From IMG/VR virus record IMGVR_UViG_3300032213_001526, positions 1 through 58,012 of that record: a stretch of DNA of 58,012 nucleotides, one strand, 5' to 3'. The notes under the pieces were generated by a model that saw only the letters and a list, made by a program, of their open reading frames with translations, was not told where the DNA came from and did not search any database. Within the stretch, counting starts at the first letter, position 1. Every line of letters starts with the position of its first letter. The position numbers were made by a program, and so were the translations under genes. Below, in pieces: positions 1 through 58,012 of this stretch. The stretch is from a virus. Lineage: Duplodnaviria; Caudoviricetes.

Positions 1-1
1 C

Positions 2-301
2 ATGACAAGCGGAGGGCGGTTCGGTATTGGCACTCGCGGCGACGCATTTGACAGCTTTGCAACGTCTGATCCATGGGTCGGCGACATTCGCGAAGTCATC
101 ATCTACTCAGGTCGCGTTACGCCGCAGCTAGAGCAGCGTGTCGAAGGCTACCTCGCCCATAAGTGGAACATCGCGTTGGCCTCTGGTCACCCGTACGCTT
201 TTGCGCCTCCAATGATGGGTGCGTTTAGAACTATCGGCACGGGCGTTCGCACGCTGCGTCCGACGTTTGACTTTGCAAACTCGGGATGGGTGACGCCGTG
301 A
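2..301 (+). CDS. C-terminal part of a LamG/ConA-like virion protein (probably 5'-truncated by the window)
   Basis: GDIREVIIY...QRVEGYLAHKW motif typical of phage LamG-like domains; paralogous to the C-terminus of 1230..2171. Confidence 0.7.
   Translation: MTSGGRFGIGTRGDAFDSFATSDPWVGDIREVIIYSGRVTPQLEQRVEGYLAHKWNIALASGHPYAFAPPMMGAFRTIGTGVRTLRPTFDFANSGWVTP
182..214 (+). repeat. 33-bp exact direct repeat, copy 1 (copy 2 at 2016..2048)
   Basis: tctggtcacccgtacgcttttgcgcctccaatg, encoding SGHPYAFAPPM in both genes. Confidence 0.95.
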
Positions 302-1233
302 ACAACCAGACGCGCCCCGGTCGTGACCAGATCGCCGAATCTCGCTTCGACGTGCCGCCGCATTGGCGCTGGGCGTGGGATGGATTGTTCGCGCTCTACA
401 TCCCGTATGCTGGCGACGGCTGGCGCATCCCGAACCTTGCGCCGGGATACGGACACTTGGCGCTGACGCATGAAGCGACTCCTGTCTACTCCGCGCGTGG
501 CTCGGTGATGACTGCCGCGTATGCGCGTGCGTGGTGCCTGTTCCCGAACAACCTCTACAATCGCCAACTCGGGTCCACGCGCTTTAGCCTTCTGTGGGCT
601 GGATACGATACACGCGCAAACGGCACTGGTAGTCCCTACACCGGATACTTTGGGGTCAATGCAGGCGTTGACGCCAATCCGAATCACACGCTGGGCATTG
701 AGCGAAACGGGGACGCTCGCAACATCAACTTTATCAGCTCGACCAGCGGCGGCGGCGCTCTTGCCGTGCAAGGGGTAGAGCCTGATTCAGAGTTGACGGC
801 ACCGCTTTGCATTGTCGGTGGTCGCAGCTTTAATCGCAACGCTGGCACAAGCATGTTGCATGTCATGGCAAAACGCACGGAGAATAGTGGGTTCTACGGC
901 CTTGGCATACGCCACATTGACAACGACACGGGTGACACGAATTGGGGCGGTACGCCAAACAACGCGGTCGCACACATCTTTCTCGGCAATCGCTACACGG
1001 GGTCTGCGGGTAACCCCGGCATTACGACTAGCGTGTCCGCAATGTGGTTTAACTCGTTCTCGTTCAACAAGACGCGCCGACTGCACGCAGAGCCGTTTGC
1101 GCCGTTTACCAAGTGGAAGCGTATGTGGGCCGGTACGCTCGGCAATACGCTCGCGCAGTCCCTTGCCGCGACTGACGGCGTCCGCGCTCGCACGTTAACC
1201 AACGGCGCAACGTTGCGCGTGAGGCTCGGATGA
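298..1233 (+). CDS. putative LamG-like virion/adhesin protein
   Basis: GTGA overlap with the previous stop; beta-rich Gly/Asn/Thr/aromatic composition; WDGLFALY...G N-terminus and RRLHAEPFAPF C-terminus resemble phage LamG-like proteins. Confidence 0.55.
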   Translation: MNNQTRPGRDQIAESRFDVPPHWRWAWDGLFALYIPYAGDGWRIPNLAPGYGHLALTHEATPVYSARGSVMTAAYARAWCLFPNNLYNRQLGSTRFSLLWAGYDTRANGTGSPYTGYFGVNAGVDANPNHTLGIERNGDARNINFISSTSGGGALAVQGVEPDSELTAPLCIVGGRSFNRNAGTSMLHVMAKRTENSGFYGLGIRHIDNDTGDTNWGGTPNNAVAHIFLGNRYTGSAGNPGITTSVSAMWFNSFSFNKTRRLHAEPFAPFTKWKRMWAGTLGNTLAQSLAATDGVRARTLTNGATLRVRLG

Positions 1234-2171
1234 ACCGCCCCTTGTGGACGCCAGCACAGGAACGACTCCGGCGCGTGCGCGGGTGGTACGATGCCGCGCT
1301 TGCGCCAAGCATTACGACAACGCCCAGCGTTGATACTCCGGCGCGTGTGGTCTACGCATGGGGCGACCGGAGTGGCCTCGCGAATAAACTTGAGCAGGCG
1401 ACCGATGGCCGTCGCCCTGAGATGGGGCAGATCAACGGCAGGCGTGCGGTTAAGGTTTTCCAATACGACTACGAGTACCTGACCGCGAACGCGCCCTCCG
1501 CGAACCCGTACAGCGTCACCAACGCCTCGGGGTTCGTGATGTTCTGTGTGTTCCGTGCCGATGTGGTCGCAACTAACGGTACGGTTGGCGATGGGGCTGG
1601 GACATATCTATGGGACCGCTATCACTTGACGGGGCGAACGCCTATCTCGTCGCTGAAGGTTCAGGGTTCTGACTGGTGTTGGCAGACCCGTACTGATGGT
1701 GGTTCTTACTTGAACGATTCACCAAACCTGTTTCCCGTCGTGTTGGGAAAAACAGAGTTGGTCAGCTTGGGGTATACAAGCGCAGCGGCTGTTACAACGC
1801 GGGCGTGGCGTGATGGGAAGCAAGTATTCAGCGCGAGCACGATCAACGGGGCGTTTTCCCCCGAACTTCCGTGCTTTGGCAAGTCCGACTCAACCACGAT
1901 AACTGGCTCCTCGGTAAGCATCGGGGAGTGGGTCATTATCAACGACGCAAACGATACGCGGCTGCGTCAGCAAATCGAAGGGTACTTGGCGCACAAGTGG
2001 GGAGTGCGGCTCTCGTCTGGTCACCCGTACGCTTTTGCGCCTCCAATGGTGGGCTCTGCCACATCGCTTTGGCCGCTCACGCGCTACACCCAAGCCACGC
2101 TAAACGTCACCGCACGGCGAGCAGCGGGTTATCTCGCCACACCCAATCCACGCCTTCCTATCCTTCGCTGA
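1230..2171 (+). CDS. LamG/ConA-like virion protein
   Basis: GWYDAA...V.AWGDRSG...Q....RP start and IGEWVI...RQQIEGYLAHKWG end; ATGA overlap. Confidence 0.7.
   Translation: MNRPLWTPAQERLRRVRGWYDAALAPSITTTPSVDTPARVVYAWGDRSGLANKLEQATDGRRPEMGQINGRRAVKVFQYDYEYLTANAPSANPYSVTNASGFVMFCVFRADVVATNGTVGDGAGTYLWDRYHLTGRTPISSLKVQGSDWCWQTRTDGGSYLNDSPNLFPVVLGKTELVSLGYTSAAAVTTRAWRDGKQVFSASTINGAFSPELPCFGKSDSTTITGSSVSIGEWVIINDANDTRLRQQIEGYLAHKWGVRLSSGHPYAFAPPMVGSATSLWPLTRYTQATLNVTARRAAGYLATPNPRLPILR
2016..2048 (+). repeat. 33-bp exact direct repeat, copy 2
   Basis: identical to 182..214. Confidence 0.95.
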
Positions 2172-2180
2172 GGTTTGCAC

Positions 2181-2621
2181 ATGAGCTATACGACCGTTTC
2201 AATTACTCCCGGCCTCGGCGCAGATGTCGCAGCCGACAACATCGACAACCGGCTTTTTCAACGGATGAAGGTTGCCGTTGGTGCCGAAAACGTCGGCGTA
2301 GATGTCTCCGACGCCAACCCAATGCCTGTAAGGGCACTTGGCGAGCTGATCGAAGCGATCGAAGCGCAGCGTATGACGTTGCAGTCGCTAGTGCGTACGC
2401 TCGGGCAAACCTATCCTGACGTAGCAGGGCGAATGCGCGTAGTAGTGGACTCGATCTCGGCGGCGCTGACGCTCGCGACAATCACGACGGTTGGCACGGT
2501 GACGACGGTTGGCACGGTAAGCAATCAAACGCAGATCGGCAGCTTACCCGCCACGGAACACATCCCCTCGCTCATGCGTCTTGGTGCAGACAGCGCACGT
2601 CGCAACATTTCCGTCACCTGA
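2181..2621 (+). CDS. hypothetical virion protein
   Basis: RBS gagg; QRMKVAVG...VSDANPMPV motif; TTVGTV tandem repeat (17-bp units at 2484..2500 and 2502..2518). Confidence 0.65.
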   Translation: MSYTTVSITPGLGADVAADNIDNRLFQRMKVAVGAENVGVDVSDANPMPVRALGELIEAIEAQRMTLQSLVRTLGQTYPDVAGRMRVVVDSISAALTLATITTVGTVTTVGTVSNQTQIGSLPATEHIPSLMRLGADSARRNISVT

Positions 2622-2630
2622 GGACTTACC

Positions 2631-4067
2631 ATGCCTACGACAAACGGCAATCGCCGCATCCTTGATCTCAAGCGGTGGGAGTTTTGTACACCGCTCCCCG
2701 CCGCGACTGCGGCTGGTGCGTTCGTGGTTAGCTCGCGCCACTATCGGCAGCAGCAACTCTACGTCACCGGCAATACGACGGCGTGGCTTTACAACCCTTC
2801 CGAGGACGGCTACATCCAAGTGCCGTCCCCTGCGCTTGCCGGAACGTTCGGCGCGGGTGCGTGCGGCGTGGCGGGATCGTTCTCCACCGGCACGACCGTG
2901 GCCGCGTCGAGCTTGACCGCGACGGCTGGCACCACGACGAGCATCACCACGAACCAGACGCTCGCGCGCGACCTGCGCGGGTATTCCGTGTACTTCCTGA
3001 GCGGCACGAACGCCGGCAAGCTCAAAACGATCGCCTCCAATACGATCGGCGCGTCGGCCGTCATCACGTTTGAGGGCGCGGCCGAATCAGTGGCGTTCGA
3101 TGCGACCAGCGTGTACCGACTCAAGACGCCGGTATTCTACGTGCTCGGAGCCGGTACGCTCGCAGCGGGGTCGTTCCGAAAGTACTGCTACGCGACGAAC
3201 TCGTGGACGACCCTCGCGATCACCGGCCTTCCGGCAACGATTGGCACGGACGGTCGCATGGTGTCAACGCCCGCGTGGATTGACAGTGGCTTCAAGAGCT
3301 TTGCCACCGGCACCGCGACGGCGGGTGCTGTCTCGTCGCTGACAAACAGCGGCAAGGCGTGGGCCGTCAACCAGTGGACAAACGCTCAGGTGCGTATTTC
3401 CGCAGGGACCGGTGCAGGCCAGATTCGCACAATCGCCAGCAACACGGCGACCGCCGTCACGCCGACCGCCAACTTCACGGTTGCCCCTGACGCGACGAGC
3501 CAGTACAGCTTCGAGGGCAACGACGACTTCCTGTACTTCCTCGGCAACAACGCTGTCACCATGTACCGCTACAGCATCTCGGGCAATACGTGGACGACGC
3601 TATCTCCCGGCGTAGCGCGTGCCGGTGCACCGATTGCGGGTATGGGCGGCAATTGGATACATAGCGTCAGCGCGACGGACTGGAACAACGAAACCCTGAT
3701 CCTCAACGGACGCTACATCTTCTCGATGCGCGGTGGCAGTGCCATTATGGACCGCTACGACATCGCAGGCAATACGTGGACGACGCTCGTCGGCGCACCG
3801 GCGACGGAGACGTTCGCCACGGGCACCAAGTACACGTACAACAAGGACCGGTTGTACATCCAGAAGGAAGCGACTGGCCGCTGGTTCTACTACGATTTCG
3901 CGTCGGGCGCGTTTGAGCCGTGGAGCACCATGACGTACACGCAAGGTGCGGCGGTGCTGGGCGACACGGCGTTCGATGTGACGTTCACCGACGGCGCGAC
4001 CAATATTGAGTACATCTACATGGCCCTTAATACGTCTACGGTCGTGTTGCGGCAAATGGTGATCTGA
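2631..4067 (+). CDS. putative beta-propeller (kelch-like) virion protein
   Basis: repeated Y...N[ST]WTTL blade-like motifs and two GT.AG..RTIASNT inserts; strong GC3 codon bias; RBS gagga. Confidence 0.65.
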   Translation: MPTTNGNRRILDLKRWEFCTPLPAATAAGAFVVSSRHYRQQQLYVTGNTTAWLYNPSEDGYIQVPSPALAGTFGAGACGVAGSFSTGTTVAASSLTATAGTTTSITTNQTLARDLRGYSVYFLSGTNAGKLKTIASNTIGASAVITFEGAAESVAFDATSVYRLKTPVFYVLGAGTLAAGSFRKYCYATNSWTTLAITGLPATIGTDGRMVSTPAWIDSGFKSFATGTATAGAVSSLTNSGKAWAVNQWTNAQVRISAGTGAGQIRTIASNTATAVTPTANFTVAPDATSQYSFEGNDDFLYFLGNNAVTMYRYSISGNTWTTLSPGVARAGAPIAGMGGNWIHSVSATDWNNETLILNGRYIFSMRGGSAIMDRYDIAGNTWTTLVGAPATETFATGTKYTYNKDRLYIQKEATGRWFYYDFASGAFEPWSTMTYTQGAAVLGDTAFDVTFTDGATNIEYIYMALNTSTVVLRQMVI

Positions 4068-4069
4068 CC

Positions 4070-4234
4070 ATGACCGTCCACCAGTTAATCGCGATGGCGC
4101 AGAAACGGTTGGTGTATTTGTCGCAACTGCAAGCGTCAGCCCAGTTAATCGGCGACGTGGAAGCTGAAGCGCGATGGGCCGAAGAAATCGCGCAGACCGA
4201 AAGCACGCTCGCCGCTTTGCTTACCCTCGTTTAA
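4070..4234 (+). CDS. 54-aa helical hypothetical protein (not in the ORF track)
   Basis: MTVHQLIAMAQKRLVYLSQLQASAQLIGDVEAEARWAEEIAQTESTLAALLTLV; fills the gap between flanking genes. Confidence 0.65.
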   Translation: MTVHQLIAMAQKRLVYLSQLQASAQLIGDVEAEARWAEEIAQTESTLAALLTLV

Positions 4235-4240
4235 GCCGCG

Positions 4241-5515
4241 ATGTCGTTACTGCTGCTCTTTCAGAACCCAAACGTAGGGTTGCGCGTCACCGTGCTGCAA
4301 GGCAGTACGGTGATTGCGCGGCGGCAGATACGCGCCTCAGAACTGGGCGCAATTGATCAAACGTACACGTTTGCGCTGACGTTTGACGAGTTATTGACGC
4401 TCGGAGATGTTGATGTCACGCCATTAGATATTGAGCTGACGTTCAGCCCGACAGCCAGTGTGCGTGGCGTCGAGGTTGATAGCGCCAGCGTGTCAGTGGT
4501 GCCGGGTGTTTTTAGCACGCCGCCTTCATCACCACAGACCGCCACGGCTGGCGCGGCGAGTGCCACCGCGACTAGTGCAGCCCCAGTACTCGCTGTCGCG
4601 TTGACCGCAACGGCTGGGGTGTCAGTAGCGATCACGACCGCAGCGACGCCAGTCATATCTGTTGGCGGACTGACTGCTACCCCCACACCGTCTATTGCCA
4701 CCACAACCGCCGCAACGCCAAGTGCGTTGTTAAGCGGACTGACTGCGACACCCACGGCCTCTATCGCTACAGCAACTGGGCTGGCACCAGTGGTGGCGCT
4801 TGGCGCGGTAACGCGGACGACGACAGTTGCGACGGCAACAGCGACCAACGTAACCCCGGTGGCTGCGGTCGGCGCGATCACGGCCACCGCATCGACCGCA
4901 ATCGCTACCGCAGTCAGCCTGACCCCATTTGCGTCGTCTGGTGGGCTGCTGGCGCAGCCGACTGCCGCTGTCGCGACCACTGCCGGACTACAGCCCGCCC
5001 TTTTCGCTGGCGCAGTCACGGTCACTATGACGGCAACGACAGCAGCCGCGACAGTCAGCACCCCGACAACGGCGGCTGGCGCAGTCACGGCGACGCCGTC
5101 GCCTTCTACGGCAGCCGCTACGGCAAACACGCCAGCCGTCACGCTGGGTGCGGTGTCTCGAACACCAGCACCGGCCATTGCCGCCGCCGCCGCCGCCACG
5201 CCAAGCATCACGCTCGGCGGCATGGTCGCAGCGCCAGCCCCCGCTGTTGCCACAGGAACACCCAACGGCATCGGCACAGCTTCGACCTACACTCGTCCGC
5301 TTGGTGTCACGGTTGCCACCGCTGTTGCACGGGACATCTCGACTGGTGGCCTCGGCGCACTAGTGACTGGCATCGTCACCATTGCCATGCCGTCCGTCAG
5401 TGTAAGTAGCGCGGGTCCAACAGTCGTTGCTGTTGAAATGGCGTACCAAAGCGTTCTGGCTACGGCAGCACATGGCGGCGTAGCCGTTGCGATACGTTCA
5501 CGAAAGGGGGATTAG
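4241..5515 (+). CDS. Ala/Thr-rich repeat protein, putative fibre/virion protein
   Basis: about 10 degenerate ~23-aa repeats such as TATPTASIATATGLAPVVALGAV. Confidence 0.7.
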   Translation: MSLLLLFQNPNVGLRVTVLQGSTVIARRQIRASELGAIDQTYTFALTFDELLTLGDVDVTPLDIELTFSPTASVRGVEVDSASVSVVPGVFSTPPSSPQTATAGAASATATSAAPVLAVALTATAGVSVAITTAATPVISVGGLTATPTPSIATTTAATPSALLSGLTATPTASIATATGLAPVVALGAVTRTTTVATATATNVTPVAAVGAITATASTAIATAVSLTPFASSGGLLAQPTAAVATTAGLQPALFAGAVTVTMTATTAAATVSTPTTAAGAVTATPSPSTAAATANTPAVTLGAVSRTPAPAIAAAAAATPSITLGGMVAAPAPAVATGTPNGIGTASTYTRPLGVTVATAVARDISTGGLGALVTGIVTIAMPSVSVSSAGPTVVAVEMAYQSVLATAAHGGVAVAIRSRKGD

Positions 5516-5878
5516 GTGGCAATACCGGCTGAGATTTACTGCGACAACGACTTGCCGATTGAAGTAGGGCCAATCAATATCCGAGCCTTTGCGACCGGCG
5601 CGATCTCGCTTGGCACGGGTATTACGGTCAACGCCATGCTCTCGGCGACGAACACCGTCTCGGCAACCCCCATTCATGCAGACCTGTCCATTGTCCTCAC
5701 AGAGGGCGTCGGCTCGACTGCCGTGTTCTATGGCGGCTGGAACGGCGACAAGCTCACGTCGCGGCTGTTGCCGACCTACAAAGACGCGGTCGTCTACGTC
5801 ATCGTCTGGTCGGGGCAAGACTTCCGTGTCGTCGGCTCCGTGACCGTCCGCGACGTGCGTCCGCTAGACGAGGCATAA
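5516..5878 (+). CDS. hypothetical protein (Ig/BppU-like beta sandwich possible)
   Basis: abuts the previous stop; beta-strand pattern; good codon bias. Confidence 0.55.
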   Translation: MAIPAEIYCDNDLPIEVGPINIRAFATGAISLGTGITVNAMLSATNTVSATPIHADLSIVLTEGVGSTAVFYGGWNGDKLTSRLLPTYKDAVVYVIVWSGQDFRVVGSVTVRDVRPLDEA

Positions 5879-6177
5879 TGGCCCCCACGTTTGGACGCAT
5901 CCTCCGCATTACCGCTGGCCAGCCACTGACGGTGCCGATCTACGTGCCGCCGTCGTGGGCGAAAGAGCCGATTACCGTCGAACTTGCCGATTCGACGAGC
6001 ATACCGCTGGCCAGCACGCTCTCTGGCCGTGGGGCGTTCATTGCGCCAAACATTGCCACACGCACCTTCATGGCGCGTGACGTGCAGCTTCACGTTACGG
6101 ACGGAATGCGCCTCTATCTCGTCGCCCGCTGTCCGCTTGGCGCGGTGAGCGAGCCAGTGACGACGACCATCGGCTGA
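5878..6177 (+). CDS. hypothetical protein
   Basis: TAATG overlap; last gene before the hairpin at 6194. Confidence 0.55.
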   Translation: MAPTFGRILRITAGQPLTVPIYVPPSWAKEPITVELADSTSIPLASTLSGRGAFIAPNIATRTFMARDVQLHVTDGMRLYLVARCPLGAVSEPVTTTIG

Positions 6178-6193
6178 CGAGCGGACACTAGAA

Positions 6194-6219
6194 AGCCAGC
6201 GGTGGGCGGACCGCTGGCT
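6194..6219. terminator. 10-bp GC-rich hairpin, probable (possibly bidirectional) terminator
   Basis: agccagcggt/accgctggct just after the last + strand late gene; weak U-tract. Confidence 0.55.
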
Positions 6220-6857
6220 CTATAGTAGACATGGAAACGGTAGTAACCCTGTCGTTCCGCCAAGTTTTTTTGCTGTCACCGAAGTAGCTCGCCGCTTCCT
6301 GCTCTCACACAGGCATCGGGTCGTGGCCGTCTCCCCGCACCAGCATATTAGCGGTAGGCTGTCATTCGCGCAAGGGCCATTAGATACTTTGAGTGCGTTT
6401 GAGGTCACCTACGTGTGACCACTGACCGTCGTGGGCGTGCCAAGTCGTTTACGCTCCACCAGTAGGTGAGAGAGCGCTGGTCGTGAATGACGACGCAAGC
6501 TTGACTCTGTGATAAAAGACGGGTGGCTTACTGCGACCGAGATGGCTTCCGTGTCCCTTGGCGCAGACACAGCCTCCACTCCATCAGGGTCAGTCAACGC
6601 CGTAAGCGCGTTGTCGTAGTCGCTCGGCTTGCGCCGTACTACGAGCTTCAAGGGTTGGTGGAGCACCATGTTGCTCGACAGCAGAGCATGGAATTGCTTG
6701 ACCTTGTCGCGGTATCCCATTGAGTCGGCCACGCACCGTCTACCGTAGGCCCCGAGAAACAGAATAAAAACTCGGTCGAAGCCTTTACGGCCTCGATGAC
6801 ACGAAGTGTACGGCAAGGCCACGGGTTCCGCCAGTGCCAATACGCCGATCTTCCTAC

Positions 6858-6972
6858 ATCACAAATCTGCTGTCGGAGAGCACATTTGTGATCTACACGA
6901 GAGCAGATTTGTGATATTTTGGCCTTTGGGCTAAAAGTATACGTCTAAAACGGCATATAGATCACAAAAATG
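6858..6972. repeat. cluster of 17-bp repeats GA(G/C)AGCA(G/C)ATTTGTGAT
   Basis: inverted copy 6858..6874, direct copies 6876..6892 and 6899..6915, partial inverted copy near 6961. Confidence 0.85.
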
Positions 6973-6989
6973 ATGCTTTTTGGACCACG

Positions 6990-7014
6990 TAAGTCCTTAT
7001 AAATCAAGGACTTA
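6990..7014. promoter_or_regulatory. palindrome containing an IHF-consensus site
   Basis: taagtcctt-N7-aaggactta; aatcaaggactta (7002..7014) fits WATCAANNNNTTR. Confidence 0.6.
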
Positions 7015-7053
7015 GCGAATGTTTCAGTCACACTACCGGATGACTGTACTAGG

Positions 7054-7062
7054 TGCTATATT
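7054..7062 (+). promoter_or_regulatory. putative extended -10 early promoter
   Basis: TGcTATATT, preceded by the cagtca-N10-tgactg inverted repeat (7025..7046). Confidence 0.5.
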
Positions 7063-7069
7063 TCAGGTT

Positions 7070-7590
7070 GTTCCATTGTAGTCAACGTCGTGATGACGTA
7101 GCGCACGAGGAAACGGTGCAACGGCCCGATGCCTGCACCGCGTCAGCGCCCGCCGCTGATGGCATCGGAGATATTTGACAACTGACTCACAAGCCCTTGC
7201 GCCATGCCATGTACGCAAGGCCACCAGCTATCACTGGTGCCACAGTCACGAAGAGCCCGTTTCCGGCCAAACCAGCGAATACAAGCTACAACCAATGGCG
7301 TCTGGTCCGCCGTCCGCTACCTATCCACAAAGTCTGGACGTGATGTTTTCGGCCCGCCCTAAACCAGCGTAACTGCCGCACGTTCGGTGAATGGAGAATA
7401 GTCGGTGTGAAATCCGGTAGGTAAGTGACTGGCGAAGGCGTCGACCTCCGCCCGCAGGATGTAAATCCCCGCTCCGCTCGGCCTGCGATAACGTACTGAC
7501 AGTACGTAGCGTGACACTCTCACAATTTGCCGTGTAGCTGCCATGTAATCCTGCATGGCAGCGCACGCGACGTTCCGCCGCCCGCCTCAC
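7070..7590 (+). ncRNA. candidate large structured RNA or structured 5' leader of the early operon (family unknown)
   Basis: no credible ORF; more than 10 complementary helices including a closing helix 7084..7092/7566..7574 and crossing (pseudoknot-type) pairings. Confidence 0.5.
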
Positions 7591-7612
7591 ATAACCCATT
7601 TTGGAGCCAACC

Positions 7613-7981
7613 ATGAAACGCCTTCCTGAACACAATCACGCAATGGTTCTCGCCGCGTACCAAATCTTCCGCGCCACCACGATGAAAAAAAAGCTAACGC
7701 CCGCGTCATTGTTTGACGCTTTCATGCGCGGCGCTTCCAATATCAGCAAGTACGAAAAGCGTTACTTCAAAGACAGCAGATTCACGCCCGCTGCCGCTGA
7801 TCCTGCCGCTGCGTTCGGCGAAGCGCTCATGCTCTCAGAGTTGCTGTCACGCGATGGCTTCTTTGAGTTGCCGCCCGCCAGCGCTGCCCACATGAGCCTC
7901 AGCGACTACGGTTCTCACATCGCTCAGCGTCTCATGTTGGTGCCGAACTTCAACATCGCACTGCCGCCGTTCGCCCGCTAA
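7613..7981 (+). CDS. early hypothetical protein, paralog of 8722..9105
   Basis: GGAGCC RBS; shares LFDxF and FGxALM..E...G.F motifs with 8722..9105. Confidence 0.75.
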   Translation: MKRLPEHNHAMVLAAYQIFRATTMKKKLTPASLFDAFMRGASNISKYEKRYFKDSRFTPAAADPAAAFGEALMLSELLSRDGFFELPPASAAHMSLSDYGSHIAQRLMLVPNFNIALPPFAR

Positions 7982-8004
7982 CTCTCACTGCACTGGAGCC
8001 TACC

Positions 8005-8403
8005 ATGCGTACCGTCAATACTGCCGACACCGAATCACTCCTGCCCGTTCAGTCACGCGATGGCGTCTACTCGCGTTACAGCGGCAGCGAACTGCAATCT
8101 TCGCCCGCTATTCTCACTTACAAGATCATTCTTGGCCTCACCCGTCTTGCCGAGCTTGGCTACAAGCTGCCGGACATTGCGAACATGGTCGAGACTCGCG
8201 TCAGAAACCCGAACGCGATCCTGTCGCTCGGTCAAGCGTACACAGTGTTTGCCGCCGCCCGCGTTGATGAAATGCGAAAGGCGCAGACGCGGCAGCCGAT
8301 CCTGCCCATTTCGCGCCGCAAGGTGAAGCGCAGCGCGTTGGTTGATTCCATCGTCGAGCGTATCGCATTGCGTTGCGACATCCTCTGGAGCATGGAACCG
8401 TGA
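8005..8403 (+). CDS. early hypothetical protein
   Basis: GGAGCC RBS; 132 aa. Confidence 0.7.
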   Translation: MRTVNTADTESLLPVQSRDGVYSRYSGSELQSSPAILTYKIILGLTRLAELGYKLPDIANMVETRVRNPNAILSLGQAYTVFAAARVDEMRKAQTRQPILPISRRKVKRSALVDSIVERIALRCDILWSMEP

Positions 8404-8693
8404 GTCAAACCCGTTCTGGTCTGGCGACTGACAAAGACACGCGAGCGGCAATCCGGTATGTGATTTGGCAGTTAGACGCCAAGCTCCGCGCCCTGTACAT
8501 CGAATGGCGAGCGGAGTGCGGTTCGCGTGATCGTGCGAAGTACGACGCCGCGTTGCGTGCCATGTGCCCTGACAACATCCACTACAAGTGGTTCACGAAG
8601 GAACGCTTCGGCTTTCGCTTTTCTTTCCGTGGCGACCACGAATTCATCATTCGCGTCAGCGAAACACAAATCGTCTGGTACCGAGTCCACTAA
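8400..8693 (+). CDS. early hypothetical protein
   Basis: GTGA overlap with the previous gene. Confidence 0.65.
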   Translation: MSQTRSGLATDKDTRAAIRYVIWQLDAKLRALYIEWRAECGSRDRAKYDAALRAMCPDNIHYKWFTKERFGFRFSFRGDHEFIIRVSETQIVWYRVH

Positions 8694-8721
8694 CCGCCCG
8701 CCCACCTTACTGGAGCCACCA

Positions 8722-9105
8722 ATGAAAGCCATCACGCAAGCCGATAACGCCATCTTAATCGGCGCAGCTATTTTATACACCGCACGAGAGCGCCATGGCA
8801 TTGCGCCCAATGTGCTGTTCGATGTGTTCTGCGATGAGATCGACGCGGTAACTACGCTGCGAATCCCCGGTAAAGCGGCCAGTTTTCGCCGTGTGGCACG
8901 CTACACCAAGTCCGCCAACGCCCGCGCCTACGCTTCGTTTGGTCGTGCGCTCATGACGATGGAAGCGATGGAGCTTGAAGGTGTGTTTGTCCCAAAGCTT
9001 GCCAATCGCGTGCCGTTCGTGTCTGAAAAGTACGAAGAAGTCGTGTTAGGTCGGATGCTGGCGACGGCGTTAATTCCTGACTTTATCCCGTCGTCCGATG
9101 GTTGA
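8722..9105 (+). CDS. early hypothetical protein, paralog of 7613..7981
   Basis: GGAGCC RBS; shared motifs. Confidence 0.75.
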   Translation: MKAITQADNAILIGAAILYTARERHGIAPNVLFDVFCDEIDAVTTLRIPGKAASFRRVARYTKSANARAYASFGRALMTMEAMELEGVFVPKLANRVPFVSEKYEEVVLGRMLATALIPDFIPSSDG

Positions 9106-9352
9106 TTTCAAGCCGCAACCTCGGCAGCCGCTTCCAACCTACACGACAGCCCGCCCTATTCTTTTGCAGCACATCGCGTTGCAGTCGCAAGTCCAGCGAG
9201 ACTTGCAGTACGTCGCTTTTCTCGCGTGCGCCCACAGCAGCCTGCTGGACGCACGCCGCACTACAGACCCTGACATTCGCTCGTATTTGGCGTTTCGCGC
9301 ACGGTGCCATGTCCGCATGGCCCGATACTGGCTCCAGTTGACGCAGTCATGA
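9098..9352 (+). CDS. hypothetical protein
   Basis: overlaps both neighbours in operon fashion. Confidence 0.5.
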   Translation: MVDFKPQPRQPLPTYTTARPILLQHIALQSQVQRDLQYVAFLACAHSSLLDARRTTDPDIRSYLAFRARCHVRMARYWLQLTQS

Positions 9353-9750
9353 AAGGCATTGACAGCACCGTTGTACTCATGAGCGCCCTGCTTGTGTGCG
9401 CTATCGCGTATGTCTCCGAGTACGCGCCGCCTCCACGGTATACCGCGTGTGTTGAGGCCACACGCGCCCTGCCATACCTCGCCATTTCGCGGCGTGGCGA
9501 ACCGCTCTGGACCGCGCCAGAAACTGTCTGGCGTTGCGACAACACCACACTAACCAACGCCCGCCCATGTACATCGTCTTACTCCTTGCGCTCTACGCAC
9601 TTGCCATGCACGCGCAGAAGCCTCCCGTCCGCTCTCGTCATCTGTGGTCCTGACTTCCTTTCACTGGAGACCGTATGCGGTTCAACAACAACGCCGAAAT
9701 CCGTCAGCACGCCGCCCGCCTTGCTTCCGCGCTTGCGATCAGCACCATAG
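9349..9750 (+). CDS. hypothetical protein with an N-terminal hydrophobic segment
   Basis: ATGA overlap; VVLMSALLVCAIAYV; 3' half less convincing. Confidence 0.4.
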   Translation: MKGIDSTVVLMSALLVCAIAYVSEYAPPPRYTACVEATRALPYLAISRRGEPLWTAPETVWRCDNTTLTNARPCTSSYSLRSTHLPCTRRSLPSALVICGPDFLSLETVCGSTTTPKSVSTPPALLPRLRSAP

Positions 9751-9935
9751 CCGACCGAAGCCCCAAGCAGCCGCTCGATGTATGCAAGACCTGCATCAGC
9801 ACCGCGAAAATGCGAGCGCCTGATGATCTCCCCTCGTTTTTTCCAGTCGCCGTCCTTGGCGCTTCAAAGCGTTCTCCGTTTCTCGCCGTCTGCATCGTCT
9901 GTCGCGACCCTATCACTGAGACCGATGCCGGATGA
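9675..9935 (+). CDS. small Cys-pair (possible Zn-binding) protein
   Basis: RBS ggag; CKTC and CIVC. Confidence 0.55.
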   Translation: MRFNNNAEIRQHAARLASALAISTIADRSPKQPLDVCKTCISTAKMRAPDDLPSFFPVAVLGASKRSPFLAVCIVCRDPITETDAG

Positions 9936-10368
9936 CGCCTTTACACCCGCTGAACTCCACGATGCGTTTCTGTCTGTTGCCAATTCGATAGACTGGCGGA
10001 AGCCGATCTGCCGCACGGTCACGGTGGAGTCAGACCGCGACACCCTCTGTATCCTCCGCGCCATCGACGCACTCGCTGGCGGCGGCGCGTCATACAGCAC
10101 TTATACGCGGCGAGACGGACGCCGCACGCTTACCGTTCGCGCCCCCGGTTACGATGCGCTGATCAGCCGCACATCGCCGCCCGCCAACGCGACTCGGACC
10201 ATCCTCGTCCAGTGCGATCAATGCACCAGCGTTTTCGATCAGTTTGTTCCCGATGCCGACACGCTCTCGGCGCTTTCTGCGCTCTGGTCGCCGCGTGGCT
10301 TTGGCCACACGACGTGCTGCGCCTCTTGCGATCCAGCCGCGTACCACCTTCCAACCCCCGTGTTGTGA
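9925..10368 (+). CDS. early hypothetical protein with a C-terminal Zn-ribbon-like tail
   Basis: AF..VAN..DWRKPI...V.APGY N-terminal domain; CDQC...CCASC. Confidence 0.65.
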   Translation: MPDDAFTPAELHDAFLSVANSIDWRKPICRTVTVESDRDTLCILRAIDALAGGGASYSTYTRRDGRRTLTVRAPGYDALISRTSPPANATRTILVQCDQCTSVFDQFVPDADTLSALSALWSPRGFGHTTCCASCDPAAYHLPTPVL

Positions 10369-10823
10369 CCTACATCGACGTGGCGTACCATCGGTACGAC
10401 GCCGCTCTTGCTATGGCGGCGCTCGCGATCCTTGCGCGGCTCGAAACCAAGCCCGCGTTTGATCGCGTCATCTACTGCTCAGAAATCGCGTGTACGCTCA
10501 AAGAAGCGAGCGGCAGTGAAATCACCAAAACAGTAGAGCGGATTATGAATCTTGTCCGCACGCCCCACCTTATTTCGCCTGAACTCGTCAGCGAGGCATC
10601 GACGATGCTGGTCGATGACACCCTCAAAGACGAGCAAGCGCTGATTATGCTGGCCACAATGGCGCACGAACGACGCACGACGTTTTCTCGGATGGTAGCG
10701 CGGTACAGCGAATACAAACGACCCTATTACACGGAGGCTGAACTTCATGGTACTAAACGCATCCAAACTTCAGTCGCGCACACGCACCGCACTGAAAGCC
10801 ATCTACACCCTTATGCAGACTGA
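10365..10823 (+). CDS. hypothetical protein
   Basis: GTGA overlap; helical. Confidence 0.55.
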   Translation: MTYIDVAYHRYDAALAMAALAILARLETKPAFDRVIYCSEIACTLKEASGSEITKTVERIMNLVRTPHLISPELVSEASTMLVDDTLKDEQALIMLATMAHERRTTFSRMVARYSEYKRPYYTEAELHGTKRIQTSVAHTHRTESHLHPYAD

Positions 10824-11085
10824 ATCGCTGTCGTTCAACGAAGCGCGTCGGATCAAGCTCTTGCGCTTGGAAGCCACCGTCACCCGCGTCAAGCGCCACA
10901 GTCTCACTGTCAAGCCGTATTTGCGGCCCGCATACGCAGCCTGTGCCGATCTCTGGTACGCCGTCGCGCAAGCGGTCCGCGTTTGCACGATGTCCGAAGT
11001 GTTAGCCGTTGTAAATAACCCCACCGGAGCCAGCAATGACCACCAGCGAACCACGTCCCGTTCGGCTGTACAGCTTACGCATTAA
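10813..11085 (+). CDS. hypothetical protein
   Basis: fills the gap in the operon. Confidence 0.45.
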   Translation: MQTESLSFNEARRIKLLRLEATVTRVKRHSLTVKPYLRPAYAACADLWYAVAQAVRVCTMSEVLAVVNNPTGASNDHQRTTSRSAVQLTH

Positions 11086-11233
11086 CGGCGAGACCGTGTC
11101 GACGTGCTATGCTCGCACGACGCGCCGCGCCATCCAACGCTTCATCGACGCCGGATTCTCCCGCGCTACCGTCAAGACCGCCACGATCCTCGCCAGTGAT
11201 GTGGCATACTTGATCGGCGAGGACGAGCTATGA
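11036..11233 (+). CDS. hypothetical protein
   Basis: GGAGCC RBS; ATGA overlap with the next gene. Confidence 0.65.
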   Translation: MTTSEPRPVRLYSLRINGETVSTCYARTTRRAIQRFIDAGFSRATVKTATILASDVAYLIGEDEL

Positions 11234-11703
11234 AGCGGCTCACCATTACTCCCGCCACGTTTATGTCTGCCGCTGAGGTAAACAGTGCGCTGGACTTTCT
11301 TGAGCGCACTGATCTCCCGTATAACGCCTATCTCGCTCGGCTTAACAGCCTTGATTCGTTCGTCCGCGCGAACGGCACGTTTGCCACGTCCGACGCCCGC
11401 GCCTTGCGTCGCCGACTTGACCACCTCTACGAAGAGACATGGTCTCGACACCCGCTGCGTGAAGCGGCGTTCGAGGCGTTCACGACCACCGCACGAACCG
11501 CGAAGTTCTGCGCTGGCGATAAGCGTCGTTGGCCCAAGTCGCTCCAAGCGCTGCTCGCGAGCAAGTTGGAAGGCTGTCCAGACGACGATATCCCCGTCTG
11601 GCTGACCGCGTGTCTTGCGTATTTTGCGTGTTCGACTGCCGGTGATATTGCCGCCACCACCGGCCACCGTGTCACGCCCATCTTTTTCTTTCGCTCTGCA
11701 TGA
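11230..11703 (+). CDS. hypothetical protein
   Basis: ATGA overlaps at both ends. Confidence 0.65.
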   Translation: MKRLTITPATFMSAAEVNSALDFLERTDLPYNAYLARLNSLDSFVRANGTFATSDARALRRRLDHLYEETWSRHPLREAAFEAFTTTARTAKFCAGDKRRWPKSLQALLASKLEGCPDDDIPVWLTACLAYFACSTAGDIAATTGHRVTPIFFFRSA

Positions 11704-12044
11704 CATTAACCGCCCAAGCTGCCGATGCGGTTCGACGTAGCTTTGCGACAACCTACCGCAGCAAAGTGATGGAGCTTCGCAACCGATGGCTGCATCGCGA
11801 CACGCGCAGTCCCGCACTGACCGCACTGGACGAGCATCGGCTGCATTGCTTTGTCAGAGATTTTGACAAGCTGACCGCAGATACGGAGCACCACGTTCGC
11901 GTGTCGATCTACTACGCCCTGCAAACGTCTTGCACGGCCATGCAGGTCGCGTCCTGCTACTCGTTTGTCATGTTGCCGAAAACGCCGCCGCGCATTATCC
12001 CCCGCTTGTCTGATGCGCCTGAGTCTGTTGTACAAGAGCCGTAA
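11700..12044 (+). CDS. hypothetical protein
   Basis: ATGA overlap. Confidence 0.55.
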   Translation: MTLTAQAADAVRRSFATTYRSKVMELRNRWLHRDTRSPALTALDEHRLHCFVRDFDKLTADTEHHVRVSIYYALQTSCTAMQVASCYSFVMLPKTPPRIIPRLSDAPESVVQEP

Positions 12045-12065
12045 CCTACACATGGAGCCTCTCAC

Positions 12066-13955
12066 ATGCCAGCCCGCTATACCTCTCACAATCGTCGTCT
12101 GGAGCCACTCATGAGCCATCTGCTTGCCGTGCTGTTGACGTGCCGCAATGCCGAACGCGCCGCTACGTCCCTTTCCGAGGCAGCCATTCGCGAAGCGCTT
12201 GTATTGCTGAATCGCATAACGCTTCGCAATGACTTGTCCGAGGCGTCCCGTACTCGCCTTGGTGCGCGACTCGACGCTGCACGCAAGGCGAGTCGCTCCG
12301 CGTACTTTGAGGCGATCCACTTCCGCCATGTGACCGCAGAACGCCCGCCCAACGATCTGAGGCAGTTCTTCGATTCAGGTTACTACACGACCGACAACGA
12401 GATGGCTCGCGCGGTGCCCGAGTTAGTGCGGCGCAACCGTGATGCTGCGTATCTTCTGAGCGCGTCGATGGTGGCGTGTCGGTTCTGGCAGCTTGGCGTG
12501 TTGGTTGCACGGTACCACGTCCCCAACATTAGCTCGGCGTTTGCCACGTCCGCTGATGGCGTCCAGCTTCGTATTCCGCAGCTGGACCGCTCGCAGTTGG
12601 CCGCACTCCCCCATCCCGATGAGCGTGAGGCGGCGTTTCGCGCTCAGTTTCCTGAACCGACGTACGGTGCGCCGTTTATCATTCCCGATGCACTGTGGCG
12701 CTACAGCCAGTCGTCGCCGTCGCAGTGCGCGGCGTGTAGCGCGTCGTGCTTGCACGGCGGCACGGACCTTACCGCCCCGCCAGCGCAGGAATTTGCAGGT
12801 CGCATGTACTGTACATCGTGTGCGTCGGCAATGGCACGGTGCGACTTGTGCCATCTGCAATCTCCCAGTTTGGCTCGGACGCACATCATACCAGTCGGCA
12901 CTCCGGTGCCGTACCGTTCTTCGCAGCTTGTTTCTGGCCCGCGCGTTTGTCCAGTGTGCGTAGCCAACGCTGGCTTGACGACACACAACGGCTTTGTCGT
13001 CCCGCACCATGTCGCTGTGAACATGGTGTCGGCGACGATTCAGTCGTACAGCTTCCAGCCGACGTACCGCATTAACGTAGACGCCAATGAGCGGCTTGCC
13101 CCGTCTACGCTGTGCTTTGGCATTGAGCTAGAGTGTGGTCACACGTTTGGCACTGCGCGGCAGCAGACCATTTTGGACGGCCTCGCGTCTCCCGATATCT
13201 ACTTCAAGAACGACGGTAGCATCACTGGCTTTGAGATGATCTCCCACCCGTTTACATGGCGCTACTGGAACGCGACTGGACGCGACGTATGGCGTGAGCG
13301 GCTGCGCTTCATTCAGGCGGCTGGCGTTCGGTCGTACAATGCCCCCGGCTGTGGTATGCACGTTCATATGTCGCTGGCCGCGTTTACGGTCGCGCAAACC
13401 GCCCGCGTACTAGACTTAGTCTACGGCTGTCCTGATTTGTTCCAGAAGATTAGCCAGCGTGACATTTTTGATTACTGCCGGTTCAACAATCCCGACGTGA
13501 CAACAGCGACACTGCGGACGCGCCGTGCTGTGGCGGCGCACAACGACACCATGCAGAAGTACGCACGTCGCAGTGTTGGTGCCCAGCGACTTGTGGACAA
13601 GGCGCACAGCAATGGTGAGCGGCGCGTCGCTATCAACTTCCCCAACAACAAGCCGACGCTTGAAGTCCGGATGTTCCGTGGCACGTTGCACACGCCGTCG
13701 TTCGCCAAGAACATCGAAGTGTGCCACGCCCTCCATGCGTTCACGCTGGACAATAGCATCGACAGCATTTCCTCTGCACGCGAGTTTGTCACCTTTGCGT
13801 ACGACAACGAGCGTGTGTACCCGAACCTTGCCGCGTTCTTGGATCGCTGGCACAAGAATCTGCGCCCGCAGCGTCGCGTCGCACCGCCGCAGTACGCCGT
13901 CGTTCGCACCGCACCGTTGTTTGAGTTTGACCGCGCTATTGCCACCCAGTCCTGA
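12066..13955 (+). CDS. putative amidoligase (COOH-NH2 ligase, Amidoligase_2-like) with a Cys-rich Zn-binding region
   Basis: FGIELE, DGSI..FEMISHP, CGMHVHMS, R.VAINF, TLEVRMFRG; several CxxC pairs upstream; alternative start 12111. Confidence 0.85.
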   Translation: MPARYTSHNRRLEPLMSHLLAVLLTCRNAERAATSLSEAAIREALVLLNRITLRNDLSEASRTRLGARLDAARKASRSAYFEAIHFRHVTAERPPNDLRQFFDSGYYTTDNEMARAVPELVRRNRDAAYLLSASMVACRFWQLGVLVARYHVPNISSAFATSADGVQLRIPQLDRSQLAALPHPDEREAAFRAQFPEPTYGAPFIIPDALWRYSQSSPSQCAACSASCLHGGTDLTAPPAQEFAGRMYCTSCASAMARCDLCHLQSPSLARTHIIPVGTPVPYRSSQLVSGPRVCPVCVANAGLTTHNGFVVPHHVAVNMVSATIQSYSFQPTYRINVDANERLAPSTLCFGIELECGHTFGTARQQTILDGLASPDIYFKNDGSITGFEMISHPFTWRYWNATGRDVWRERLRFIQAAGVRSYNAPGCGMHVHMSLAAFTVAQTARVLDLVYGCPDLFQKISQRDIFDYCRFNNPDVTTATLRTRRAVAAHNDTMQKYARRSVGAQRLVDKAHSNGERRVAINFPNNKPTLEVRMFRGTLHTPSFAKNIEVCHALHAFTLDNSIDSISSAREFVTFAYDNERVYPNLAAFLDRWHKNLRPQRRVAPPQYAVVRTAPLFEFDRAIATQS

Positions 13956-13985
13956 GCCTCTCTTTTCTCCGACCTATCTCTCACT

Positions 13986-15311
13986 ATGTGCGTACTCATC
14001 TATAAACCCGCTGGTGCATCCATCAGCGAAAACATTTTGCGCGGTTGCTTTGAGCGCAATGACGACGGACTCGGCATCGGCTACTCGGACGGCTCGACCC
14101 TGAGCATTTGGCGGACACTGAAAAACATCGACGAAGCCTGCAAGCGCGTGGAAATGCTGTACGACTATCCCGCGATGATCCACTTTCGCTATGCGACGCA
14201 CGGCGGCGTGTCGATGGACAACGTTCACCCGTTTTGGATCAACGACAACCGCCGCGCGTTGGTTGGCCATAATGGCGTCATCCATATTACGCATGCTCCC
14301 GGTGAGTCTGACACGCGGTCGTTCGTCAGCAACGTGCTTGGCAACATGAAGGACGGCTGGTGGAACAACCAGATTGCCAAGACGCAAATCGAGAAGCTGC
14401 TTGGCGGCTCCCGACTGGCGATCATGGAAGAGGATGGAAAGTGTACGTTTCTCAATAAGTATCAAGGTGAGACTACGGCTGATGGCGTGTGGTTCTCAAA
14501 CTCCCAGTTTAAGAACTTTCTTGCGCCATCTGCAAGATCGCTGCCCGCGCACAACATTATCGCGGCGACCGGACTGGAAGCGCCGCGTCAGGTCCACAGC
14601 AACAACTCGCAGTATTCGTGGCACGGAGAGCGCGACCCTTTTCAGTCGAAGTCGGTGGTCGCGCCGAAGCCGCCGACGATGACTGGCCAGACTCCTACAT
14701 CGGCGATGACGGTTTCACCGGCACTACCTCCGATGACCCCGGCGACGCCTTCTATGACGACACCATCGACGACGCCGAAGGCGCCCTCCTTAGTCTCCAG
14801 CGTTGGTGGAATGGTCTCAGCGACGGCGAGCGATTCCTCGCCGCTGACTACTTTGAGCGGACCGCTACACGACTCCGAGGTCAAAGCGTGGACTGACGCC
14901 CTCGGCATCGACTGGATCAACGACTACGCGGTCGGCTATGTGTCGATGCCCAATGGCGTGTATGGCCGCGAAGAGTACCACTGCGAAAAGCACGTTCCGG
15001 CAGACATTCGCACTGCAATAGACCCCACGGTCTCTGCAATCAATGCGATTGACTTGCTCGACGCGCATTTCGTCGAGGCCAAGTGTCACGAGTGCTACGA
15101 GCGACTGTGTACGAGAGCCCGCTTTGAGTACGCGGCGTTTATGGCCACCACGATGGAAGAAGAGGACGACTATCGTCCTCTGCCTAAATCCCGTTCACGC
15201 CGTCGCAAAGGACGGAAGGAGGCCACGCGCACGACGCGCAGCACGACCGAATCGGAGTCCGGATCGTTGGAGCTTGTCAGCACCAACGACACACCCTCCA
15301 GCAACCGTTAA
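13986..15311 (+). CDS. class II (Ntn) glutamine amidotransferase with a C-terminal extension
   Basis: N-terminal MC nucleophile, N.DG.G, HFRYATHG, NVHPF, HNG, SDT; then a Pro/Thr/Ser linker and a HCEKH...CHEC domain. Confidence 0.88.
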   Translation: MCVLIYKPAGASISENILRGCFERNDDGLGIGYSDGSTLSIWRTLKNIDEACKRVEMLYDYPAMIHFRYATHGGVSMDNVHPFWINDNRRALVGHNGVIHITHAPGESDTRSFVSNVLGNMKDGWWNNQIAKTQIEKLLGGSRLAIMEEDGKCTFLNKYQGETTADGVWFSNSQFKNFLAPSARSLPAHNIIAATGLEAPRQVHSNNSQYSWHGERDPFQSKSVVAPKPPTMTGQTPTSAMTVSPALPPMTPATPSMTTPSTTPKAPSLVSSVGGMVSATASDSSPLTTLSGPLHDSEVKAWTDALGIDWINDYAVGYVSMPNGVYGREEYHCEKHVPADIRTAIDPTVSAINAIDLLDAHFVEAKCHECYERLCTRARFEYAAFMATTMEEEDDYRPLPKSRSRRRKGRKEATRTTRSTTESESGSLELVSTNDTPSSNR

Positions 15312-15324
15312 CCTCATCCCCCGC

Positions 15325-15774
15325 ATGATCTACGCCGTTTCCATACGGCAACCGTTTGCCTCGTTAATCCTCGCCGGAGTGAAGCGATACGAAGCACGGT
15401 CATGGTACCCGAGTGGCAACGGTTGGCTTCTCTTGCACGCGAGCGGAAACTACGGCTTGACTGCCGAAGAACTCCGCGAATCCCCTCGAATTGCTAAAGC
15501 GTTCACGAAAGCCAACCTCCCTCACGACCGCAATGCGTGGTCGCGAAGCGCCATCCTTGGCGCGTTTGAAGTCACTGGCATCCTCAAACCACCGTTTACC
15601 GCCCGCCAGTTGACTGCCCTCGACAAAGAGTTGTCCGGTGATGATCCGGATGTGCTCTGGAAAATTGGCAAGCGTATGACGTTCCCAGCACCGATCCCTT
15701 GCCACGGTAAGCTCGGCCTGTTTTTCCCTCCCGCTTCTGTCTTATCAGAAGTCCGCAAGCATCTCGACTTTTAG
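15325..15774 (+). CDS. ASCH domain protein (ASC-1-like)
   Basis: SIRQPFASLI..G.K.YE.RSW, LLLHAS, AILG, PIPC.GKLGLF. Confidence 0.85.
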   Translation: MIYAVSIRQPFASLILAGVKRYEARSWYPSGNGWLLLHASGNYGLTAEELRESPRIAKAFTKANLPHDRNAWSRSAILGAFEVTGILKPPFTARQLTALDKELSGDDPDVLWKIGKRMTFPAPIPCHGKLGLFFPPASVLSEVRKHLDF

Positions 15775-15789
15775 CTCTCACACAACGTC

Positions 15790-16296
15790 ATGACCACGAA
15801 CTATACCCTCCGCGCTGCGTTCACGTCTTGCTCAAACGTCTTTTACACCCTGACTGACGCGACCAAGTTGTTTTCGGTCCAGTCGAGCAACGTGCGCGTG
15901 GCGACGTATGTCGGCTACTCGGCCAAGCACGCGGCGTGGCTGATGGTTACGCAGACCCGTGTTGGCGAAGGCCGCACGGCTCGGTATGCGTACCAGCACG
16001 CCATTTCGATGAATGACATGAACAACCCCGTGTTCAAGAAGATGAATCTTCGTGCGGCGTGGAAGAAGCGGTCGCTTCTCGTCCGTTCGTTCTGCGGACT
16101 CCGCATGATCACGGCCCGACTCGACAACGGCGGCGAAGCCCGCGTGTACGCGCTCAAGGACTCGCGCAATCACTTGGTCGTGACGATCCGCATTGGCTCT
16201 GGCGTTACGGCGAAGTACTCGCACACGTCGGTCGGTATCCCGGAGTCGGCGTTCCACGCCTTCGCTCGCCTCACGTCGTTCTTCACGGCGCGATAA
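15790..16296 (+). CDS. basic hypothetical protein
   Basis: 168 aa, strong codon bias, followed by a terminator-like hairpin. Confidence 0.75.
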   Translation: MTTNYTLRAAFTSCSNVFYTLTDATKLFSVQSSNVRVATYVGYSAKHAAWLMVTQTRVGEGRTARYAYQHAISMNDMNNPVFKKMNLRAAWKKRSLLVRSFCGLRMITARLDNGGEARVYALKDSRNHLVVTIRIGSGVTAKYSHTSVGIPESAFHAFARLTSFFTAR

Positions 16297-16305
16297 GTTT
16301 TTAGC

Positions 16306-16356
16306 GCTGGTTGGCCGCACGGCACGCCTGCTGTGCGGCCCGCCAGCCGCTTCTTT
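16306..16356 (+). terminator. putative intrinsic terminator
   Basis: ggccgcacggca/tgctgtgcggcc stem extended by gctgg/ccagc, followed by ttcttt. Confidence 0.55.
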
Positions 16357-16376
16357 CACCACGTTCAGGAGCCACC

Positions 16377-17063
16377 ATGCCAGCCAACACTGCGCCGCGC
16401 ACCACCGAAGTAAACTCGCCCTCTACTGCCGATGCCATCAACAACAAAATGCGTCTCTGCGAGTTCATTATCGTTATCCCCGGTCGGAACCGACGCACCG
16501 CGACAAACCTTCGCATCTACGGTGCCGTCTTGTCCCGTACGTTCGTGGAAACCGAAGGCGTCGCGGTTGAGCAGACGTTGTATTACGACACGTCCGACAC
16601 GCCCGTGTGTCTGACGTTGGTGGAGCGTAGGCACCGCGAGTTCTCTATCGTCACGGTGCGTCGGTATGCCGTGGATGCCGTGGCTGCCGTGTTCGCTGGC
16701 GTTGATGCGCTTGCTCCCTCGCTTCTGCTTGCACTCCACGCCGCCCGCTCTTCGGCAGAGGATGCCGCTCGCATGGTGTCTGAACTCGTCATGACCGGAT
16801 CGTCCGACATCGTCAATCCGCAGTTCGTGCCCACGAACAATAATCCACACAACAACGCGCCGGAGGTAGCGTTGCACAACTACATGGACCCTCCAGTCAG
16901 GCTCACGCTCAATATGGCGACGGATGCTTTCGAGGCCGCGTACGTCTCCGAAGAAGTCACGGTCACGGCAACCCGCCACGAGGACGAAGAGGACGACCAC
17001 GAGGACGAAGAGGACGACTCGTTCCATGAAGATTCGGACGATGACCCTGACTTTGAGGTGTAG
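16377..17063 (+). CDS. hypothetical protein with a highly acidic C-terminus
   Basis: GGAGCC RBS; HEDEEDDHEDEEDD encoded by a 21-bp tandem duplication (16976..17017). Confidence 0.7.
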   Translation: MPANTAPRTTEVNSPSTADAINNKMRLCEFIIVIPGRNRRTATNLRIYGAVLSRTFVETEGVAVEQTLYYDTSDTPVCLTLVERRHREFSIVTVRRYAVDAVAAVFAGVDALAPSLLLALHAARSSAEDAARMVSELVMTGSSDIVNPQFVPTNNNPHNNAPEVALHNYMDPPVRLTLNMATDAFEAAYVSEEVTVTATRHEDEEDDHEDEEDDSFHEDSDDDPDFEV

Positions 17064-17207
17064 CACTACCGCTAGCCAGCACCCGACAGTACGTTGTAAG
17101 TCCACTTACTGAAACCGCCAACGACGACTTCCTCTCACCCTGCCATGCTCTTCGCCAGCGCACCTCCGCTGCTGGCTCGGAGCATGGCTTTTCTTCGGGA
17201 CATTTTC

Positions 17208-18149
17208 ATGTCAAACGCACTCTCCGCGCCAGTTCACAGCCCGCTGTCACGCCAGCCCGACGAGGTCGCCTATTCGCCGGTGATGTACGACGCCAAGGCA
17301 GCGCTGGCGCACATGATCGCCCACCAGCGGTCAATGGCGCAGATCATCAAAGATGCGATGGTGGACGGCCACGATTATGGCGTCGTCCCCGGCACCCGCA
17401 AGCCGAGCCTGTACCAGCCCGGTGCCGACAAGCTCGTCGTCGGCTTCCGGTTGCACGCGGTGCCGAAGCTGATGGCGTCCACGATGACGCCCGAGTTTGC
17501 CAGCAAGACGTACACGGTGACCATCTACGACACGGCCACGGGTGCAGCGCTCGCCGCGTGTTCTGGTTCCTGCAATAGCGCCGAAGATCGGTTTTTCCGA
17601 AAGTCCAACGGCTCGCGTTCCCCGATGTACAACGATGCGCGTGAGTGCGAGAACACGATGGACAAGATGGCGCAGAAGCGTGCCAAGGTGGGCGCGGTCA
17701 TCATGGCACTCGCTATTGCTGACATCTTCACGCAGGACGTAGAGGATATGCCTCGTGAGCATCTTGGTCTCGGCAACGACACATCGACGCCCGCCGACCA
17801 CTCCCGCACGCTAGTAGCCGACAAGCCAGACGGCGACAAAAAGGTGCCATTTGGCAAGAGTAAGGGGATCATGTTTAAGGATATGCCGGTCGAAGAACTG
17901 GTGAACATGCGCGATTGGGCCGCTGACAAGGACGCCGCCAAGTTTAAGGACCTGATTGAAGCCGTGGATCGCCATGTTGCGACCCGTATCGGCAAGGAGG
18001 AGTCTCAATCGACGACTACCGCTTCTGCCCCCTCTGCGCCGAAGGGGCCAGAGACTGCGAGTGCGACTGGCACGACCACCACGGCTGACGAGGCGTGGAG
18101 TGCGGCGAAGGTTGCCGCTGAAGCCCTTGGCGACGACCTGCCGTTCTGA
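17208..18149 (+). CDS. single-strand annealing protein / recombinase (Sak/Rad52-like superfamily) with SSB-like tail
   Basis: DYGVVPG..KPSL..PGA.KL, NTMDKMAQKRA, FTQDVED; ends DDLPF. Confidence 0.7.
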   Translation: MSNALSAPVHSPLSRQPDEVAYSPVMYDAKAALAHMIAHQRSMAQIIKDAMVDGHDYGVVPGTRKPSLYQPGADKLVVGFRLHAVPKLMASTMTPEFASKTYTVTIYDTATGAALAACSGSCNSAEDRFFRKSNGSRSPMYNDARECENTMDKMAQKRAKVGAVIMALAIADIFTQDVEDMPREHLGLGNDTSTPADHSRTLVADKPDGDKKVPFGKSKGIMFKDMPVEELVNMRDWAADKDAAKFKDLIEAVDRHVATRIGKEESQSTTTASAPSAPKGPETASATGTTTTADEAWSAAKVAAEALGDDLPF

Positions 18150-18406
18150 TGCCGACGCCTCCTGCCCGAGACATGCCGACGAAGCTGCGGAACTGGGCCA
18201 TCCGTGAATACTTCCGGCAGATGATTCTGGCGCGGTATGCTGGCGACGAACACGCGGCATGGATGCACGTCATCACCTCTTTGATCCGTGGGCGGCGGAT
18301 CAAAGAGCGTGGTGTCACACGGACTGTTGGGTGGGCCGAGGACCGCGAGACCTGCTACGACATTGCCGTGAAAGCCAGCGAAGGGGAGGTACAGCTATGC
18401 GTATAG
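18149..18406 (+). CDS. hypothetical protein
   Basis: TGATG overlap. Confidence 0.55.
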   Translation: MPTPPARDMPTKLRNWAIREYFRQMILARYAGDEHAAWMHVITSLIRGRRIKERGVTRTVGWAEDRETCYDIAVKASEGEVQLCV

Positions 18407-18717
18407 ACTTGCGACCATGCGAGTCGTGCAAGACGCGACACCACCCTTCGCTGTTTCCCACGGCAATCTCGACGCAATGCGCGAGTTCGATGCTTGGACG
18501 GCCAGTGAGCGAACTCGACGTACATCACCCGATGGCGATAGACATTGGCACGGTCGAAGTCGTGTCTGGCTTACCAGTGTCGAAGTGGGTCAAGAAAGAG
18601 CGTCGATGGCATTATCTCTGGTCAAAGCTGATGTACGCTCGTGCGGTCGCGAAGGGTGAGGCTCCGGCTCGACTCAAAGTGTGGAGTGAAGAGGAGACCG
18701 CAAAACATGCCACGTAG
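18397..18717 (+). CDS. hypothetical protein with a CxxC motif
   Basis: RBS ggagg; CESC...C. Confidence 0.6.
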   Translation: MRIDLRPCESCKTRHHPSLFPTAISTQCASSMLGRPVSELDVHHPMAIDIGTVEVVSGLPVSKWVKKERRWHYLWSKLMYARAVAKGEAPARLKVWSEEETAKHAT

Positions 18718-19201
18718 GACCACGAATGACACCATGCTTGGGATGCTTATGGAACATCCAGACATGGAAGGGCTGCAAGCTGGCACGCGCATCACGTACC
18801 TTGCGTTAATGGCCATCGCACGAAAGCCGTATGTGGACAACGCCCCGTTTATCCACAGTTCGTTGGCGCGGCTCACGGCGCTGTCGGTCGCGCAGGTCAC
18901 GCTAGCGCTCGACAAGCTGCGCGAAGCGGGGTTGTTTATTCCATCGACGGCGGCGCGGTTTTCGGAGGCGTTTTACCTTCCGCGTGCGATGGACCTCGAC
19001 ACGTCGCTGAATCCGAGCAACCCGCACCATCGGCGTCACGTACAAAAACGGTTGGCGAAGCTCCGCAAAGGCGCACCGGACCTCTGCGACATGTTTGCCA
19101 GCAATTACCCCGAGTGGATGGCCGAGCCGTCCACCGCTCTCACCGAGGTTCAGCACGATGGATTGGAGTCCCCAGCAGGAGAAGGCACTACAGCAGATTG
19201 A
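18707..19201 (+). CDS. possible winged-HTH replication protein
   Basis: RITYLALM...SSLARLTALSVAQVTLALDKLREAGLF resembles the wHTH of replication initiators; RBS ggag. Confidence 0.5.
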   Translation: MPRRTTNDTMLGMLMEHPDMEGLQAGTRITYLALMAIARKPYVDNAPFIHSSLARLTALSVAQVTLALDKLREAGLFIPSTAARFSEAFYLPRAMDLDTSLNPSNPHHRRHVQKRLAKLRKGAPDLCDMFASNYPEWMAEPSTALTEVQHDGLESPAGEGTTAD

Positions 19202-20384
19202 TCGCTGGCTTGACGAAGAAAACGGCCAGCAGATGTTGCGGTTGTTCGGGTACGCTGGCACTGGCAAGACGACGCTGGCTCGCACCATCGCCGACACCAT
19301 CGACGGTCCGGTGCAGTTTGCCGCGTACACGGGCAAGGCGGCATCGGTGATGCGTGCGAAGGGGTGCGCCACGGCTCAGACGCTGCACTCGCTGGTGTAC
19401 ACGGTGGACAGCTTCATCGACGAAGAAGAGATCGCGTTACGTGCGGCTCTCGACCTTACCGAGGACCCCGTGCAGCGCGGCCAGATCGTGCGGAAGATTC
19501 GCGCTGTGGTCGCTAACGCCAACAAGCATCGGTGGATTGTGAACCGTGACGGCCCACTGTCAAGCGCCGCGTTGCTGATTCTTGACGAGTGTTCGATGGT
19601 GGACGAGAAGTTGGGCCGCGACATTCTCTCGTTCAACAAGCCGGTGTTAGTGCTTGGTGACCCCGGCCAGTTGCCGCCGCCGTCCGGTGCTGGCTTCTTC
19701 ACGACAACCGCGCCAGACGCGCTTTTGACCGAGGTACATCGGCAGGCCAAGGAGAACCCGATTATTCGGTTGGCGACGCTCGCACGCGAAGGCAAGCCGA
19801 TCCGGCGCGGCCATGTGGCCCACGAGACTGGATCGGCCACGGTCACGGCGGACCGTGAGGCGTTCGCGCATTTTGATGGTCAGTATTTGACAGGGTCAAA
19901 CGTGATCCGCCGTACGCTCAACTGGAACGAGCGGTGCCAGATGCTTGGCACGACTACGCCACCCAAGGCTCCACAGCAAGGCGAGCCGATCATTGTCCTG
20001 CGAAACAACAAAGACCTTGGCATTTTTAACGGCGTCATCGGGTCGATGGCGTCTACCGCCGTGTGGACTGATAACGAGGACTTGCGCGGCGATGTAATGT
20101 ACGAGGGCCGCTTAATGTCCGATCTGTTCATCGACGGCGCGGTGTTCCGGCAGTACGACGACCTGCGTGCCCCGCAGCCGCCGCTCCAGTATGACCGCGA
20201 CAAGACGCCGCTCGACTTCGGCTACGCGCTGACGGTTCACAAGGCGCAAGGCTCGGAATGGGACAGCGTCTGCCTCGTAGACGATGGTTTCGGTAAACGT
20301 GATCCGGCGCTTCGTGCCCAATGGCTGTACACCGCCATCACACGCGCCTCCAAAGACTTGATGATCTACACGGGAGACCTATGA
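19158..20384 (+). CDS. SF1B DNA helicase (Dda/RecD-like)
   Basis: GYAGTGKTT, DECSMV, GDPGQLPP, HRQA, YALTVHKAQGSEW, LYTAITRA. Confidence 0.92.
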   Translation: MDWSPQQEKALQQIDRWLDEENGQQMLRLFGYAGTGKTTLARTIADTIDGPVQFAAYTGKAASVMRAKGCATAQTLHSLVYTVDSFIDEEEIALRAALDLTEDPVQRGQIVRKIRAVVANANKHRWIVNRDGPLSSAALLILDECSMVDEKLGRDILSFNKPVLVLGDPGQLPPPSGAGFFTTTAPDALLTEVHRQAKENPIIRLATLAREGKPIRRGHVAHETGSATVTADREAFAHFDGQYLTGSNVIRRTLNWNERCQMLGTTTPPKAPQQGEPIIVLRNNKDLGIFNGVIGSMASTAVWTDNEDLRGDVMYEGRLMSDLFIDGAVFRQYDDLRAPQPPLQYDRDKTPLDFGYALTVHKAQGSEWDSVCLVDDGFGKRDPALRAQWLYTAITRASKDLMIYTGDL

Positions 20385-20701
20385 CGCATCCTGCGGACGT
20401 ATTCCTCGACTTGTTTGAGGCCAAGGCGGAAGATGTGACTACCCGCCTGCAAGACGAAGCCATGAAAGTGTGGCTACGCGAACGTCGCCCTGTTTCGGTG
20501 AACGACGTGCGGCACATCTTGGACCGCCTCCAGTATCGCGGCGATCCGCGCATCCTTGCCGCCGCGTTCCCGCGCAGGTCGTGGATTGCGTACGGCTATA
20601 CCACGACGAACTCGCTCAAGGCGCACAAGCGCGGAGTTCGGACGTTCCTTCCTCGGCACAACATCCTTTCACTGGACCCCTCTCATGAGCAGCTTCCTTG
20701 A
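20381..20701 (+). CDS. hypothetical protein
   Basis: ATGA overlap, RBS ggag. Confidence 0.65.
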   Translation: MTHPADVFLDLFEAKAEDVTTRLQDEAMKVWLRERRPVSVNDVRHILDRLQYRGDPRILAAAFPRRSWIAYGYTTTNSLKAHKRGVRTFLPRHNILSLDPSHEQLP

Positions 20702-21026
20702 CCTGTTGGATCAGCACACCGCCGCCGCCAAGAAGTACCGCGATCTTGTCTCCGAGGAAATGCTGATTGAAGATTCGCGCCCACTGGTGAAGTACGCCGC
20801 CATTGGTCGGATCATGGGCAGCGAGAACGCCGTCACGAAGAAGCCACACTCGGCCTCTTCTGCCGAAGCCATCGTGGAAACGGACGGCGAGTATTGGGCG
20901 CTGTTGAAGAAGAAACGCGAGACCGTCGCGGCGAAGCTCGGCGCACAGGCTGCGTTGGAGTCAGCACGGTACCGCGTTCAACACGCCCTCGCGGTGATCG
21001 CGACGCTGCGCGGCGGCACGGAATGA
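20685..21026 (+). CDS. helical hypothetical protein (weakly UvsY-like pattern)
   Basis: coiled-coil flanking SASSAEAIVETDGEY; similar pattern in 28026..28475. Confidence 0.55.
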   Translation: MSSFLDLLDQHTAAAKKYRDLVSEEMLIEDSRPLVKYAAIGRIMGSENAVTKKPHSASSAEAIVETDGEYWALLKKKRETVAAKLGAQAALESARYRVQHALAVIATLRGGTE

Positions 21027-21559
21027 TCACGGCCTCCAAGACGACATGGTTGACCGCGTACTTGGAGGCATGGGCCACTGGCGCTGGCACGGCAACTGCT
21101 GCCCTGCCAGCCGCTCGTGCGGCCAAGACCTTTAAGGCGCTAGAAGCGACCTTCGGTCGCTCCGATGTGCTGGCGCGATGGCAGTCGGCGTGGGTGTCTA
21201 CGCCTGATCATCAGCGGAAATTCCTGACACCGGAATCGTTTGCGCGGCGGTATGGTGAGTTTAAGCCACCCGCGTTTGACGCCTTCGGCTTCGTGTCGTA
21301 TTCGGCAGAGCAAGACGATCTTGCGTCTGAGATTGTTGAGGCGATGAGCGGGATGCGTGCTGCGTTGTACTTGCGGTTCGATCTGCCGCCGACTTTCCCT
21401 CTTTCCGCCGCCTTGCTTCGTGCGTACGAATCGCTGCGCGGGTACCATGAACGCGGCTTACAGGAGTACAACGACGTGATTGCTGCTCATCGTTCTATTG
21501 ATCCGGTTTGCGCTGGACATACCGCTACCCTTTCCTTTCACCTGTCTGGCACATCATGA
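21023..21559 (+). CDS. hypothetical replication-module protein
   Basis: ATGA overlaps; directly upstream of the DnaB-like helicase; FLTPESFARRY. Confidence 0.6.
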   Translation: MITASKTTWLTAYLEAWATGAGTATAALPAARAAKTFKALEATFGRSDVLARWQSAWVSTPDHQRKFLTPESFARRYGEFKPPAFDAFGFVSYSAEQDDLASEIVEAMSGMRAALYLRFDLPPTFPLSAALLRAYESLRGYHERGLQEYNDVIAAHRSIDPVCAGHTATLSFHLSGTS

Positions 21560-22608
21560 GCGAAGCCCTCTCGTTTCAAGAACGCCACACCGCGAAAGCT
21601 GAACTCCGGTCGTACGAGGACACCGCCACGTCGGCTGCCGACGCAATGGTGGGGATGGAGCTTGGCGAAGAGGATTTTATCCACTTTCCGTGGCCGTCAC
21701 TGGACCGTGCCGTTGGTGGTGTCGGCCCGAATCGCATTGTGATTCTGGCGGCGCCTCCGGAAGGCGGCAAAAGCTCGTTTATGTTGTCGCTGCTGGACGG
21801 ATGGGCCGAAGATGGCGTCCGCGTGTGCGCTGGCTTTCTGGAGACGCCGACTGATGTGCTGATGCAGCAGTGGGCGTGCCTACGCCTTGGCATTAACTAC
21901 GAGATCATTGGCACGGGTGCGTATCTCACTATGCGGAATGCACGCGAGATACGCGAGTCAGTCAAGAATGAGATCAGCCACATGGCGATCAAGTTTAGCC
22001 GCACGATTTGGCCACACCCGATGACGACTTTGAGCGCAGCAACTTTGGACGCGTTTTACAACGATGCGTTTCAATTTGATGCGGACGTAGCCATCATTGA
22101 CCACTTGGATCACACCGAGGACACGGGCAATGGTGCGTCTGGCATCACCTTGAGCAACACGATTATCAGTACGGTCCATCGCCGGATGCGGCAAGCGAAG
22201 GCGCGGGGCAGCAAAATGCGGACGTTTGCCACGTCGCAGATGAACAACGACGCTACACGGCGCGGAGGGGTCTTTGGTCGCGCTACGCCGCCGATTCCGT
22301 CCGACGTGTTTATGGGGCAGCGCAAGGAGCAGTTAGCCGACCTCTTTCTTGGCTTGCACCGGATTCGGCGTCCCGCAATGGAAGGCGACGTGCAGTTGGA
22401 GAAGGACGTGAAGGAAGGCCGACGCCCACTTGCGGATATGCTCTTGCCGAATACGGTCGGCGTGCGGATTATGAAGCGGCGTGTCGGCGGCGGATCAAAC
22501 ATTACTATCCCGCTTGGCTTCCGTGCTGGCCGCGTGGTCGAACCGAACTACACCATGTCGATGGTCCGTGCCGCCGATACGGCACCCGCTGAGGTTTTTG
22601 AGTCGTGA
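21556..22608 (+). CDS. DnaB-like (SF4) replicative helicase
   Basis: PWPSLD...GG, ILAAPPEGGKS Walker A, LE, IIDHL, SQMN, EQLAD. Confidence 0.85.
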   Translation: MSEALSFQERHTAKAELRSYEDTATSAADAMVGMELGEEDFIHFPWPSLDRAVGGVGPNRIVILAAPPEGGKSSFMLSLLDGWAEDGVRVCAGFLETPTDVLMQQWACLRLGINYEIIGTGAYLTMRNAREIRESVKNEISHMAIKFSRTIWPHPMTTLSAATLDAFYNDAFQFDADVAIIDHLDHTEDTGNGASGITLSNTIISTVHRRMRQAKARGSKMRTFATSQMNNDATRRGGVFGRATPPIPSDVFMGQRKEQLADLFLGLHRIRRPAMEGDVQLEKDVKEGRRPLADMLLPNTVGVRIMKRRVGGGSNITIPLGFRAGRVVEPNYTMSMVRAADTAPAEVFES

Positions 22609-23495
22609 AGCAATACGCCATGCCGTTTTCTCGTGGAGGCCCGAGCGCAGCGGCTCGCAGTGCTGGAGGCAAGCGCGGGAAAGCCAATGGCCAGCAGTTT
22701 GAGAAAGAGCTTGAACAAGCCAACGATGTGTACCGCCGCCGCCAGTTGGCCCACATTGAGCGTGTCCATCCGGAGGCTGTTGGTCCTCCGGGGAAGATGC
22801 GGCTGGCAAAAGCCGGTCCAGTCGATTTTTTTGGCGTGGTCGCTGGTGGCCGCGCCATCTGCTTTGATGCCAAGGCCCGAGAAAACGCCGCTTCGTTCGC
22901 GTACGATGAGCGGGACCAGCACCAGATTCACGCGCTGGTGAGTGCGCGTGACTGCGGGGCGCTGGCGTTTTTGCTGATTTGCGACAATTCGCGGTCGTTA
23001 GCTTATGTCGTCGGCGGCGACGCATTGGACGCCTTAGCACGCGGTGAACGTGTCGCCCTTCGCACTGACACACGCGGCTCGCGCCAAGCGACGCCGCTTT
23101 TCTATACGGTCCCTGCGCGTGCGCCGTACGTCGCTGGCCGTCCTGCGGCATGGGATTATCTTGCCGTAGTCCTTAACCCAGAGTCGCTATGTCGCAAGAC
23201 TACTCCAGTCTCGGCAGTCGGGCCAACTCCGCTGGCCGTGCGTTTGAGAAAGCCATCGTCGAAGTCTGCGACCACTACCGCGAAGAAGCGGTCGCCGATA
23301 TCCGCCGCTGCTACCCCGCTAGTCGATCCGCACCGCATTCCGTCCGGCTCGCGGGTCTTTCGGAGGTCGATTTTGACGGCGACCTCATCGGCGGAAAGTA
23401 CGGAAACAAACAGATCGCGTTCGACGCGAAGTCGATCAGCAAGAACTCTACGTACAGCCACTCTACCCGCGACCGGCACCAAATCGCGTACTTGA
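22605..23495 (+). CDS. RecU-like Holliday junction resolvase, copy 1 (3' ~100 codons run over copy 2 out of frame)
   Basis: GQQFE..LE.AN..Y, VDF.G, FDAK, HQI.AL, GALAFLLI. Confidence 0.8.
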   Translation: MKQYAMPFSRGGPSAAARSAGGKRGKANGQQFEKELEQANDVYRRRQLAHIERVHPEAVGPPGKMRLAKAGPVDFFGVVAGGRAICFDAKARENAASFAYDERDQHQIHALVSARDCGALAFLLICDNSRSLAYVVGGDALDALARGERVALRTDTRGSRQATPLFYTVPARAPYVAGRPAAWDYLAVVLNPESLCRKTTPVSAVGPTPLAVRLRKPSSKSATTTAKKRSPISAAATPLVDPHRIPSGSRVFRRSILTATSSAESTETNRSRSTRSRSARTLRTATLPATGTKSRT

Positions 23496-23743
23496 TGCGG
23501 TTACAAGCCAAGGGGCATATTGGCTTTATCTTGCTGTACGATCACCGACTCGACATGATGTGGCTGTTCATGGACGTGCGTCGTATTCTCCAGCCGCCAG
23601 AGTGGGTAGACGTGCGGACCGTGCGCGATGGCCGCGTCGAGTCGTTTCTGCCGCAAGTCGTGCGAAAGGGTGGCTTGTGGGACTTTTTGCCGGTCGCGTT
23701 TGCCGAGTATGACCGCCTCTTTGGTAGTGCGTCTAAGGAGTAG
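23189..23743 (+). CDS. RecU-like Holliday junction resolvase, copy 2
   Basis: GRAFE..I...C..Y, VDF.G, FDAK, HQIAYL, GHIGFILL. Confidence 0.8.
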   Translation: MSQDYSSLGSRANSAGRAFEKAIVEVCDHYREEAVADIRRCYPASRSAPHSVRLAGLSEVDFDGDLIGGKYGNKQIAFDAKSISKNSTYSHSTRDRHQIAYLMRLQAKGHIGFILLYDHRLDMMWLFMDVRRILQPPEWVDVRTVRDGRVESFLPQVVRKGGLWDFLPVAFAEYDRLFGSASKE

Positions 23744-23814
23744 CCGATCAGTCATGGTGCCGACTACCACTCCGGTCTGTGGGCATTTGCTGAGGCGTCA
23801 CAGGAGAATACATT

Positions 23815-24033
23815 ATGCCCCCGCGTCGCGTTTCTGCGAAGAAGAAGGCTTCGGCTCCGAAGAAGATTGAGCGCACCACGACCAAGATTGCTCGCAAGCT
23901 TAAGCGGTCGGGTCAGGCTGTTGGCCGTAACGAAACGCAGAAGGAAAAGATGGCTGCTCGTCGTCAGCTTTCTGCGCTGTCTGGCGTGAAGATGACCCCG
24001 CGTGAGCGCTCGGGCCGTTCTTCGCAGGGTTGA
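23815..24033 (+). CDS. small highly basic protein ending in Gly
   Basis: strong RBS aggag; 72 aa Lys/Arg-rich; ends RSSQG. Confidence 0.75.
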   Translation: MPPRRVSAKKKASAPKKIERTTTKIARKLKRSGQAVGRNETQKEKMAARRQLSALSGVKMTPRERSGRSSQG

Positions 24034-24037
24034 TCTG

Positions 24038-24832
24038 ATGGAGAGGACCCCCACACACTCTCCAGACCGGATTGTCATGAACTTGCCGTCAGCCAACCCG
24101 CTGGCGGCAAGTCATTTCCAGCCTATCCATTGGCTGTCCAAGACGACTAAAGAAGTCGTTCTTGGGCTATCTGGCGGCAAAGATTCCGTCGCGTGCCTCG
24201 ACCTGTGTCATCGGTACGGCATCAAGGTGTACCCGTACTTTCTCTACATTGTGCGCGGCATGGCCGTGTGGGAAGAGTACGTGGAAGAGCTAGCTAAGGC
24301 CTACGATCTTGGCCCCGTGCTGTACTTGCCGACGCCAGACCGCATCCTGTACTACAAGATTGGCGAATACTGTGCGCCAACCCCGTCGCTCCAGCTGATC
24401 AACTTCCGTGATATTTGGGAACGCGCACGCGCCCACTACGGCATTAAGTGGCTCGTAACCGGCGAGAAAAAGCTGGACTCACTGGAGCGTCGCGCACAGA
24501 TTTCTTCATGGGGGTCGGTGCAGCCAGCACGGTACCGCGCCTTTCCGCTGGCGGACTGGTCGCACCAGCAAGTCAAAGAGTACTTGTCGGAGCGTGGTGT
24601 GCCACTGAACCCGCAGTATCGTATCTTTGGCCGTTCGCTCCGCTCGCCGTTTGAAGCCGACACGATTCTCACCCTCCGAGATCACTTTCCTGATGACTAC
24701 GCCAAGCTCTGCCGAGACTTCCCCTTCGCCAACGCCGCCGCCGTCCGCGCCGAAAGCCGAGGGCACAAAGCGCTTCCGGTTTCTGGAGATACCGCGCAGC
24801 CAAATCCAGAAAGCGGACTACAACCCGCGTGA
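24038..24832 (+). CDS. PAPS-reductase-like PP-loop (adenine nucleotide alpha-hydrolase) protein
   Basis: LSGGKDS, TGEKKLDSLERR, FPLADWS...V..YL; alternative start 24077. Confidence 0.85.
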   Translation: MERTPTHSPDRIVMNLPSANPLAASHFQPIHWLSKTTKEVVLGLSGGKDSVACLDLCHRYGIKVYPYFLYIVRGMAVWEEYVEELAKAYDLGPVLYLPTPDRILYYKIGEYCAPTPSLQLINFRDIWERARAHYGIKWLVTGEKKLDSLERRAQISSWGSVQPARYRAFPLADWSHQQVKEYLSERGVPLNPQYRIFGRSLRSPFEADTILTLRDHFPDDYAKLCRDFPFANAAAVRAESRGHKALPVSGDTAQPNPESGLQPA

Positions 24833-25529
24833 CATTGATCCGTACGTCCTGAACAAGCTGGCCGAAGGCATCGAAGAGTTCGGGTTGGTTGAGACGCTGG
24901 TCTGGAACGAAGCTACGGGCATCTTGGTCGGTGGACATCAGCGGTTGTCGATTCTCGACCGGCAGCACGCGGAAGGCGAAGACTATCTCGTCCCTGTGTC
25001 GGCGGTAAATCTCTCGCCAGAAAAAGAACGCCAGCTGAACGTGTTTCTGAACAATGAGACCACGCAAGGCGGGTGGGACACCGCCAAGCTGGAGATGCTG
25101 TTTCGCGATGGCAACACGTCGCCCTTCGCAGCTGGCTTTGACGCTTCGGACCTCCAGCAGTTGTTCCCCACGGAAACGGTTGTCGACTTCATCAAGAAGT
25201 ATCTGCCAGATACCACGTTTGACAGTCCAGAGCAGATGGCAGAAATCCCCGGTACGCCGCCGCCTGACGCGGTGCAGCAGGCTGCGCTTGATATCATGGA
25301 AATCAAGGCGGCACGCAACAAGCATCGGGACGGCAACCGCGAAGACCTGCGAGCCGATCACATTGTCGTGATGGTGTTCGACACGTCGGCGCAAGCCAAA
25401 GGTTTCTTGACGACCGTTGGGCTGGACAGCAATATGCCGTACTTCCTTGCCGAGCATTTGCTGACAGCAATGGGCTGCGAGCGACTTGTGCCAACAAAGG
25501 TGCTTGACGTAAGCGATCAGACGGCGTAG
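24693..25529 (+). CDS. ParB/Srx-like nuclease-domain protein
   Basis: YNPR, I.EFGLVE.LVWN, LVGGHQRL, ERQLNVFLNN...G.WD. Confidence 0.88.
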   Translation: MTTPSSAETSPSPTPPPSAPKAEGTKRFRFLEIPRSQIQKADYNPRDIDPYVLNKLAEGIEEFGLVETLVWNEATGILVGGHQRLSILDRQHAEGEDYLVPVSAVNLSPEKERQLNVFLNNETTQGGWDTAKLEMLFRDGNTSPFAAGFDASDLQQLFPTETVVDFIKKYLPDTTFDSPEQMAEIPGTPPPDAVQQAALDIMEIKAARNKHRDGNREDLRADHIVVMVFDTSAQAKGFLTTVGLDSNMPYFLAEHLLTAMGCERLVPTKVLDVSDQTA

Positions 25530-25532
25530 TAT
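25504..25532 (+). promoter_or_regulatory. putative sigma70 promoter
   Basis: TTGACG-17bp-TAGTAT. Confidence 0.5.
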
Positions 25533-25537
25533 CTCGT

Positions 25538-25936
25538 ATGGCAGATAGTAACCCTACCTTGTTTGCCTTTGAGTGGCGCAAGGTAGGGTTATCTTTTTCT
25601 CTTTCCGACTCTCACATGCGACTGTCTGCGGTCCCTGTTTCGCCGTTCTACTCTGCTCCGTTGGTAAAACGCGCCACCGTGTACTTGAACGGGGTGTACG
25701 TGTCGCCAGTCGTAGAGTTCGACACGGATGCCGGATGGGTGATTGTCGTCCGGATTCGCGACAATGGGCAGTCGCGGCCTCACGCACAGTCGCCAGTCGG
25801 CGCAGAGTGCAAGCGGTATCGCGGGAAAGTGCAGTGCATCCTCCGGCAGGCACAGGAGACCGACCTTCCGGCTCCGGTGCATCCTGACTGGATTGTTGAG
25901 GACCCCCCACACCACGGATCATCTGATGCCAAGTAA
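25538..25936 (+). CDS. hypothetical protein
   Basis: VYLNG...V.EFDT..GW...YRGKV; true start may be 25616. Confidence 0.55.
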   Translation: MADSNPTLFAFEWRKVGLSFSLSDSHMRLSAVPVSPFYSAPLVKRATVYLNGVYVSPVVEFDTDAGWVIVVRIRDNGQSRPHAQSPVGAECKRYRGKVQCILRQAQETDLPAPVHPDWIVEDPPHHGSSDAK

Positions 25937-26243
25937 CATCACCGAAGTCGACGAGCTAGTTGCCGACCAGTTTGTCCCGTACACGGTTGACATCGCTACA
26001 CGCCGTCAGCACGAAATCACGCTGACGGCTTTGAGTGTCTACGTGAAGTCGCTGGAGCGCGTCGCCAAGCAGTTAGATGGCGTTAGTGCTAGCAAAGACA
26101 ACGTCGTTGCCCTTATGGGAACGACTGAAGACATGATGGATCAGCTGGAAGGTCAGTATACCCTGTTTAACGCGATGGTGTCGGACCTGACCATTGAAGA
26201 CGGAGACGAACGTGACGACACTGACGAACTCTTCCCCGAGTAA
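25926..26243 (+). CDS. acidic hypothetical protein
   Basis: operon overlap; good codon bias. Confidence 0.65.
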   Translation: MPSNITEVDELVADQFVPYTVDIATRRQHEITLTALSVYVKSLERVAKQLDGVSASKDNVVALMGTTEDMMDQLEGQYTLFNAMVSDLTIEDGDERDDTDELFPE

Positions 26244-26577
26244 CATTGGAGACGAGCCGCAGTTGACGGTCATGCCGTGCTGGGTGGTTGCTGACCATAA
26301 CGCGACGATTGCCTCGGTCGAGTTTGGTGAGGCAGTCGCTCCACTTGGCGGGGCCGTGTTTGCGGCGGCAATCGTGCCGCTGGAAGCCAATCCAAGCATC
26401 TGCTGGTCTCGTGACGCTGGTGGGTATCCCGCGTGGCTGCTCGACCACTTCGCTGACGCTGACATCGACGCAAGCAGTGTCATAGTCGCCATGATGTTCC
26501 TCAATCAAGACGTGGAGCCTATTGGGATAGAGCAGTTTACGACTAGCGATGGCGTGCTGTATATAGTCCGGCAGTGA
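26212..26577 (+). CDS. hypothetical protein
   Basis: RBS ggag, GTG start. Confidence 0.5.
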   Translation: MTTLTNSSPSNIGDEPQLTVMPCWVVADHNATIASVEFGEAVAPLGGAVFAAAIVPLEANPSICWSRDAGGYPAWLLDHFADADIDASSVIVAMMFLNQDVEPIGIEQFTTSDGVLYIVRQ

Positions 26578-27101
26578 AGCCAGTCTTTGCATGGGCCGTC
26601 CGAAAGCCGGACGGCTCATTGCTCTTTGACCACATTACTGGCGCACCGTGGCTGTCAAATCAGCGGGGCTATAGCGTCAGTGATTGTGAAGTCGCCATCA
26701 TCCTACGGTCTACGTGGGACACCTTAACTCGCCAAGCTATGTCCGAGACTTCTGCCGCCCCTGCTGAGCCAACGCTGGCCGAGCCGGTTCAGACCGACGC
26801 TGTGCCAATTGAACTGGCGTGGGCAAACGACATACGTATCCGCATCGGTATCCAGCCAATTGTGTCTGACGATGGTGTCGTTGTTGCGCTGGGGATGCGC
26901 GTTGGTGCATCAGCTGGATGGATGACCAAGCCGGATGACATGCTTCTCCTGTCTGCTGAGATCAACCCGATGCAGTTACGCTTGGCGCGTAATCCAGTCG
27001 CTGTCGCTCGGGCCGCTGTTGACGACGCGCTCCGTGCCATCCTCGACGCGCTGCGTCAGTCGTACGAACCGCCTCCTCCCGCCACCAAGATTATCCTGTA
27101 A
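26574..27101 (+). CDS. hypothetical protein
   Basis: GTGA overlap. Confidence 0.6.
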   Translation: MKPVFAWAVRKPDGSLLFDHITGAPWLSNQRGYSVSDCEVAIILRSTWDTLTRQAMSETSAAPAEPTLAEPVQTDAVPIELAWANDIRIRIGIQPIVSDDGVVVALGMRVGASAGWMTKPDDMLLLSAEINPMQLRLARNPVAVARAAVDDALRAILDALRQSYEPPPPATKIIL

Positions 27102-27274
27102 TGACAGACGCTCAGGCAAACGACGCGGCGCTGGTTTCTTTCTGTCAGATATGGCGTGCCTATCTGTTCGGGATAAAGTTTGACGGCTCGCATGGAGAGT
27201 CGCCATCGTGGGCCGAAGTCAAAGAGGCTGCCGACAAGATGCTCAATGCCTTAGCGGAAATCGAAAGACGATAG
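27101..27274 (+). CDS. 57-aa hypothetical protein (not in the ORF track)
   Basis: MTDAQANDAALVSFCQIWRAYLFG...EIERR; TAATG overlap; ends before the terminator. Confidence 0.55.
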   Translation: MTDAQANDAALVSFCQIWRAYLFGIKFDGSHGESPSWAEVKEAADKMLNALAEIERR

Positions 27275-27292
27275 AAAGGCGATAGCATGGGG

Positions 27293-27340
27293 TTGCAAAA
27301 GTTACCTGTCTCGTTAATATGACGAGGCAGGTTTTCTTTT
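27293..27340 (+). terminator. intrinsic terminator overlapping a putative promoter
   Basis: stem 27304..27314/27322..27332 plus U-tract; TTGCAA-16bp-TAATAT with the -10 in the loop. Confidence 0.65.
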
Positions 27341-27353
27341 AACCCGAGGTTAT

Positions 27354-27728
27354 GTGCCGCCGTCAAACCGACGCTCCAACAATATCCGCGCTGTTCACCT
27401 GAAAGCGCTGCGCCGTGCGGCGGGGTGGTCGCAAGTGCAGCTTGGTGAACTCACTGGCTTAAATCCGGTGATGCTTTCGCAGATCGAAACGATGCGTCGT
27501 GCCATCCCAATGCACATGGCCGTCACGATTGCCGATGCGCTCGGCGTCAGCATTGACCTACTGGTTGATCGCAAGTCGCCAGAGGGTCCATGCTCCGGCT
27601 TTGAAGTGGAGGATTTGCGCCCACAGCCGTCTGGCCTCGCGCTCCTCAAGCTTCGCCGCTCGCGTCGCCCACTGACAGACGCCGAAACGATGGCGCTCGC
27701 TGCCGAACTGGAGGCCGCGCATGGCTGA
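27354..27728 (+). CDS. XRE/Cro-C1-type HTH regulator
   Basis: LKALRRAAGWSQVQLGELTGL....LSQIE......IADALGVSIDLL. Confidence 0.88.
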   Translation: MPPSNRRSNNIRAVHLKALRRAAGWSQVQLGELTGLNPVMLSQIETMRRAIPMHMAVTIADALGVSIDLLVDRKSPEGPCSGFEVEDLRPQPSGLALLKLRRSRRPLTDAETMALAAELEAAHG

Positions 27729-28029
27729 CAACAAGTTTAGCGCGGACCGTGTGTTTACAGACCTTGACCCGTTGTTGGTCGATGTGTTCGGCAGCAGCCT
27801 CGACCACAGCTATCGGGACGATTTCTTGATGGCGTTCCGCCACGCCAAGGCGTTTAATGCGCTGGTCGCGCTGTATCGTCATCACAAGCGCGATCTGCCA
27901 GCCCCGTTCTATGGTCGACCGATGGACGACGTGATTCGTGACGCCAAGCAAGCGATCCTTGAGCGAAACAACGTGCCAGAGAGCGAGTGGGACAGCGACG
28001 GAGGCCACGACTCGTGGGTGATCGAATGA
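27721..28029 (+). CDS. hypothetical protein
   Basis: RBS ggagg; operon overlap. Confidence 0.65.
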   Translation: MADNKFSADRVFTDLDPLLVDVFGSSLDHSYRDDFLMAFRHAKAFNALVALYRHHKRDLPAPFYGRPMDDVIRDAKQAILERNNVPESEWDSDGGHDSWVIE

Positions 28030-28475
28030 CGTTTATCCTATCGCCAGACGAAGCCAACGACAAAGAGCGTGCGCTCGGCGTCACCCCAATGGATGATGCG
28101 CTTGCCTCGTACTTAGATGCGTCGGTCAGCGTGGCCCCGCTGCGTGCGATCCACGGCACGAACGGCACGTTTGACCATGACCGCAAAGCGTTGTTGGCGC
28201 GGCTTCGCATCGGGATACGCCGCAACGCGCTTGCACCAAGTCAGCGCACGATGGCTGGACGCCTCACCGACGCGGCCATTGACGATCTTGCGCACGCACA
28301 CCCTGACTATCTCGCGTTCCTAGAGCGCTCACAGGCCGAAAAGGCACAGATGGTGGAGATCGACGCCGCCATGCTCTCCCTGACCATGCTCACAAACCGC
28401 CACAACATCCTGTTGCGGATCGACCTCGCCGACCGCACAAACATGCCGCGCAGTAACAATATCCCGGAGTCATAA
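28026..28475 (+). CDS. helical hypothetical protein (weakly UvsY-like pattern)
   Basis: ATGA overlap; LTDAAIDDLAHAHPDY. Confidence 0.6.
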   Translation: MTFILSPDEANDKERALGVTPMDDALASYLDASVSVAPLRAIHGTNGTFDHDRKALLARLRIGIRRNALAPSQRTMAGRLTDAAIDDLAHAHPDYLAFLERSQAEKAQMVEIDAAMLSLTMLTNRHNILLRIDLADRTNMPRSNNIPES

Positions 28476-28858
28476 TGGATCGCTACAACACGCCAACCGG
28501 AAGAGACCGCTATGCCGATCACGTCGCGTTTGAGGTCGCGGCAAAAGCCCTGTTAGAGAAAATGCGCGAAGTAGAACAGGCGCGGGATGTCGCCTATGAG
28601 GCGGCACGTCGCCTTCTTCCGCAGATGCCGTTCGCGGCAGTGGCCAAGCGGTCGGCAATTTCTCGCAACCGCGTGTACCACGCCCTGACGTACAGGCCAA
28701 AGCTGTACATTGCTCCACTCCATGCTATCGCCGTCGCCGCACGAGAGCTTGCAGACGAGCAAAGAGCGCCTTCTACGTTTCAAGCCCCGCCTGTCAATGC
28801 GGTCGATGCCAAGGCACGCGAGGCGGTATTGGCGGAGTTTCTGGCGAGGCAGGCATGA
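28475..28858 (+). CDS. possible HTH DNA-binding protein
   Basis: MPFAAVAKRSAISRNRVYHAL. Confidence 0.55.
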   Translation: MDRYNTPTGRDRYADHVAFEVAAKALLEKMREVEQARDVAYEAARRLLPQMPFAAVAKRSAISRNRVYHALTYRPKLYIAPLHAIAVAARELADEQRAPSTFQAPPVNAVDAKAREAVLAEFLARQA

Positions 28859-29130
28859 AAGACCCCGAAATCCTCAAACACGTTCGGCTGCTCAAGCAGC
28901 ACGCCGAAACGGTCGCAGCCGCGTGTCGAGACATTGAGAAGGAGTTGGTTGGCAGCGTTTTGCTCGGTCAGGCGCCCAACCGCCGCGCGATCAACAAAAG
29001 CATCCTGCGAATCGAAAAGCGCTTTCTGGAAGGCGCAAAGCTCATTGGTATTGACCCCCCCGCGCCAACTGAGCGAAAGCCAGTTATGTTGCAGTCTCGT
29101 AGGCAACCCCCACTTACCAAGGAGACCTGA
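28855..29130 (+). CDS. hypothetical protein
   Basis: ATGA overlap. Confidence 0.6.
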   Translation: MKDPEILKHVRLLKQHAETVAAACRDIEKELVGSVLLGQAPNRRAINKSILRIEKRFLEGAKLIGIDPPAPTERKPVMLQSRRQPPLTKET

Positions 29131-29345
29131 TGGCCACGCAACGGATTACCAAGAAAGACGCACTCGCACTCTCGATTGTGCATTCGGCAGGCAACGTCAC
29201 CGCTGATCATTTGGTCGCGCTGCATCCGAACCTGAAGCCCCACGTCGCTGCTGACATGGTGAAACGCGCCGACAAGACGGTCCGCGTGATGGTCGAGCGT
29301 CGCGACATGATAGGCACGCTTATTGCTCCTCCCGCCTCGGAGTAG
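29130..29345 (+). CDS. hypothetical protein
   Basis: RBS aaggag. Confidence 0.65.
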   Translation: MATQRITKKDALALSIVHSAGNVTADHLVALHPNLKPHVAADMVKRADKTVRVMVERRDMIGTLIAPPASE

Positions 29346-29394
29346 TCATGCCTGTCACCGAAGACGCTTCCTTCCACACGAGGATTTTCACAAC

Positions 29395-29598
29395 GTGACC
29401 CTTTCCTTGACACTTCCGCTCTCGCTGCCAGTGTGGGTTTTTGGCGTGACGTTCTTGGTGTGTAGTGTCCGTGCGGTTCGTGCCGCTATTCGCGACGAAC
29501 GGACCATTGAGCCAAACGCGGGGCGATTGTCGGTCAACTTCGCCGTGTTCCTTGGCGCCATTCTCCAGTACGTCTGGATGCGGGGCAGCGGCTCATGA
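29395..29598 (+). CDS. small two-TM membrane protein
   Basis: RBS gagga, GTG start; two hydrophobic segments. Confidence 0.5.
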   Translation: MTLSLTLPLSLPVWVFGVTFLVCSVRAVRAAIRDERTIEPNAGRLSVNFAVFLGAILQYVWMRGSGS

Positions 29599-29710
29599 GC
29601 GTCACATCGTCCGATCTAAAAACCGACGGACACCATACCGCCGTCTAACTATAGCACGTAGCAAAGCAGCGCCAGTAACCCTCTTTATCTCGTGACTTCG
29701 TGGAGACCTC

Positions 29711-30271
29711 GTGCAAGACGCGCTTGACCTGCCGAACCTAAGTGGCCAGCCAGCACGGCCATCGGCCACGGTTCCAGCGATAGACCCGTTGAAGGCGCGT
29801 ATCCTGTTTTCGCTGCTACGTGCTGGTGCCCCACGGATGCCAGCAGTGCGTGCGGCACGGATCGACTACACCACGTTCAAGCGTGCGATGGTGCGTGGTG
29901 AAAAGCAGCGCGAAGGGGAGTTCCGCACGTTCTACGATGAGGTGCTGTACAACGAAGCCATGTCTGAGAACGAACTCGTTCTCGTGCTTCGGGCTGATGC
30001 TGTCGAAAACAAGAACGTCTCGACGGCCAAGTACCTACTGGAGCGTCGTCGTCGCTCGCGATGGGCGGTCGAGCGGTACGGCACTGGCAATGGCTTTGCC
30101 CCAGTCGCCGATGTGGCCGCACAAGATGCGGGTGTTCAGCTGGAAACCGAAGAGCGGTTAGCACGCATTGAAGCACTCAAGGCACTGGCCTTACAAAGAC
30201 AGACCCGCCGCCTCAAGGACGCGGAGCCGCTCGAAATTGCCGTCGTAGAACCCTTAGACGAGGACGTGTAG
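29711..30271 (+). CDS. probable terminase small subunit
   Basis: N-terminal HTH-like AVRAARIDYTTF, F..FY..V..EA, AKYLLERR...RW; upstream of the terminase large subunit. Confidence 0.65.
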   Translation: MQDALDLPNLSGQPARPSATVPAIDPLKARILFSLLRAGAPRMPAVRAARIDYTTFKRAMVRGEKQREGEFRTFYDEVLYNEAMSENELVLVLRADAVENKNVSTAKYLLERRRRSRWAVERYGTGNGFAPVADVAAQDAGVQLETEERLARIEALKALALQRQTRRLKDAEPLEIAVVEPLDEDV

Positions 30272-30543
30272 TGGACGCTCAATACCGGAAGCGACAACTC
30301 GCACGCGAATACAACGAGGCCCGTATGATGCCTCCCGTGTATTGCACAACGTGCGAGCAGATGACGCACTCCATCTTGCCGCACTCGTGCTTCTCGGCGG
30401 CAAAGCTGCGAGCGCACCGGGACGCGGAACAGGCCGTGATTGCGGCGGCGAAGGCGTGGCAAAAACTGCCAGACAACCTTTTCATGCGGGTCGATCTGCA
30501 CATAGCCGTCGACGCGCTCTGTGCGCTGGAGAAGAACGTATGA
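30271..30543 (+). CDS. small Cys/His protein, related to 31108..31305
   Basis: CTTC...H...C; AVIAAAKAW. Confidence 0.55.
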   Translation: MDAQYRKRQLAREYNEARMMPPVYCTTCEQMTHSILPHSCFSAAKLRAHRDAEQAVIAAAKAWQKLPDNLFMRVDLHIAVDALCALEKNV

Positions 30544-30953
30544 CGGACGTGAAGGAGCCGGAAGCGGTGCGAGCGTTGCGGCGCATCCGCAAAATCCTTG
30601 TTGACGTTAACGCATGGGTGGTGTACGATGACGACTTCGAGCGTTTGGAAGCGTACCCCGGCGCACTCATCGACCACATCGACACCCTCACCCGTGAGCG
30701 GGACGACGCTATTCAGTCCGCGAAGCATTCAGCGGATTGGGCCACCAGCGCCATTGAGGACATGAAAGTGTCCGCTCAACAGCGGGACGAGGCGCGTGCC
30801 GAGCGCGATGCGCTTCGGGTGGTGACGGATGCGATGGTGGAACGGGCGAGCACTGAATACCGAAAGTGGTCTGCGCCTTCTCTCCGTAGTTTGCTGGACG
30901 TGTCAACCATCCGCGCCATCCTCACCGCCGCCCTCTCGGAGGCCACGCCATGA
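30540..30953 (+). CDS. coiled-coil hypothetical protein
   Basis: ATGA overlaps; VTDAMVERA...RAILTAAL. Confidence 0.65.
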   Translation: MTDVKEPEAVRALRRIRKILVDVNAWVVYDDDFERLEAYPGALIDHIDTLTRERDDAIQSAKHSADWATSAIEDMKVSAQQRDEARAERDALRVVTDAMVERASTEYRKWSAPSLRSLLDVSTIRAILTAALSEATP

Positions 30954-31111
30954 GTGACATGGCCGATTGGCTGACCGAGCAAGGGTTGGATGCGGAAGCC
31001 GAACATGACACTTACGGATGCGAGTTCTCACCGTGTCAGATATGTGTGGACCGCGAAGTCACGCGAAAGGCCGCACAGCGCAAGCAACGCAACGCGAAAA
31101 AGGTGCAATGA
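30950..31111 (+). CDS. 53-aa hypothetical protein (not in the ORF track)
   Basis: MSDMADWLTEQG...CEFSPCQIC...; ATGA overlaps at both ends; RBS ggagg. Confidence 0.6.
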   Translation: MSDMADWLTEQGLDAEAEHDTYGCEFSPCQICVDREVTRKAAQRKQRNAKKVQ

Positions 31112-31305
31112 GTGACGTGAAAGAACTATGCGACAAATGTGGCGACTACCGCTGCATTTGTCTGAGCATCCTCACACCCGAGATGGCTGCGGTGATTGAG
31201 GCGGCAAAGGCGTGGGCCTTCTCGGATGGTTCGGAGTTCGGGTTGGACGAATGCGAGAAGCTTCTTTCCGCAGTCAACGCACTACGTTTGCGAGAAACCG
31301 CATGA
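31108..31305 (+). CDS. small Cys-rich protein
   Basis: CDKCGDYRCIC; AVIEAAKAW. Confidence 0.6.
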   Translation: MSDVKELCDKCGDYRCICLSILTPEMAAVIEAAKAWAFSDGSEFGLDECEKLLSAVNALRLRETA

Positions 31306-32945
31306 GCCACACACTCCCGCGCACCGTACGACGCAAGGCCGACCGCACGCGCAAAAAGGTGGAGCAGCGCGTCCTCGGTGACGGGGTGACGTTTGAAGGC
31401 AGCGAGTATTCGTGGATTCAGTTCTTGACGCCCAAAGAGCGAAAGGAACTGGACCTACTGCTGCTCGACGTAAAGCCGGTTCTGAGCTTTCGGCAGTTTA
31501 TTGCACTGGTCAAGCCCGAGTTTGAGTTTCACTGGTACCTCGACGTACTGATCCGCGTACTGCAAGACGTGGCAGACGGGTCGCGGACGCGAGTGATGAT
31601 CTTCATGCCGCCACGCCACGGCAAGTCGGAACTGGTCTCACGCCTTTTCCCTGCGTACTACCTGTATCGGCATCCGAAGCGGAACGTCGGCCTCGTGTCC
31701 TATGGTGCCGACCTTGCGTATGAGTTAGCGGGTGCGGCACGCGACTTGTTTTTCCGCCATGACGATGGCCAGTCTACTGCGTCCCGTGCTACAAAGAACT
31801 GGCGCACGACCAGCGGTGGCGGACTGTGGGCAGACGGTATTGGCGGCACGCTGACTGGTAAAGGCGCCAACCTGCTGATCTTGGATGACCCGACCAAGAA
31901 CGCGCAGGAGGCCGCGTCCGTGACAACACAGCGCCGGAACATTGACTGGTACTCGTCAACCTTTTCGTCCCGTAAGCAGCGGCGACAGGCTGATGGCTCT
32001 GCCTCGGCTGTCGTGGTCGTTGGCACCCGTTGGCACGAAAACGATATTCTCGGGTGGCTGCTGGCCACAGAGCGCACCTCGTCCGAGAAAACGGCGGAGC
32101 GCTGGCACGTTCTCTGCTTCCAAGCGATCAAAGATAGCGCAGACATGGAGGAGTGGCCCTCATGGTGTACGGACGAGGACGACTCTGATCCGCGTGATGA
32201 CGGCGACGCACTCAACCCTGCGTGGTTCACGATTGACGACTTGCTCAAAGAGCAGAGCAAGGGGCGGCATTACTTTGCGGCACTGTACCAACAGCGGCCT
32301 CGCCCACGCGAAGGTACGATGTTCCAGTGGCAGTGGTTTCACGTCCTCAAGGAGCCATACCTCGGCCCCGGCTTGCTGGTCATGCACTTCGACTTGGCTG
32401 GCACAGACGGTAACGTCAGCGCGGGTGCCGATTACACGGCTGGCTGTGCAATGGTTCGCACACCGGAAGGGCGCTTTATTATCCACAAGGTAGCGCGTGG
32501 CCAGTATTCACCCGCACGGCGCGATCACTTTATTAAGCAGGAAGCGTACGCGGTCGCCAACGAGTTCGGGGGTCTTCATCGGCTCCGGCTTGGCTTGGAG
32601 CAAGAGGCTGGCATTGGTGGTGCCGAGCGCATTGCGGCAGCGACCCGCGTGCTGTCCGCGTTCAGCCTTTACGTTGAGCCAGCGACCAAGTCCAAGTTCC
32701 TGCGTGCCGAACCCTTGGCCGCACAGGCAGAGCTAGGCAACGTGTGGATCGTCGAAGGGGAGTGGAACGGTGAGTTCCTTGACGAACTGTGTTCTTTCGG
32801 GCCGGACGGCGGCGGACGCAACGACGACATGGTCGATGCCGCCTCTGGTGCGATGAACAAGCTGGCAGAACTGGCTGACAACGACGTACCCCTTGTCCTG
32901 CCGGTCCTTGGCGAGATGTACAGTCCCTTCAACGACGGCGAATAA
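31302..32945 (+). CDS. terL: terminase large subunit
   Basis: MPPRHGKS Walker A, LILDDP Walker B, GTRWHENDI, YQQRP, FDLA and DDMVDA nuclease motifs. Confidence 0.95.
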   Translation: MSHTLPRTVRRKADRTRKKVEQRVLGDGVTFEGSEYSWIQFLTPKERKELDLLLLDVKPVLSFRQFIALVKPEFEFHWYLDVLIRVLQDVADGSRTRVMIFMPPRHGKSELVSRLFPAYYLYRHPKRNVGLVSYGADLAYELAGAARDLFFRHDDGQSTASRATKNWRTTSGGGLWADGIGGTLTGKGANLLILDDPTKNAQEAASVTTQRRNIDWYSSTFSSRKQRRQADGSASAVVVVGTRWHENDILGWLLATERTSSEKTAERWHVLCFQAIKDSADMEEWPSWCTDEDDSDPRDDGDALNPAWFTIDDLLKEQSKGRHYFAALYQQRPRPREGTMFQWQWFHVLKEPYLGPGLLVMHFDLAGTDGNVSAGADYTAGCAMVRTPEGRFIIHKVARGQYSPARRDHFIKQEAYAVANEFGGLHRLRLGLEQEAGIGGAERIAAATRVLSAFSLYVEPATKSKFLRAEPLAAQAELGNVWIVEGEWNGEFLDELCSFGPDGGGRNDDMVDAASGAMNKLAELADNDVPLVLPVLGEMYSPFNDGE

Positions 32946-32948
32946 CAC

Positions 32949-34238
32949 ATGGCGATTAACAACAGCAAGTTTGGCGAGATCGGTACGACGGGTCTTGTTG
33001 GTGCCAATCCGCAGTCTGGCATTGTCACTGACGAGTTCATTGCCAAGCTCAACGGGTTAAACGGCCTTCGCGCCTACCGCGAGATGGCGCTGAATGACCC
33101 CGTCTGCGGTGCCATCCTGTTCGCGATCTCCATGCTGGTGCGTGGCGTAAAGTGGACCGTGGAACCCGTGGACGAGTCGGATGCCGCCAAGGCGGACGCA
33201 GACTTTGTGGAAGGCGTGCTATTGGAGGACATGGGCCATCCATTTAACGACGTGGTGGCCGATGCCATGTCAATGCTGACCTACGGCTTTGCGGTGCAAG
33301 AGATCGTGTTCAAGACCCGTCGCGGCGCGTCCTCGTCTGGCAACCCCGGCTCCAAGTACGACGACGGCAAGATCGGCATCCATCGCCTTGCCCCACGAGG
33401 ACAGGAGACAATCTACAAGTGGGAGTTCAACGACGTAGGTGACGTCGTCGCGGTCAAACAGCAGACCGAATACAAGGGCATCGTCAGCATTCCGGCAAAC
33501 AAGTGCCTCTTGTACCGCACCGTCAACGACAAGAACAACCCCGAAGGTCGGTCGATCTTCCGTAACGCTTACATCCAGTACAAGCGCAAGCAGTTAATGG
33601 AGGAGGCTGAAGGTCGCCTTGCCCTGCGCTCGGCTGGTATTGTTGCGTTCCGGCTCCCCGCCAAGATCATGTCCGAGTCTGCCTCGCCAGACGAGAAGCG
33701 CCTATACCAAGCGTACAAGACCGCTGCGGATCGGGTGGCACAGGACCGCCAAGGGTCGATCATCCTGCCGTCTGACTCGGGGCCGGATGGCAAGCCGCTG
33801 TTTGACCTGAGCTACATCGTGGCCGATGGTCGCCGTCCGTCTGACCACACGCCCACGATCACGCGACTCAACCAGATGATCGCCACGTCGGTCCTCGCCG
33901 ACTTCGTGCTGCTCGGCCAAGATAAGGTCGGGTCATTTGCATTGTCGTCAGATAAGACGGCTCTGTTTGCGAAGGCCGTCTCGACATATCTTGGGGTGAT
34001 CTCGGACAACATGAACCGCGTGCTGCTGCCGCGCCTCTACGATCTGAACGGCATGGATCGTGAGTTGATGCCCAAGCTCGCGCACGGCGACCTCCAGTCT
34101 CCCGATATCACCGCGCTTGCTGGCTTTGTCTCGACGCTGGCTAGTGCCGGTGCCACGTTGTTCCCTGATGACACGTTGCAAGACAAGCTCATGTCGCTGG
34201 CCAACCTCCCCACCAAGGCTACCGAGACTTCGTCATGA
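32949..34238 (+). CDS. portal protein (DUF935/Mu gp29-like)
   Basis: follows terL; 429 aa; YREM..ND, ML.YGF...EIV, LAPRGQETI, NPEGRSIFR, GSFALS. Confidence 0.85.
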   Translation: MAINNSKFGEIGTTGLVGANPQSGIVTDEFIAKLNGLNGLRAYREMALNDPVCGAILFAISMLVRGVKWTVEPVDESDAAKADADFVEGVLLEDMGHPFNDVVADAMSMLTYGFAVQEIVFKTRRGASSSGNPGSKYDDGKIGIHRLAPRGQETIYKWEFNDVGDVVAVKQQTEYKGIVSIPANKCLLYRTVNDKNNPEGRSIFRNAYIQYKRKQLMEEAEGRLALRSAGIVAFRLPAKIMSESASPDEKRLYQAYKTAADRVAQDRQGSIILPSDSGPDGKPLFDLSYIVADGRRPSDHTPTITRLNQMIATSVLADFVLLGQDKVGSFALSSDKTALFAKAVSTYLGVISDNMNRVLLPRLYDLNGMDRELMPKLAHGDLQSPDITALAGFVSTLASAGATLFPDDTLQDKLMSLANLPTKATETSS

Positions 34239-34390
34239 CCAAAAACTCCTTGATCTTCCCGCGCCGGATGGTGTTGTACCAGTTCTTGCGTGGGTCCGGC
34301 ATTGCACTCGCACTCGTCATCGGCAGCCTTGGGGCACTGGTCTTCGGTGCCGTGTTCCTCGGCCTGCTCTACAACGTGGTGTTCGGGTGA
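34235..34390 (+). CDS. 51-aa single-TM membrane protein (not in the ORF track)
   Basis: MTKNSLIFPRRMVLYQFLRGSGIALALVIGSLGALVFGAVFLGLLYNVVFG; ATGA and GTGA overlaps. Confidence 0.6.
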   Translation: MTKNSLIFPRRMVLYQFLRGSGIALALVIGSLGALVFGAVFLGLLYNVVFG

Positions 34391-35412
34391 CAGAGGTCAA
34401 CAAGCGACGCGCAACCGCAGACGAATGGGATATAGTGATGGCGCTGGTGGACTCACTGTCTCCAGCGCTTGTTGCTGAAATTTTGTCGACGGTCAGCGAG
34501 ATCAACGGCACGGACTGGGTAGCTACGGTCGCCGACCTGATTGAGAACGGCGACTACAACGGGGTTGCCAACCTCCTGCTCTCGCCAGAAGCACTGGATC
34601 GCTACCGCGCCCCGTTTGGACTGGCGGTGCGCGGCGTCATGGAGGACCTTGGCGTAGCGATCATCACGCCACTGCGGCCAATTCAGCCGCCCATTGGTCC
34701 GCCAGTGGAGTTCCGCTTCGATGTGCTAGACCAGCGTGTGGTACAACAAGTCCAAAATCATTCCACGTCGCTGCTCAGTGACTTTTCCCGTAACACACGC
34801 GCAGGCGTCCGGCAGCATATCATCGACGGCGTGCGGCGTGGCGTTCACCCGCGCGAGATCGCTTCAGCGCTCCGCAAGGACAAGGTCATTGGCCTCTCTG
34901 CACGCGGGGCGCAGGCGGTTGCCAACTATCGCGCCAACCTGCTCGGCACGGATCGCAAGGCGGTTATGGCGGCAGCCCTCCAGCGAGAACTGCGAGACCG
35001 TCGATACGACACGGTGATCCAGCGTGCCATGCGGAATAACACCGGCTTACCCGAAGCCAAGGTAGACGAGATGGTCCGGCGCTATGCGGAACGGATGTTG
35101 AAGCACGAGACCGAGACCATTGCCCGAACGGAAGTCTTGCAGGCGTATGAAGCCGTGAAGCAGCAAATCTGGAACGACACGATCACGCGAGGCTACCTCG
35201 ACCCGAAGGCATACGTCAAGAAGTGGTACCTCGCGAAGGACGAGCGGACCTGCACGATCTGCAAGACCATTGTGGCGTTGAACCCCAATGGCGTGCCAGT
35301 CAACGGGTTCTTCAAGACGCCGAACGGATTGCCAGCGCTGGCCGGACCACTGGCGCACCCCAACTGCCGGTGCATCACGCTCATTACTGCTAAGCAAAAG
35401 GTCCTGTCATGA
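34387..35412 (+). CDS. MuF/SPP1 gp7-like minor head protein
   Basis: ETIARTE, KKW....DERTC.IC, PLAHPNCRC. Confidence 0.9.
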   Translation: MTEVNKRRATADEWDIVMALVDSLSPALVAEILSTVSEINGTDWVATVADLIENGDYNGVANLLLSPEALDRYRAPFGLAVRGVMEDLGVAIITPLRPIQPPIGPPVEFRFDVLDQRVVQQVQNHSTSLLSDFSRNTRAGVRQHIIDGVRRGVHPREIASALRKDKVIGLSARGAQAVANYRANLLGTDRKAVMAAALQRELRDRRYDTVIQRAMRNNTGLPEAKVDEMVRRYAERMLKHETETIARTEVLQAYEAVKQQIWNDTITRGYLDPKAYVKKWYLAKDERTCTICKTIVALNPNGVPVNGFFKTPNGLPALAGPLAHPNCRCITLITAKQKVLS

Positions 35413-38027
35413 CGACCCTTGTCGAGTTCTTGCGGAAGTATGATCGCTTTCAGCCTCGCGATGCAGATGGTCGATGGGCGACCGTTGGCGGCACTCCGGT
35501 GTTTGTGTCCAATGAGCGGACCCCGAAAGGCAGGCTCAAGGAGCGTACGGCTCGTGGTGTCGCGGCACTCGACGCCTTGCCAGAAGTAGAACGGCACGCC
35601 TCATGGAGCGGCGTGGTCAGGGCCAAGAAGGTCCATGAGTCTGTTGTTGCCGTACACGCCGCAAAGGAAGGGGACTTCCGAGGCAAGTACGACGAGGTTA
35701 AGACCCGCATGAAGGTGTCAGACGGCATTGCCACCGCGTACCGTCAGAACGGGTATACCAACGCGCTCCTTCGCGTTCGCAATGATGAGCCGGGAGACGC
35801 GGAAAGCTACCGAGAAGTCATTAAGTGGCGGAACGAAATAGACGGGTTGTTCAAAAAGCACGGCGTCACGCTCAAGCAGCCGATCACCGTGCATCGCGGG
35901 ATCAGTATCGGCGACGACAAGCTGGCTCGCGTAAAAGCCGGTGCCCACTACGTTGACCGTGGCTTTGTCAGTACCTCCGGTACCGATGACGCCAGCGCAT
36001 TGACGCATTTTGGGATGGCGGTCGCACGCATCACTATTCCAAAAGGCACGCGAGTCCTGCCAATTTTTACTGGCCGCGACCCATTTGTAGAAATCGTGCT
36101 GCCGCGTGACTCAGAGTTCAAGGTCATCGGTCGAATCAAGGGGCATGGCATCTCGCCGCTGTACAGTACGGACACCGTGTATGGGATCGCGGTCGAGATG
36201 GTTGCCAAGAGCAAGCGCCTGACCCGCGTGAAAGGCAAGCGCGTCGTCACCAAGGCGCATTCGGCGCACGACTGGATGTGGGACATGGACACCGTTGAGT
36301 GGCTGGAAGAGCCGTCGCTGGCAAAGAGCCTGCACGCCCTCGCCAAGCAGCGCCGCTGGCCGAAAGACACTCCCGGTGGCAAAGGTGGCGAGTTCGCGCC
36401 GGAAACTGGTGCGGGTGGCGGAAAGGCCGCTCTGCGAGATGCCATTCGCCGGAACTCGCTGGGTAAGCCGATCACCGCTGCCGACGCGAACCTCATTGAG
36501 GCGAACGCCAAGGCCGAGCGGAACGCCGCACGCGCACGGCAGGGTGCCAAGTCTCACCGTCCTGCGACCATATCGGAAATGGACCGAGACACGCTGGTCG
36601 CTACGGGGTTCACCATCAACTCTCTTGGGCACATCGCGGTCCAGTCGAGGTTTGCCGACAACAGTGGCGCGGCATCTGGCCCTTTGAGGAGCTTCCTTAA
36701 CGTGAGAGCGTTCGACCTCCACACTGACTATGTGCCACCGTCACTGACGTGGGCGGTAGGAGACCGAACGCTGGCTCGCGTAGAAGTGAAGTGGCCTGTC
36801 TACGTAGACATGGGAGACAAGGGGTATGCCTATCAGCGTGATGAGGCATCAAAAGCAAAAATGTCTCCTCGGTTTAACAGAGACCTTCGGCACGCAGCCG
36901 GTCTGTACATTGGGCAGTCTATCGACAACACTCCGTTCGTGTTCGCTATCAGCGATAAGGCCGGTATTCGGTTTGGGGAGCCGAGTACGCCCTATCGCCG
37001 CACAATGCCAAGCTCTGATGTGGACGACTCCGACGCTGAGGCCCCGAACGAGATGACTCGCCGGAGTAGCGGGACCGTGCGCCGTGGCGCAACGCGCCGC
37101 CGTGCCAAGCCAAAGGCCGACGCCTCCCGAACCGCCGAGAAGATCGTAGACGGCTTTATAATGTCGTACGAGACGGGGCGCGTCGATGATGACGCCTTCG
37201 GCAAAGGCATTGTCGGGTCCGACGTGCCGCTTCGTATGCTCAAAAGCGTCGGGCACCTCGGCATCAAGGCGCGTCTTGGAGCGCTGAAGCGGGACAGCTA
37301 CTCGCGGTCGGTGGATATGCACGCCGTGTTGACTACCACCAAGGGCGGGAACTCGGTTGGCAGTATGTCTCGGACGTTCGACATGGACACCAAGACTGTC
37401 AAGCACGATTACTTTGAGCTAGAAGACGCCTATCAGGGCAAGGACATCGCTAAGCACATCTTTGCGGCCTCTATTCCTGAGTACCAGAAGCTCGGCATGA
37501 AGAAGGTCAAGGTCGGCGCTGGCCTGTCGCGGGGCGGCTATGCGTGGCTCAAGTACGGGTTTGTGCCAGACCGCAATTCGATGGGCTACCTGATGAGCAA
37601 TCTTAGAAATATGGCAACGACCCCGGCGCGGAAGGCGGCGCTCAGGCTAGTCAAGGAGTCCGATCCAAAAACGCTATGGGCGCTGGCTGACAGTAAGGTC
37701 GGCAAGGAGATGCTGTCCGGTCGCGGCTGGAACGGCGTCCTTGACCTCGAAAACAAGGATCAGATGGACCGATTCAACGCCTACGTGGGCAAAGCCAAGC
37801 CGATCAAACGGAAGCGTCGTCCAGCAATGATGCGGGTCGGCAAGTCCGGCAACATGGTCATGGCCGAACTTCTCGACAACGACACGCCCCTCGACGCCAT
37901 GCAGATCGCGGTCTACCGGAGCAATGCGTACACGGCTGGCCTGACGCACGAGGAGGTCAACATGCTGTACCCGCCGCTGGTGACGACTGCTGTGGCCATG
38001 CGGGTTCGCGCCAACAACCTTCGGTAA
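35409..38027 (+). CDS. multidomain head-module protein: R-S-E ADP-ribosyltransferase + unknown domain + GNAT-like acetyltransferase
   Basis: Y...GY.N.LLR, TVHRG, DRGFVSTS, I.IPKG, EIVLPRDS.FKV; later F.LEDAYQGKDIA and GGYAWLKYGF; two short PRD/PK...G[RE][WF] motifs. Confidence 0.8.
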   Translation: MTTLVEFLRKYDRFQPRDADGRWATVGGTPVFVSNERTPKGRLKERTARGVAALDALPEVERHASWSGVVRAKKVHESVVAVHAAKEGDFRGKYDEVKTRMKVSDGIATAYRQNGYTNALLRVRNDEPGDAESYREVIKWRNEIDGLFKKHGVTLKQPITVHRGISIGDDKLARVKAGAHYVDRGFVSTSGTDDASALTHFGMAVARITIPKGTRVLPIFTGRDPFVEIVLPRDSEFKVIGRIKGHGISPLYSTDTVYGIAVEMVAKSKRLTRVKGKRVVTKAHSAHDWMWDMDTVEWLEEPSLAKSLHALAKQRRWPKDTPGGKGGEFAPETGAGGGKAALRDAIRRNSLGKPITAADANLIEANAKAERNAARARQGAKSHRPATISEMDRDTLVATGFTINSLGHIAVQSRFADNSGAASGPLRSFLNVRAFDLHTDYVPPSLTWAVGDRTLARVEVKWPVYVDMGDKGYAYQRDEASKAKMSPRFNRDLRHAAGLYIGQSIDNTPFVFAISDKAGIRFGEPSTPYRRTMPSSDVDDSDAEAPNEMTRRSSGTVRRGATRRRAKPKADASRTAEKIVDGFIMSYETGRVDDDAFGKGIVGSDVPLRMLKSVGHLGIKARLGALKRDSYSRSVDMHAVLTTTKGGNSVGSMSRTFDMDTKTVKHDYFELEDAYQGKDIAKHIFAASIPEYQKLGMKKVKVGAGLSRGGYAWLKYGFVPDRNSMGYLMSNLRNMATTPARKAALRLVKESDPKTLWALADSKVGKEMLSGRGWNGVLDLENKDQMDRFNAYVGKAKPIKRKRRPAMMRVGKSGNMVMAELLDNDTPLDAMQIAVYRSNAYTAGLTHEEVNMLYPPLVTTAVAMRVRANNLR

Positions 38028-38069
38028 TCGTCAAAAGCAGAGACGAGCCGTTCACCCTACGGAGCAAAC

Positions 38070-38909
38070 ATGAACGCTAAGGAATTTGCCGCCGACCTAC
38101 TGAACATCGTGGCGGACGCATTGCCAGACGACTTCCCTGCCAGCGACGAGCTTATGCAGGAGGTCGATGACTTGGTCGAGAAGTTCTTGGAGCCGACGAT
38201 CCCCGTCATGAAGTTCGACGAGGACAAGCGGATCGTGTACGGTTGGGCGTCGGTCATCTCCAAGAACGGCCAGCAGATCGAAGACCGTCAAGGTGACGTG
38301 ATCGACGTGGACGACCTCCGCTCGGCGATCCATGACTTCATGAAGCACCGGACCGCTGGCGACATGCACGGTCAGATGGGCGTCGGCGAAGTCGTGGAGT
38401 CGATCTTGCTTGACGCCTCAGTCCAGAAGTCCCTTGGCATCGACCTCGGCATGGAAGGCTGGTACGTCGGCGTCCACGTCCCGAACGACGCCGTGTGGGA
38501 AAAGGTGAAAAGCGGCGTCTACAAGGCGTTTTCTATCGGCGGCAGTGCGACCCGTGAGCCGGTCACGTCTGAGGATGCGACCAAGTTCCTTGTCGTGAAA
38601 GGCCAAGGCCACATGAAGGCAATGGGCGACGGCACGCCGGACAAGAAGAGCGGCTGCAAGTGCGGTAAGTCGCCGTGCAAGTGCAAGAAAGGCGAGTACG
38701 CCAAGTCTGGCTCGTACGGCAAGATGCCGTGCAAGTGCGGTAAGTCGCCGTGCAAGTGCAAGAAGGTTGCTAAGTTTAACCCGAACCACGATGCCGCTGC
38801 GGGTCCGGACATGAGCAGGAAGCCGAGCGGGAACGCTGGCAATCCGAAGCCACTCGCAGCCAAGAAGCCAAAGGCAGCGGCCCCGGCCAAGTGGCGCACC
38901 AACAACTGA
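38070..38909 (+). CDS. XkdF-like prohead serine protease with a Cys-rich C-terminal tail
   Basis: KRIVYGWA, DRQGD, DMH, VVES, GWYVG, VWEKVKSG.YKAFSIGG. Confidence 0.85.
   Translation: MNAKEFAADLLNIVADALPDDFPASDELMQEVDDLVEKFLEPTIPVMKFDEDKRIVYGWASVISKNGQQIEDRQGDVIDVDDLRSAIHDFMKHRTAGDMHGQMGVGEVVESILLDASVQKSLGIDLGMEGWYVGVHVPNDAVWEKVKSGVYKAFSIGGSATREPVTSEDATKFLVVKGQGHMKAMGDGTPDKKSGCKCGKSPCKCKKGEYAKSGSYGKMPCKCGKSPCKCKKVAKFNPNHDAAAGPDMSRKPSGNAGNPKPLAAKKPKAAAPAKWRTNN
38655..38764 (+). repeat. 35-bp exact direct repeat (38655..38689 and 38730..38764) encoding CKCGKSPCKCKK
   Basis: tgcaagtgcggtaagtcgccgtgcaagtgcaagaa x2. Confidence 0.95.
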
Positions 38910-38933
38910 CTGCACTTACCCACTGAGGATCAC

Positions 38934-39677
38934 ATGGCAACACGACTCAAGAAGCTGCGACTGACCGAACTTTCGTTGGTGGATAGCCCCGCCAACGCCG
39001 ACGCTGTGGTCACGCTCGCCAAGCGGTACGACGAGGAAGAGATTGAGAAGGACGCCTCCGACGAGGGGGCTGAAGACGAAATGGAGATGGACGAGGAGAT
39101 GGAAGAGGGCTTTGACGATAGTGAGGCTGACGAAACAGACCTTAGCCTCGTCGAAGAGGGAGACAGCGATTCAACCACTACTGAGGACGACAGCATGAGC
39201 AAGGCAGCCACTGAGTATCAGGACAAGCAGGGCGAGTCGGCGGAGGACGTAATGAAGAACCTCCCCGAGTCAGTCCGGAAGATGATCGAGGATGCGACTG
39301 CGGCTGCCACTGCTGCCACGGAGCAGGTCGCCAAGATGCAGGAAGAGAAGGCCCAGACTGAAGCCATTGCCAAGGCGACGAGTATTGTCGGCAAGGCGTC
39401 GGGCAAAGTCGATCTGGTCGCCTCGCTCCTGCGTAAGGCGAACGCCGACGAAGCTGCCGAGATTGAGCGCGTGTTCAAGGCGCACAACGCGGCCCTTGAC
39501 GCGGCGCAGACGTTTGCGGCTGTGGGGGACCTCGGCTCGGACTCGGATGACGCCTCGCGCATCACCAAGCACGCCGACGAACTTCGGAAGAGCAACCCGA
39601 AGCTCACGCGGGAACAGGCTATCGCCAAGGCGATGGAAGAGAATCCCGACGCCTACGAAGCCACCCTCAGCTACTAA
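38934..39677 (+). CDS. capsid scaffolding protein with a protease-like N-terminal motif
   Basis: ELSLVDSPAN start, acidic linker, coiled-coil, LTREQAIAKA..ENP..Y end; lies between protease and capsid genes. Confidence 0.75.
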   Translation: MATRLKKLRLTELSLVDSPANADAVVTLAKRYDEEEIEKDASDEGAEDEMEMDEEMEEGFDDSEADETDLSLVEEGDSDSTTTEDDSMSKAATEYQDKQGESAEDVMKNLPESVRKMIEDATAAATAATEQVAKMQEEKAQTEAIAKATSIVGKASGKVDLVASLLRKANADEAAEIERVFKAHNAALDAAQTFAAVGDLGSDSDDASRITKHADELRKSNPKLTREQAIAKAMEENPDAYEATLSY

Positions 39678-39689
39678 GGAGACTTAGAC

Positions 39690-40067
39690 ATGGCATACGA
39701 ACTTATTAGTTTTAAGACGGGTACGCTGGTTGCAGCAGCTGACCTGTCGGCTCTCCAGTACACGTTTGTCACGCTTGACTCGGCGGGGAAAGTCGTGGCA
39801 AACACGACCAGCGGCGGCAAGGTGCTTGGAGTTCTTCAGAACCGTCCCAAGGCTGGCGAGCCGTGCGAAATCGTTCATGAAGGAATCTGCCCTGTGCTGG
39901 CTGGCGCGGCGATTGCGTCATGTGGCACAGTGATGTCAAACGGATCGGGCAAGGCTATTGCCTCGGCTACGACTGGTTCATCTATCGTGGGGTACGCGCT
40001 GGAAACAGCGGCTGCCGCGAACGAAGTGATTTCGGTGCTTGTCAACTGCGCCAGCGGCGTCGTCTAA
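39690..40067 (+). CDS. head decoration/cement protein (DUF2190-like)
   Basis: AAADL...QY.FV, GVLQN.P.AG, G.ALE.A; directly upstream of the major capsid gene. Confidence 0.75.
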   Translation: MAYELISFKTGTLVAAADLSALQYTFVTLDSAGKVVANTTSGGKVLGVLQNRPKAGEPCEIVHEGICPVLAGAAIASCGTVMSNGSGKAIASATTGSSIVGYALETAAAANEVISVLVNCASGVV

Positions 40068-40088
40068 CCCAACGGAGAACTACAGAAC

Positions 40089-41051
40089 ATGACGAACATT
40101 CGTAAGGCACGCCCCACGCCGGGTGATGTGCATGTTAATGCTCCGCTGACGAACGTCGCAGTGGCGTGGTGGCAGACGCAGACTAACTACGTGGCTGATC
40201 AGATTTTCCCGATCATCCCCGTGGCGAAGCAGAGCGACCTGTACTACAAGTGGAACAAGGAAGAACTTCTCCGTGACGAAGCGGCGCCTCGCGCTCCGGG
40301 TACGGAATCGGCGGGTGGTCGCTTGTCTGTCTCGACGGACAACTACTCGACCAAGGTCGAAGCGTTCCACAAGGACATCGACGACCAGCTTCGCGAGAAC
40401 GCGGACTCGGTGCTGGCCCTCGACTCGTCGGCTACCCGTTTTGTCGCGCAGAAACTTCTGACGCGCCGTGAAACAGCGTTCTTCGCGAAGTATTTCACGA
40501 CTGGCGTGTGGGGCACGGATGCCTCGCCGTCGACGAAGTGGAACGCCGCCAGCTCTACCCCGCGTGCGGACGTAGACGCTGCCAAGATGAAGATTCTCGG
40601 CGACACTGGCTTTATGCCGAACGTCCTCGTGATCGGACCGTACGTGTTGACGGGTCTCCGCAGCAACGCGGAAGTCCGCGACCAGTTCAAGTACGTGTCG
40701 GCGGATTCCATCGACACGGCAATGCTGGCTCGCTTCTTCGGGGTTGACCGTGTAGTCGTGTCCAACGCGGTCAGCACGACGACCAAGGAAGGGGCTGCTA
40801 CGCAGACTACTGGCTTCCTCGCTGGCAAGCACGCGCTCCTGATGTACGCGGCCCCGTCTCCGTCGATCCTTGAGCCGTCCGCTGGGTACATCTTCAACTG
40901 GACCGGCAACACGGGTTCGCTGGCCGGTATGCGGATTAAGCGCTTCCGCATGGAGCATCTGGCGTCTGACCGTATTGAGGGCGAAATGGCGTACGACTTT
41001 AAGGTCGTGGCCACGGAACTCGGGTACATGATGAACGCCGCTGTGTCCTGA
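40089..41051 (+). CDS. major capsid protein
   Basis: 320 aa; VH....LTN.AV, ADQIFP..PV.KQ, PN.LVIG; strong codon bias; followed by a terminator. Confidence 0.85.
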   Translation: MTNIRKARPTPGDVHVNAPLTNVAVAWWQTQTNYVADQIFPIIPVAKQSDLYYKWNKEELLRDEAAPRAPGTESAGGRLSVSTDNYSTKVEAFHKDIDDQLRENADSVLALDSSATRFVAQKLLTRRETAFFAKYFTTGVWGTDASPSTKWNAASSTPRADVDAAKMKILGDTGFMPNVLVIGPYVLTGLRSNAEVRDQFKYVSADSIDTAMLARFFGVDRVVVSNAVSTTTKEGAATQTTGFLAGKHALLMYAAPSPSILEPSAGYIFNWTGNTGSLAGMRIKRFRMEHLASDRIEGEMAYDFKVVATELGYMMNAAVS

Positions 41052-41073
41052 TCTGCGATAACGCTGTATGTTG

Positions 41074-41110
41074 AGTGGCCACCCGCAACGGTGGCCACTT
41101 TTCATTTCTT
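41074..41110 (+). terminator. intrinsic terminator after the capsid gene
   Basis: agtggccacc/ggtggccact stem followed by tttcatttctt. Confidence 0.75.
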
Positions 41111-41125
41111 CAACCCCTGTGTATC

Positions 41126-41356
41126 ATGGCACACCTCAAAGCTGGCCTCTTTGCCAAGATTCAATTCACGGTCAACGGCACTACGTATGGACGCGATCAG
41201 GAAATCCCCGTGGACGAGTTCACGGCGTGGGCACCGGACTCTCTCTCAAATCGCCTGAATAACCAGCACGTCGAGTTCCGCGCCAAGGCCGTGGAAGAGG
41301 AAGTGGCCTCCGCCGAAGCCAAGGCGTCGAAGAAGAAGGAAGCCCCAACCGAGTAA
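41126..41356 (+). CDS. small hypothetical head-region protein
   Basis: F.VNG.TY......P pattern common after capsid genes. Confidence 0.65.
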   Translation: MAHLKAGLFAKIQFTVNGTTYGRDQEIPVDEFTAWAPDSLSNRLNNQHVEFRAKAVEEEVASAEAKASKKKEAPTE

Positions 41357-41389
41357 CCTCTGTCCTGACCTCACTGCCCCGAGCAACGT

Positions 41390-41962
41390 ATGAGCCTCAC
41401 ACTTGAAGATGGCTCCGGCGTCGCCGGGGCAGTGTCGTTTGTCCAAGCGTCGTTTGCGGACACGTTTCATGCCGCACGCGGAAACTCGGCGTGGACCGGC
41501 ACCGAGGCCGTCAAAGAAGCAGCCCTCGTTCGCGCCTTTGACTACCTCTCGAACGAGAAGCGGTACCGGTATCGTGGCACCCGCTCCACAACCACGCAGG
41601 TCGCGCCGTTCCCTCGCACAGGCTGCACGGAGCTTGGCGGATCAGCCGAGTACGCCGCGACCGATATCCCGTGGCGCATGAAGCACGCGCAGTGCGTCGC
41701 AGCACTAGCGGCGCTGACTGGCGAGTTAGAGTTGGCACTGGACCGTGGTGGAGCTATCACGTCAGAGTCAGTTGGCCCAATTTCTACCAGTTACGCCGCT
41801 GACGCACCGCGTGAGACGGTCTACACTGGCGTAGACGGCATCTTAGAGCCGCTGCTGTGGGGCAGCTATGCGTGGCGCGATTCGACGCCGTACATGACTG
41901 AGGCCGAAGTTGAAGACGAGTTCACAAGCGGCACGTACGACAACACGGGTCGCATCCTGTGA
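41390..41962 (+). CDS. head-tail adaptor (so-called DnaT-like family)
   Basis: EDGSGV.GA.SF, KEAALVRA.DYL, Q...FPR, IP..MK.AQC, E.VGPI...Y. Confidence 0.75.
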   Translation: MSLTLEDGSGVAGAVSFVQASFADTFHAARGNSAWTGTEAVKEAALVRAFDYLSNEKRYRYRGTRSTTTQVAPFPRTGCTELGGSAEYAATDIPWRMKHAQCVAALAALTGELELALDRGGAITSESVGPISTSYAADAPRETVYTGVDGILEPLLWGSYAWRDSTPYMTEAEVEDEFTSGTYDNTGRIL

Positions 41963-42333
41963 GTTATGCCGCGCAGACGACACTGGCGATCCGGCTCTTG
42001 TCAGCCAAGGGCGCTCCGGCCACGATTACGAAGCTGATCACGACGGCCATCGCCGTGTCGACGGACACGCCTACGTCGTACACGCTGTCAATGGGCGTCG
42101 TGGCCGTTGTCCTGCCAGCCAGCGGCTCGCAGGCGGACACGTTTGAGGCTCGCACGATGATTCGGCAGAAGTACCGGACGGTCTACTTTTCGGCCCCTGT
42201 CTGGACGTTCCTGTGCGTCGGTGGCGAGACCATTAACTTCGGCGACGGTGACTGGGTGCTGTCCGGAGTCTCGCCGCTGGCACCGGACAACGGCTCGCCG
42301 ATCATGTACACGGCCAACGCCGAGCGGGTGTAA
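41959..42333 (+). CDS. head closure/stopper protein
   Basis: position; A.RLL..KG start; beta-rich. Confidence 0.65.
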   Translation: MSYAAQTTLAIRLLSAKGAPATITKLITTAIAVSTDTPTSYTLSMGVVAVVLPASGSQADTFEARTMIRQKYRTVYFSAPVWTFLCVGGETINFGDGDWVLSGVSPLAPDNGSPIMYTANAERV

Positions 42334-42770
42334 TGCCGGTGAGCATCGAAAAGTTCGACATTGACGTGCGGAAGCTCCAGAAGCGCGTCCCCGTTATTGC
42401 CACCAAGGTCTATCGTGATCTCTGTCTGGACGTTGTTGAAGCAGCGGTGGTCGGCAACGATGCGTACGGTTGCCCCGGCACACCAGTCGATCAAGGCTTT
42501 GCACGCGGCTCGTGGGTCGTCTCACTCGGGAAGCCAGCTTCCAAGGGTCCGTCAAATCCAGAGAAAGACGCCACGGTGGCACTCGACTCCGCGAAGATTC
42601 TCACAGCGACACTCGACCAGCCGGTCCATGTGACCAGCTTTGCCCCGTATATGAGGAGGCTGGAATACGAAGGTTGGTCGAGTCAGGCACCAAGCGGGTT
42701 CGTGCGCCTCGCAATAAAGGCCGGTAAACACATGCTGCGTCGTATTCTTGCAAAGGGAGTAAAAGCCTGA
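42333..42770 (+). CDS. HK97 gp10-like tail completion protein
   Basis: TPVDQG.ARGSW, PY..RLEY.G.S.QAP.G.VR. Confidence 0.8.
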   Translation: MPVSIEKFDIDVRKLQKRVPVIATKVYRDLCLDVVEAAVVGNDAYGCPGTPVDQGFARGSWVVSLGKPASKGPSNPEKDATVALDSAKILTATLDQPVHVTSFAPYMRRLEYEGWSSQAPSGFVRLAIKAGKHMLRRILAKGVKA

Positions 42771-43189
42771 TGGCTGGCGTTGACTCACTCGTTCGCGCCA
42801 TGCTGCGCGAAAAGCTCCTGACACTGACGAGCGTCCCGCCTGTCGCGTGGGAAGGCTACGAGTACACGCCAGTTGTCGGGACCACGTACTTTCGCGAGAC
42901 GCTGAACCTTCAAGACCAGCGTGTGACCTCATTGGGTCGCTACGCTCGTCTAAAGCACGAAGGCGTGTGGATGCTTGACATTTACACGCCGGGGAACAAA
43001 GGACTGGCTCTTGCGGACGACTGGGCGGATAAGGTCAAGACGCACTTCGCGCCGGGAACAGTGCTTACAAAAAGCGGGACCACGTTGCGGTTCAGCCGTG
43101 CCTTCGCTGGTCCGGCGCTCACCTCGCCACAGTGGACTATGCGCCCTTGTATGATCGACTGGTTTACTGAGTCCACGAACACTGCCTGA
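42770..43189 (+). CDS. tail terminator protein
   Basis: VAWE...Y.P, G...LDIY.P...G, AD.VK.HF; precedes the tail tube gene. Confidence 0.7.
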   Translation: MAGVDSLVRAMLREKLLTLTSVPPVAWEGYEYTPVVGTTYFRETLNLQDQRVTSLGRYARLKHEGVWMLDIYTPGNKGLALADDWADKVKTHFAPGTVLTKSGTTLRFSRAFAGPALTSPQWTMRPCMIDWFTESTNTA

Positions 43190-43201
43190 CGGAGAACAGC
43201 C

Positions 43202-44119
43202 ATGCCTGTAGCAACTAGTAACCGCGCACAATTCACGTACATCCCCGAAGTCACGTACGGTGTAACTCCCGGCGTTGGCACAATGAAAATTGTGCGTTAC
43301 ACGGGTGAGTCGGTTGACAACAACTACTCGTTCACCGAGTCAGCAGAAATCATCTCCGACCGCATGACAACGGACATGGTCCGCGTTGGCGCGGGTGCAG
43401 CTGGCGACGTAAACTTTGAACTCTCGTACGGCATGTTCGACGAGTGGTTTGAAGGGGCGGCGGGTGGCACATGGACGACGAACGTGCTCAAGACCGGCAC
43501 CACGGCACGCTCGTTTACACTGGAAAAGCAGTTCCTCGACATTACGCAGTTTCTCGCGTTTCCGGGTCAGCGTATCGACACGATGCGCTTGGAGCTTCGG
43601 TCAGGCCAGATCGCGACTGGCTCGTTCGGCTTCGTCGGTCGTCAGTCAATCGCAATGGCTGCTACGACGGTCCGCGCTGGCACGACGGCTGCCACAACGA
43701 ACACGGTCATGGCTCCCGTGGACAGCTTGTCTGTTCTCACGGAAGGTGGCTCGGCTATGGCGGGGTGTTCCGAACTCACCATGTCGCTGTCGAACTCGCT
43801 GCGACCGCTCAACGTCATTAACTCGGCAGACCCGCTTGACATCAACGCTGGCCGTCAGCGGCTGACAGGGACGTTGATGATCTACTTTGAGAACGCGACG
43901 CTGTTTGCCAAGTTCCGCTCGCTGGCGACCACGGCTCTCGTCGCCAAGATTGGCGGCGCGTCCACGCTCAACTACAATTTCTTGATCCCGAAGGTCAAGA
44001 TCACCAAAGCGACCATCGTTGCGGGTGGCGGCGATCAGGATTTGATGGTTGCCTGCGAGTGGACAGCCCTCAAGGACACCACCGAAGGCTCGCTGTATAC
44101 GATCACGCGCACGCCGTAA
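43202..44119 (+). CDS. major tail tube protein
   Basis: E.TYG.TP, S.EI..DR, GDVNFELS, SFTLEK.F.D, G.L..YFE. Confidence 0.85.
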   Translation: MPVATSNRAQFTYIPEVTYGVTPGVGTMKIVRYTGESVDNNYSFTESAEIISDRMTTDMVRVGAGAAGDVNFELSYGMFDEWFEGAAGGTWTTNVLKTGTTARSFTLEKQFLDITQFLAFPGQRIDTMRLELRSGQIATGSFGFVGRQSIAMAATTVRAGTTAATTNTVMAPVDSLSVLTEGGSAMAGCSELTMSLSNSLRPLNVINSADPLDINAGRQRLTGTLMIYFENATLFAKFRSLATTALVAKIGGASTLNYNFLIPKVKITKATIVAGGGDQDLMVACEWTALKDTTEGSLYTITRTP

Positions 44120-44132
44120 TCGTCGAATAGCG

Positions 44133-44176
44133 TTGACGCAACGGGGCGACTGGCTATCATTAGCAGTCGCCCCGTT
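44133..44176 (+). promoter_or_regulatory. 13-bp hairpin overlapping a putative promoter
   Basis: stem 44140..44152/44164..44176; TTGACG-16bp-TATCAT with the -10 in the loop. Confidence 0.55.
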
Positions 44177-44219
44177 TGCATTTGCAGGACGCAGGAAACC
44201 CCCACTTACCGAGGTTTGC

Positions 44220-44666
44220 ATGAAGTTCAACAAGTTTGCGACAGACAAGGTGCTGGAGATCGAAGGCGCGTGGGTCGATATCGGCGACGGCGCTCAGGTC
44301 CGCGTGGCGCGTATCGGCAACGATAAGTACACGAAGCGCCTTGAGCACCTGTACAAGCCCTACCGAAAGATGCAACGCACCAACACGGTCCCCGACGATC
44401 TGGCGCGGAAGCTCTTCATCGACGCACTGGCCAACACGGTGCTGCTGGAATGGAAGGGCTTTAAGGACGACAGCGGTGCAGAGATTCCGTACTCGACCGA
44501 ACTGGCGATCACCCAGTTGACCGACCTCAAAGATTTCCGCGAACTGATCGTAGAGATTGCGTCGGAAGCCGCGACGTACCGGAACGACGAGATCGAAGAA
44601 GAGGGCGCAATCCTCGCAAAAAAGTCCAGTGGGACATTGACTGGGGAAGCCGACTCGACGACCTAG
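44220..44666 (+). CDS. tail assembly chaperone (gpG-like)
   Basis: E.EG.WV, RVAR.GN..Y, L..WKG, PYS; lies between tail tube and tape measure genes. Confidence 0.85.
   Translation: MKFNKFATDKVLEIEGAWVDIGDGAQVRVARIGNDKYTKRLEHLYKPYRKMQRTNTVPDDLARKLFIDALANTVLLEWKGFKDDSGAEIPYSTELAITQLTDLKDFRELIVEIASEAATYRNDEIEEEGAILAKKSSGTLTGEADSTT
44618..44624 (+). other. -1 programmed ribosomal frameshift site A AAA AAG
   Basis: in phase (GCA AAA AAG); the -1 frame is open from 44624 into 44717..44944. Confidence 0.85.
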
Positions 44667-44944
44667 CACACATCATCGAATCAGGGGAGGCGCACTTCTG
44701 GAACGAACAGCCAGAAGTGCCTCTCTACTTGGTGCCAGTCTACGAGGGGTTTTGGACATGCAGCACGATGCGCTCCGTTGGCATGACCGCTGGCAGCATC
44801 CCCTTTGACCGAGTCGTGTGGTACTGCGAGCAGTTCTTAGGGGCCAATACACCGGATGAGTTGGATCGGTACGTCCGGCTGATCCGTCGAATGGACAGTG
44901 CCTACGCAAAGGCAACCGCCCCTAAGAAGAAGGAGTCTGCATGA
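44624..44944 (+). CDS. frameshifted C-terminal part of the tail chaperone (gpT-like)
   Basis: open -1 frame VQWDIDWGSR...F......R..GM..G.IP...IRRMD.AY. Confidence 0.8.
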   Translation, partial: VQWDIDWGSRLDDLAHIIESGEAHFWNEQPEVPLYLVPVYEGFWTCSTMRSVGMTAGSIPFDRVVWYCEQFLGANTPDELDRYVRLIRRMDSAYAKATAPKKKESA

Positions 44945-47900
44945 GTAGCCAAGCGATGGACGCGGCAAACCTTTCGTTTTCCGTAGACCCGAGTGGTGCC
45001 AAGACTGGTGCCGCGTCCGTCGTGAAGTCGCTCGACGACATTCGTCGTGCCGCCGCACAGTCGGCCACGGGGTTCCGGCAGCAGGAATCGGCATTCGCGA
45101 AGATGGTGCAGGCGACCCGCCAAGGTCTTGTCATGCTCGGTGCGGGGTTCGCAGCTATGCGGACCGCCAGCCTCATCAAGCAGACCATCGAACTGTCGGC
45201 TCGCTACAATGAGTTGGGCATTGGCCTGACGCGTGTCGCCGCGAACGTCGGCGCATCGAAAGGCCAGATCGTCGCGCTTGAAGAGTCGCTGCGCCGGACG
45301 GGTATCTCGGCCATCCAGTCGCGCCAGTCGATCATGTCGATGGTGCAGGCCAACATGGACCTGACCCAAGCCACCAAGCTCGCCAAGGTCGCGCAGGACG
45401 CCGCCGTGGTGGGGCAGGTCAACTCGTCGGACGCTTTGCAGCGCATTATTTACGGCTTGCAGACCGCGCAGCCGGAAATGCTTCGCACCCTCGGCCTGAC
45501 CGTAAACTTTGAGCAGGCGTACGCGAAGATGGCCGCATCGCTGAACGTCGGGCAGGACGCGCTCACGAACGAGCAGAAGGCACAGGCGCGACTCAACGCG
45601 ACGATGGAGGCGGGTGGCAAGATCACCGGCCTGTACGAAGCGTCCATGACCTCCGCTAGTAAGCAGTTGCGCTCGACCGAGCGGTACGTGCAGGACTTGC
45701 AGGTCCGCCTCGGGTCGCTGTTCCAGCCTGCGTATGGCCTTGCCGTGTTTGCCTACGCGGACGCCCTCAAGTACATGGCAAAAAATACAGACCTCGTGAT
45801 TGTTGGCATCACGGGGATAGCTGCCGTCCTTGGTGCGAGTAAGATGGCGTCAATGCTCACGTCGGCAGCGTCGGCCCTCGGCAATTTTGCCAACAAGTTT
45901 ACAGACTTGGGGCAGCAGAAGATCGCCAAGCCGCTCTTGGCCGCACAGGATCAGGCGTTTCTTGTCCTCAAGGAGGCCAAAGCCCATGTGGTCTTGGCTG
46001 CCGCGCAGCGCGACTCAGCGCTGGCCGAGTCTAAGGGCGCAAAGACGAAGCAGGAAAAGGCAGCGGCTACACTCAACGTGATCGCGGCTGAACGTGCGTA
46101 CACGGCGGCGCTGGCCACTGAGACGGGAGCACAGGTGCAAGCCAACGTCGCACGCAACGCGGCATCGGCAGTGTTCCATAAGCTCACACTCTCAACAATG
46201 GCGGCGGGTGCGGCATCCAAGGCGATGGCGTTTCTCGGCGGTCCGATTGGCGTGGCCATGACGCTTGCCTCTGTTGGGATGGCCAAGTTTGCCACGACTA
46301 CGTCAGAAGCGTCCAAGTTTTCCCAGTCGCACGCGGAGAACTTGCAACTGTACATTGACAAGGTCAAAGAGGCGGAGAAGAACGTCACGAACCTGACGGC
46401 TGCCGAAGCCAATCGGGTCGCGCAGGAAAAGGCGGCACAGCTACGGTCTGTGCAAACAAGCGCAGCCAAGCAGAAGGATGAAATGGGCCTGTCGTCTGGC
46501 GGCGGCATGTTTGGTGAAGCCAAGTCTGCCTACGATGGCCTTTCGCTGTCGCTGTCCGTGAAGGGGCAAAAGGCGCAGTTTGCCATCCAGCAAATCCGCG
46601 AAGAGTTCAAAAAGACTGGGGATATCGACAAGTACAGGCAGTCCCTTGCGTCCATCTTTGAGAAAATGGGGCCGTTGACCGCGTCGCAGGAAGCGTACCG
46701 CGTGAAGCTCACGGAGCAGGCCGTCTCGTATAAGGCAGTCACGCAGTGGATGGACGTGCTGACTGGCAAGGCCCCGGCGTTGACCGAGGCGGTCAAGAAA
46801 GTCACGGACGCCTTCTCTATGACCGAACTCCAGACTGCGGCCCTGACGAAGTCGTACAAGGACACGAACGACGCGCAAACTAAGCTTACACTGGCGCAGC
46901 GGGTCGGCGTGGCAACCGCCAACGCGCATGAAGTTGCGGCTGGCAAGATGAACATGACGCTCACCGAGTTTGAGAAGGTGCTGGGTGGCACTAAGAACGC
47001 GACGTACATGGCTGCTGTTGCGCAGATCGAGTTTGCCGAAAAGACGGCCAAGTCCGAAAAGGGGTTTGCCACGCTAGCAAACGCCGCCAAGGTCTCCAAG
47101 GCGGAGATTGATGCGTTTAATCGCGCCACCCAGAACACAATCAGTGGCTTCACGCGAGCCGCCACCGACGCCGAGCAGTTCTCGGCCCAGTTGGACGAGA
47201 TGCGCGAAGCGGCCAAGAAGCTGGGGCAGCAGGATGCCTTTGAGAAGAAGTGGCTTCCAGCCATGCGCGAGGCGTTCTCGCAGGCGCAACGAAAGGGTGT
47301 TGAAGACCTCAGCCGATCACTCGCCGCGCAGGTCACCAACATTGACCGCAGCACGGCGAGCATTGTCGCGCGTGCAAATGCCACCCGTGCCGGTGGCGCG
47401 GCGCTGGCGACACTCACCGCAAAAGAAGAGGCAACCAACGCCGTTCGCGAAAAAGGGCTGACTGGTATTGTCGCGGTTATTCAGTACCAGCGCATTTACA
47501 CGGCCCTCATGCAAAAGGCGGCTGCCGAGCGGTCGGCCACCTACGCGGCGTCGGTCAAGGAGACTGCCGATCAGATCAGGAATGGGCTAGAAGAAGCGGC
47601 GGCGTACGAAAAGGGCGGCGAAGCAGTCACAAACTTCACCAAGAAGATTGCCATTTTAAACCTCATCAAACAGGGCCGCACGTTGTTTGATGCCACGTTG
47701 ATCGTGTCGCAGCTGGAAGACATTGAGCGGCGCATCGACAAGGCCAAGGGCGCGGCAAGCATTATGAAGGAAGCCTTCCTTGAAGCCTCACGCGGGATTC
47801 AACGGACTTTCTCGACGGCAATTGCTGACATGTTCAACGGGTCGCTCAAAGACGCCAAAGCTTACGGCGACCAGATGATCGACCTCTTCAAGAATATTGG

Positions 47901-50193
47901 CGCACAGATCGCGGCGGCGTTTGTCATGAAGAAGCTCGGCATCCCTGACATGCTGAAGCAAATCGAAAATGGCACGTTCGGTTTGCAAGACATGATGGGC
48001 GGCGGCATGCTCAAAGGGAAAGGTGCGCTGACCAAAGGCGCGGCTGGCGTCGTCGTCGGCGGCGCCGTTGGCTACTCGACTGGTAACGCTGCGCTTGGCG
48101 CCCTCTCTGGCGCTGGCGCTGGCTTCGCCGTAGCCGGACCTATCGGGGCGGCGGCTGGTGCCGTGGCGGGGCTGGTAGGCGGCATGATTGGCCATGCCAA
48201 GGCAATGCGCGAGGAGCAGAAGCGGGTTGAAGAGGTCACGCGCCAGTACAAGCGGTCAATGGAGGATTTCGCGGCAGCGTTCATCCAGCCGCTTACCGAC
48301 GTGCAGAAGCAGACCAAAGAGCTTCAAACATGGGCCAAGGAGCAAGCAAGTATCGCAGCATCCGCCCTCGGAAAGAACGCAAAGCTTGGCGGCAAGGATA
48401 CGGAACTAACCCCTTCGCAGCTACAAGAGATCGCAGCGTATGCAGACTTGATTGCATCGCTGAGTTTTGGGCCAAAAGGCATAGAAAAGTGGCAGACCTT
48501 TGCCGCGCAGATTCGGGAGACGGCAGAAGTGCTGAGTAAGGCGTATGTCAAAACAGCAGAAGCTCGCGCCAAGGCCGAAAGCACCTTCAACGAGGAACTG
48601 GCAGCACGCGCCGCGTCTACGGTGGGCAACGAAGCAGAAGCTGATGCTATCCGTCTTCGCCTCCGTCACCAAACAGAGTTAGATGACGCCACGCTAAAAG
48701 GGTTTACAGCGACAACTATTGCGGAACTCAAGCGCGTGCAAGCGCTTGAGGCGTCAACCATTGCGCTACGGCGTGCCCAAGAGATGGAACGCGAGCGTCT
48801 TGATTTTGCGATTGACTATACCGCTCGACTTGGGAAACTGACGGGGAACACTGAGTTATCTGCTATTGCAGAGGCTGAGTCGACGCGCCAATCCGACACA
48901 CGCGGGGCAGATGATTTATTGAAGCGCGGAGTCATCTCGCAGCAGCAGTACGACGAGTTTATGAAGTTGATTAACCAAGCGTTTGCTGGCGCACTTGAAG
49001 AACGCAAGCAGGGGTATAGAGACCGGCAGGAAGACCTTGGTGTTCGTCGGCTTGCTGGCCTTGGGGCAGATAGTGCCGCCGAAGACCTTGCGTTCCGCCT
49101 CTCGCAGGAACGAGAACTGCGAGACGCCATGAAAGACACGTCCCATGAAGGCCAGCTGTACGCTAACACCCTCAAAGAAGTGCAAGAGATCGAAAAGGCT
49201 GCGCGTGACGCCGCAAAAGTCAAGGCTGAAGCGGCGCGTATCCAAGCGGCTGCTGACGCCCAAGGCGACTTGTCGGTCCGTGCGCTTGTTGCGAGCGGGA
49301 AAAGCGCAGAGGCTGAAACACTGGCGTTTCGCCTTGCGCAAGAGCGCGAGATGCGTGAAGCCATGAAGGACACCACCGCAGAGGGGTTCGCGTACGCGGC
49401 CTCGTTGCGTGAAGTGCAAGCCGCAGAAGTCGCGGCACGGAACGCTGCCATCGAAAAAGCAAACGTCGAGTTAGGGCAGTCTATTGACGTTCGCATGCTT
49501 CGCGCACAGGGGAAAGGTGGTGAAGCAGACGCGATGCAGCTTTCTATTGACCGTTCGCGGGAGATTGCTGACGCAGCAACCGCAGAGCTAAAAGCACGGC
49601 TTGTTCTCTTGCACGCTATGGAGGACGAAGCTCGCGCTCGCGAACTGTCTCGGGCAAATCAGGCAGACTACAACTCTATCCTTGTTGAAACGCTCCAATT
49701 GCAAGGGCGTAGCGCGGACGCGGCGCGTGTCGAATTTGACTATCGCCAAGCCATGTTCCTTGACGAACTCAACCAAAAGTTTCAGTTGGGGCAAATCCTA
49801 AAAGCCACGTATGATCTTGGCATAGGGCTGATAGGATTGCGAAACACGGCGTTTGAGCGATCGCAAGCTGCTCAAGCACAAAAAGAGTCGTTTGCCCCAT
49901 CATCGTCATCTATGTGGGAATCTCAAAGCACAAACAGAAGTGACGAGACCACGACCATTGGCGACGGCACAGTGTCTATGCGAAGCGGCGGGTCTATTAC
50001 AGAGACCACGTCGCTCCAGCTTGTTGACTATGCCTCGTCGCAACTTGCGGTGCAGCGACGGATTCTTGCCGTGCTAGAGGCACGCGACACAAGCCCTACG
50101 GCAAACTCTCCGCTCAGTGGTACGTTGCTGGATCGAACGCTCGGGCAAAACGTTGACTCAACGGCACTTCTTGTGAGCGGAGTTATTACATGA
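44941..50193 (+). CDS. tape measure protein
   Basis: 1750 aa, Ala-rich helical, Gly-rich hydrophobic segment; follows the chaperone genes. Confidence 0.93.
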   Translation: MSSQAMDAANLSFSVDPSGAKTGAASVVKSLDDIRRAAAQSATGFRQQESAFAKMVQATRQGLVMLGAGFAAMRTASLIKQTIELSARYNELGIGLTRVAANVGASKGQIVALEESLRRTGISAIQSRQSIMSMVQANMDLTQATKLAKVAQDAAVVGQVNSSDALQRIIYGLQTAQPEMLRTLGLTVNFEQAYAKMAASLNVGQDALTNEQKAQARLNATMEAGGKITGLYEASMTSASKQLRSTERYVQDLQVRLGSLFQPAYGLAVFAYADALKYMAKNTDLVIVGITGIAAVLGASKMASMLTSAASALGNFANKFTDLGQQKIAKPLLAAQDQAFLVLKEAKAHVVLAAAQRDSALAESKGAKTKQEKAAATLNVIAAERAYTAALATETGAQVQANVARNAASAVFHKLTLSTMAAGAASKAMAFLGGPIGVAMTLASVGMAKFATTTSEASKFSQSHAENLQLYIDKVKEAEKNVTNLTAAEANRVAQEKAAQLRSVQTSAAKQKDEMGLSSGGGMFGEAKSAYDGLSLSLSVKGQKAQFAIQQIREEFKKTGDIDKYRQSLASIFEKMGPLTASQEAYRVKLTEQAVSYKAVTQWMDVLTGKAPALTEAVKKVTDAFSMTELQTAALTKSYKDTNDAQTKLTLAQRVGVATANAHEVAAGKMNMTLTEFEKVLGGTKNATYMAAVAQIEFAEKTAKSEKGFATLANAAKVSKAEIDAFNRATQNTISGFTRAATDAEQFSAQLDEMREAAKKLGQQDAFEKKWLPAMREAFSQAQRKGVEDLSRSLAAQVTNIDRSTASIVARANATRAGGAALATLTAKEEATNAVREKGLTGIVAVIQYQRIYTALMQKAAAERSATYAASVKETADQIRNGLEEAAAYEKGGEAVTNFTKKIAILNLIKQGRTLFDATLIVSQLEDIERRIDKAKGAASIMKEAFLEASRGIQRTFSTAIADMFNGSLKDAKAYGDQMIDLFKNIGAQIAAAFVMKKLGIPDMLKQIENGTFGLQDMMGGGMLKGKGALTKGAAGVVVGGAVGYSTGNAALGALSGAGAGFAVAGPIGAAAGAVAGLVGGMIGHAKAMREEQKRVEEVTRQYKRSMEDFAAAFIQPLTDVQKQTKELQTWAKEQASIAASALGKNAKLGGKDTELTPSQLQEIAAYADLIASLSFGPKGIEKWQTFAAQIRETAEVLSKAYVKTAEARAKAESTFNEELAARAASTVGNEAEADAIRLRLRHQTELDDATLKGFTATTIAELKRVQALEASTIALRRAQEMERERLDFAIDYTARLGKLTGNTELSAIAEAESTRQSDTRGADDLLKRGVISQQQYDEFMKLINQAFAGALEERKQGYRDRQEDLGVRRLAGLGADSAAEDLAFRLSQERELRDAMKDTSHEGQLYANTLKEVQEIEKAARDAAKVKAEAARIQAAADAQGDLSVRALVASGKSAEAETLAFRLAQEREMREAMKDTTAEGFAYAASLREVQAAEVAARNAAIEKANVELGQSIDVRMLRAQGKGGEADAMQLSIDRSREIADAATAELKARLVLLHAMEDEARARELSRANQADYNSILVETLQLQGRSADAARVEFDYRQAMFLDELNQKFQLGQILKATYDLGIGLIGLRNTAFERSQAAQAQKESFAPSSSSMWESQSTNRSDETTTIGDGTVSMRSGGSITETTSLQLVDYASSQLAVQRRILAVLEARDTSPTANSPLSGTLLDRTLGQNVDSTALLVSGVIT

Positions 50194-53100
50194 GCGCACA
50201 GGTTTCTCTCTGGAGCGACTACGCAGCGGCAAGCGGTGTCTTGCGTGGTCCGCTCCCGTTTGTTGGAGGAGCCGTCAAGACTCGCGTAGACGGAGACGAC
50301 CGCCTCGAAATGGTCGTGAGCAAGGCGCGATGGGCTGAGCTTGCAGGCGACATTCGCAATGTGCTTCGCGTCGTGTGGCCAGAAGGCACCGTTGAAGAAT
50401 ATCGTATCTCCCGCGTCGACACGAACGACAACGCTTCAACGATTACGCTGACGGCGCTCCCCGTGTTTGCTGATCTTGTCACTGGAGGGTTAATCCTCCG
50501 CTACGTTGGTGGCAACGTGGTCACGCGGGTAGCCGGAGAACTGACGGTGACGACGTGGATTAACACGTACGTCCTTCCGCACAGCAGCGCCGTGCGCCTC
50601 AATCTTGTTCTCGGAACGCTTGATCGAAACCCCGTTGTTTCGCTAGACCTCGATGCGCCAAATCCCGGCTCGTTGATTCGCGAGCTGTTTAGTCTTGCAG
50701 GACTTGAGCTAGAGATGACGCGAATTAACGACACGGGGTGGACGTTGCACGGTCGCGTAGCGCGAGGCAGTACAACGCCAGCGCTGACGGTTTTGCGCTC
50801 TGTCAACCAACAAGCCCTTGTCGCGTCAGTTGACGAGTCGTCTCTTGCTACAGTGGTTGTGCCGCTTGGCGACGCTGACCCTTCGTCTGGCGACCGTGCG
50901 TCAATTATGCGCGTTCAGTACACGGTTGGCACGGTAGTTGGGTCGTTGGTGCAATTACTTGACCCAACAACTGGCGTGTCGCCAATCCAAGTAGACACGC
51001 AATGGGTCGGCGCGTATGTCGAAAACTCAAGCGGTGTACGGCAAGTTATTACAGACAGCCGTGCGTTAGACGGGACAGTCCAAATATCCAATACTGCTGG
51101 GTTTACAGCAGGAACACGGTGTCGCCTGTGCTCAAACGCAGCCGGAGATGCCCTGTTTGAGGTGTTTGATGCTACGTCTATTGGAACACGCGGACGGCGC
51201 GTAGTGCCTGTTGTTGTTGCTGGGCAACGAGGCGAAGCCAATGAACTGTTAAACGGCGGGTTTAGTACAAGTCTTACCGGGTGGTCTGCGCTCAATGCGA
51301 CGACGCCTCCGGCATACGCCGAACTTGTGCGAACAGAACTCAACACGACGGTCACTGGATCGCACGACGGGGCTCGCGCAGCATCGACAGGCACCGGAAC
51401 GCCGCTTGCGCTAAAAGGGTTACCGGCTAATTCCTTTGTTCGGCAAAAAGACACCATCAAAATTGGCGGCGCTATTTTGTCGGTGACGGCAGACGCCATC
51501 CCAGATACCTCTGGCGTTATTACGCTCACGCTCGGCGGCGGCGGACTTCCGGGAAGTTATCCCGACAACACGGCGTTTCAGTTAGACCGACGCGAAATTC
51601 GCACGTTGACGCTTGACGGCGAGCATTCTGCGCTGTCGCCAAACCTGCGTTTTACCGACAGCAACACGGATGGGATATTTGCCGTTAACAACGGCGCGTT
51701 ATCAAGCACGTCTGGCGGCTTTGTCACAACGATTCAGTCTATTGAGTATGTGGATGCCCCATTGCAAGCTGGTCGTATCCGCGTGCAATCGCCGTACATC
51801 CAAGCGCTTGATTTGGGAGCTTCTGGGATTACGCTAGACCAAGTGTATGTGGGAACGTTTTCTCCAGTTTCTGGTGCGGCCTCTGCGTCAATGCAAATTT
51901 ATGGCACGGGAAGTACACCAATTGTGGTTGGGACAACGCGCATTCGATACTACACGCAAAGCAGTTCGTATATGACTGTTCGCGTCACTGCAAACCTTGG
52001 CGGCGGCTATTACACGGTCGTGCCAGAAGGGGTAGCAACGCTTTTGCCGTGGTCTGGCATTGGCTACGACGCAGCAAACAACTGGTTTGTCATGACTGTC
52101 AGCAACATTGTCATGGCAAGCGGGTCAACGTGGACGTGTATTATTGCGCACGAATCTCGCACAATGTACTGCAACGGCGCTGTCAGTTTGGGAGCAACGT
52201 CGTTGCCGTGCAAAGCACAGGCAAATCTTGCCACGCGAAATTGGGTGGCAACCGATACGATTTCTATAACACGAAGCGTTACAGCAACGCTGGCTATTAC
52301 CGGCATTACGTCTGCCCAAGGCCTTGAAGAATACAATGAAGCAACAGGAACGTACTATCCCGTTATTGGTATTGAGGCATTTGTCACGTACAACGCCAGC
52401 ACGAGCACAATGGACGATCTTACCAATGGCGTCGACTGGGGCGTTGGAGACGTGTTTTTTGATCTCGGGACTGGAGGAGGACTGTGGCGGCTCGACGCTA
52501 TTGGCGGCGGCACAGCGACCTTGGTCAATTTTGGACTGTGGATCAACGATCACCCCGTTCCTTTTTCTACTCCGCAAACTGTGTCGGCGACATGGACAAA
52601 AGCAGGGACGTTCGCATTGTCCGGTACCGCGTCATGGGGCACTAATGGACGTGTTACGTTGACGCTAGCAAGTGCTGTGCCCACTGGCTACAATTTTGCG
52701 CGTGGCCAAGTGGTCACGTCAAATTGGAACACTGGGTGTATGCGGCTGCACGTTGCTCTTGCTCCGGGAGCAACAACAGTTCAACTGTTTGGGCATGATT
52801 TTTTTTATGCGACAACTGACCCTGCTTCATCGTCTCGCGGCGCGTTGTACCGCATTGCCGCAAGCGGCAGCCTTTTGCCAATCCCCGGCAACACGCTTAT
52901 TGCCGCGTCAACCGCGCAAGCAAATGGCAGCGGAGTTGCTAGCGTAACCGTTACCGCAGCAAACGCTAACCCTATTGCCAACAACGAAGCCGTTACGATT
53001 GTTCGCCCAAGCCTGTTGCGGTCGTCTGACACAACAACTGGGAGCGTCGTGCGCCTGTGTACAGCAATTGGCGGTTCTAATATTCCGATCTCAACAACAC

Positions 53101-53747
53101 CGGGGATCGGCTCGTCGACGTTTGCTGTGGTCGTGCCGGTAGGCTTTACCGTCCCCGTGACGCTTTTTGTCACCGTATCCATGAGCGCTGGATCATACGC
53201 GCTTGGACAGCAGCCAGCCATTGCGCTGTTTGACGGCAGCGGGGCAGTGCTCACGTATGCGCGACTTTCAACTGGCACGGTTGTTGTCGCCTCTACGCCC
53301 ACCGTTGTCCGCCTGATCGTCACGCACACGTTCTCGGCGTCAACGACGTGCCGACTTGGCATCTATGGCGGGGCAACGGACGCTGGACAGTGGAGCGTCG
53401 TTCTTGACGCCATGTTGGCCGTGACCGCGCAAACCGATGTGCCATTCACGCCATCAAGTTGGGCCAACGCACTCGCGCAAAAAGGCATTGACGTGCTGGC
53501 TGTTCGACGGAACGCCACAGCGGCACTCGAAATAGACGTGGCGACCCTGCGACACTGGACGGACGCAGCTCCAACCGCTGCTCCAATTATCCTTGGGCAG
53601 ACCATCGTTGCCCCGTTGTATGCCGTCTCTCGGCGCGTCTTGTCTGTAACGCGGTCGCTAAGTAACGACGATGACGCAAGGGTAGAGCTTGGCACTATCT
53701 CAACAGACCTTACGCGACGGGTCGCAAAACTTATCGGAGACGGCTGA
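50190..53747 (+). CDS. tail tip/hub protein (Tal-like) with a large inserted beta-rich region
   Basis: N-terminal L.M....EYRI..V, N......D...LAT.VVPLG; C-terminal RV....R......RVELG. Confidence 0.65.
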   Translation: MSAQVSLWSDYAAASGVLRGPLPFVGGAVKTRVDGDDRLEMVVSKARWAELAGDIRNVLRVVWPEGTVEEYRISRVDTNDNASTITLTALPVFADLVTGGLILRYVGGNVVTRVAGELTVTTWINTYVLPHSSAVRLNLVLGTLDRNPVVSLDLDAPNPGSLIRELFSLAGLELEMTRINDTGWTLHGRVARGSTTPALTVLRSVNQQALVASVDESSLATVVVPLGDADPSSGDRASIMRVQYTVGTVVGSLVQLLDPTTGVSPIQVDTQWVGAYVENSSGVRQVITDSRALDGTVQISNTAGFTAGTRCRLCSNAAGDALFEVFDATSIGTRGRRVVPVVVAGQRGEANELLNGGFSTSLTGWSALNATTPPAYAELVRTELNTTVTGSHDGARAASTGTGTPLALKGLPANSFVRQKDTIKIGGAILSVTADAIPDTSGVITLTLGGGGLPGSYPDNTAFQLDRREIRTLTLDGEHSALSPNLRFTDSNTDGIFAVNNGALSSTSGGFVTTIQSIEYVDAPLQAGRIRVQSPYIQALDLGASGITLDQVYVGTFSPVSGAASASMQIYGTGSTPIVVGTTRIRYYTQSSSYMTVRVTANLGGGYYTVVPEGVATLLPWSGIGYDAANNWFVMTVSNIVMASGSTWTCIIAHESRTMYCNGAVSLGATSLPCKAQANLATRNWVATDTISITRSVTATLAITGITSAQGLEEYNEATGTYYPVIGIEAFVTYNASTSTMDDLTNGVDWGVGDVFFDLGTGGGLWRLDAIGGGTATLVNFGLWINDHPVPFSTPQTVSATWTKAGTFALSGTASWGTNGRVTLTLASAVPTGYNFARGQVVTSNWNTGCMRLHVALAPGATTVQLFGHDFFYATTDPASSSRGALYRIAASGSLLPIPGNTLIAASTAQANGSGVASVTVTAANANPIANNEAVTIVRPSLLRSSDTTTGSVVRLCTAIGGSNIPISTTPGIGSSTFAVVVPVGFTVPVTLFVTVSMSAGSYALGQQPAIALFDGSGAVLTYARLSTGTVVVASTPTVVRLIVTHTFSASTTCRLGIYGGATDAGQWSVVLDAMLAVTAQTDVPFTPSSWANALAQKGIDVLAVRRNATAALEIDVATLRHWTDAAPTAAPIILGQTIVAPLYAVSRRVLSVTRSLSNDDDARVELGTISTDLTRRVAKLIGDG

Positions 53748-54517
53748 TGTACCTGAACAATAAGTTGCTCTCGGATATGGGTGTGTTTATTAGCACCATG
53801 TCAAACTGGTTGACAGCGTCGCGCTCTACGCCGTCTTTTCTCAGCGTAGCGGGGTCTTTAGAGCAGCTAGCGTCAAGTTACGATCCTGCACAAGCGCGAC
53901 TTATTACGGTTCGTGCGTCAATATACCCCGGCACGCTTGGTGGTCGAGAAGCGTCAATTGCCGCATTAGAAACGGCACTTCGTGGCCGCTGTCTTTTTCG
54001 GACCACGGATCGCCCATCTACGCAAACTGTCGTGTACTGCATTGGCGTGACGTACGCGCCTCGCGATGACGCACCCCAGCTTGTTGACGCGCTGTTTGAG
54101 TGTGAGATCACGTTCGTGGCGCTCTACGGCGGGTCGGAAGACTACATTCCGCCGCCGCCTCTTGCCATCACTTCGACCGCAACGCCAGTCTCGCTTGGCA
54201 CACTACCAAGCGGCGGGTGGTTGTTTGCGTACGGCGGAACGTCGCCGCTGACCATCACGTACGCCAGCGCAAACGGATCACTGACGACGACGCTTGTCGT
54301 TACTGGGACGCTTGCAACCGGAGAGCACTTTGCGTTGGACCTTGATCGGCAAGACGTATGGAAGGTGACTGCCGCAGGCGTTCGCACCCGCTTTGCGGCG
54401 GTGTCTGGTACATGGCCAGCCCTTGATCCGATAGACGCGGCTGGCACAGCCATGCCAACGCTTGCCGTGTCGAGCGGCACGGCCATTTTGTCTACCCGTC
54501 GTCGCTGGAGAGTGTAA
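53747..54517 (+). CDS. distal tail protein (Dit-like)
   Basis: MYLN...L.DMG, R.I.V, L..AL, T.DRP, ITF; ends RRRW. Confidence 0.55.
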   Translation: MYLNNKLLSDMGVFISTMSNWLTASRSTPSFLSVAGSLEQLASSYDPAQARLITVRASIYPGTLGGREASIAALETALRGRCLFRTTDRPSTQTVVYCIGVTYAPRDDAPQLVDALFECEITFVALYGGSEDYIPPPPLAITSTATPVSLGTLPSGGWLFAYGGTSPLTITYASANGSLTTTLVVTGTLATGEHFALDLDRQDVWKVTAAGVRTRFAAVSGTWPALDPIDAAGTAMPTLAVSSGTAILSTRRRWRV

Positions 54518-55263
54518 TGACACGAGACTCGCGGTTTACGCTTGCGCCAGTTTCTTCAACGCTGCTTGCGTGGGACCTCCAAGACGGCGTCGCCTTTGAG
54601 GCATCGACTGGTTTGCTTGCTGCCCGAAGTGGCCAGCGTGGCACATGGTCACGCGGCGGCGTCGCGTCAGCGGCTGGCATACTTACGTCGAACGGATCGT
54701 ATACGGCACCAGCGTCGCTCCCTTCGTACGAGGCGCGGACCATTAACGGCGTCTCACAGACGACGCTGAACATGGACGCGAATGCGTCAGTCGTATTCCC
54801 GTGCGGCTTTGCTCCACAAATACTGACGGGGTACCTCTCATTTATTGAGCTTGGAGCGAGAACGACCGTCAATAGTACGCTGTTTGCTGTTAGCGGCGAT
54901 GACCCAACAACTGGCGTTCGGCTATACATCGACACAACAGGGACGTATTACCGCATCACATACCACAACGGCACGACTTCTGTCACGGCAACGCTAGCCA
55001 GTGGAACGCCAGCCTCTGGCGACCACGTCGCATTGTGGTGGGTGTGGACGGCTTCGGGGCTGACATTAAAGCAGTCTATTAACGGCGCGGCAGCAACGAC
55101 GGCATTTTCTGGCGCACTGGCGTTGCCAAGTGCATGGGCTGTCGGCAGCAAAATCCGGCTAAACCGGCGTGGCTTGACCCAGAATCCAGCGTCTGGAGCG
55201 TACGGCAAGCTTGTACTAGCTCCGGGGTCTCTGAGTGACGCTGGTATCGTGGAGGTCTGGTAA
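54517..55263 (+). CDS. LamG-like tail protein
   Basis: beta-rich; HVALWW, SING. Confidence 0.55.
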   Translation: MTRDSRFTLAPVSSTLLAWDLQDGVAFEASTGLLAARSGQRGTWSRGGVASAAGILTSNGSYTAPASLPSYEARTINGVSQTTLNMDANASVVFPCGFAPQILTGYLSFIELGARTTVNSTLFAVSGDDPTTGVRLYIDTTGTYYRITYHNGTTSVTATLASGTPASGDHVALWWVWTASGLTLKQSINGAAATTAFSGALALPSAWAVGSKIRLNRRGLTQNPASGAYGKLVLAPGSLSDAGIVEVW

Positions 55264-55583
55264 TGCCATCTCAAGTGCTTATGGGAGTTGCTATCCCACT
55301 GCCTGAGCCTGCTCTGTTAACGCCGCTAGAGTTTATGTCACGGTATACGTTGACAGAGCAACTGACGATGGAGTTGCTGTTAACAGAGCATGCTGACCCA
55401 ACTGTTCGCGCAACGCTGCGCCTGCTCGACAAAACGCTGCTGCGGACGCGCAACGGCGTTGACCCAACCGATCCACGCACCGTGTTTGGTGCAGAGCAGT
55501 CGGTCGATATTCTCATTGCGGCTGGCGTTGTGTTGCTTGCAAACAGGGCAACGCGCATTGCTGAGATACTTGCTCCCGTTTAG
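55263..55583 (+). CDS. small tail-fibre-associated protein
   Basis: LTPLEF..R.T..EQ...VD.TDPRT..G......AG....RATRI pattern. Confidence 0.55.
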   Translation: MPSQVLMGVAIPLPEPALLTPLEFMSRYTLTEQLTMELLLTEHADPTVRATLRLLDKTLLRTRNGVDPTDPRTVFGAEQSVDILIAAGVVLLANRATRIAEILAPV

Positions 55584-55645
55584 GCTCGGTCTCACGTCTA
55601 GTCTGTAGCAAAGTCGACCGCTACCATTTTTTGGGGATACATCCC

Positions 55646-55978
55646 TTGGCGCTTTCATATCTAGCTGTTGCTCAAGCCGCCGCATCCACAGTGCATTTCT
55701 TTGACGCGGTTGTCGAGAAGTTCATTATGGCACTTGTCGGGGTGTTTGCTGGAGGCACTTATGTGAACTGGAGAGTTGGCGTGAGAATAACTAAGGTAGA
55801 GCATGCGATTTGGGGCACCGACACAAACAACGGAATGTCAAGTCGCGTCAAAAAAGTTGAAGAAACGCTAGGAGTAGTCGTCACTAATCAGGATCGCCAC
55901 ACGATCCTCCTGTCCCATGTCGCAGACAGCGTTGGCGATATTCGCGACGCTATCCAAACTTTGAAGGAGAAAACATGA
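55646..55978 (+). CDS. putative holin/antiholin-type protein (1 TM + coiled-coil)
   Basis: FIMALVGVFAGGTYV followed by heptads; in the lysis cassette; start uncertain. Confidence 0.5.
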   Translation: MALSYLAVAQAAASTVHFFDAVVEKFIMALVGVFAGGTYVNWRVGVRITKVEHAIWGTDTNNGMSSRVKKVEETLGVVVTNQDRHTILLSHVADSVGDIRDAIQTLKEKT

Positions 55979-56322
55979 AAACCATGCTTGTCTCGCTCGC
56001 GATGAAGACGCTTCTCCCTATTTTAGTGGCGTTTATCGTTGTGCCGGTGGTTGATTTCATTAAGAAGCGCTTGATCCCGCAGGTTGACGCGGCTCCGCCT
56101 GCGATCAAGGCTGGCATTGCACTGGTTATGTCCACCATTGCAACCGCCCTTACTGCCGTCTCTGGCATCGGCGTGCCAGTAGACTTGTCGCAGTGGGATG
56201 GTGCGCTGGTCTCAGCACTGTTGACGTGGGTTGCTTCGCTTGCACTCAAGCAAAAGCGTCAGGTTGACCAGCGAGATCAGGCCATTGCGGAACTTGCCAA
56301 ACAGGTCTCTCCGAATGTCTAA
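55975..56322 (+). CDS. putative holin (about 3 TM)
   Basis: RBS aaggag; three hydrophobic segments and a charged C-terminus; overlaps the endolysin start. Confidence 0.6.
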   Translation: MKTMLVSLAMKTLLPILVAFIVVPVVDFIKKRLIPQVDAAPPAIKAGIALVMSTIATALTAVSGIGVPVDLSQWDGALVSALLTWVASLALKQKRQVDQRDQAIAELAKQVSPNV

Positions 56323-56830
56323 GCTACCGGCACCCCCCGCCATCGAAGCGCGTCGCGAAGCACGCATTGACACGCTGGCCCCAAAATTTGCCGATGCGGT
56401 CCGCGCTATCCTTGCCGATTTGGAAGCGGCAGGAAAGCCGGGGGTCTTGTTTGAGACACTTCGCGACGACAACCGCCAGCAGTATCTGCATGGCTTTGGG
56501 CGGTTGTACGACGATGGTCGTGGCATCGTCACGTATTCGGAAAGCGCCGACGACACATGGCACGGCTACGGCCTTGCTGCCGATATCGTCTCCAAGAAGG
56601 GCGGCTGGAACGATCCAGAGTTCTTTTTGCTCTTGCTCAAGCTTGCCGCTAAGCACGGGTGCTTATCTGGCGCAGACTGGAATCGCAACGGCTCGGCCAA
56701 CGATGAGCGGTTTCAAGACTGGCCGCACATCCAGTTCGGCACACTACGCCGCTCTCCATCACCCAACGCGGCAAGGCTCGTCGATCAGCTTGGGTTGGTT
56801 GGGATGTGGAAGTACGTCGGCGCCGCGTAA
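56315..56830 (+). CDS. endolysin, peptidase M15 (L-Ala-D-Glu peptidase-like)
   Basis: ETLR...RQ..L...GR, IVT, H.YGLAADI, G.DW, D.PHIQ. Confidence 0.88.
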   Translation: MSKLPAPPAIEARREARIDTLAPKFADAVRAILADLEAAGKPGVLFETLRDDNRQQYLHGFGRLYDDGRGIVTYSESADDTWHGYGLAADIVSKKGGWNDPEFFLLLLKLAAKHGCLSGADWNRNGSANDERFQDWPHIQFGTLRRSPSPNAARLVDQLGLVGMWKYVGAA

Positions 56831-56937
56831 CAATGCCCCAGCCAGTAGTCGTGCCGTATTCGCGTGTTGCGATACGGTGATGGGGGGACGGCTACTGGCT
56901 GGCCTGTTATGTTGCAAGGACCCCCATATTTTCTTTT
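56828..56937 (+). other. structured intergenic element (long stem plus crossing G6/C5 pairing, then a U-tract)
   Basis: 56838..56852/56888..56902; 56853..56864/56868..56878; atggggg (56880..56886) complementary to cccccat (56921..56927). Confidence 0.55.
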
Positions 56938-56949
56938 ACCGAGCCTCAC

Positions 56950-57786
56950 ATGAAGCAATACACGTCCCGATCTTTGCTGATTGGAACTATGGTGGCAGCG
57001 GCGTGCGGGATTCCATTCCTTGCCCACAGTTTGTCGGCGCGTGATGCTGAAATGGCATTTCGCGCCGAATTTGTTGGTGACTCTGTCCGCGTTATTGGAC
57101 GGTGGGTTCCCGGCAAAGACGCCCGAGGCGCGACCGACGCGTACAAGGTCATCTGGACTGCGCCGAACCGTCCGACGCGCACGATTACCACGGTTACGCC
57201 AATCGACACGTTCCTTGTCTTGCGCCCTGCGCCAGATGGTACGCTGACCGTGCGGCTCGCCGTCATTGGCCTTCGGCGCGGGAAAGAGTCCCTTGATACG
57301 CTTCGTGGCCAGTTGACCATTCAAAATCCGGATGCCGCTCCGCCTCCGCCTGATTCGCTCAAGATTGACACGACTACAGTAAGGGAGGATAACGCGGATT
57401 CAGTTCGTCTAAGGGCGGCTACGTCTTTTGGCACGCTTTGGGAGGACGACTCGGCGTACGTCAGTGAGCGAGACTCTATCCTTTTCTATGCGACCGTGTT
57501 TATGAAAGAGGGTCGCACGCGAACGCTGACGGATACGACTTCGTGGACGCTTCGGCTTGCCGAAAACGTTGAGCTTGTTATGCGAGAGCCGTTTGGTGCG
57601 TTCAAGGACTCTGTGTGGGTTGTCGCGGTAAACTGTGGCTGCCGCGAGTCTGGCGACCCAAACTTGCGGTATAGCATGGCGCGTGGGCGATACGAAATGC
57701 CGGTGAAAGTCGGAGACACCGTGGTAGAGTGGCGCGATGTGACGCCGCTAACTGCCGATCCGTTTTTGGCAACCCGAGTTCGATGA
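56950..57786 (+). CDS. secreted/exported protein, possible Fn3-like domain
   Basis: signal-peptide-like N-terminus; V...W.P......YKV.W...TVRL.V; PPPP linker. Confidence 0.65.
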   Translation: MKQYTSRSLLIGTMVAAACGIPFLAHSLSARDAEMAFRAEFVGDSVRVIGRWVPGKDARGATDAYKVIWTAPNRPTRTITTVTPIDTFLVLRPAPDGTLTVRLAVIGLRRGKESLDTLRGQLTIQNPDAAPPPPDSLKIDTTTVREDNADSVRLRAATSFGTLWEDDSAYVSERDSILFYATVFMKEGRTRTLTDTTSWTLRLAENVELVMREPFGAFKDSVWVVAVNCGCRESGDPNLRYSMARGRYEMPVKVGDTVVEWRDVTPLTADPFLATRVR

Positions 57787-58012
57787 CCCCTGAGGCGCTG
57801 GACGCACTGTACCGCGAGCATGCAAGCGAAACAAGTCGTGAAGTCGTCAGAATCCTTGGGGAACACTCCTTGGCTGAAGATTGCGTTCACGATATTTGCG
57901 TCCGGCTCCTGCTGCACAAGGGCGAAATCACGTACCAGCGCCAGTTGCTCCGAGTGGCGTCAGTCAACCGAGCGCGAGACATGATGCGCCGTCGTTGCTC
58001 ACCGGGGGGGAA
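57783..58012 (+). CDS. ECF (group IV) sigma-70-like protein, region 2, 3'-truncated by the window end (not in the ORF track)
   Basis: MTPEALDALYREH.....V.RILG....AEDCVHD..VRL...LLRVASVNRARDMMRRR; ATGA overlap. Confidence 0.7.
   Translation, partial: MTPEALDALYREHASETSREVVRILGEHSLAEDCVHDICVRLLLHKGEITYQRQLLRVASVNRARDMMRRRCSPGG

What the first reader, a model, noticed from the sequence alone, without database searches (positions are those of the whole stretch)
7070..7590. Candidate ~500-nt multi-domain structured RNA with pseudoknots heading the early operon
Seen: an ORF-poor stretch after TGcTATATT that is almost fully pairable. Closing helix 7084-7092/7566-7574; 7109-7116/7257-7264 (8 bp); 7126-7133/7161-7168 (8 bp) crossing 7114-7120/7134-7140; 7143-7148/7154-7159; junction 7183-7187/7244-7248 enclosing 7195-7201/7214-7220 and 7222-7227/7234-7239; 7311-7315/7336-7340, whose loop (7318-7325) matches 7416-7423; 7393-7404/7442-7449 (bulged); 7453-7458/7482-7487; 7491-7497/7501-7507; 7537-7545/7554-7562. 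It also has T-loop-like ggtgtgaaatcc and ggatgtaaatcc. I cannot match it to tRNA, tmRNA, RNase P, a riboswitch or an intron. Inference: a new large phage ncRNA (size range of ROOL/OLE-type RNAs), a ribozyme, a decoy RNA against host defence, or an antitermination leader.
Basis: partly seen in the sequence, partly recalled or inferred. Interest (0 to 1): 0.8.

Follow-up and report, generated by a model that had tools for sequence, protein, structure and literature searches.

The report
Untranslated phage early leader, one hairpin
The stretch is a real non-coding leader in front of the first early gene of an orphan phage, but apart from one strong hairpin and a few short ones it folds no better than scrambled sequence, so it is not shown to be a large structured RNA.

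Summary
They pair only 152 of 521 nt. As a nested fold they score -103.5 kcal/mol, against an MFE of -182.

- **Long-range pairings:** the closing helix, the junction helices and the "pseudoknots" are what chance gives. Three of these helices have about 0 pairing probability.
- **Whole stretch:** it folds like shuffled sequence, z -1.06, with 12 of 100 shuffles as good. Without its last hairpin z is -0.25.

Four things hold up:
- It is non-coding, and is part of the only large gap (6178-7612) in a densely packed, one-strand phage contig.
- It matches no Rfam family and no tRNA or tmRNA.
- It has an excess of short perfect local hairpins: 6 against 1.0 expected, reached by 0 of 300 shuffles.
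- It has one strong 19-bp hairpin at 7527-7570 (z -5.4), ending 42 nt before the first early start codon.

No homologue was found in any collection I could search, so covariation cannot be tested.

Best reading: a long 5' leader, or intergenic control region, of the early operon, with a processing or stability hairpin. That is ordinary. A discrete large ncRNA is not excluded but has no positive support.

The parts
6187..6226 (+). Hairpin directly after the last late/tail ORF (5878-6177); probably the late-operon terminator. It marks the left edge of the 1.4-kb non-coding gap.
   Evidence: Inverted repeat I6. Perfect 10-bp stem at 6194-6219, -20.9 kcal/mol. Local z -2.8 to -4.0.
6858..6973 (.). 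Operator- or iteron-like repeats: the 13-mer ATCACAAATCTGC at 6858 (+), 6880 (-, 1 mismatch) and 6903 (-), plus a degenerate copy at 6961.
   Evidence: The copies with 0 or 1 mismatch occur nowhere else in the window. Repeat families D1, D2, I3, I4 and I15. Local fold z -5.2 to -7.5. The region overlaps the AT-richest 200 nt of the contig, 6886-7085, GC 0.385.
6990..7014 (.). Perfect 9-bp hairpin or palindrome about 40 nt upstream of the -10-like element.
7054..7062 (+). Extended -10-like element TGCTATATT; candidate early promoter, with no good -35.
   Evidence: It is the only match to TGNTATAWT in the 58-kb window, though 47 of 100 shuffles have at least one match. The tool's sigma-70 scan lists no promoter in 6100-8200. 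A transcription start near 7069 is inferred, not shown.
7070..7612 (+). Non-coding leader or spacer before the first early ORF.
   Evidence: No coding signal. No Pfam match for 3 internal ORFs. No Rfam or tRNA match. Part of the largest gene-free gap in the contig, 1465 nt as called.
7114..7220 (+). Chain of four overlapping perfect 7-8-bp hairpins: 7114-7140, 7126-7168, 7159-7210 and 7195-7220. They are either alternative pairings or an H-type knot topology. Significance is marginal.
   Evidence: 2 of 1000 shuffles reach 4 within 110 nt, but two other such clusters lie inside genes of the same window. The fold of 7095-7275 has z -2.02, with 5 of 200 shuffles as good.
7491..7507 (+). Hairpin with a 7-bp stem and 3-nt loop; on its own it is near chance.
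   Evidence: z -1.59, 16 of 200 shuffles as good. Pairing probability 0.92.
7527..7570 (+). The one clearly non-random element: a 19-bp hairpin (4+4+11 bp, two 1-nt bulges, 4-nt loop) with no U-run after it. It ends 32 nt before the Shine-Dalgarno sequence and 42 nt before the ATG.
   Evidence: -27.3 kcal/mol, z -5.41, 0 of 200 shuffles. The - strand gives -25.0, z -4.90. Pairing probability 1.00. Removing it takes the leader's z to -0.25.
7603..7981 (+). GGAG ribosome-binding site (7603-7606), ATG at 7613 and the first early ORF (122 aa); a paralogue lies at 8722-9105.
   Evidence: Sequence read. Coding score +0.146. Paralogy E 9e-7. No other relative in 5.8 bn proteins or 1.84 bn representatives.

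Best explanation
Positions 7070-7612 are the untranslated 5' leader of the early operon. They form the right-hand part of the only large intergenic control region (6178-7612) in a lytic-type phage whose genes all run in one direction.

The region is laid out in this order:
- the late-operon terminator hairpin;
- an AT-rich block with operator-like repeats;
- an extended -10-like promoter;
- about 540 nt of leader;
- GGAG and ATG of the first early gene.

The leader is not one large folded RNA. It carries a handful of short local hairpins and one strong 19-bp hairpin (7527-7570) just upstream of the ribosome-binding site.

I infer that this hairpin works at the RNA level. It would be either a processing site for a double-strand-specific RNase (RNase III type) or a 5' stabiliser that defines the mature 5' end of the early mRNA. 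This is how RNase III sites act in the T7 early transcript and in the lambda N leader.

**Shown:** the stretch is non-coding; its position; the hairpin's stability; the absence of a global fold.

**Inferred:** the transcription start; that the stretch is transcribed at all; the role of the hairpin.
For: **Gene layout**
- All called genes but one weak ORF are on the + strand.
- The only gap above 600 nt is 6178-7612.
- It lies between virion/tail-type ORFs (phrog_10356 'virion structural protein' for 1275-2171) and small orphan ORFs. Those are followed by helicase genes (Dda-like, DnaB-like).

**Non-coding:**

**Promoter and operator block upstream:**

**Ribosome-binding site and start:** GGAG, 6 nt, then ATG at 7613.

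**The hairpin 7527-7570**
- z -5.41, 0 of 200 shuffles.
- It is slightly more stable on the + strand (-27.3 against -25.0), because two G.U pairs become mismatches on the other strand.
- At 19 bp it is about two helical turns. That this is the length RNase III substrates need is recalled, not taken from a call.

**Other intergenic hairpins in the contig**
- 9 of the 19 perfect hairpins of 8 bp or more in the window are intergenic.
- Only one of those nine (41074-41099) is directly followed by a T-rich run.
- One, at 16313-16340, lies 37 nt before a gene start.

**Sequence of the hairpins:** the leader's six hairpins have unrelated sequences. That fits structure at the RNA level better than repeated binding sites for one protein.

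**Precedent**
- RNase III acts on five processing signals in the ~7000-nt T7 polycistronic early precursor (PMC3867540, passage seen).
- 5'UTR elements and 5'UTR-derived RNAs are common in Pseudomonas phages (PMC10914365, passages seen).
Against: - No transcript data exist. No RNA run holding the stretch was listed.
- The promoter is only a -10-like match with no -35. The tool's scan lists no promoter. The host is unknown, so the transcription start is a guess.
- The hairpin is nearly as stable on the - strand (z -4.90). Its core is a perfect 9-bp DNA palindrome, so a DNA-level role is not excluded.
- There are no homologues, so nothing shows the hairpin or the leader is conserved.
- A leader of 540 nt is long, and most of it has no assigned role.
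- The excess of short hairpins and the chain at 7114-7220 are not explained by a plain spacer.
Confidence: 0.5

Rival explanations
1. A discrete large structured non-coding RNA (~500 nt) made from the early promoter: a new ROOL/OLE-sized RNA, a ribozyme or a decoy.
For: - The stretch is non-coding and long, and matches no known family.
- It has an excess of short local hairpins: 6 against 1.0, reached by 0 of 300 shuffles.
- The overlapping hairpin chain at 7114-7220 can be drawn as an H-type pseudoknot.
- The terminal strong hairpin could mark a 3' end.
Against: - The global fold has z -1.06, and -0.25 without the last hairpin.
- The middle 300 nt has z > 0.
- The closing and junction helices have about 0 probability, and the proposed fold is 78 kcal/mol above the MFE.
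- Long-range complementarity is at chance.
- No U-run follows the terminal hairpin.
- There are no homologues and so no covariation.
- Two other 4-hairpin clusters lie inside ordinary genes of the same contig.
Confidence: 0.08
2. A DNA-level element rather than an RNA: the stretch belongs to the region that holds the genome ends, the packaging site or the replication origin. The palindromes are then protein-binding or cruciform sites.
For: - It lies exactly where one-direction lytic phages with fixed ends have their termini, between the last late and the first early gene. That T7-type genomes are laid out this way is recalled.
- Next to it are the AT-richest 200 nt of the contig and iteron-like repeats.
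- The stems are perfect Watson-Crick palindromes, about equally stable on both strands.
- Cumulative GC skew changes slope near 5-7 kb.
Against: - The palindromes all differ in sequence.
- There are no tandem repeats.
- DnaA-box matches are at chance: 8 against 5.5, with 17 of 100 shuffles reaching 8.
- A single Logan contig of the likely source run spans 6204-8897 without a break. This is weak evidence and does not exclude ends.
- The AT-rich and repeat features lie upstream of 7070, not inside the finding.
Confidence: 0.2
3. A regulatory leader that works by conditional premature termination or alternative pairing (an attenuator, or a Rho target with antitermination). It would yield short 5'UTR-derived RNAs, as described for Pseudomonas phages.
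For: - There are four mutually overlapping hairpins at 7114-7220.
- The middle is long, untranslated, C-over-G and unstructured: GC skew -0.14 to -0.16 and z > 0.
- Precedent: 42 terminators inside phage 5'UTRs, giving RNAs of under 250 nt (PMC10914365, passages seen).
Against: - No hairpin in the leader is followed by a U-run.
- C over G is general for the + strand of the early region and is not specific to the leader.
- No antiterminator protein was recognised: the early ORFs have no Pfam or PHROG match.
- No boxA/boxB-like pair was seen by eye. This was not tested with a model.
Confidence: 0.15
4. The stretch hides one or more small protein genes, for example 7175-7372 (65 aa; GGAG lies 4 nt before its TTG).
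For: - ORFs of 41-65 aa on the + strand and 104 aa on the - strand exist.
- GGAG at 7167-7170 precedes the TTG at 7175.
Against: - All of them have negative coding scores (-0.05 to -0.51 per codon) and flat GC3 of 0.52-0.66, against 0.71 for the genes used to train the score.
- 3 of 3 ORFs tested have no Pfam match.
- The SD-to-start spacing is short.
Confidence: 0.05

Closest known systems
Left-end early region of coliphage T7 (tandem host-RNAP promoters, long leader, RNase III site just before gene 0.3)
   Same: - Genes run in one direction.
- A non-coding block of several hundred nt lies between the genome's late end and the first early gene.
- There is a stable bulged hairpin of about two helical turns a few tens of nt before the first start codon.

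The T7 layout is recalled (Dunn & Studier 1983, not read). The five RNase III signals in the T7 early precursor are from the PMC3867540 passage seen.
   Different: - There is no sequence or protein similarity to T7.
- Cleavage is untested.
- Only one promoter-like element was seen, and it lacks a -35.
- Terminal repeats are not shown.
Lambda pL-N leader (nutL plus an RNase III-sensitive hairpin before N)
   Same: An early-operon leader downstream of an operator-controlled promoter, with a large hairpin before the first gene (recalled).
   Different: - No boxA/boxB pair or N-like protein was recognised.
- The leader here is about twice as long.
- There is no repressor gene with a recognisable fold: the - strand ORF 6409-6840 has no family match, a coding score near zero and a low ESM recognition score.
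5'UTR-derived small RNAs and premature terminators in Pseudomonas phages (ONT-cappable-seq study, PMC10914365)
   Same: Structured elements inside phage 5'UTRs. These are orphan elements, conserved only among close relatives (passages seen).
   Different: - Those RNAs are under 250 nt and are defined by mapped transcript ends.
- Here there are no transcript data and no terminator-like site in the leader.
Large structured ncRNAs of phages and prophages (ROOL, GOLLD, OLE, HEARO)
   Same: The size range, and for ROOL and GOLLD the phage context (recalled).
   Different: - No covariance-model match, even at E up to 10.
- No global fold signal.
- No tRNA neighbours.

Membership tests
Any Rfam 15 family (includes ROOL, GOLLD, OLE, HEARO, riboswitches, self-cleaving ribozymes, introns, RNase P, tmRNA, 6S) | A covariance-model score at or above the family's gathering threshold. 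| tested here: not met
   - 0 matches over the whole window at the gathering thresholds.
- In 6100-7700 at E up to 10 there are 8 matches, all far below gathering (best 21 bits against 70).
- Only one touches the finding: 7552-7607, a snoRNA model, 15.7 bits against 40.
   0 genes in the window. The two 12-mers differ at 2 of 12 positions. My rough by-hand estimate is that a repeat that loose is expected several times by chance in 520 nt.
Large structured ncRNA in general | Folding energy clearly below dinucleotide shuffles. | tested here: not met
   z -1.06, 12 of 100 shuffles as good. z -0.25, 31 of 60, without the last hairpin.
Large structured ncRNA in general | Covariation supporting the helices across homologues. 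| not testable with these tools
   No homologue of the stretch or of the adjacent genes was found.
Intrinsic terminator / attenuator | A G+C-rich hairpin directly followed by a U-run. | tested here: not met
   The scan of 6100-8200 lists 2 terminator-like sites, neither of them in 7070-7612. The bases after 7562 are gcacgcgacgttccg.
RNase III processing site (T7 / lambda type) | A duplex of about two helical turns (~20 bp), often interrupted by a bulge or internal loop (recalled). | tested here: inconclusive
   19 predicted pairs with two 1-nt bulges, -27.3 kcal/mol. The length fits, but many other hairpins would fit too.
RNase III processing site (T7 / lambda type) | Cleavage by RNase III. 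| not testable with these tools
   This needs an enzyme assay or mapping of processed 5' ends.
Sigma-70 promoter | -35 and -10 hexamers at 16-18 nt spacing. | tested here: inconclusive
   An extended -10, TGCTATATT, is present and unique in the window. There is no acceptable -35, and the tool lists 0 promoters. The host is unknown.
Lambda-type N/nut antitermination | boxA plus a boxB hairpin in the leader, and an N-like protein. | not tested
   No model was available. No Pfam or PHROG family was found for the early ORFs.

The most novel reading that the evidence does not exclude
The leader, or its 5' part 7109-7265 with the chain of four interlocking hairpins together with the terminal 7527-7570 hairpin, is an orphan structured RNA made at the very start of infection. 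It would act on its own, for example as a put-like cis antitermination RNA or as a decoy for a host nuclease or defence sensor. It would belong to a lineage so poorly sampled that no relative exists to reveal covariation.
Probability: 0.08. Interest if true: 0.6.

Novelty: new member of a known kind. Interest (0 to 1): 0.2.

Why it matters
As it stands, this matters little. Long untranslated leaders with a processing or stabilising hairpin in front of phage early genes are textbook, as in T7 and lambda.

The useful result is negative. A list of hand-found helices that looks impressive in 520 nt of 58% G+C sequence is what chance gives. Only the local hairpins survive controls.

The phage itself is an orphan:
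- Its large terminase (TerL) is at most 35% identical to any deposited phage.
- Its first early gene family has no relative in 1.84 billion representatives.

Any mapped transcript from this lineage would therefore be new information. Its early control region (operator repeats, promoter, leader) is a clean candidate for such mapping.

Tried and rejected
**Homologue hunt — nothing usable**
- blastn 'distant' of 6800-7700 against 50,697 phage records: no match.
- IMG/VR by neighbouring proteins:
  - 7613-7981: 0 relatives.
  - 8005-8403: 0 relatives.
  - 12066-13955: 0 relatives.
- TerL in IMG/VR: 5 loci. The only close one (83%) is a 5.7-kb contig that cannot reach the leader.
- The 5.8-bn protein index returned only the window's own proteins or near-identical copies, plus two others:
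  - 7613-7981: itself.
  - 6409-6840(-): a 99% copy on a 38-kb contig.
  - 12066-13955: its own 100% entry, one 59% relative on a 5.1-kb JGI contig, and one at 28%.
- A profile of the two early paralogues against 1.84 bn representatives: only the two proteins themselves.
- Metagenome scan with the operator pattern: 1 hit, an AT-rich unrelated palindrome.
- Genome contigs with ORF 6409-6720(-): 0 relatives.
- Genome contigs with TerL: 80 loci kept, at most 45% identical.
  - None has DNA similarity to 6178-7612 (best E 0.12).
  - Only 1 of 23 window proteins (40089-41051) matched any of them.
- Hairpin pattern in IMG/VR: 9 hits, none with similarity in the flanks.

**Sequencing runs**
- No RNA holder was listed.
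- Contigs of 4 runs were laid:
  - X1, the likely source, spans the stretch.
  - X2, a low-depth near-identical strain, has no cover over 6840-7900.
  - X3 holds only 6419-6472 and 6612-6762.
  - X4 holds nothing.
- So there is no variation data and no transcript data for the leader.

**Other dead ends**
- No part of 6178-7612 is repeated elsewhere in the window (best 14 nt, E 0.26).
- No tandem repeats.
- DnaA boxes are at chance.
- TGCCATG and ATGCCAT are over-represented across the whole window, not specifically in the leader.
- ESM Atlas on the - strand ORF: recognition below the cut-off, best score 0.80.
- Supplementary tables of PMC10914365, which hold its UTR lengths and ncRNA lists, were not opened.

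Full report
**Context**

The window is a single IMG/VR virus record of 58,012 nt, classed as linear and estimated 77% complete. A crude gene call, trained on the long ORFs of the contig itself, gives about 80 tightly packed genes. All but one weak ORF are on the + strand.

The only gene-free gap longer than 600 nt runs from 6178 to the first early ORF.

- **To its left** are virion/tail-type ORFs. For example, 1275-2171 matches phrog_10356, 'virion structural protein'.
- **To its right** are small ORFs without any Pfam or PHROG match. These are followed by an amidoligase-like gene, a Dda-like helicase and a DnaB-like helicase.

The finding (7070-7590) is therefore the right-hand 40% of the one large intergenic region, between the end of the late genes and the start of the early genes.

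The phage is an orphan. Its large terminase (TerL) is at most 35% identical to anything among 50,697 deposited phages.

**Is the observation there?**

Yes, literally. All 13 ungapped helices pair completely at the stated coordinates. TGCTATATT is at 7054 and the two 12-mers are at 7404 and 7457. The 'bulged' helix 7393-7404/7442-7449 has unequal arms and I did not score it.

**Is it more than chance?** Mostly not.

- The 11 helices that can be nested pair 152 of 521 nt. That is not 'almost fully pairable'.
- As a structure they score -103.5 kcal/mol, against an MFE of -182.0.
- In the thermodynamic ensemble the closing helix (7084/7566), the junction helix 7109/7257 and 7311/7336 have mean pair probabilities of 0.01, 0.00 and 0.00.
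- Exact complementary 8-mers at any distance number 4, against 2.39 (sd 2.01) in 500 dinucleotide shuffles. For 9-mers it is 1 against 0.61. So an 8- or 9-bp long-range 'helix' or 'loop-loop pseudoknot' in 521 nt of this composition is expected.

| Stretch folded | z-score | Shuffles folding as well |
|---|---|---|
| 7070-7590, + strand (-182 against -175.4, sd 6.2) | -1.06 | 12 of 100 |
| 7070-7590, - strand | -0.90 | 18 of 100 |
| 7070-7525 | -0.25 | 31 of 60 |
| 7270-7525 | +0.37 | 37 of 60 |
| 7420-7525 | +0.17 | 38 of 60 |

In 160-nt sliding windows the whole middle (7180-7500) has z between +0.4 and +1.6.

**What does exceed chance**

*(a) Short perfect local hairpins*
- There are six independent stems of 7 bp or more with loops of 40 nt or less, against 1.00 (sd 0.93). 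This is reached by 0 of 300 shuffles and by 3 of 222 overlapping native tiles of the window.
- Without the last hairpin there are five against 0.85, reached by 0 of 300 shuffles and 7 of 253 tiles.
- Four of the six overlap one another in a chain at 7114-7220.
- Only 2 of 1000 shuffles of the leader put four within 110 nt. However, the native window has two more such clusters, both inside genes, so I treat the chain as marginal.
- The domain 7095-7275 folds with z -2.02, with 5 of 200 shuffles as good.

*(b) One strong hairpin, 7527-7570*
- It has 19 predicted pairs (4+4+11) with two single-base bulges and a 4-nt loop.
- It scores -27.3 kcal/mol, z -5.41, reached by 0 of 200 shuffles.
- On the other strand it scores -25.0, z -4.90.

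All of the leader's thermodynamic signal comes from this one element.

**What it is not**
- **Not coding.** The ORFs inside (41-65 aa on the + strand, up to 104 aa on the - strand) score -0.05 to -0.51 per codon with flat GC3. Flanking genes score +0.15 to +0.24. Three of three tested have no Pfam match.
- **Not a known RNA.**
  - There are 0 Rfam matches at gathering thresholds over the whole window.
  - With permissive filters on 6100-7700 there are only 8 matches at E up to 10, all far below gathering. Most are miRNA or snoRNA models landing on palindromes.
  - There are no tRNA or tmRNA genes.
- **Not repeated.** No part of 6178-7612 recurs elsewhere in the contig, and there are no tandem repeats.
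- **No intrinsic terminator.** No terminator-like site lies in 7070-7612.

**Surroundings**
- Directly after the last late ORF sits a 10-bp hairpin at 6194-6219.
- At 6858-6973 a 13-mer occurs three times, in both orientations, with 0 or 1 mismatch. A degenerate fourth copy is also present. Copies that good occur nowhere else in the window.
- This block overlaps the AT-richest 200 nt of the contig, 6886-7085, GC 0.385. It gives the strongest local fold signal of the region, z down to -7.5.
- The extended -10-like TGCTATATT at 7054 is the only match to TGNTATAWT in 58 kb. A single match is not rare by chance (47 of 100 shuffles). It lacks a -35, and the tool's promoter scan lists nothing.
- The first early ORF has GGAG at 7603-7606 and ATG at 7613.
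- The - strand ORF 6409-6840 has a coding score near zero and no family. Its ESM recognition is low, and its only database match is a 99% copy. I cannot say whether it is a gene.

**Comparative evidence**

I could not obtain any. Details are under Tried and rejected. In short:
- The stretch has no blastn match among deposited phages.
- The adjacent early gene family has no relative in 5.8 billion proteins or 1.84 billion representatives.
- The few relatives of other genes sit on contigs of 5-6 kb that cannot reach the leader.
- Pattern scans gave only chance hits.
- The laid runs gave no second version of the leader and no RNA.

Covariation, the decisive test, is therefore untested, not failed.

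**Mechanism**

The anatomy is a late terminator, an operator/promoter block, about 540 nt of untranslated sequence, a strong bulged hairpin, 32 nt of spacer, then SD and ATG. This is the anatomy of a phage early leader.

The closest textbook cases are the T7 left end and the lambda pL-N leader. In both, a hairpin cut by RNase III lies shortly before the first early gene.
- The T7 and lambda layouts are recalled.
- That RNase III acts on five signals in the ~7000-nt T7 early precursor is from PMC3867540, a passage seen.

Three observations fit an RNA-level role such as processing or 5' stabilisation:
- The hairpin's 19 pairs are about two helical turns.
- It is slightly more stable on the + strand.
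- Stable hairpins are common between genes in this contig: 9 of the 19 perfect hairpins of 8 bp or more are intergenic, and only one of the nine has a T-rich run directly after it.

The six leader hairpins have unrelated sequences. This argues against repeated binding sites for one DNA-binding protein and for structure as such.

None of this is shown. There is no transcript, no mapped start and no conservation. I put 0.5 on 'untranslated early leader with local regulatory or processing hairpins'. Within that, perhaps a third goes to RNase III processing specifically.

**Rivals**
- **DNA-level role (0.2): genome ends, packaging site or origin.** The position and the neighbouring AT-rich iteron-like block make this reasonable. 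The features that suggest it lie upstream of 7070.
- **Attenuator or Rho-target leader yielding short 5'UTR RNAs (0.15).** There is precedent in Pseudomonas phages (PMC10914365, passages seen). No terminator-like site is present here.
- **Discrete large ncRNA, as proposed (0.08).**
- **Hidden small genes (0.05).**

**Verdict**

The pairings exist. The large multi-domain fold is not supported. What remains is an ordinary-looking non-coding early leader, with one strong hairpin and a modest, unexplained excess of short ones, in a very poorly sampled phage lineage.

Noticed in passing
window 6858-6973: The 13-mer ATCACAAATCTGC occurs three times (one copy with 1 mismatch), in both orientations, plus a degenerate fourth copy. 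Copies that good occur nowhere else in the window. The block overlaps the AT-richest 200 nt of the contig and gives fold z down to -7.5. It looks like operators or iterons of the early control region.
   Followed up: partly
window 7613-7981 and 8722-9105: The first and fourth early ORFs are paralogues (24% identity over the full length, E 9e-7). A profile of the two finds no other member among 1.84 billion representative proteins.
   Followed up: yes
window 6409-6840 (- strand): This is the only sizeable minus-strand ORF near the finding. Its coding score is about 0, it has no family, and a terminator-like hairpin (6796-6776, T-run to 6766) lies inside its 5' part. A run from another study ('organism A') holds only 6419-6472 and 6612-6762 of it, so this piece is mosaic and shared with something else.
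   Followed up: partly
window 16313-16340, 41074-41099, 44140-44176, 44692-44720: These are strong perfect intergenic hairpins, -20 to -32 kcal/mol. Only 41074-41099 is directly followed by a T-rich run. 16313-16340 lies 37 nt before the start of the next gene. They may be processing or stability elements, or terminators.
   Followed up: no
window 12066-15311: An amidoligase-like gene (PF12224; phrog 'amidoligase enzyme') is followed by an ORF whose N-terminus weakly matches glutamine-amidotransferase-type PHROGs. The amidoligase has one 59% relative, on a 5.1-kb JGI contig.
   Followed up: partly
window 31302-32945; loci L018-L020, L030: The nearest large-terminase (TerL) relatives in species-representative genomes (43-45% identity) are in Acidobacteriota MAGs (Pyrinomonadaceae and others). 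This is a weak hint about the host lineage. The neighbouring genes do not match.
   Followed up: partly
window 9106-9675 and 11704-12110: Two further stretches, of 569 and 407 nt, have no ORF with a clear coding score. 9444-9466 holds an 8-bp perfect hairpin. They may be weakly scoring small genes or further non-coding spacers.
   Followed up: no
window 4241-5515: A 424-aa Ala/Thr-rich, internally repetitive ORF sits at the end of the tail module. It is dense in short inverted repeats (clusters at 4857-4913 and 5179-5222).
   Followed up: no

Follow-up and report, generated by a model that had tools for sequence, protein, structure and literature searches.

A basic glycine-ended peptide recurs in phages next to a PP-loop enzyme and an overlapping ParB/Srx-fold protein

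The viral contig analysed here over its full 58,012 nucleotides (the window, 58 kb) carries a compact trio of genes in the order basic peptide, PP-loop enzyme, ParB/Srx-fold protein, and this gene arrangement recurs in many unrelated phages far beyond chance. Our working model, which is tentative and may well prove wrong, is that of a conserved phage set consisting of a disordered basic peptide ending in Gly or Gly-Gly, a PP-loop enzyme and an overlapping ParB/Srx-type NTP-binding protein, often with an ASCH-domain protein, in which the enzyme would adenylate the C-terminal glycine of the peptide for transfer onto DNA or a DNA-bound target. The probable role of the module is the tagging or modification of DNA, not a contribution to sulfur metabolism. 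The trio, its coordinates and its overlap had been described in an initial annotation, and all four features named there were found in the sequence where it had placed them. The features of the locus, with the ASCH-domain gene, are the following.

23802..23806, + strand: Shine-Dalgarno-like AGGAG, 8 nt 5' of the peptide ATG, read off the sequence and also found by script
23815..24033, + strand: ORF of the 72-aa basic peptide with a Gly end (...RSSQG)
24038..24832, + strand: PP-loop enzyme of the PAPS-reductase superfamily, 264 aa from ATG 24038 (PF01507, PHROG, structure)
24170..24187, + strand: PP-loop motif SGGKDS, residues 45-50 of the enzyme, invariant in alignments A1 and A3
24693..24832, + strand: 140-nt stretch read in two frames, as enzyme C-terminal tail and as ParB-like N-terminus (+1 frame), from the sequence
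24693..25529, + strand: ParB/Srx-fold protein, 278 aa, with YNPR and GGHQR motifs and a C-terminal domain without assigned function
15043..15774, + strand: ASCH-domain ORF (phrog_3193, 8.5e-17; Pfam ASCH, 23.6 bits, cut-off 21.2)

The peptide of the window is 31% Lys plus Arg and has a pI of 12.0. The Lys/Arg-rich composition, ribosome binding site and Gly end that had been reported for it were all present, the end being a single Gly (QG), not Gly-Gly. It matched no Pfam, PHROG, NCBIfam or PADLOC family, and a search of 5.8 billion proteins returned the peptide itself alone. Its Atlas model (pLDDT 0.53, pTM 0.22) predicts a disordered chain, and its pLDDT was below 50 in a complex run. Co-folding with the enzyme alignment and ATP gave scores of 0.00, 0.35 and 0.01, which speak neither for nor against binding.

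The main evidence for the set came from a survey of 112 related IMG/VR loci plus the window, which formed 44 enzyme clusters at 60% identity, 30 with and 14 without a ParB-like partner. A fixed automatic rule, decided by majority vote per cluster, called a basic Gly-ended ORF stopping 40-170 nt before the PP-loop motif. Such an ORF lay just upstream of the enzyme in 19/30 partnered clusters, with a Gly-Gly end in 13/30, whereas the unpartnered clusters gave 3/14 and 2/14, respectively. In the background, Gly ends had a frequency of 7-10% and Gly-Gly ends one of 0.7-2.7%: among ORF-'genes' in the same contigs 31/423 ended in G and 3/423 in GG, and among ORFs stopping at the start of a long ORF, our junction control, 48/483 and 13/483 did so. 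Eleven of the latter 13 GG-ended ORFs were the peptides under study; only two were others. Against this background the binomial p is ~1e-12. The pattern was first found in set 1 and was seen again in a later set fetched with a different query.

The initial annotation had proposed to check whether a basic Gly-ended peptide is always present at homologous loci. Its recurrence was borne out in the 19 partnered clusters, but "always" fails, since the automatic rule found no such peptide in the other 11/30. The largest cluster lacking it, of the L099 type (40 contigs), has an RHH-like gene upstream instead. The upstream ORFs of L011, L012 and L150 are basic but have no Gly end, those of L004/5 end in GGH and that of L084 in GN, and the ORF of Riemerella phage RAP44 ends in NGAI. 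No such peptide was present at the loci of Lactobacillus phages LR1 and JNU_P7, Pasteurella phage Pm86 and Gordonia phage Aleemily.

The peptides as a set are 36-90 aa long and of low complexity, some with GRGG-type motifs. None of ten had a PHROG family, and their Atlas scores were at most 0.81. Pairwise similarity among 16 upstream ORFs rose above that of shuffles in just 4/120 pairs. The peptides of L008, L009 and L018 are homologous and conserved as proteins (z 18-22 against shuffles); the peptides are otherwise unrelated, so that selection appears to act on the charge and the Gly tail. We found no literature on a Gly-ended peptide alongside this gene pair, gene-neighbourhood tables in supplements being outside the search. 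The PAPS-like/ParB-like pair as such is already known; a peptide that accompanies it seems not to have been described before.

In agreement with the initial annotation, the enzyme belongs to the PP-loop proteins and, among these, to the PAPS-reductase superfamily. It matched PF01507 with 44.2 bits (cut-off 22.5, E 2.9e-11, residues 52-206), the virus record's own search gave 44.6 bits for the same family, and its PHROG matches were phrog_424 and phrog_2302. Its reading frame opens at GTG 24002, but translation likely starts at ATG 24038, 4 nt past the peptide stop; the gene caller of the source had chosen ATG 24077 (P0001, 251 aa). The AlphaFold model (pLDDT 88.5) resembled most the PAPS domain of FAD synthase (Z 14.9) and APS/PAPS reductases (Z 12-14), followed by CysD (Z 12.1) and TilS (Z 12.0). 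The family is large, with 942 representative clusters at E<=1e-30, and includes fusions of the enzyme to an HNH domain (P0144, HNH+PAPS_reduct) and to HTH_17 (P0160). Basic N-terminal extensions on the enzyme itself were seen in 13 of the best 150 family members listed; should these be genuine fusions, a free peptide C-terminus would be missing in such proteins.

For the partner, the ParB-like label of the initial annotation was confirmed at the level of a predicted fold. Its model (pLDDT 77.6) has the ParB/Srx fold, and Foldseek returned CTP- or CDP-bound ParB structures (7bnr, 7bm8, 6sdk) at E 3e-6 to 8e-6 (7bnr at 3e-6), together with Noc, PadC, KorB and sulfiredoxin. No Pfam family matched at E<=0.01; the PHROG matches were phrog_9353 (1.5e-40) and phrog_620, 'ParB-like' (1.5e-23). 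Across alignment A4 the motifs YNPR and GGHQR hardly vary. The N-terminal domain also matched, over ~130-150 residues, the ParB-N region that phages fuse to methyltransferases, namely phrog_498, the N-terminus of a methyltransferase (1.4e-21), and the N-terminal region of MTase_II in PADLOC (5e-20). Both domains may thus serve a DNA-modifying enzyme as the part that handles DNA, although in the window the catalytic partner is a separate PP-loop protein, unlike the fused methyltransferase. A ParB-like gene lay directly downstream of the enzyme, often overlapping it, in 19/32 loci of the first IMG/VR set, and the ParB-like HMM matched 76/80 loci of the second.

Downstream of ATG 24693, no further ATG, GTG or TTG precedes the conserved ParB-like domain, and the overlap with the enzyme gene therefore has to span at least 140 nt, as had been estimated. 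A metagenomic relative, L033, has the same Met and the same overlap with both frames kept, at identities of 79% for the enzyme and 58% for the ParB-like protein. The enzyme tail '..LQPA', which is also found in L014, L016 and L007, overlies the ParB motif YNPR (24819-24830) in the other frame. A programmed -1 frameshift joining the two proteins was rejected because the ParB frame is +1, and no fusion of the two stood out by length among the best 150 family members, 15 of which were read. Likewise, read-through or a frameshift fusing the peptide to the enzyme was rejected because the frame relation between peptide stop and enzyme start varies among loci.

PHROG and Pfam scans placed the module within a phage replication and packaging region. 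In relatives it usually sits directly 5' of the terminase genes, between these and the replication genes. A conjugation system, which the initial annotation had also considered, found no support in this tailed-phage context. The nearest relatives include two 80%-identical proteins, P0002 and P0003. A single-protein scan of viral_contigs gave no close relatives with gene context, nor did scans of genome_contigs and viral_contigs with alignment A2 or a scan with the ParB-like protein as sole query; in metagenome_contigs the close relatives were two short fragments only.

The ASCH ORF lies 8 kb upstream of the module in the window and adjoins it in many relatives. ASCH homologues were found within the fetched flanks of 16/30 partnered as opposed to 2/14 unpartnered clusters. 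Within the partnered clusters, the automatic test gave no significant link between peptide and ASCH (12/7/4/7, p=0.26). A value of p=0.007 was obtained solely after post hoc curation of the table, and since it depends on that curation, we treat the correlation as a lead. The ASCH protein may tentatively be considered a possible fourth component. Passages in PMC6972931 and PMC12707154 describe YqfB-type ASCH proteins as hydrolysing N4-acylcytosines.

How could these components work together? In our working model, the enzyme would spend ATP to adenylate the carboxylate of the flexible C-terminal glycine, in analogy to E1 enzymes acting on ubiquitin-like tails and to PP-loop enzymes acting on other carboxylates. 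The activated peptide might then be handed over to an amine of either the DNA itself or a protein bound to it, a step for which the ParB-like protein could act as DNA loader or NTP-dependent switch. The ASCH protein, by analogy with its characterised relatives that hydrolyse N4-acyl-cytosines, could remove or trim the adduct. The HNH and HTH fusions, the methyltransferase-type domain of the partner and its similarity to CTP-bound ParB point towards DNA, and the timing, immediately ahead of packaging, suggests marking or protection of the phage's own DNA. The initial annotation had proposed, for its part, that modified or peptide-linked phage DNA might resist host nucleases. The pairing of PAPS-like and ParB-like proteins (IbrAB, YbdNM, DndBC) has been without a mechanism for about two decades, and a conserved co-translated peptide that is constant only in positive charge and terminal Gly-Gly points to a concrete substrate candidate. 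If the PP-loop enzyme does activate the peptide C-terminus, peptides would be tagged by a new route that involves neither the E1 nor the PafA family, and phage-host conflict might also have yielded a new class of modification of DNA or DNA-protein complexes.

Known systems offer partial precedents. Pup, too, is short and disordered and depends for its tagging function on a C-terminus containing Gly-Gly, and the GGH and GN ends of L004/5 and L084 are reminiscent of tags with an extra residue. Pup, however, is an acidic protein with a GGQ or GGE terminus that the glutamine-synthetase-like PafA ligates through a side chain, and it has no detectable homology to the peptides. Cap9 of type IV CBASS and QatC of QatABCD share with the module a PP-loop enzyme, a Gly-bearing partner tail and a setting of phage-host conflict, and the Cap9 chain 9nto_B matched the enzyme structure at Z 10.0. 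These QueC-family enzymes are described in 10.1101/2025.04.06.647259 and PMC13279940 as converting flexible glycine-bearing protein tails into nucleobase-protein amides. They belong to host defence genes, use the N-terminal amine of the partner and adenylate a carboxylate on the base, whereas in the viral module a PAPS-reductase-like enzyme would activate the C-terminal carboxylate of the peptide.

A more specific version of the working model, which we consider improbable as it stands, is a ubiquitin- or Pup-like tagging of DNA: the ribosomally made, disordered basic peptide would be activated at its Gly by the PP-loop enzyme and joined through an amide bond to the exocyclic amine of a base in the phage genome, with N4 of cytosine as the most plausible site, shortly before packaging, under the control of a ParB-type NTPase clamp and with the ASCH amidohydrolase as eraser or trimmer. 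If true, this would be the first modification of DNA by a ribosomal peptide and a mirror image of the deazaguanylation by Cap9.

A serious alternative, which we hold to be somewhat unlikely, is that the two proteins encoded after the peptide, enzyme and ParB-like protein, make no chemical use of it and either work on DNA or control late genes, the latter having been reported for E. coli IbrAB. The peptide would then be an independent small nucleic-acid binder, for example a charge neutraliser or an RGG-like binder, with the Gly-rich end a mere flexible tail. The strong basicity of the peptides and their occasional GRGG-type motifs would fit such a binder, as would their absence from part of the partnered viral clusters and from several cultured phages. 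Late regulators often sit just before terminase genes, the very slot that the module occupies. The closest cellular comparison leads in the same direction. YbdN/YbdM and IbrA/IbrB are alike the viral pair in both superfamilies, in the enzyme-first order and in overlapping genes (28 nt for ybdN and ybdM, 140 nt in the window), and their function is unassigned or regulatory; for IbrA/IbrB the likeness refers to superfamily and order, the sequence comparison having covered YbdN/YbdM only. At E. coli ybdNM there is no peptide, as no ORF of at least 20 aa lies between citR and ybdN. There are also differences: YbdN has 406 aa with DUF3440, which is missing from the 264-aa enzyme, only the PP-loop region of the two enzymes aligns (30% over 64 aa, E=0.001), and the alignment of the partner with YbdM is limited to the surroundings of the NP motif. 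The ybdNM genes are also chromosomal and under CitR, according to a passage in PMC9068703. Against an independent binder we note that a generic DNA-binding peptide has no evident need of a conserved terminal Gly-Gly amid total divergence, and that the peptide is tied to one enzyme subfamily, as the difference between partnered and unpartnered clusters indicates.

Sulfur transfer is a further option, though we judge it to have little chance. Here too the enzyme would adenylate the C-terminal Gly, but a host persulfide would convert it to a thiocarboxylate and the sulfur would end up on the DNA backbone or a base, compare the chemistry of TtuB/TtuA, Urm1/Ncs6 and ThiS and the pairing of DndC with DndB. 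GG tails are a hallmark of sulfur carriers, and TtuB carries one. In TtuA-TtuB and Ncs6-Urm1 a PP-loop enzyme works with the C-terminal tail of a partner, and TtuA (5b4f) ranked first in the Foldseek search with the enzyme, the TtuA-TtuB complex (5gha) being in the top ten and NcsA also among the top fold matches. TtuB and Urm1, however, have a beta-grasp fold and rely on a separate E1-like enzyme for their activation, while TtuA carries an Fe-S cluster; the peptide of the window is disordered and basic, and its enzyme is without Cys ligands. The length and low complexity of the peptides and the low pLDDT of that of the window do not fit a beta-grasp fold, and a sulfur carrier needs neither high basicity nor disorder.

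The Dnd system provides a second comparison. DndC, SspD and BrxP are members of the PAPS-reductase superfamily that install sulfur in DNA, as stated in passages of PMC12707154 and PMC12839542, and DndB belongs to the ParB superfamily according to part of PMC10853773, so that the pairing of a PP-loop enzyme of this family with a ParB-superfamily protein is common to both, the Dnd pair acting on DNA (PMC10853773, PMC12707154). The same part of PMC10853773 gives DndC a 4Fe-4S cluster and a Cys dyad. By contrast, alignments A1 and A3 of the enzyme family show no conserved Cys, in line with the lack of Cys pairs initially reported, and hence there is no persulfide or Fe-S site; the score against the DndC model TIGR03183 was 11.7 bits for a cut-off of 290.4. 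DndC moreover requires DndA/IscS, DndD and DndE, in whose place the locus of the window has the Gly-ended peptide. None of these, and no desulfurase or E1-like gene, was found among the ~30 window ORFs scanned with PHROGs or Pfam, although host genes could supply them.

It is highly improbable that the 72-aa ORF and its counterparts are no genes at all, being chance ORFs or by-products of the enzyme's ribosome binding site in GC-rich or Gly-codon-rich spacers. Such an origin would account for a peptide without family or homologue by sequence search and for loci in which the last Gly codons occupy the Shine-Dalgarno position of the enzyme, e.g. GGGAGG 9 nt before the ATG in L001. We rejected a Shine-Dalgarno artefact as the cause of the Gly end, however, because the Gly codons are mostly GGC or GGT and because of the strict junction control; in L013, L017 and L029 the terminal Gly codons lie 15-18 nt from the enzyme start. 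The protein-level conservation in L008, L009 and L018 speaks against chance ORFs as well, and 14/25 peptides have a Shine-Dalgarno-like motif ahead of their own start codon. Several peptide stops overlap or abut the enzyme start (e.g. TAATG, TGATG). Furthermore, two independent gene callers annotated such peptides, that of the source in the window (P0020) and the one behind gp53 of Bacteroides phage BS-TP2, a 53-aa CDS ending in ...GSNG.

Finally, an ECGLH-type C-terminal catalytic Cys is the mark of CysH-type reductases, and an intact PP-loop that of ATP pyrophosphatases, not of PAPS reductases. SGGKDS is intact in the enzyme, and its C-terminus reads ...PESGLQPA, without an ECGLH tail. All NCBIfam equivalogs (CysH, APS-reductase, CysD, DndC) stayed far below cut-off, with 26.4, 22.9, 21.3 and 15.4 bits for the CysH/APS-reductase models NF002537, TIGR02057, TIGR02055 and TIGR00434 (cut-offs 154, 254.2, 235.3 and 165.1 bits). 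These values, together with the replication and packaging surroundings, uphold the initial view that the gene does not serve sulfate assimilation. A true CysH-type PAPS/APS reductase, carried as an auxiliary metabolic gene to boost host sulfate assimilation, can be practically dismissed, since the PF01507 match, the PHROG name 'phosphoadenosine phosphosulfate reductase', the good structural matches to APS/PAPS reductases and the listing of cysH as an auxiliary gene in excerpts of many virome papers are set against these scores, the missing Cys, the intact motif, the link to a ParB-like gene and the HNH and HTH fusions of relatives. In phages, genes of this enzyme family routinely go under the name "PAPS reductase" or cysH and are taken for auxiliary metabolic genes of sulfur, a reading that is almost certainly wrong for the ParB-partnered family.

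Contigs from two DNA runs of the same study differed by a few low-depth single bases under patchy cover, which is uninformative on selection on the peptide. An equivalent gene set is carried by Bacteroides phage BS-TP2 (gp52-gp55), which is available as a cultured model.

The three genes described in the initial annotation, for a small peptide, a PP-loop enzyme and an overlapping ParB-like protein, were all present in the sequence in that layout:

23815-24033 (+), 72-aa peptide ORF, with AGGAG upstream at a spacing of 8 nt
24002-24832 (+), open frame of the PP-loop enzyme, its likely start being ATG 24038, 4 nt past the peptide stop
24693-25529 (+), ParB-like ORF, ATG 24693 being the earliest possible start ahead of the conserved domain

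The peptide (31% Lys plus Arg, pI 12.0) ended in ...RSSQG and was predicted to be disordered; it matched no family in any library searched and no homologue was detected. Since 24693 is the first usable start of the ParB-like gene, this gene shares 140 nt with that of the enzyme, reading them in the +1 frame. A metagenomic relative, L033, had the identical ParB-like start Met and overlap. The enzyme tail ..LQPA, of the pattern (L/V)QP(A/T), recurred in the distant relatives L014, L016 and L007 because those bases (24819-24832 in the window), read in the +1 frame, code for the ParB motif YNPR, an example of gene overlap mimicking conservation.

The enzyme passed the Pfam PAPS_reduct cut-off (44.2 bits against 22.5) and is outside every curated enzyme family tested. 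Its predicted model (pLDDT 88.5) gave Z values of 12-15 to the PAPS domain of FAD synthase, APS/PAPS reductases, CysD and TilS, and the PP-loop SGGKDS was invariant in the family alignments. In a subfamily typified by locus L099 the PP-loop read FSTGKDS and the ParB-like partner was short. Members of the enzyme family are numerous and for the most part viral (69-87% viral in the Atlas clusters): a profile search of 1.84 billion representative proteins returned 5,354 at E<=1e-3, of which 942 reached E<=1e-30, and only 34 of 50,697 cultured-phage records held a member. Most members stand alone, with 215-290 aa. In rare fusions an N-terminal domain preceded the enzyme, HNH nuclease in P0144 (each domain exceeding its Pfam cut-off) and HTH_17 in P0160; a further member, P0089, was extended at its C-terminus by about 150 aa that matched nothing in Pfam.

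For the ParB-like partner, a Pfam search gave zero hits; it matched phrog_9353, ParB-like PHROGs and the N-terminal domain of phage DNA methyltransferases. Its model (pLDDT 77.6) resembled CTP- or CDP-bound ParB, Noc, PadC and KorB, and sulfiredoxin, and the motifs YNPR and GGHQR were near-invariant. Two sets of related loci were compared, 32 distant ones (23-36% identity) from an IMG/VR scan and 80 further ones fetched afterwards with other family members as query (A5). The ParB-like gene lay immediately 3' of the enzyme gene in 19 of the first set, and a ParB-like hit was found in 76 of the second. Such a pairing has precedents in E. coli ybdNM and ibrAB, with DndC/DndB as a more distant case. 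A literature search, with supplementary material outside its scope, returned no account of a peptide partner that ends in Gly.

Directly 5' of the enzyme gene, the first set carried small basic ORFs with a C-terminal Gly, mostly Gly-Gly (...NGGQGG, ...GLSGG, ...GMAGG, ...GLQGG, ...SASGG, ...PSGGG, ...SGGGGG, ...GGTGGG, ...GRAGG). The pattern was seen again, in new lineages, in the second set (...RRKSNGGNGG, ...RRKSIGGKGG, ...RASRGGGGG, ...ASGLSGG, ...KSGGGGGGGG, ...AGTSGAG, ...SAGNSAG). For an automatic count over both sets and the window, ORFs were called mechanically by a single fixed rule: at least 20 open codons after the preceding stop, the ORF's own stop 40-170 nt 5' of the PP-loop motif, a net charge of at least +2 over the last 30 residues and Gly as final residue. 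Enzymes were clustered at 60% identity, with a majority vote per cluster. The proposal that homologous loci carry a Gly-ended basic peptide held for 19 of the 30 ParB-partnered clusters (13 with Gly-Gly) and failed under this rule for the other 11. Among 14 unpartnered clusters three had a Gly end (two Gly-Gly), two of the three being one and the same truncated enzyme gene. As background, long ORFs of the same contigs ended in G in 31 and in GG in 3 of 423 cases; for ORFs stopping right at a long-ORF start the counts were 48 and 13 of 483, and 11 of these 13 GG ends were the module's own peptides. The Gly-end excess corresponds to a binomial p of ~1e-12, for clusters that are partly related phylogenetically. 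A misreading of the enzyme's Shine-Dalgarno sequence as Gly codons was ruled out by this junction-ORF control (n=483) and is also contradicted by the Gly codons, which are mostly GGC or GGT and which, in some loci, lie 15-18 nt from the start.

Exceptions were of several kinds. Loci L006, L007, L097, L098, L132 and L156 had no comparable upstream peptide; L011, L012 and L150 had basic upstream ORFs whose C-terminus is not Gly, and the tails were GGH in L004/5 and GN in L084. Among cultured phages, Riemerella phage RAP44 had a basic 44-aa ORF ending in NGAI, and Lactobacillus phages LR1 and JNU_P7, Pasteurella phage Pm86 and Gordonia phage Aleemily had no such peptide at the locus. In JNU_P7 (L162 1491-2663) the PAPS-like gene directly adjoins an ASCH-domain gene (30.3 bits), with no intervening peptide, and ParB-like genes, apparently one gene split into two ORFs, follow three genes beyond the PAPS-like gene.

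The gene content around the trio reads as that of a tailed-phage genome (linear record, 58,012 bases, IMG/VR completeness estimate 77%):

12066-13955 (+), 629-aa ORF with an Amidoligase_2 domain (PF12224, 7.5e-13, residues 386-556; phrog_2443 'amidoligase enzyme')
15043-15774 (+), ASCH-domain ORF (phrog_3193, 8.5e-17; Pfam ASCH, 23.6 bits)
19095-20384, Dda-like helicase
21508-22608, DnaB-like helicase
22605-23495 and 23189-23743 (+), tandem RecU-like Holliday-junction resolvase ORFs (PF03838, 1.9e-12 and 1.2e-8)
27354-27728, HTH regulator
29711-30271, small terminase
31212-32945, large terminase
35409-38027 (+), 872-aa ORF following the head-morphogenesis gene and weakly matching phrog_802, Alt-like ADP-ribosyltransferase (9.7e-5, residues 71-190)

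Portal, head-morphogenesis and major head genes were also present. The RecU-like frames overlap each other by ~300 nt; they may reflect a duplication, the C-terminal half of the first being perhaps non-coding. The 872-aa product is possibly a virion protein, either internal or ejected. Amidoligase_2 proteins are glutamine-synthetase-like carboxylate-amine ligases with no assigned phage role, and the window's ORF could be relevant to peptide ligation.

Of 17 first-set loci, 10 had a large terminase gene inside the fetched flanks: in nine it came one to nine genes 3' of the ParB-like gene, and in L006 it stood upstream of the enzyme; in RAP44, LR1, Pm86 and Bacteroides phage BS-TP2 a terminase gene followed one to three genes downstream. 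ASCH-domain genes (PF04266, phrog_3193, phrog_625) recurred beside the module and were present in 16 of the 30 partnered clusters, compared with 2 of the 14 unpartnered. Within partnered clusters the automatic test showed no significant link between them and the peptide (p=0.26); p=0.007 was reached only after borderline cases were re-scored by eye, so that we regard the link as a lead only.

Judged from sequence, the module obligately links an enzyme with an intact ATP-pyrophosphatase PP-loop motif, fused in some proteins to DNA-handling domains, to a ParB-fold, predicted NTP-binding protein; the enzyme would be co-translated with a predicted-disordered polycation in which conservation is confined to a free, flexible Gly(-Gly) terminus. 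PP-loop enzymes activate carbonyls or carboxylates as adenylates, a conserved Gly-Gly terminus marks tails that enter adenylating active sites (ubiquitin-like proteins, sulfur carriers), and CysH shows the PAPS-reductase fold already operating with its own flexible C-terminal tail. Two recent reports describe QueC-family PP-loop enzymes coupling glycine-bearing protein tails to a nucleobase (10.1101/2025.04.06.647259; PMC13279940). On these grounds we tentatively favor a reading in which the enzyme would adenylate the C-terminal Gly and the activated peptide would be handed to an amine group, either of DNA or of a protein bound to it; the ParB-like protein would load DNA or serve as NTP switch. 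As an amidohydrolase, the ASCH protein could reverse or trim the adduct, since YqfB-type ASCH proteins hydrolyze N4-acylcytosines (PMC6972931; PMC12707154).

Possible, if somewhat unlikely, is that the enzyme/ParB pair acts without chemical use of the peptide, which would be a separate nucleic-acid binder. ybdNM shares gene order and gene overlap with the module but belongs to a different subfamily and lacks an upstream peptide; in the L099-type subfamily (40 IMG/VR contigs, e.g. L099:2169-2459) an RHH-like gene stands upstream in the peptide's place, and its product looks like a ribbon-helix-helix DNA binder. A sulfur-carrier route, from thiocarboxylate to DNA thiolation, seems doubtful; TtuA, TilS and NcsA took the top Foldseek ranks for the enzyme model, and the DndC model gave 11.7 bits against a cut-off of 290. 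That the peptide ORFs are non-genes is very improbable. The peptide sequences are diverged beyond recognition, 4 of 120 pairs from 16 upstream ORFs scoring above shuffles (L008/L009/L018 mutually and L017 with L029); by eye, the tail motif RRKSxGGxGG joins several further peptides, and an SD-like site precedes a start codon in 14 of 25, the remainder being mostly on low-GC contigs. A true CysH can hardly be entertained: CysH and APS-reductase models gave 15-26 bits against cut-offs of 154-254, the ECGLH-type tail is absent and the alignment held no family-wide conserved Cys. Some weight is left for mechanisms we have not thought of.

The full arrangement also occurs in a cultured phage, BS-TP2 (L159 1355-3432), directly 5' of the terminase genes. 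There gp52 (ASCH) is followed by gp53 (annotated with 53 aa, ...GSNG), gp54 ('PAPS reductase'), gp55 (ParB-like), DUF5681 and the large terminase, which makes this phage a ready experimental model.
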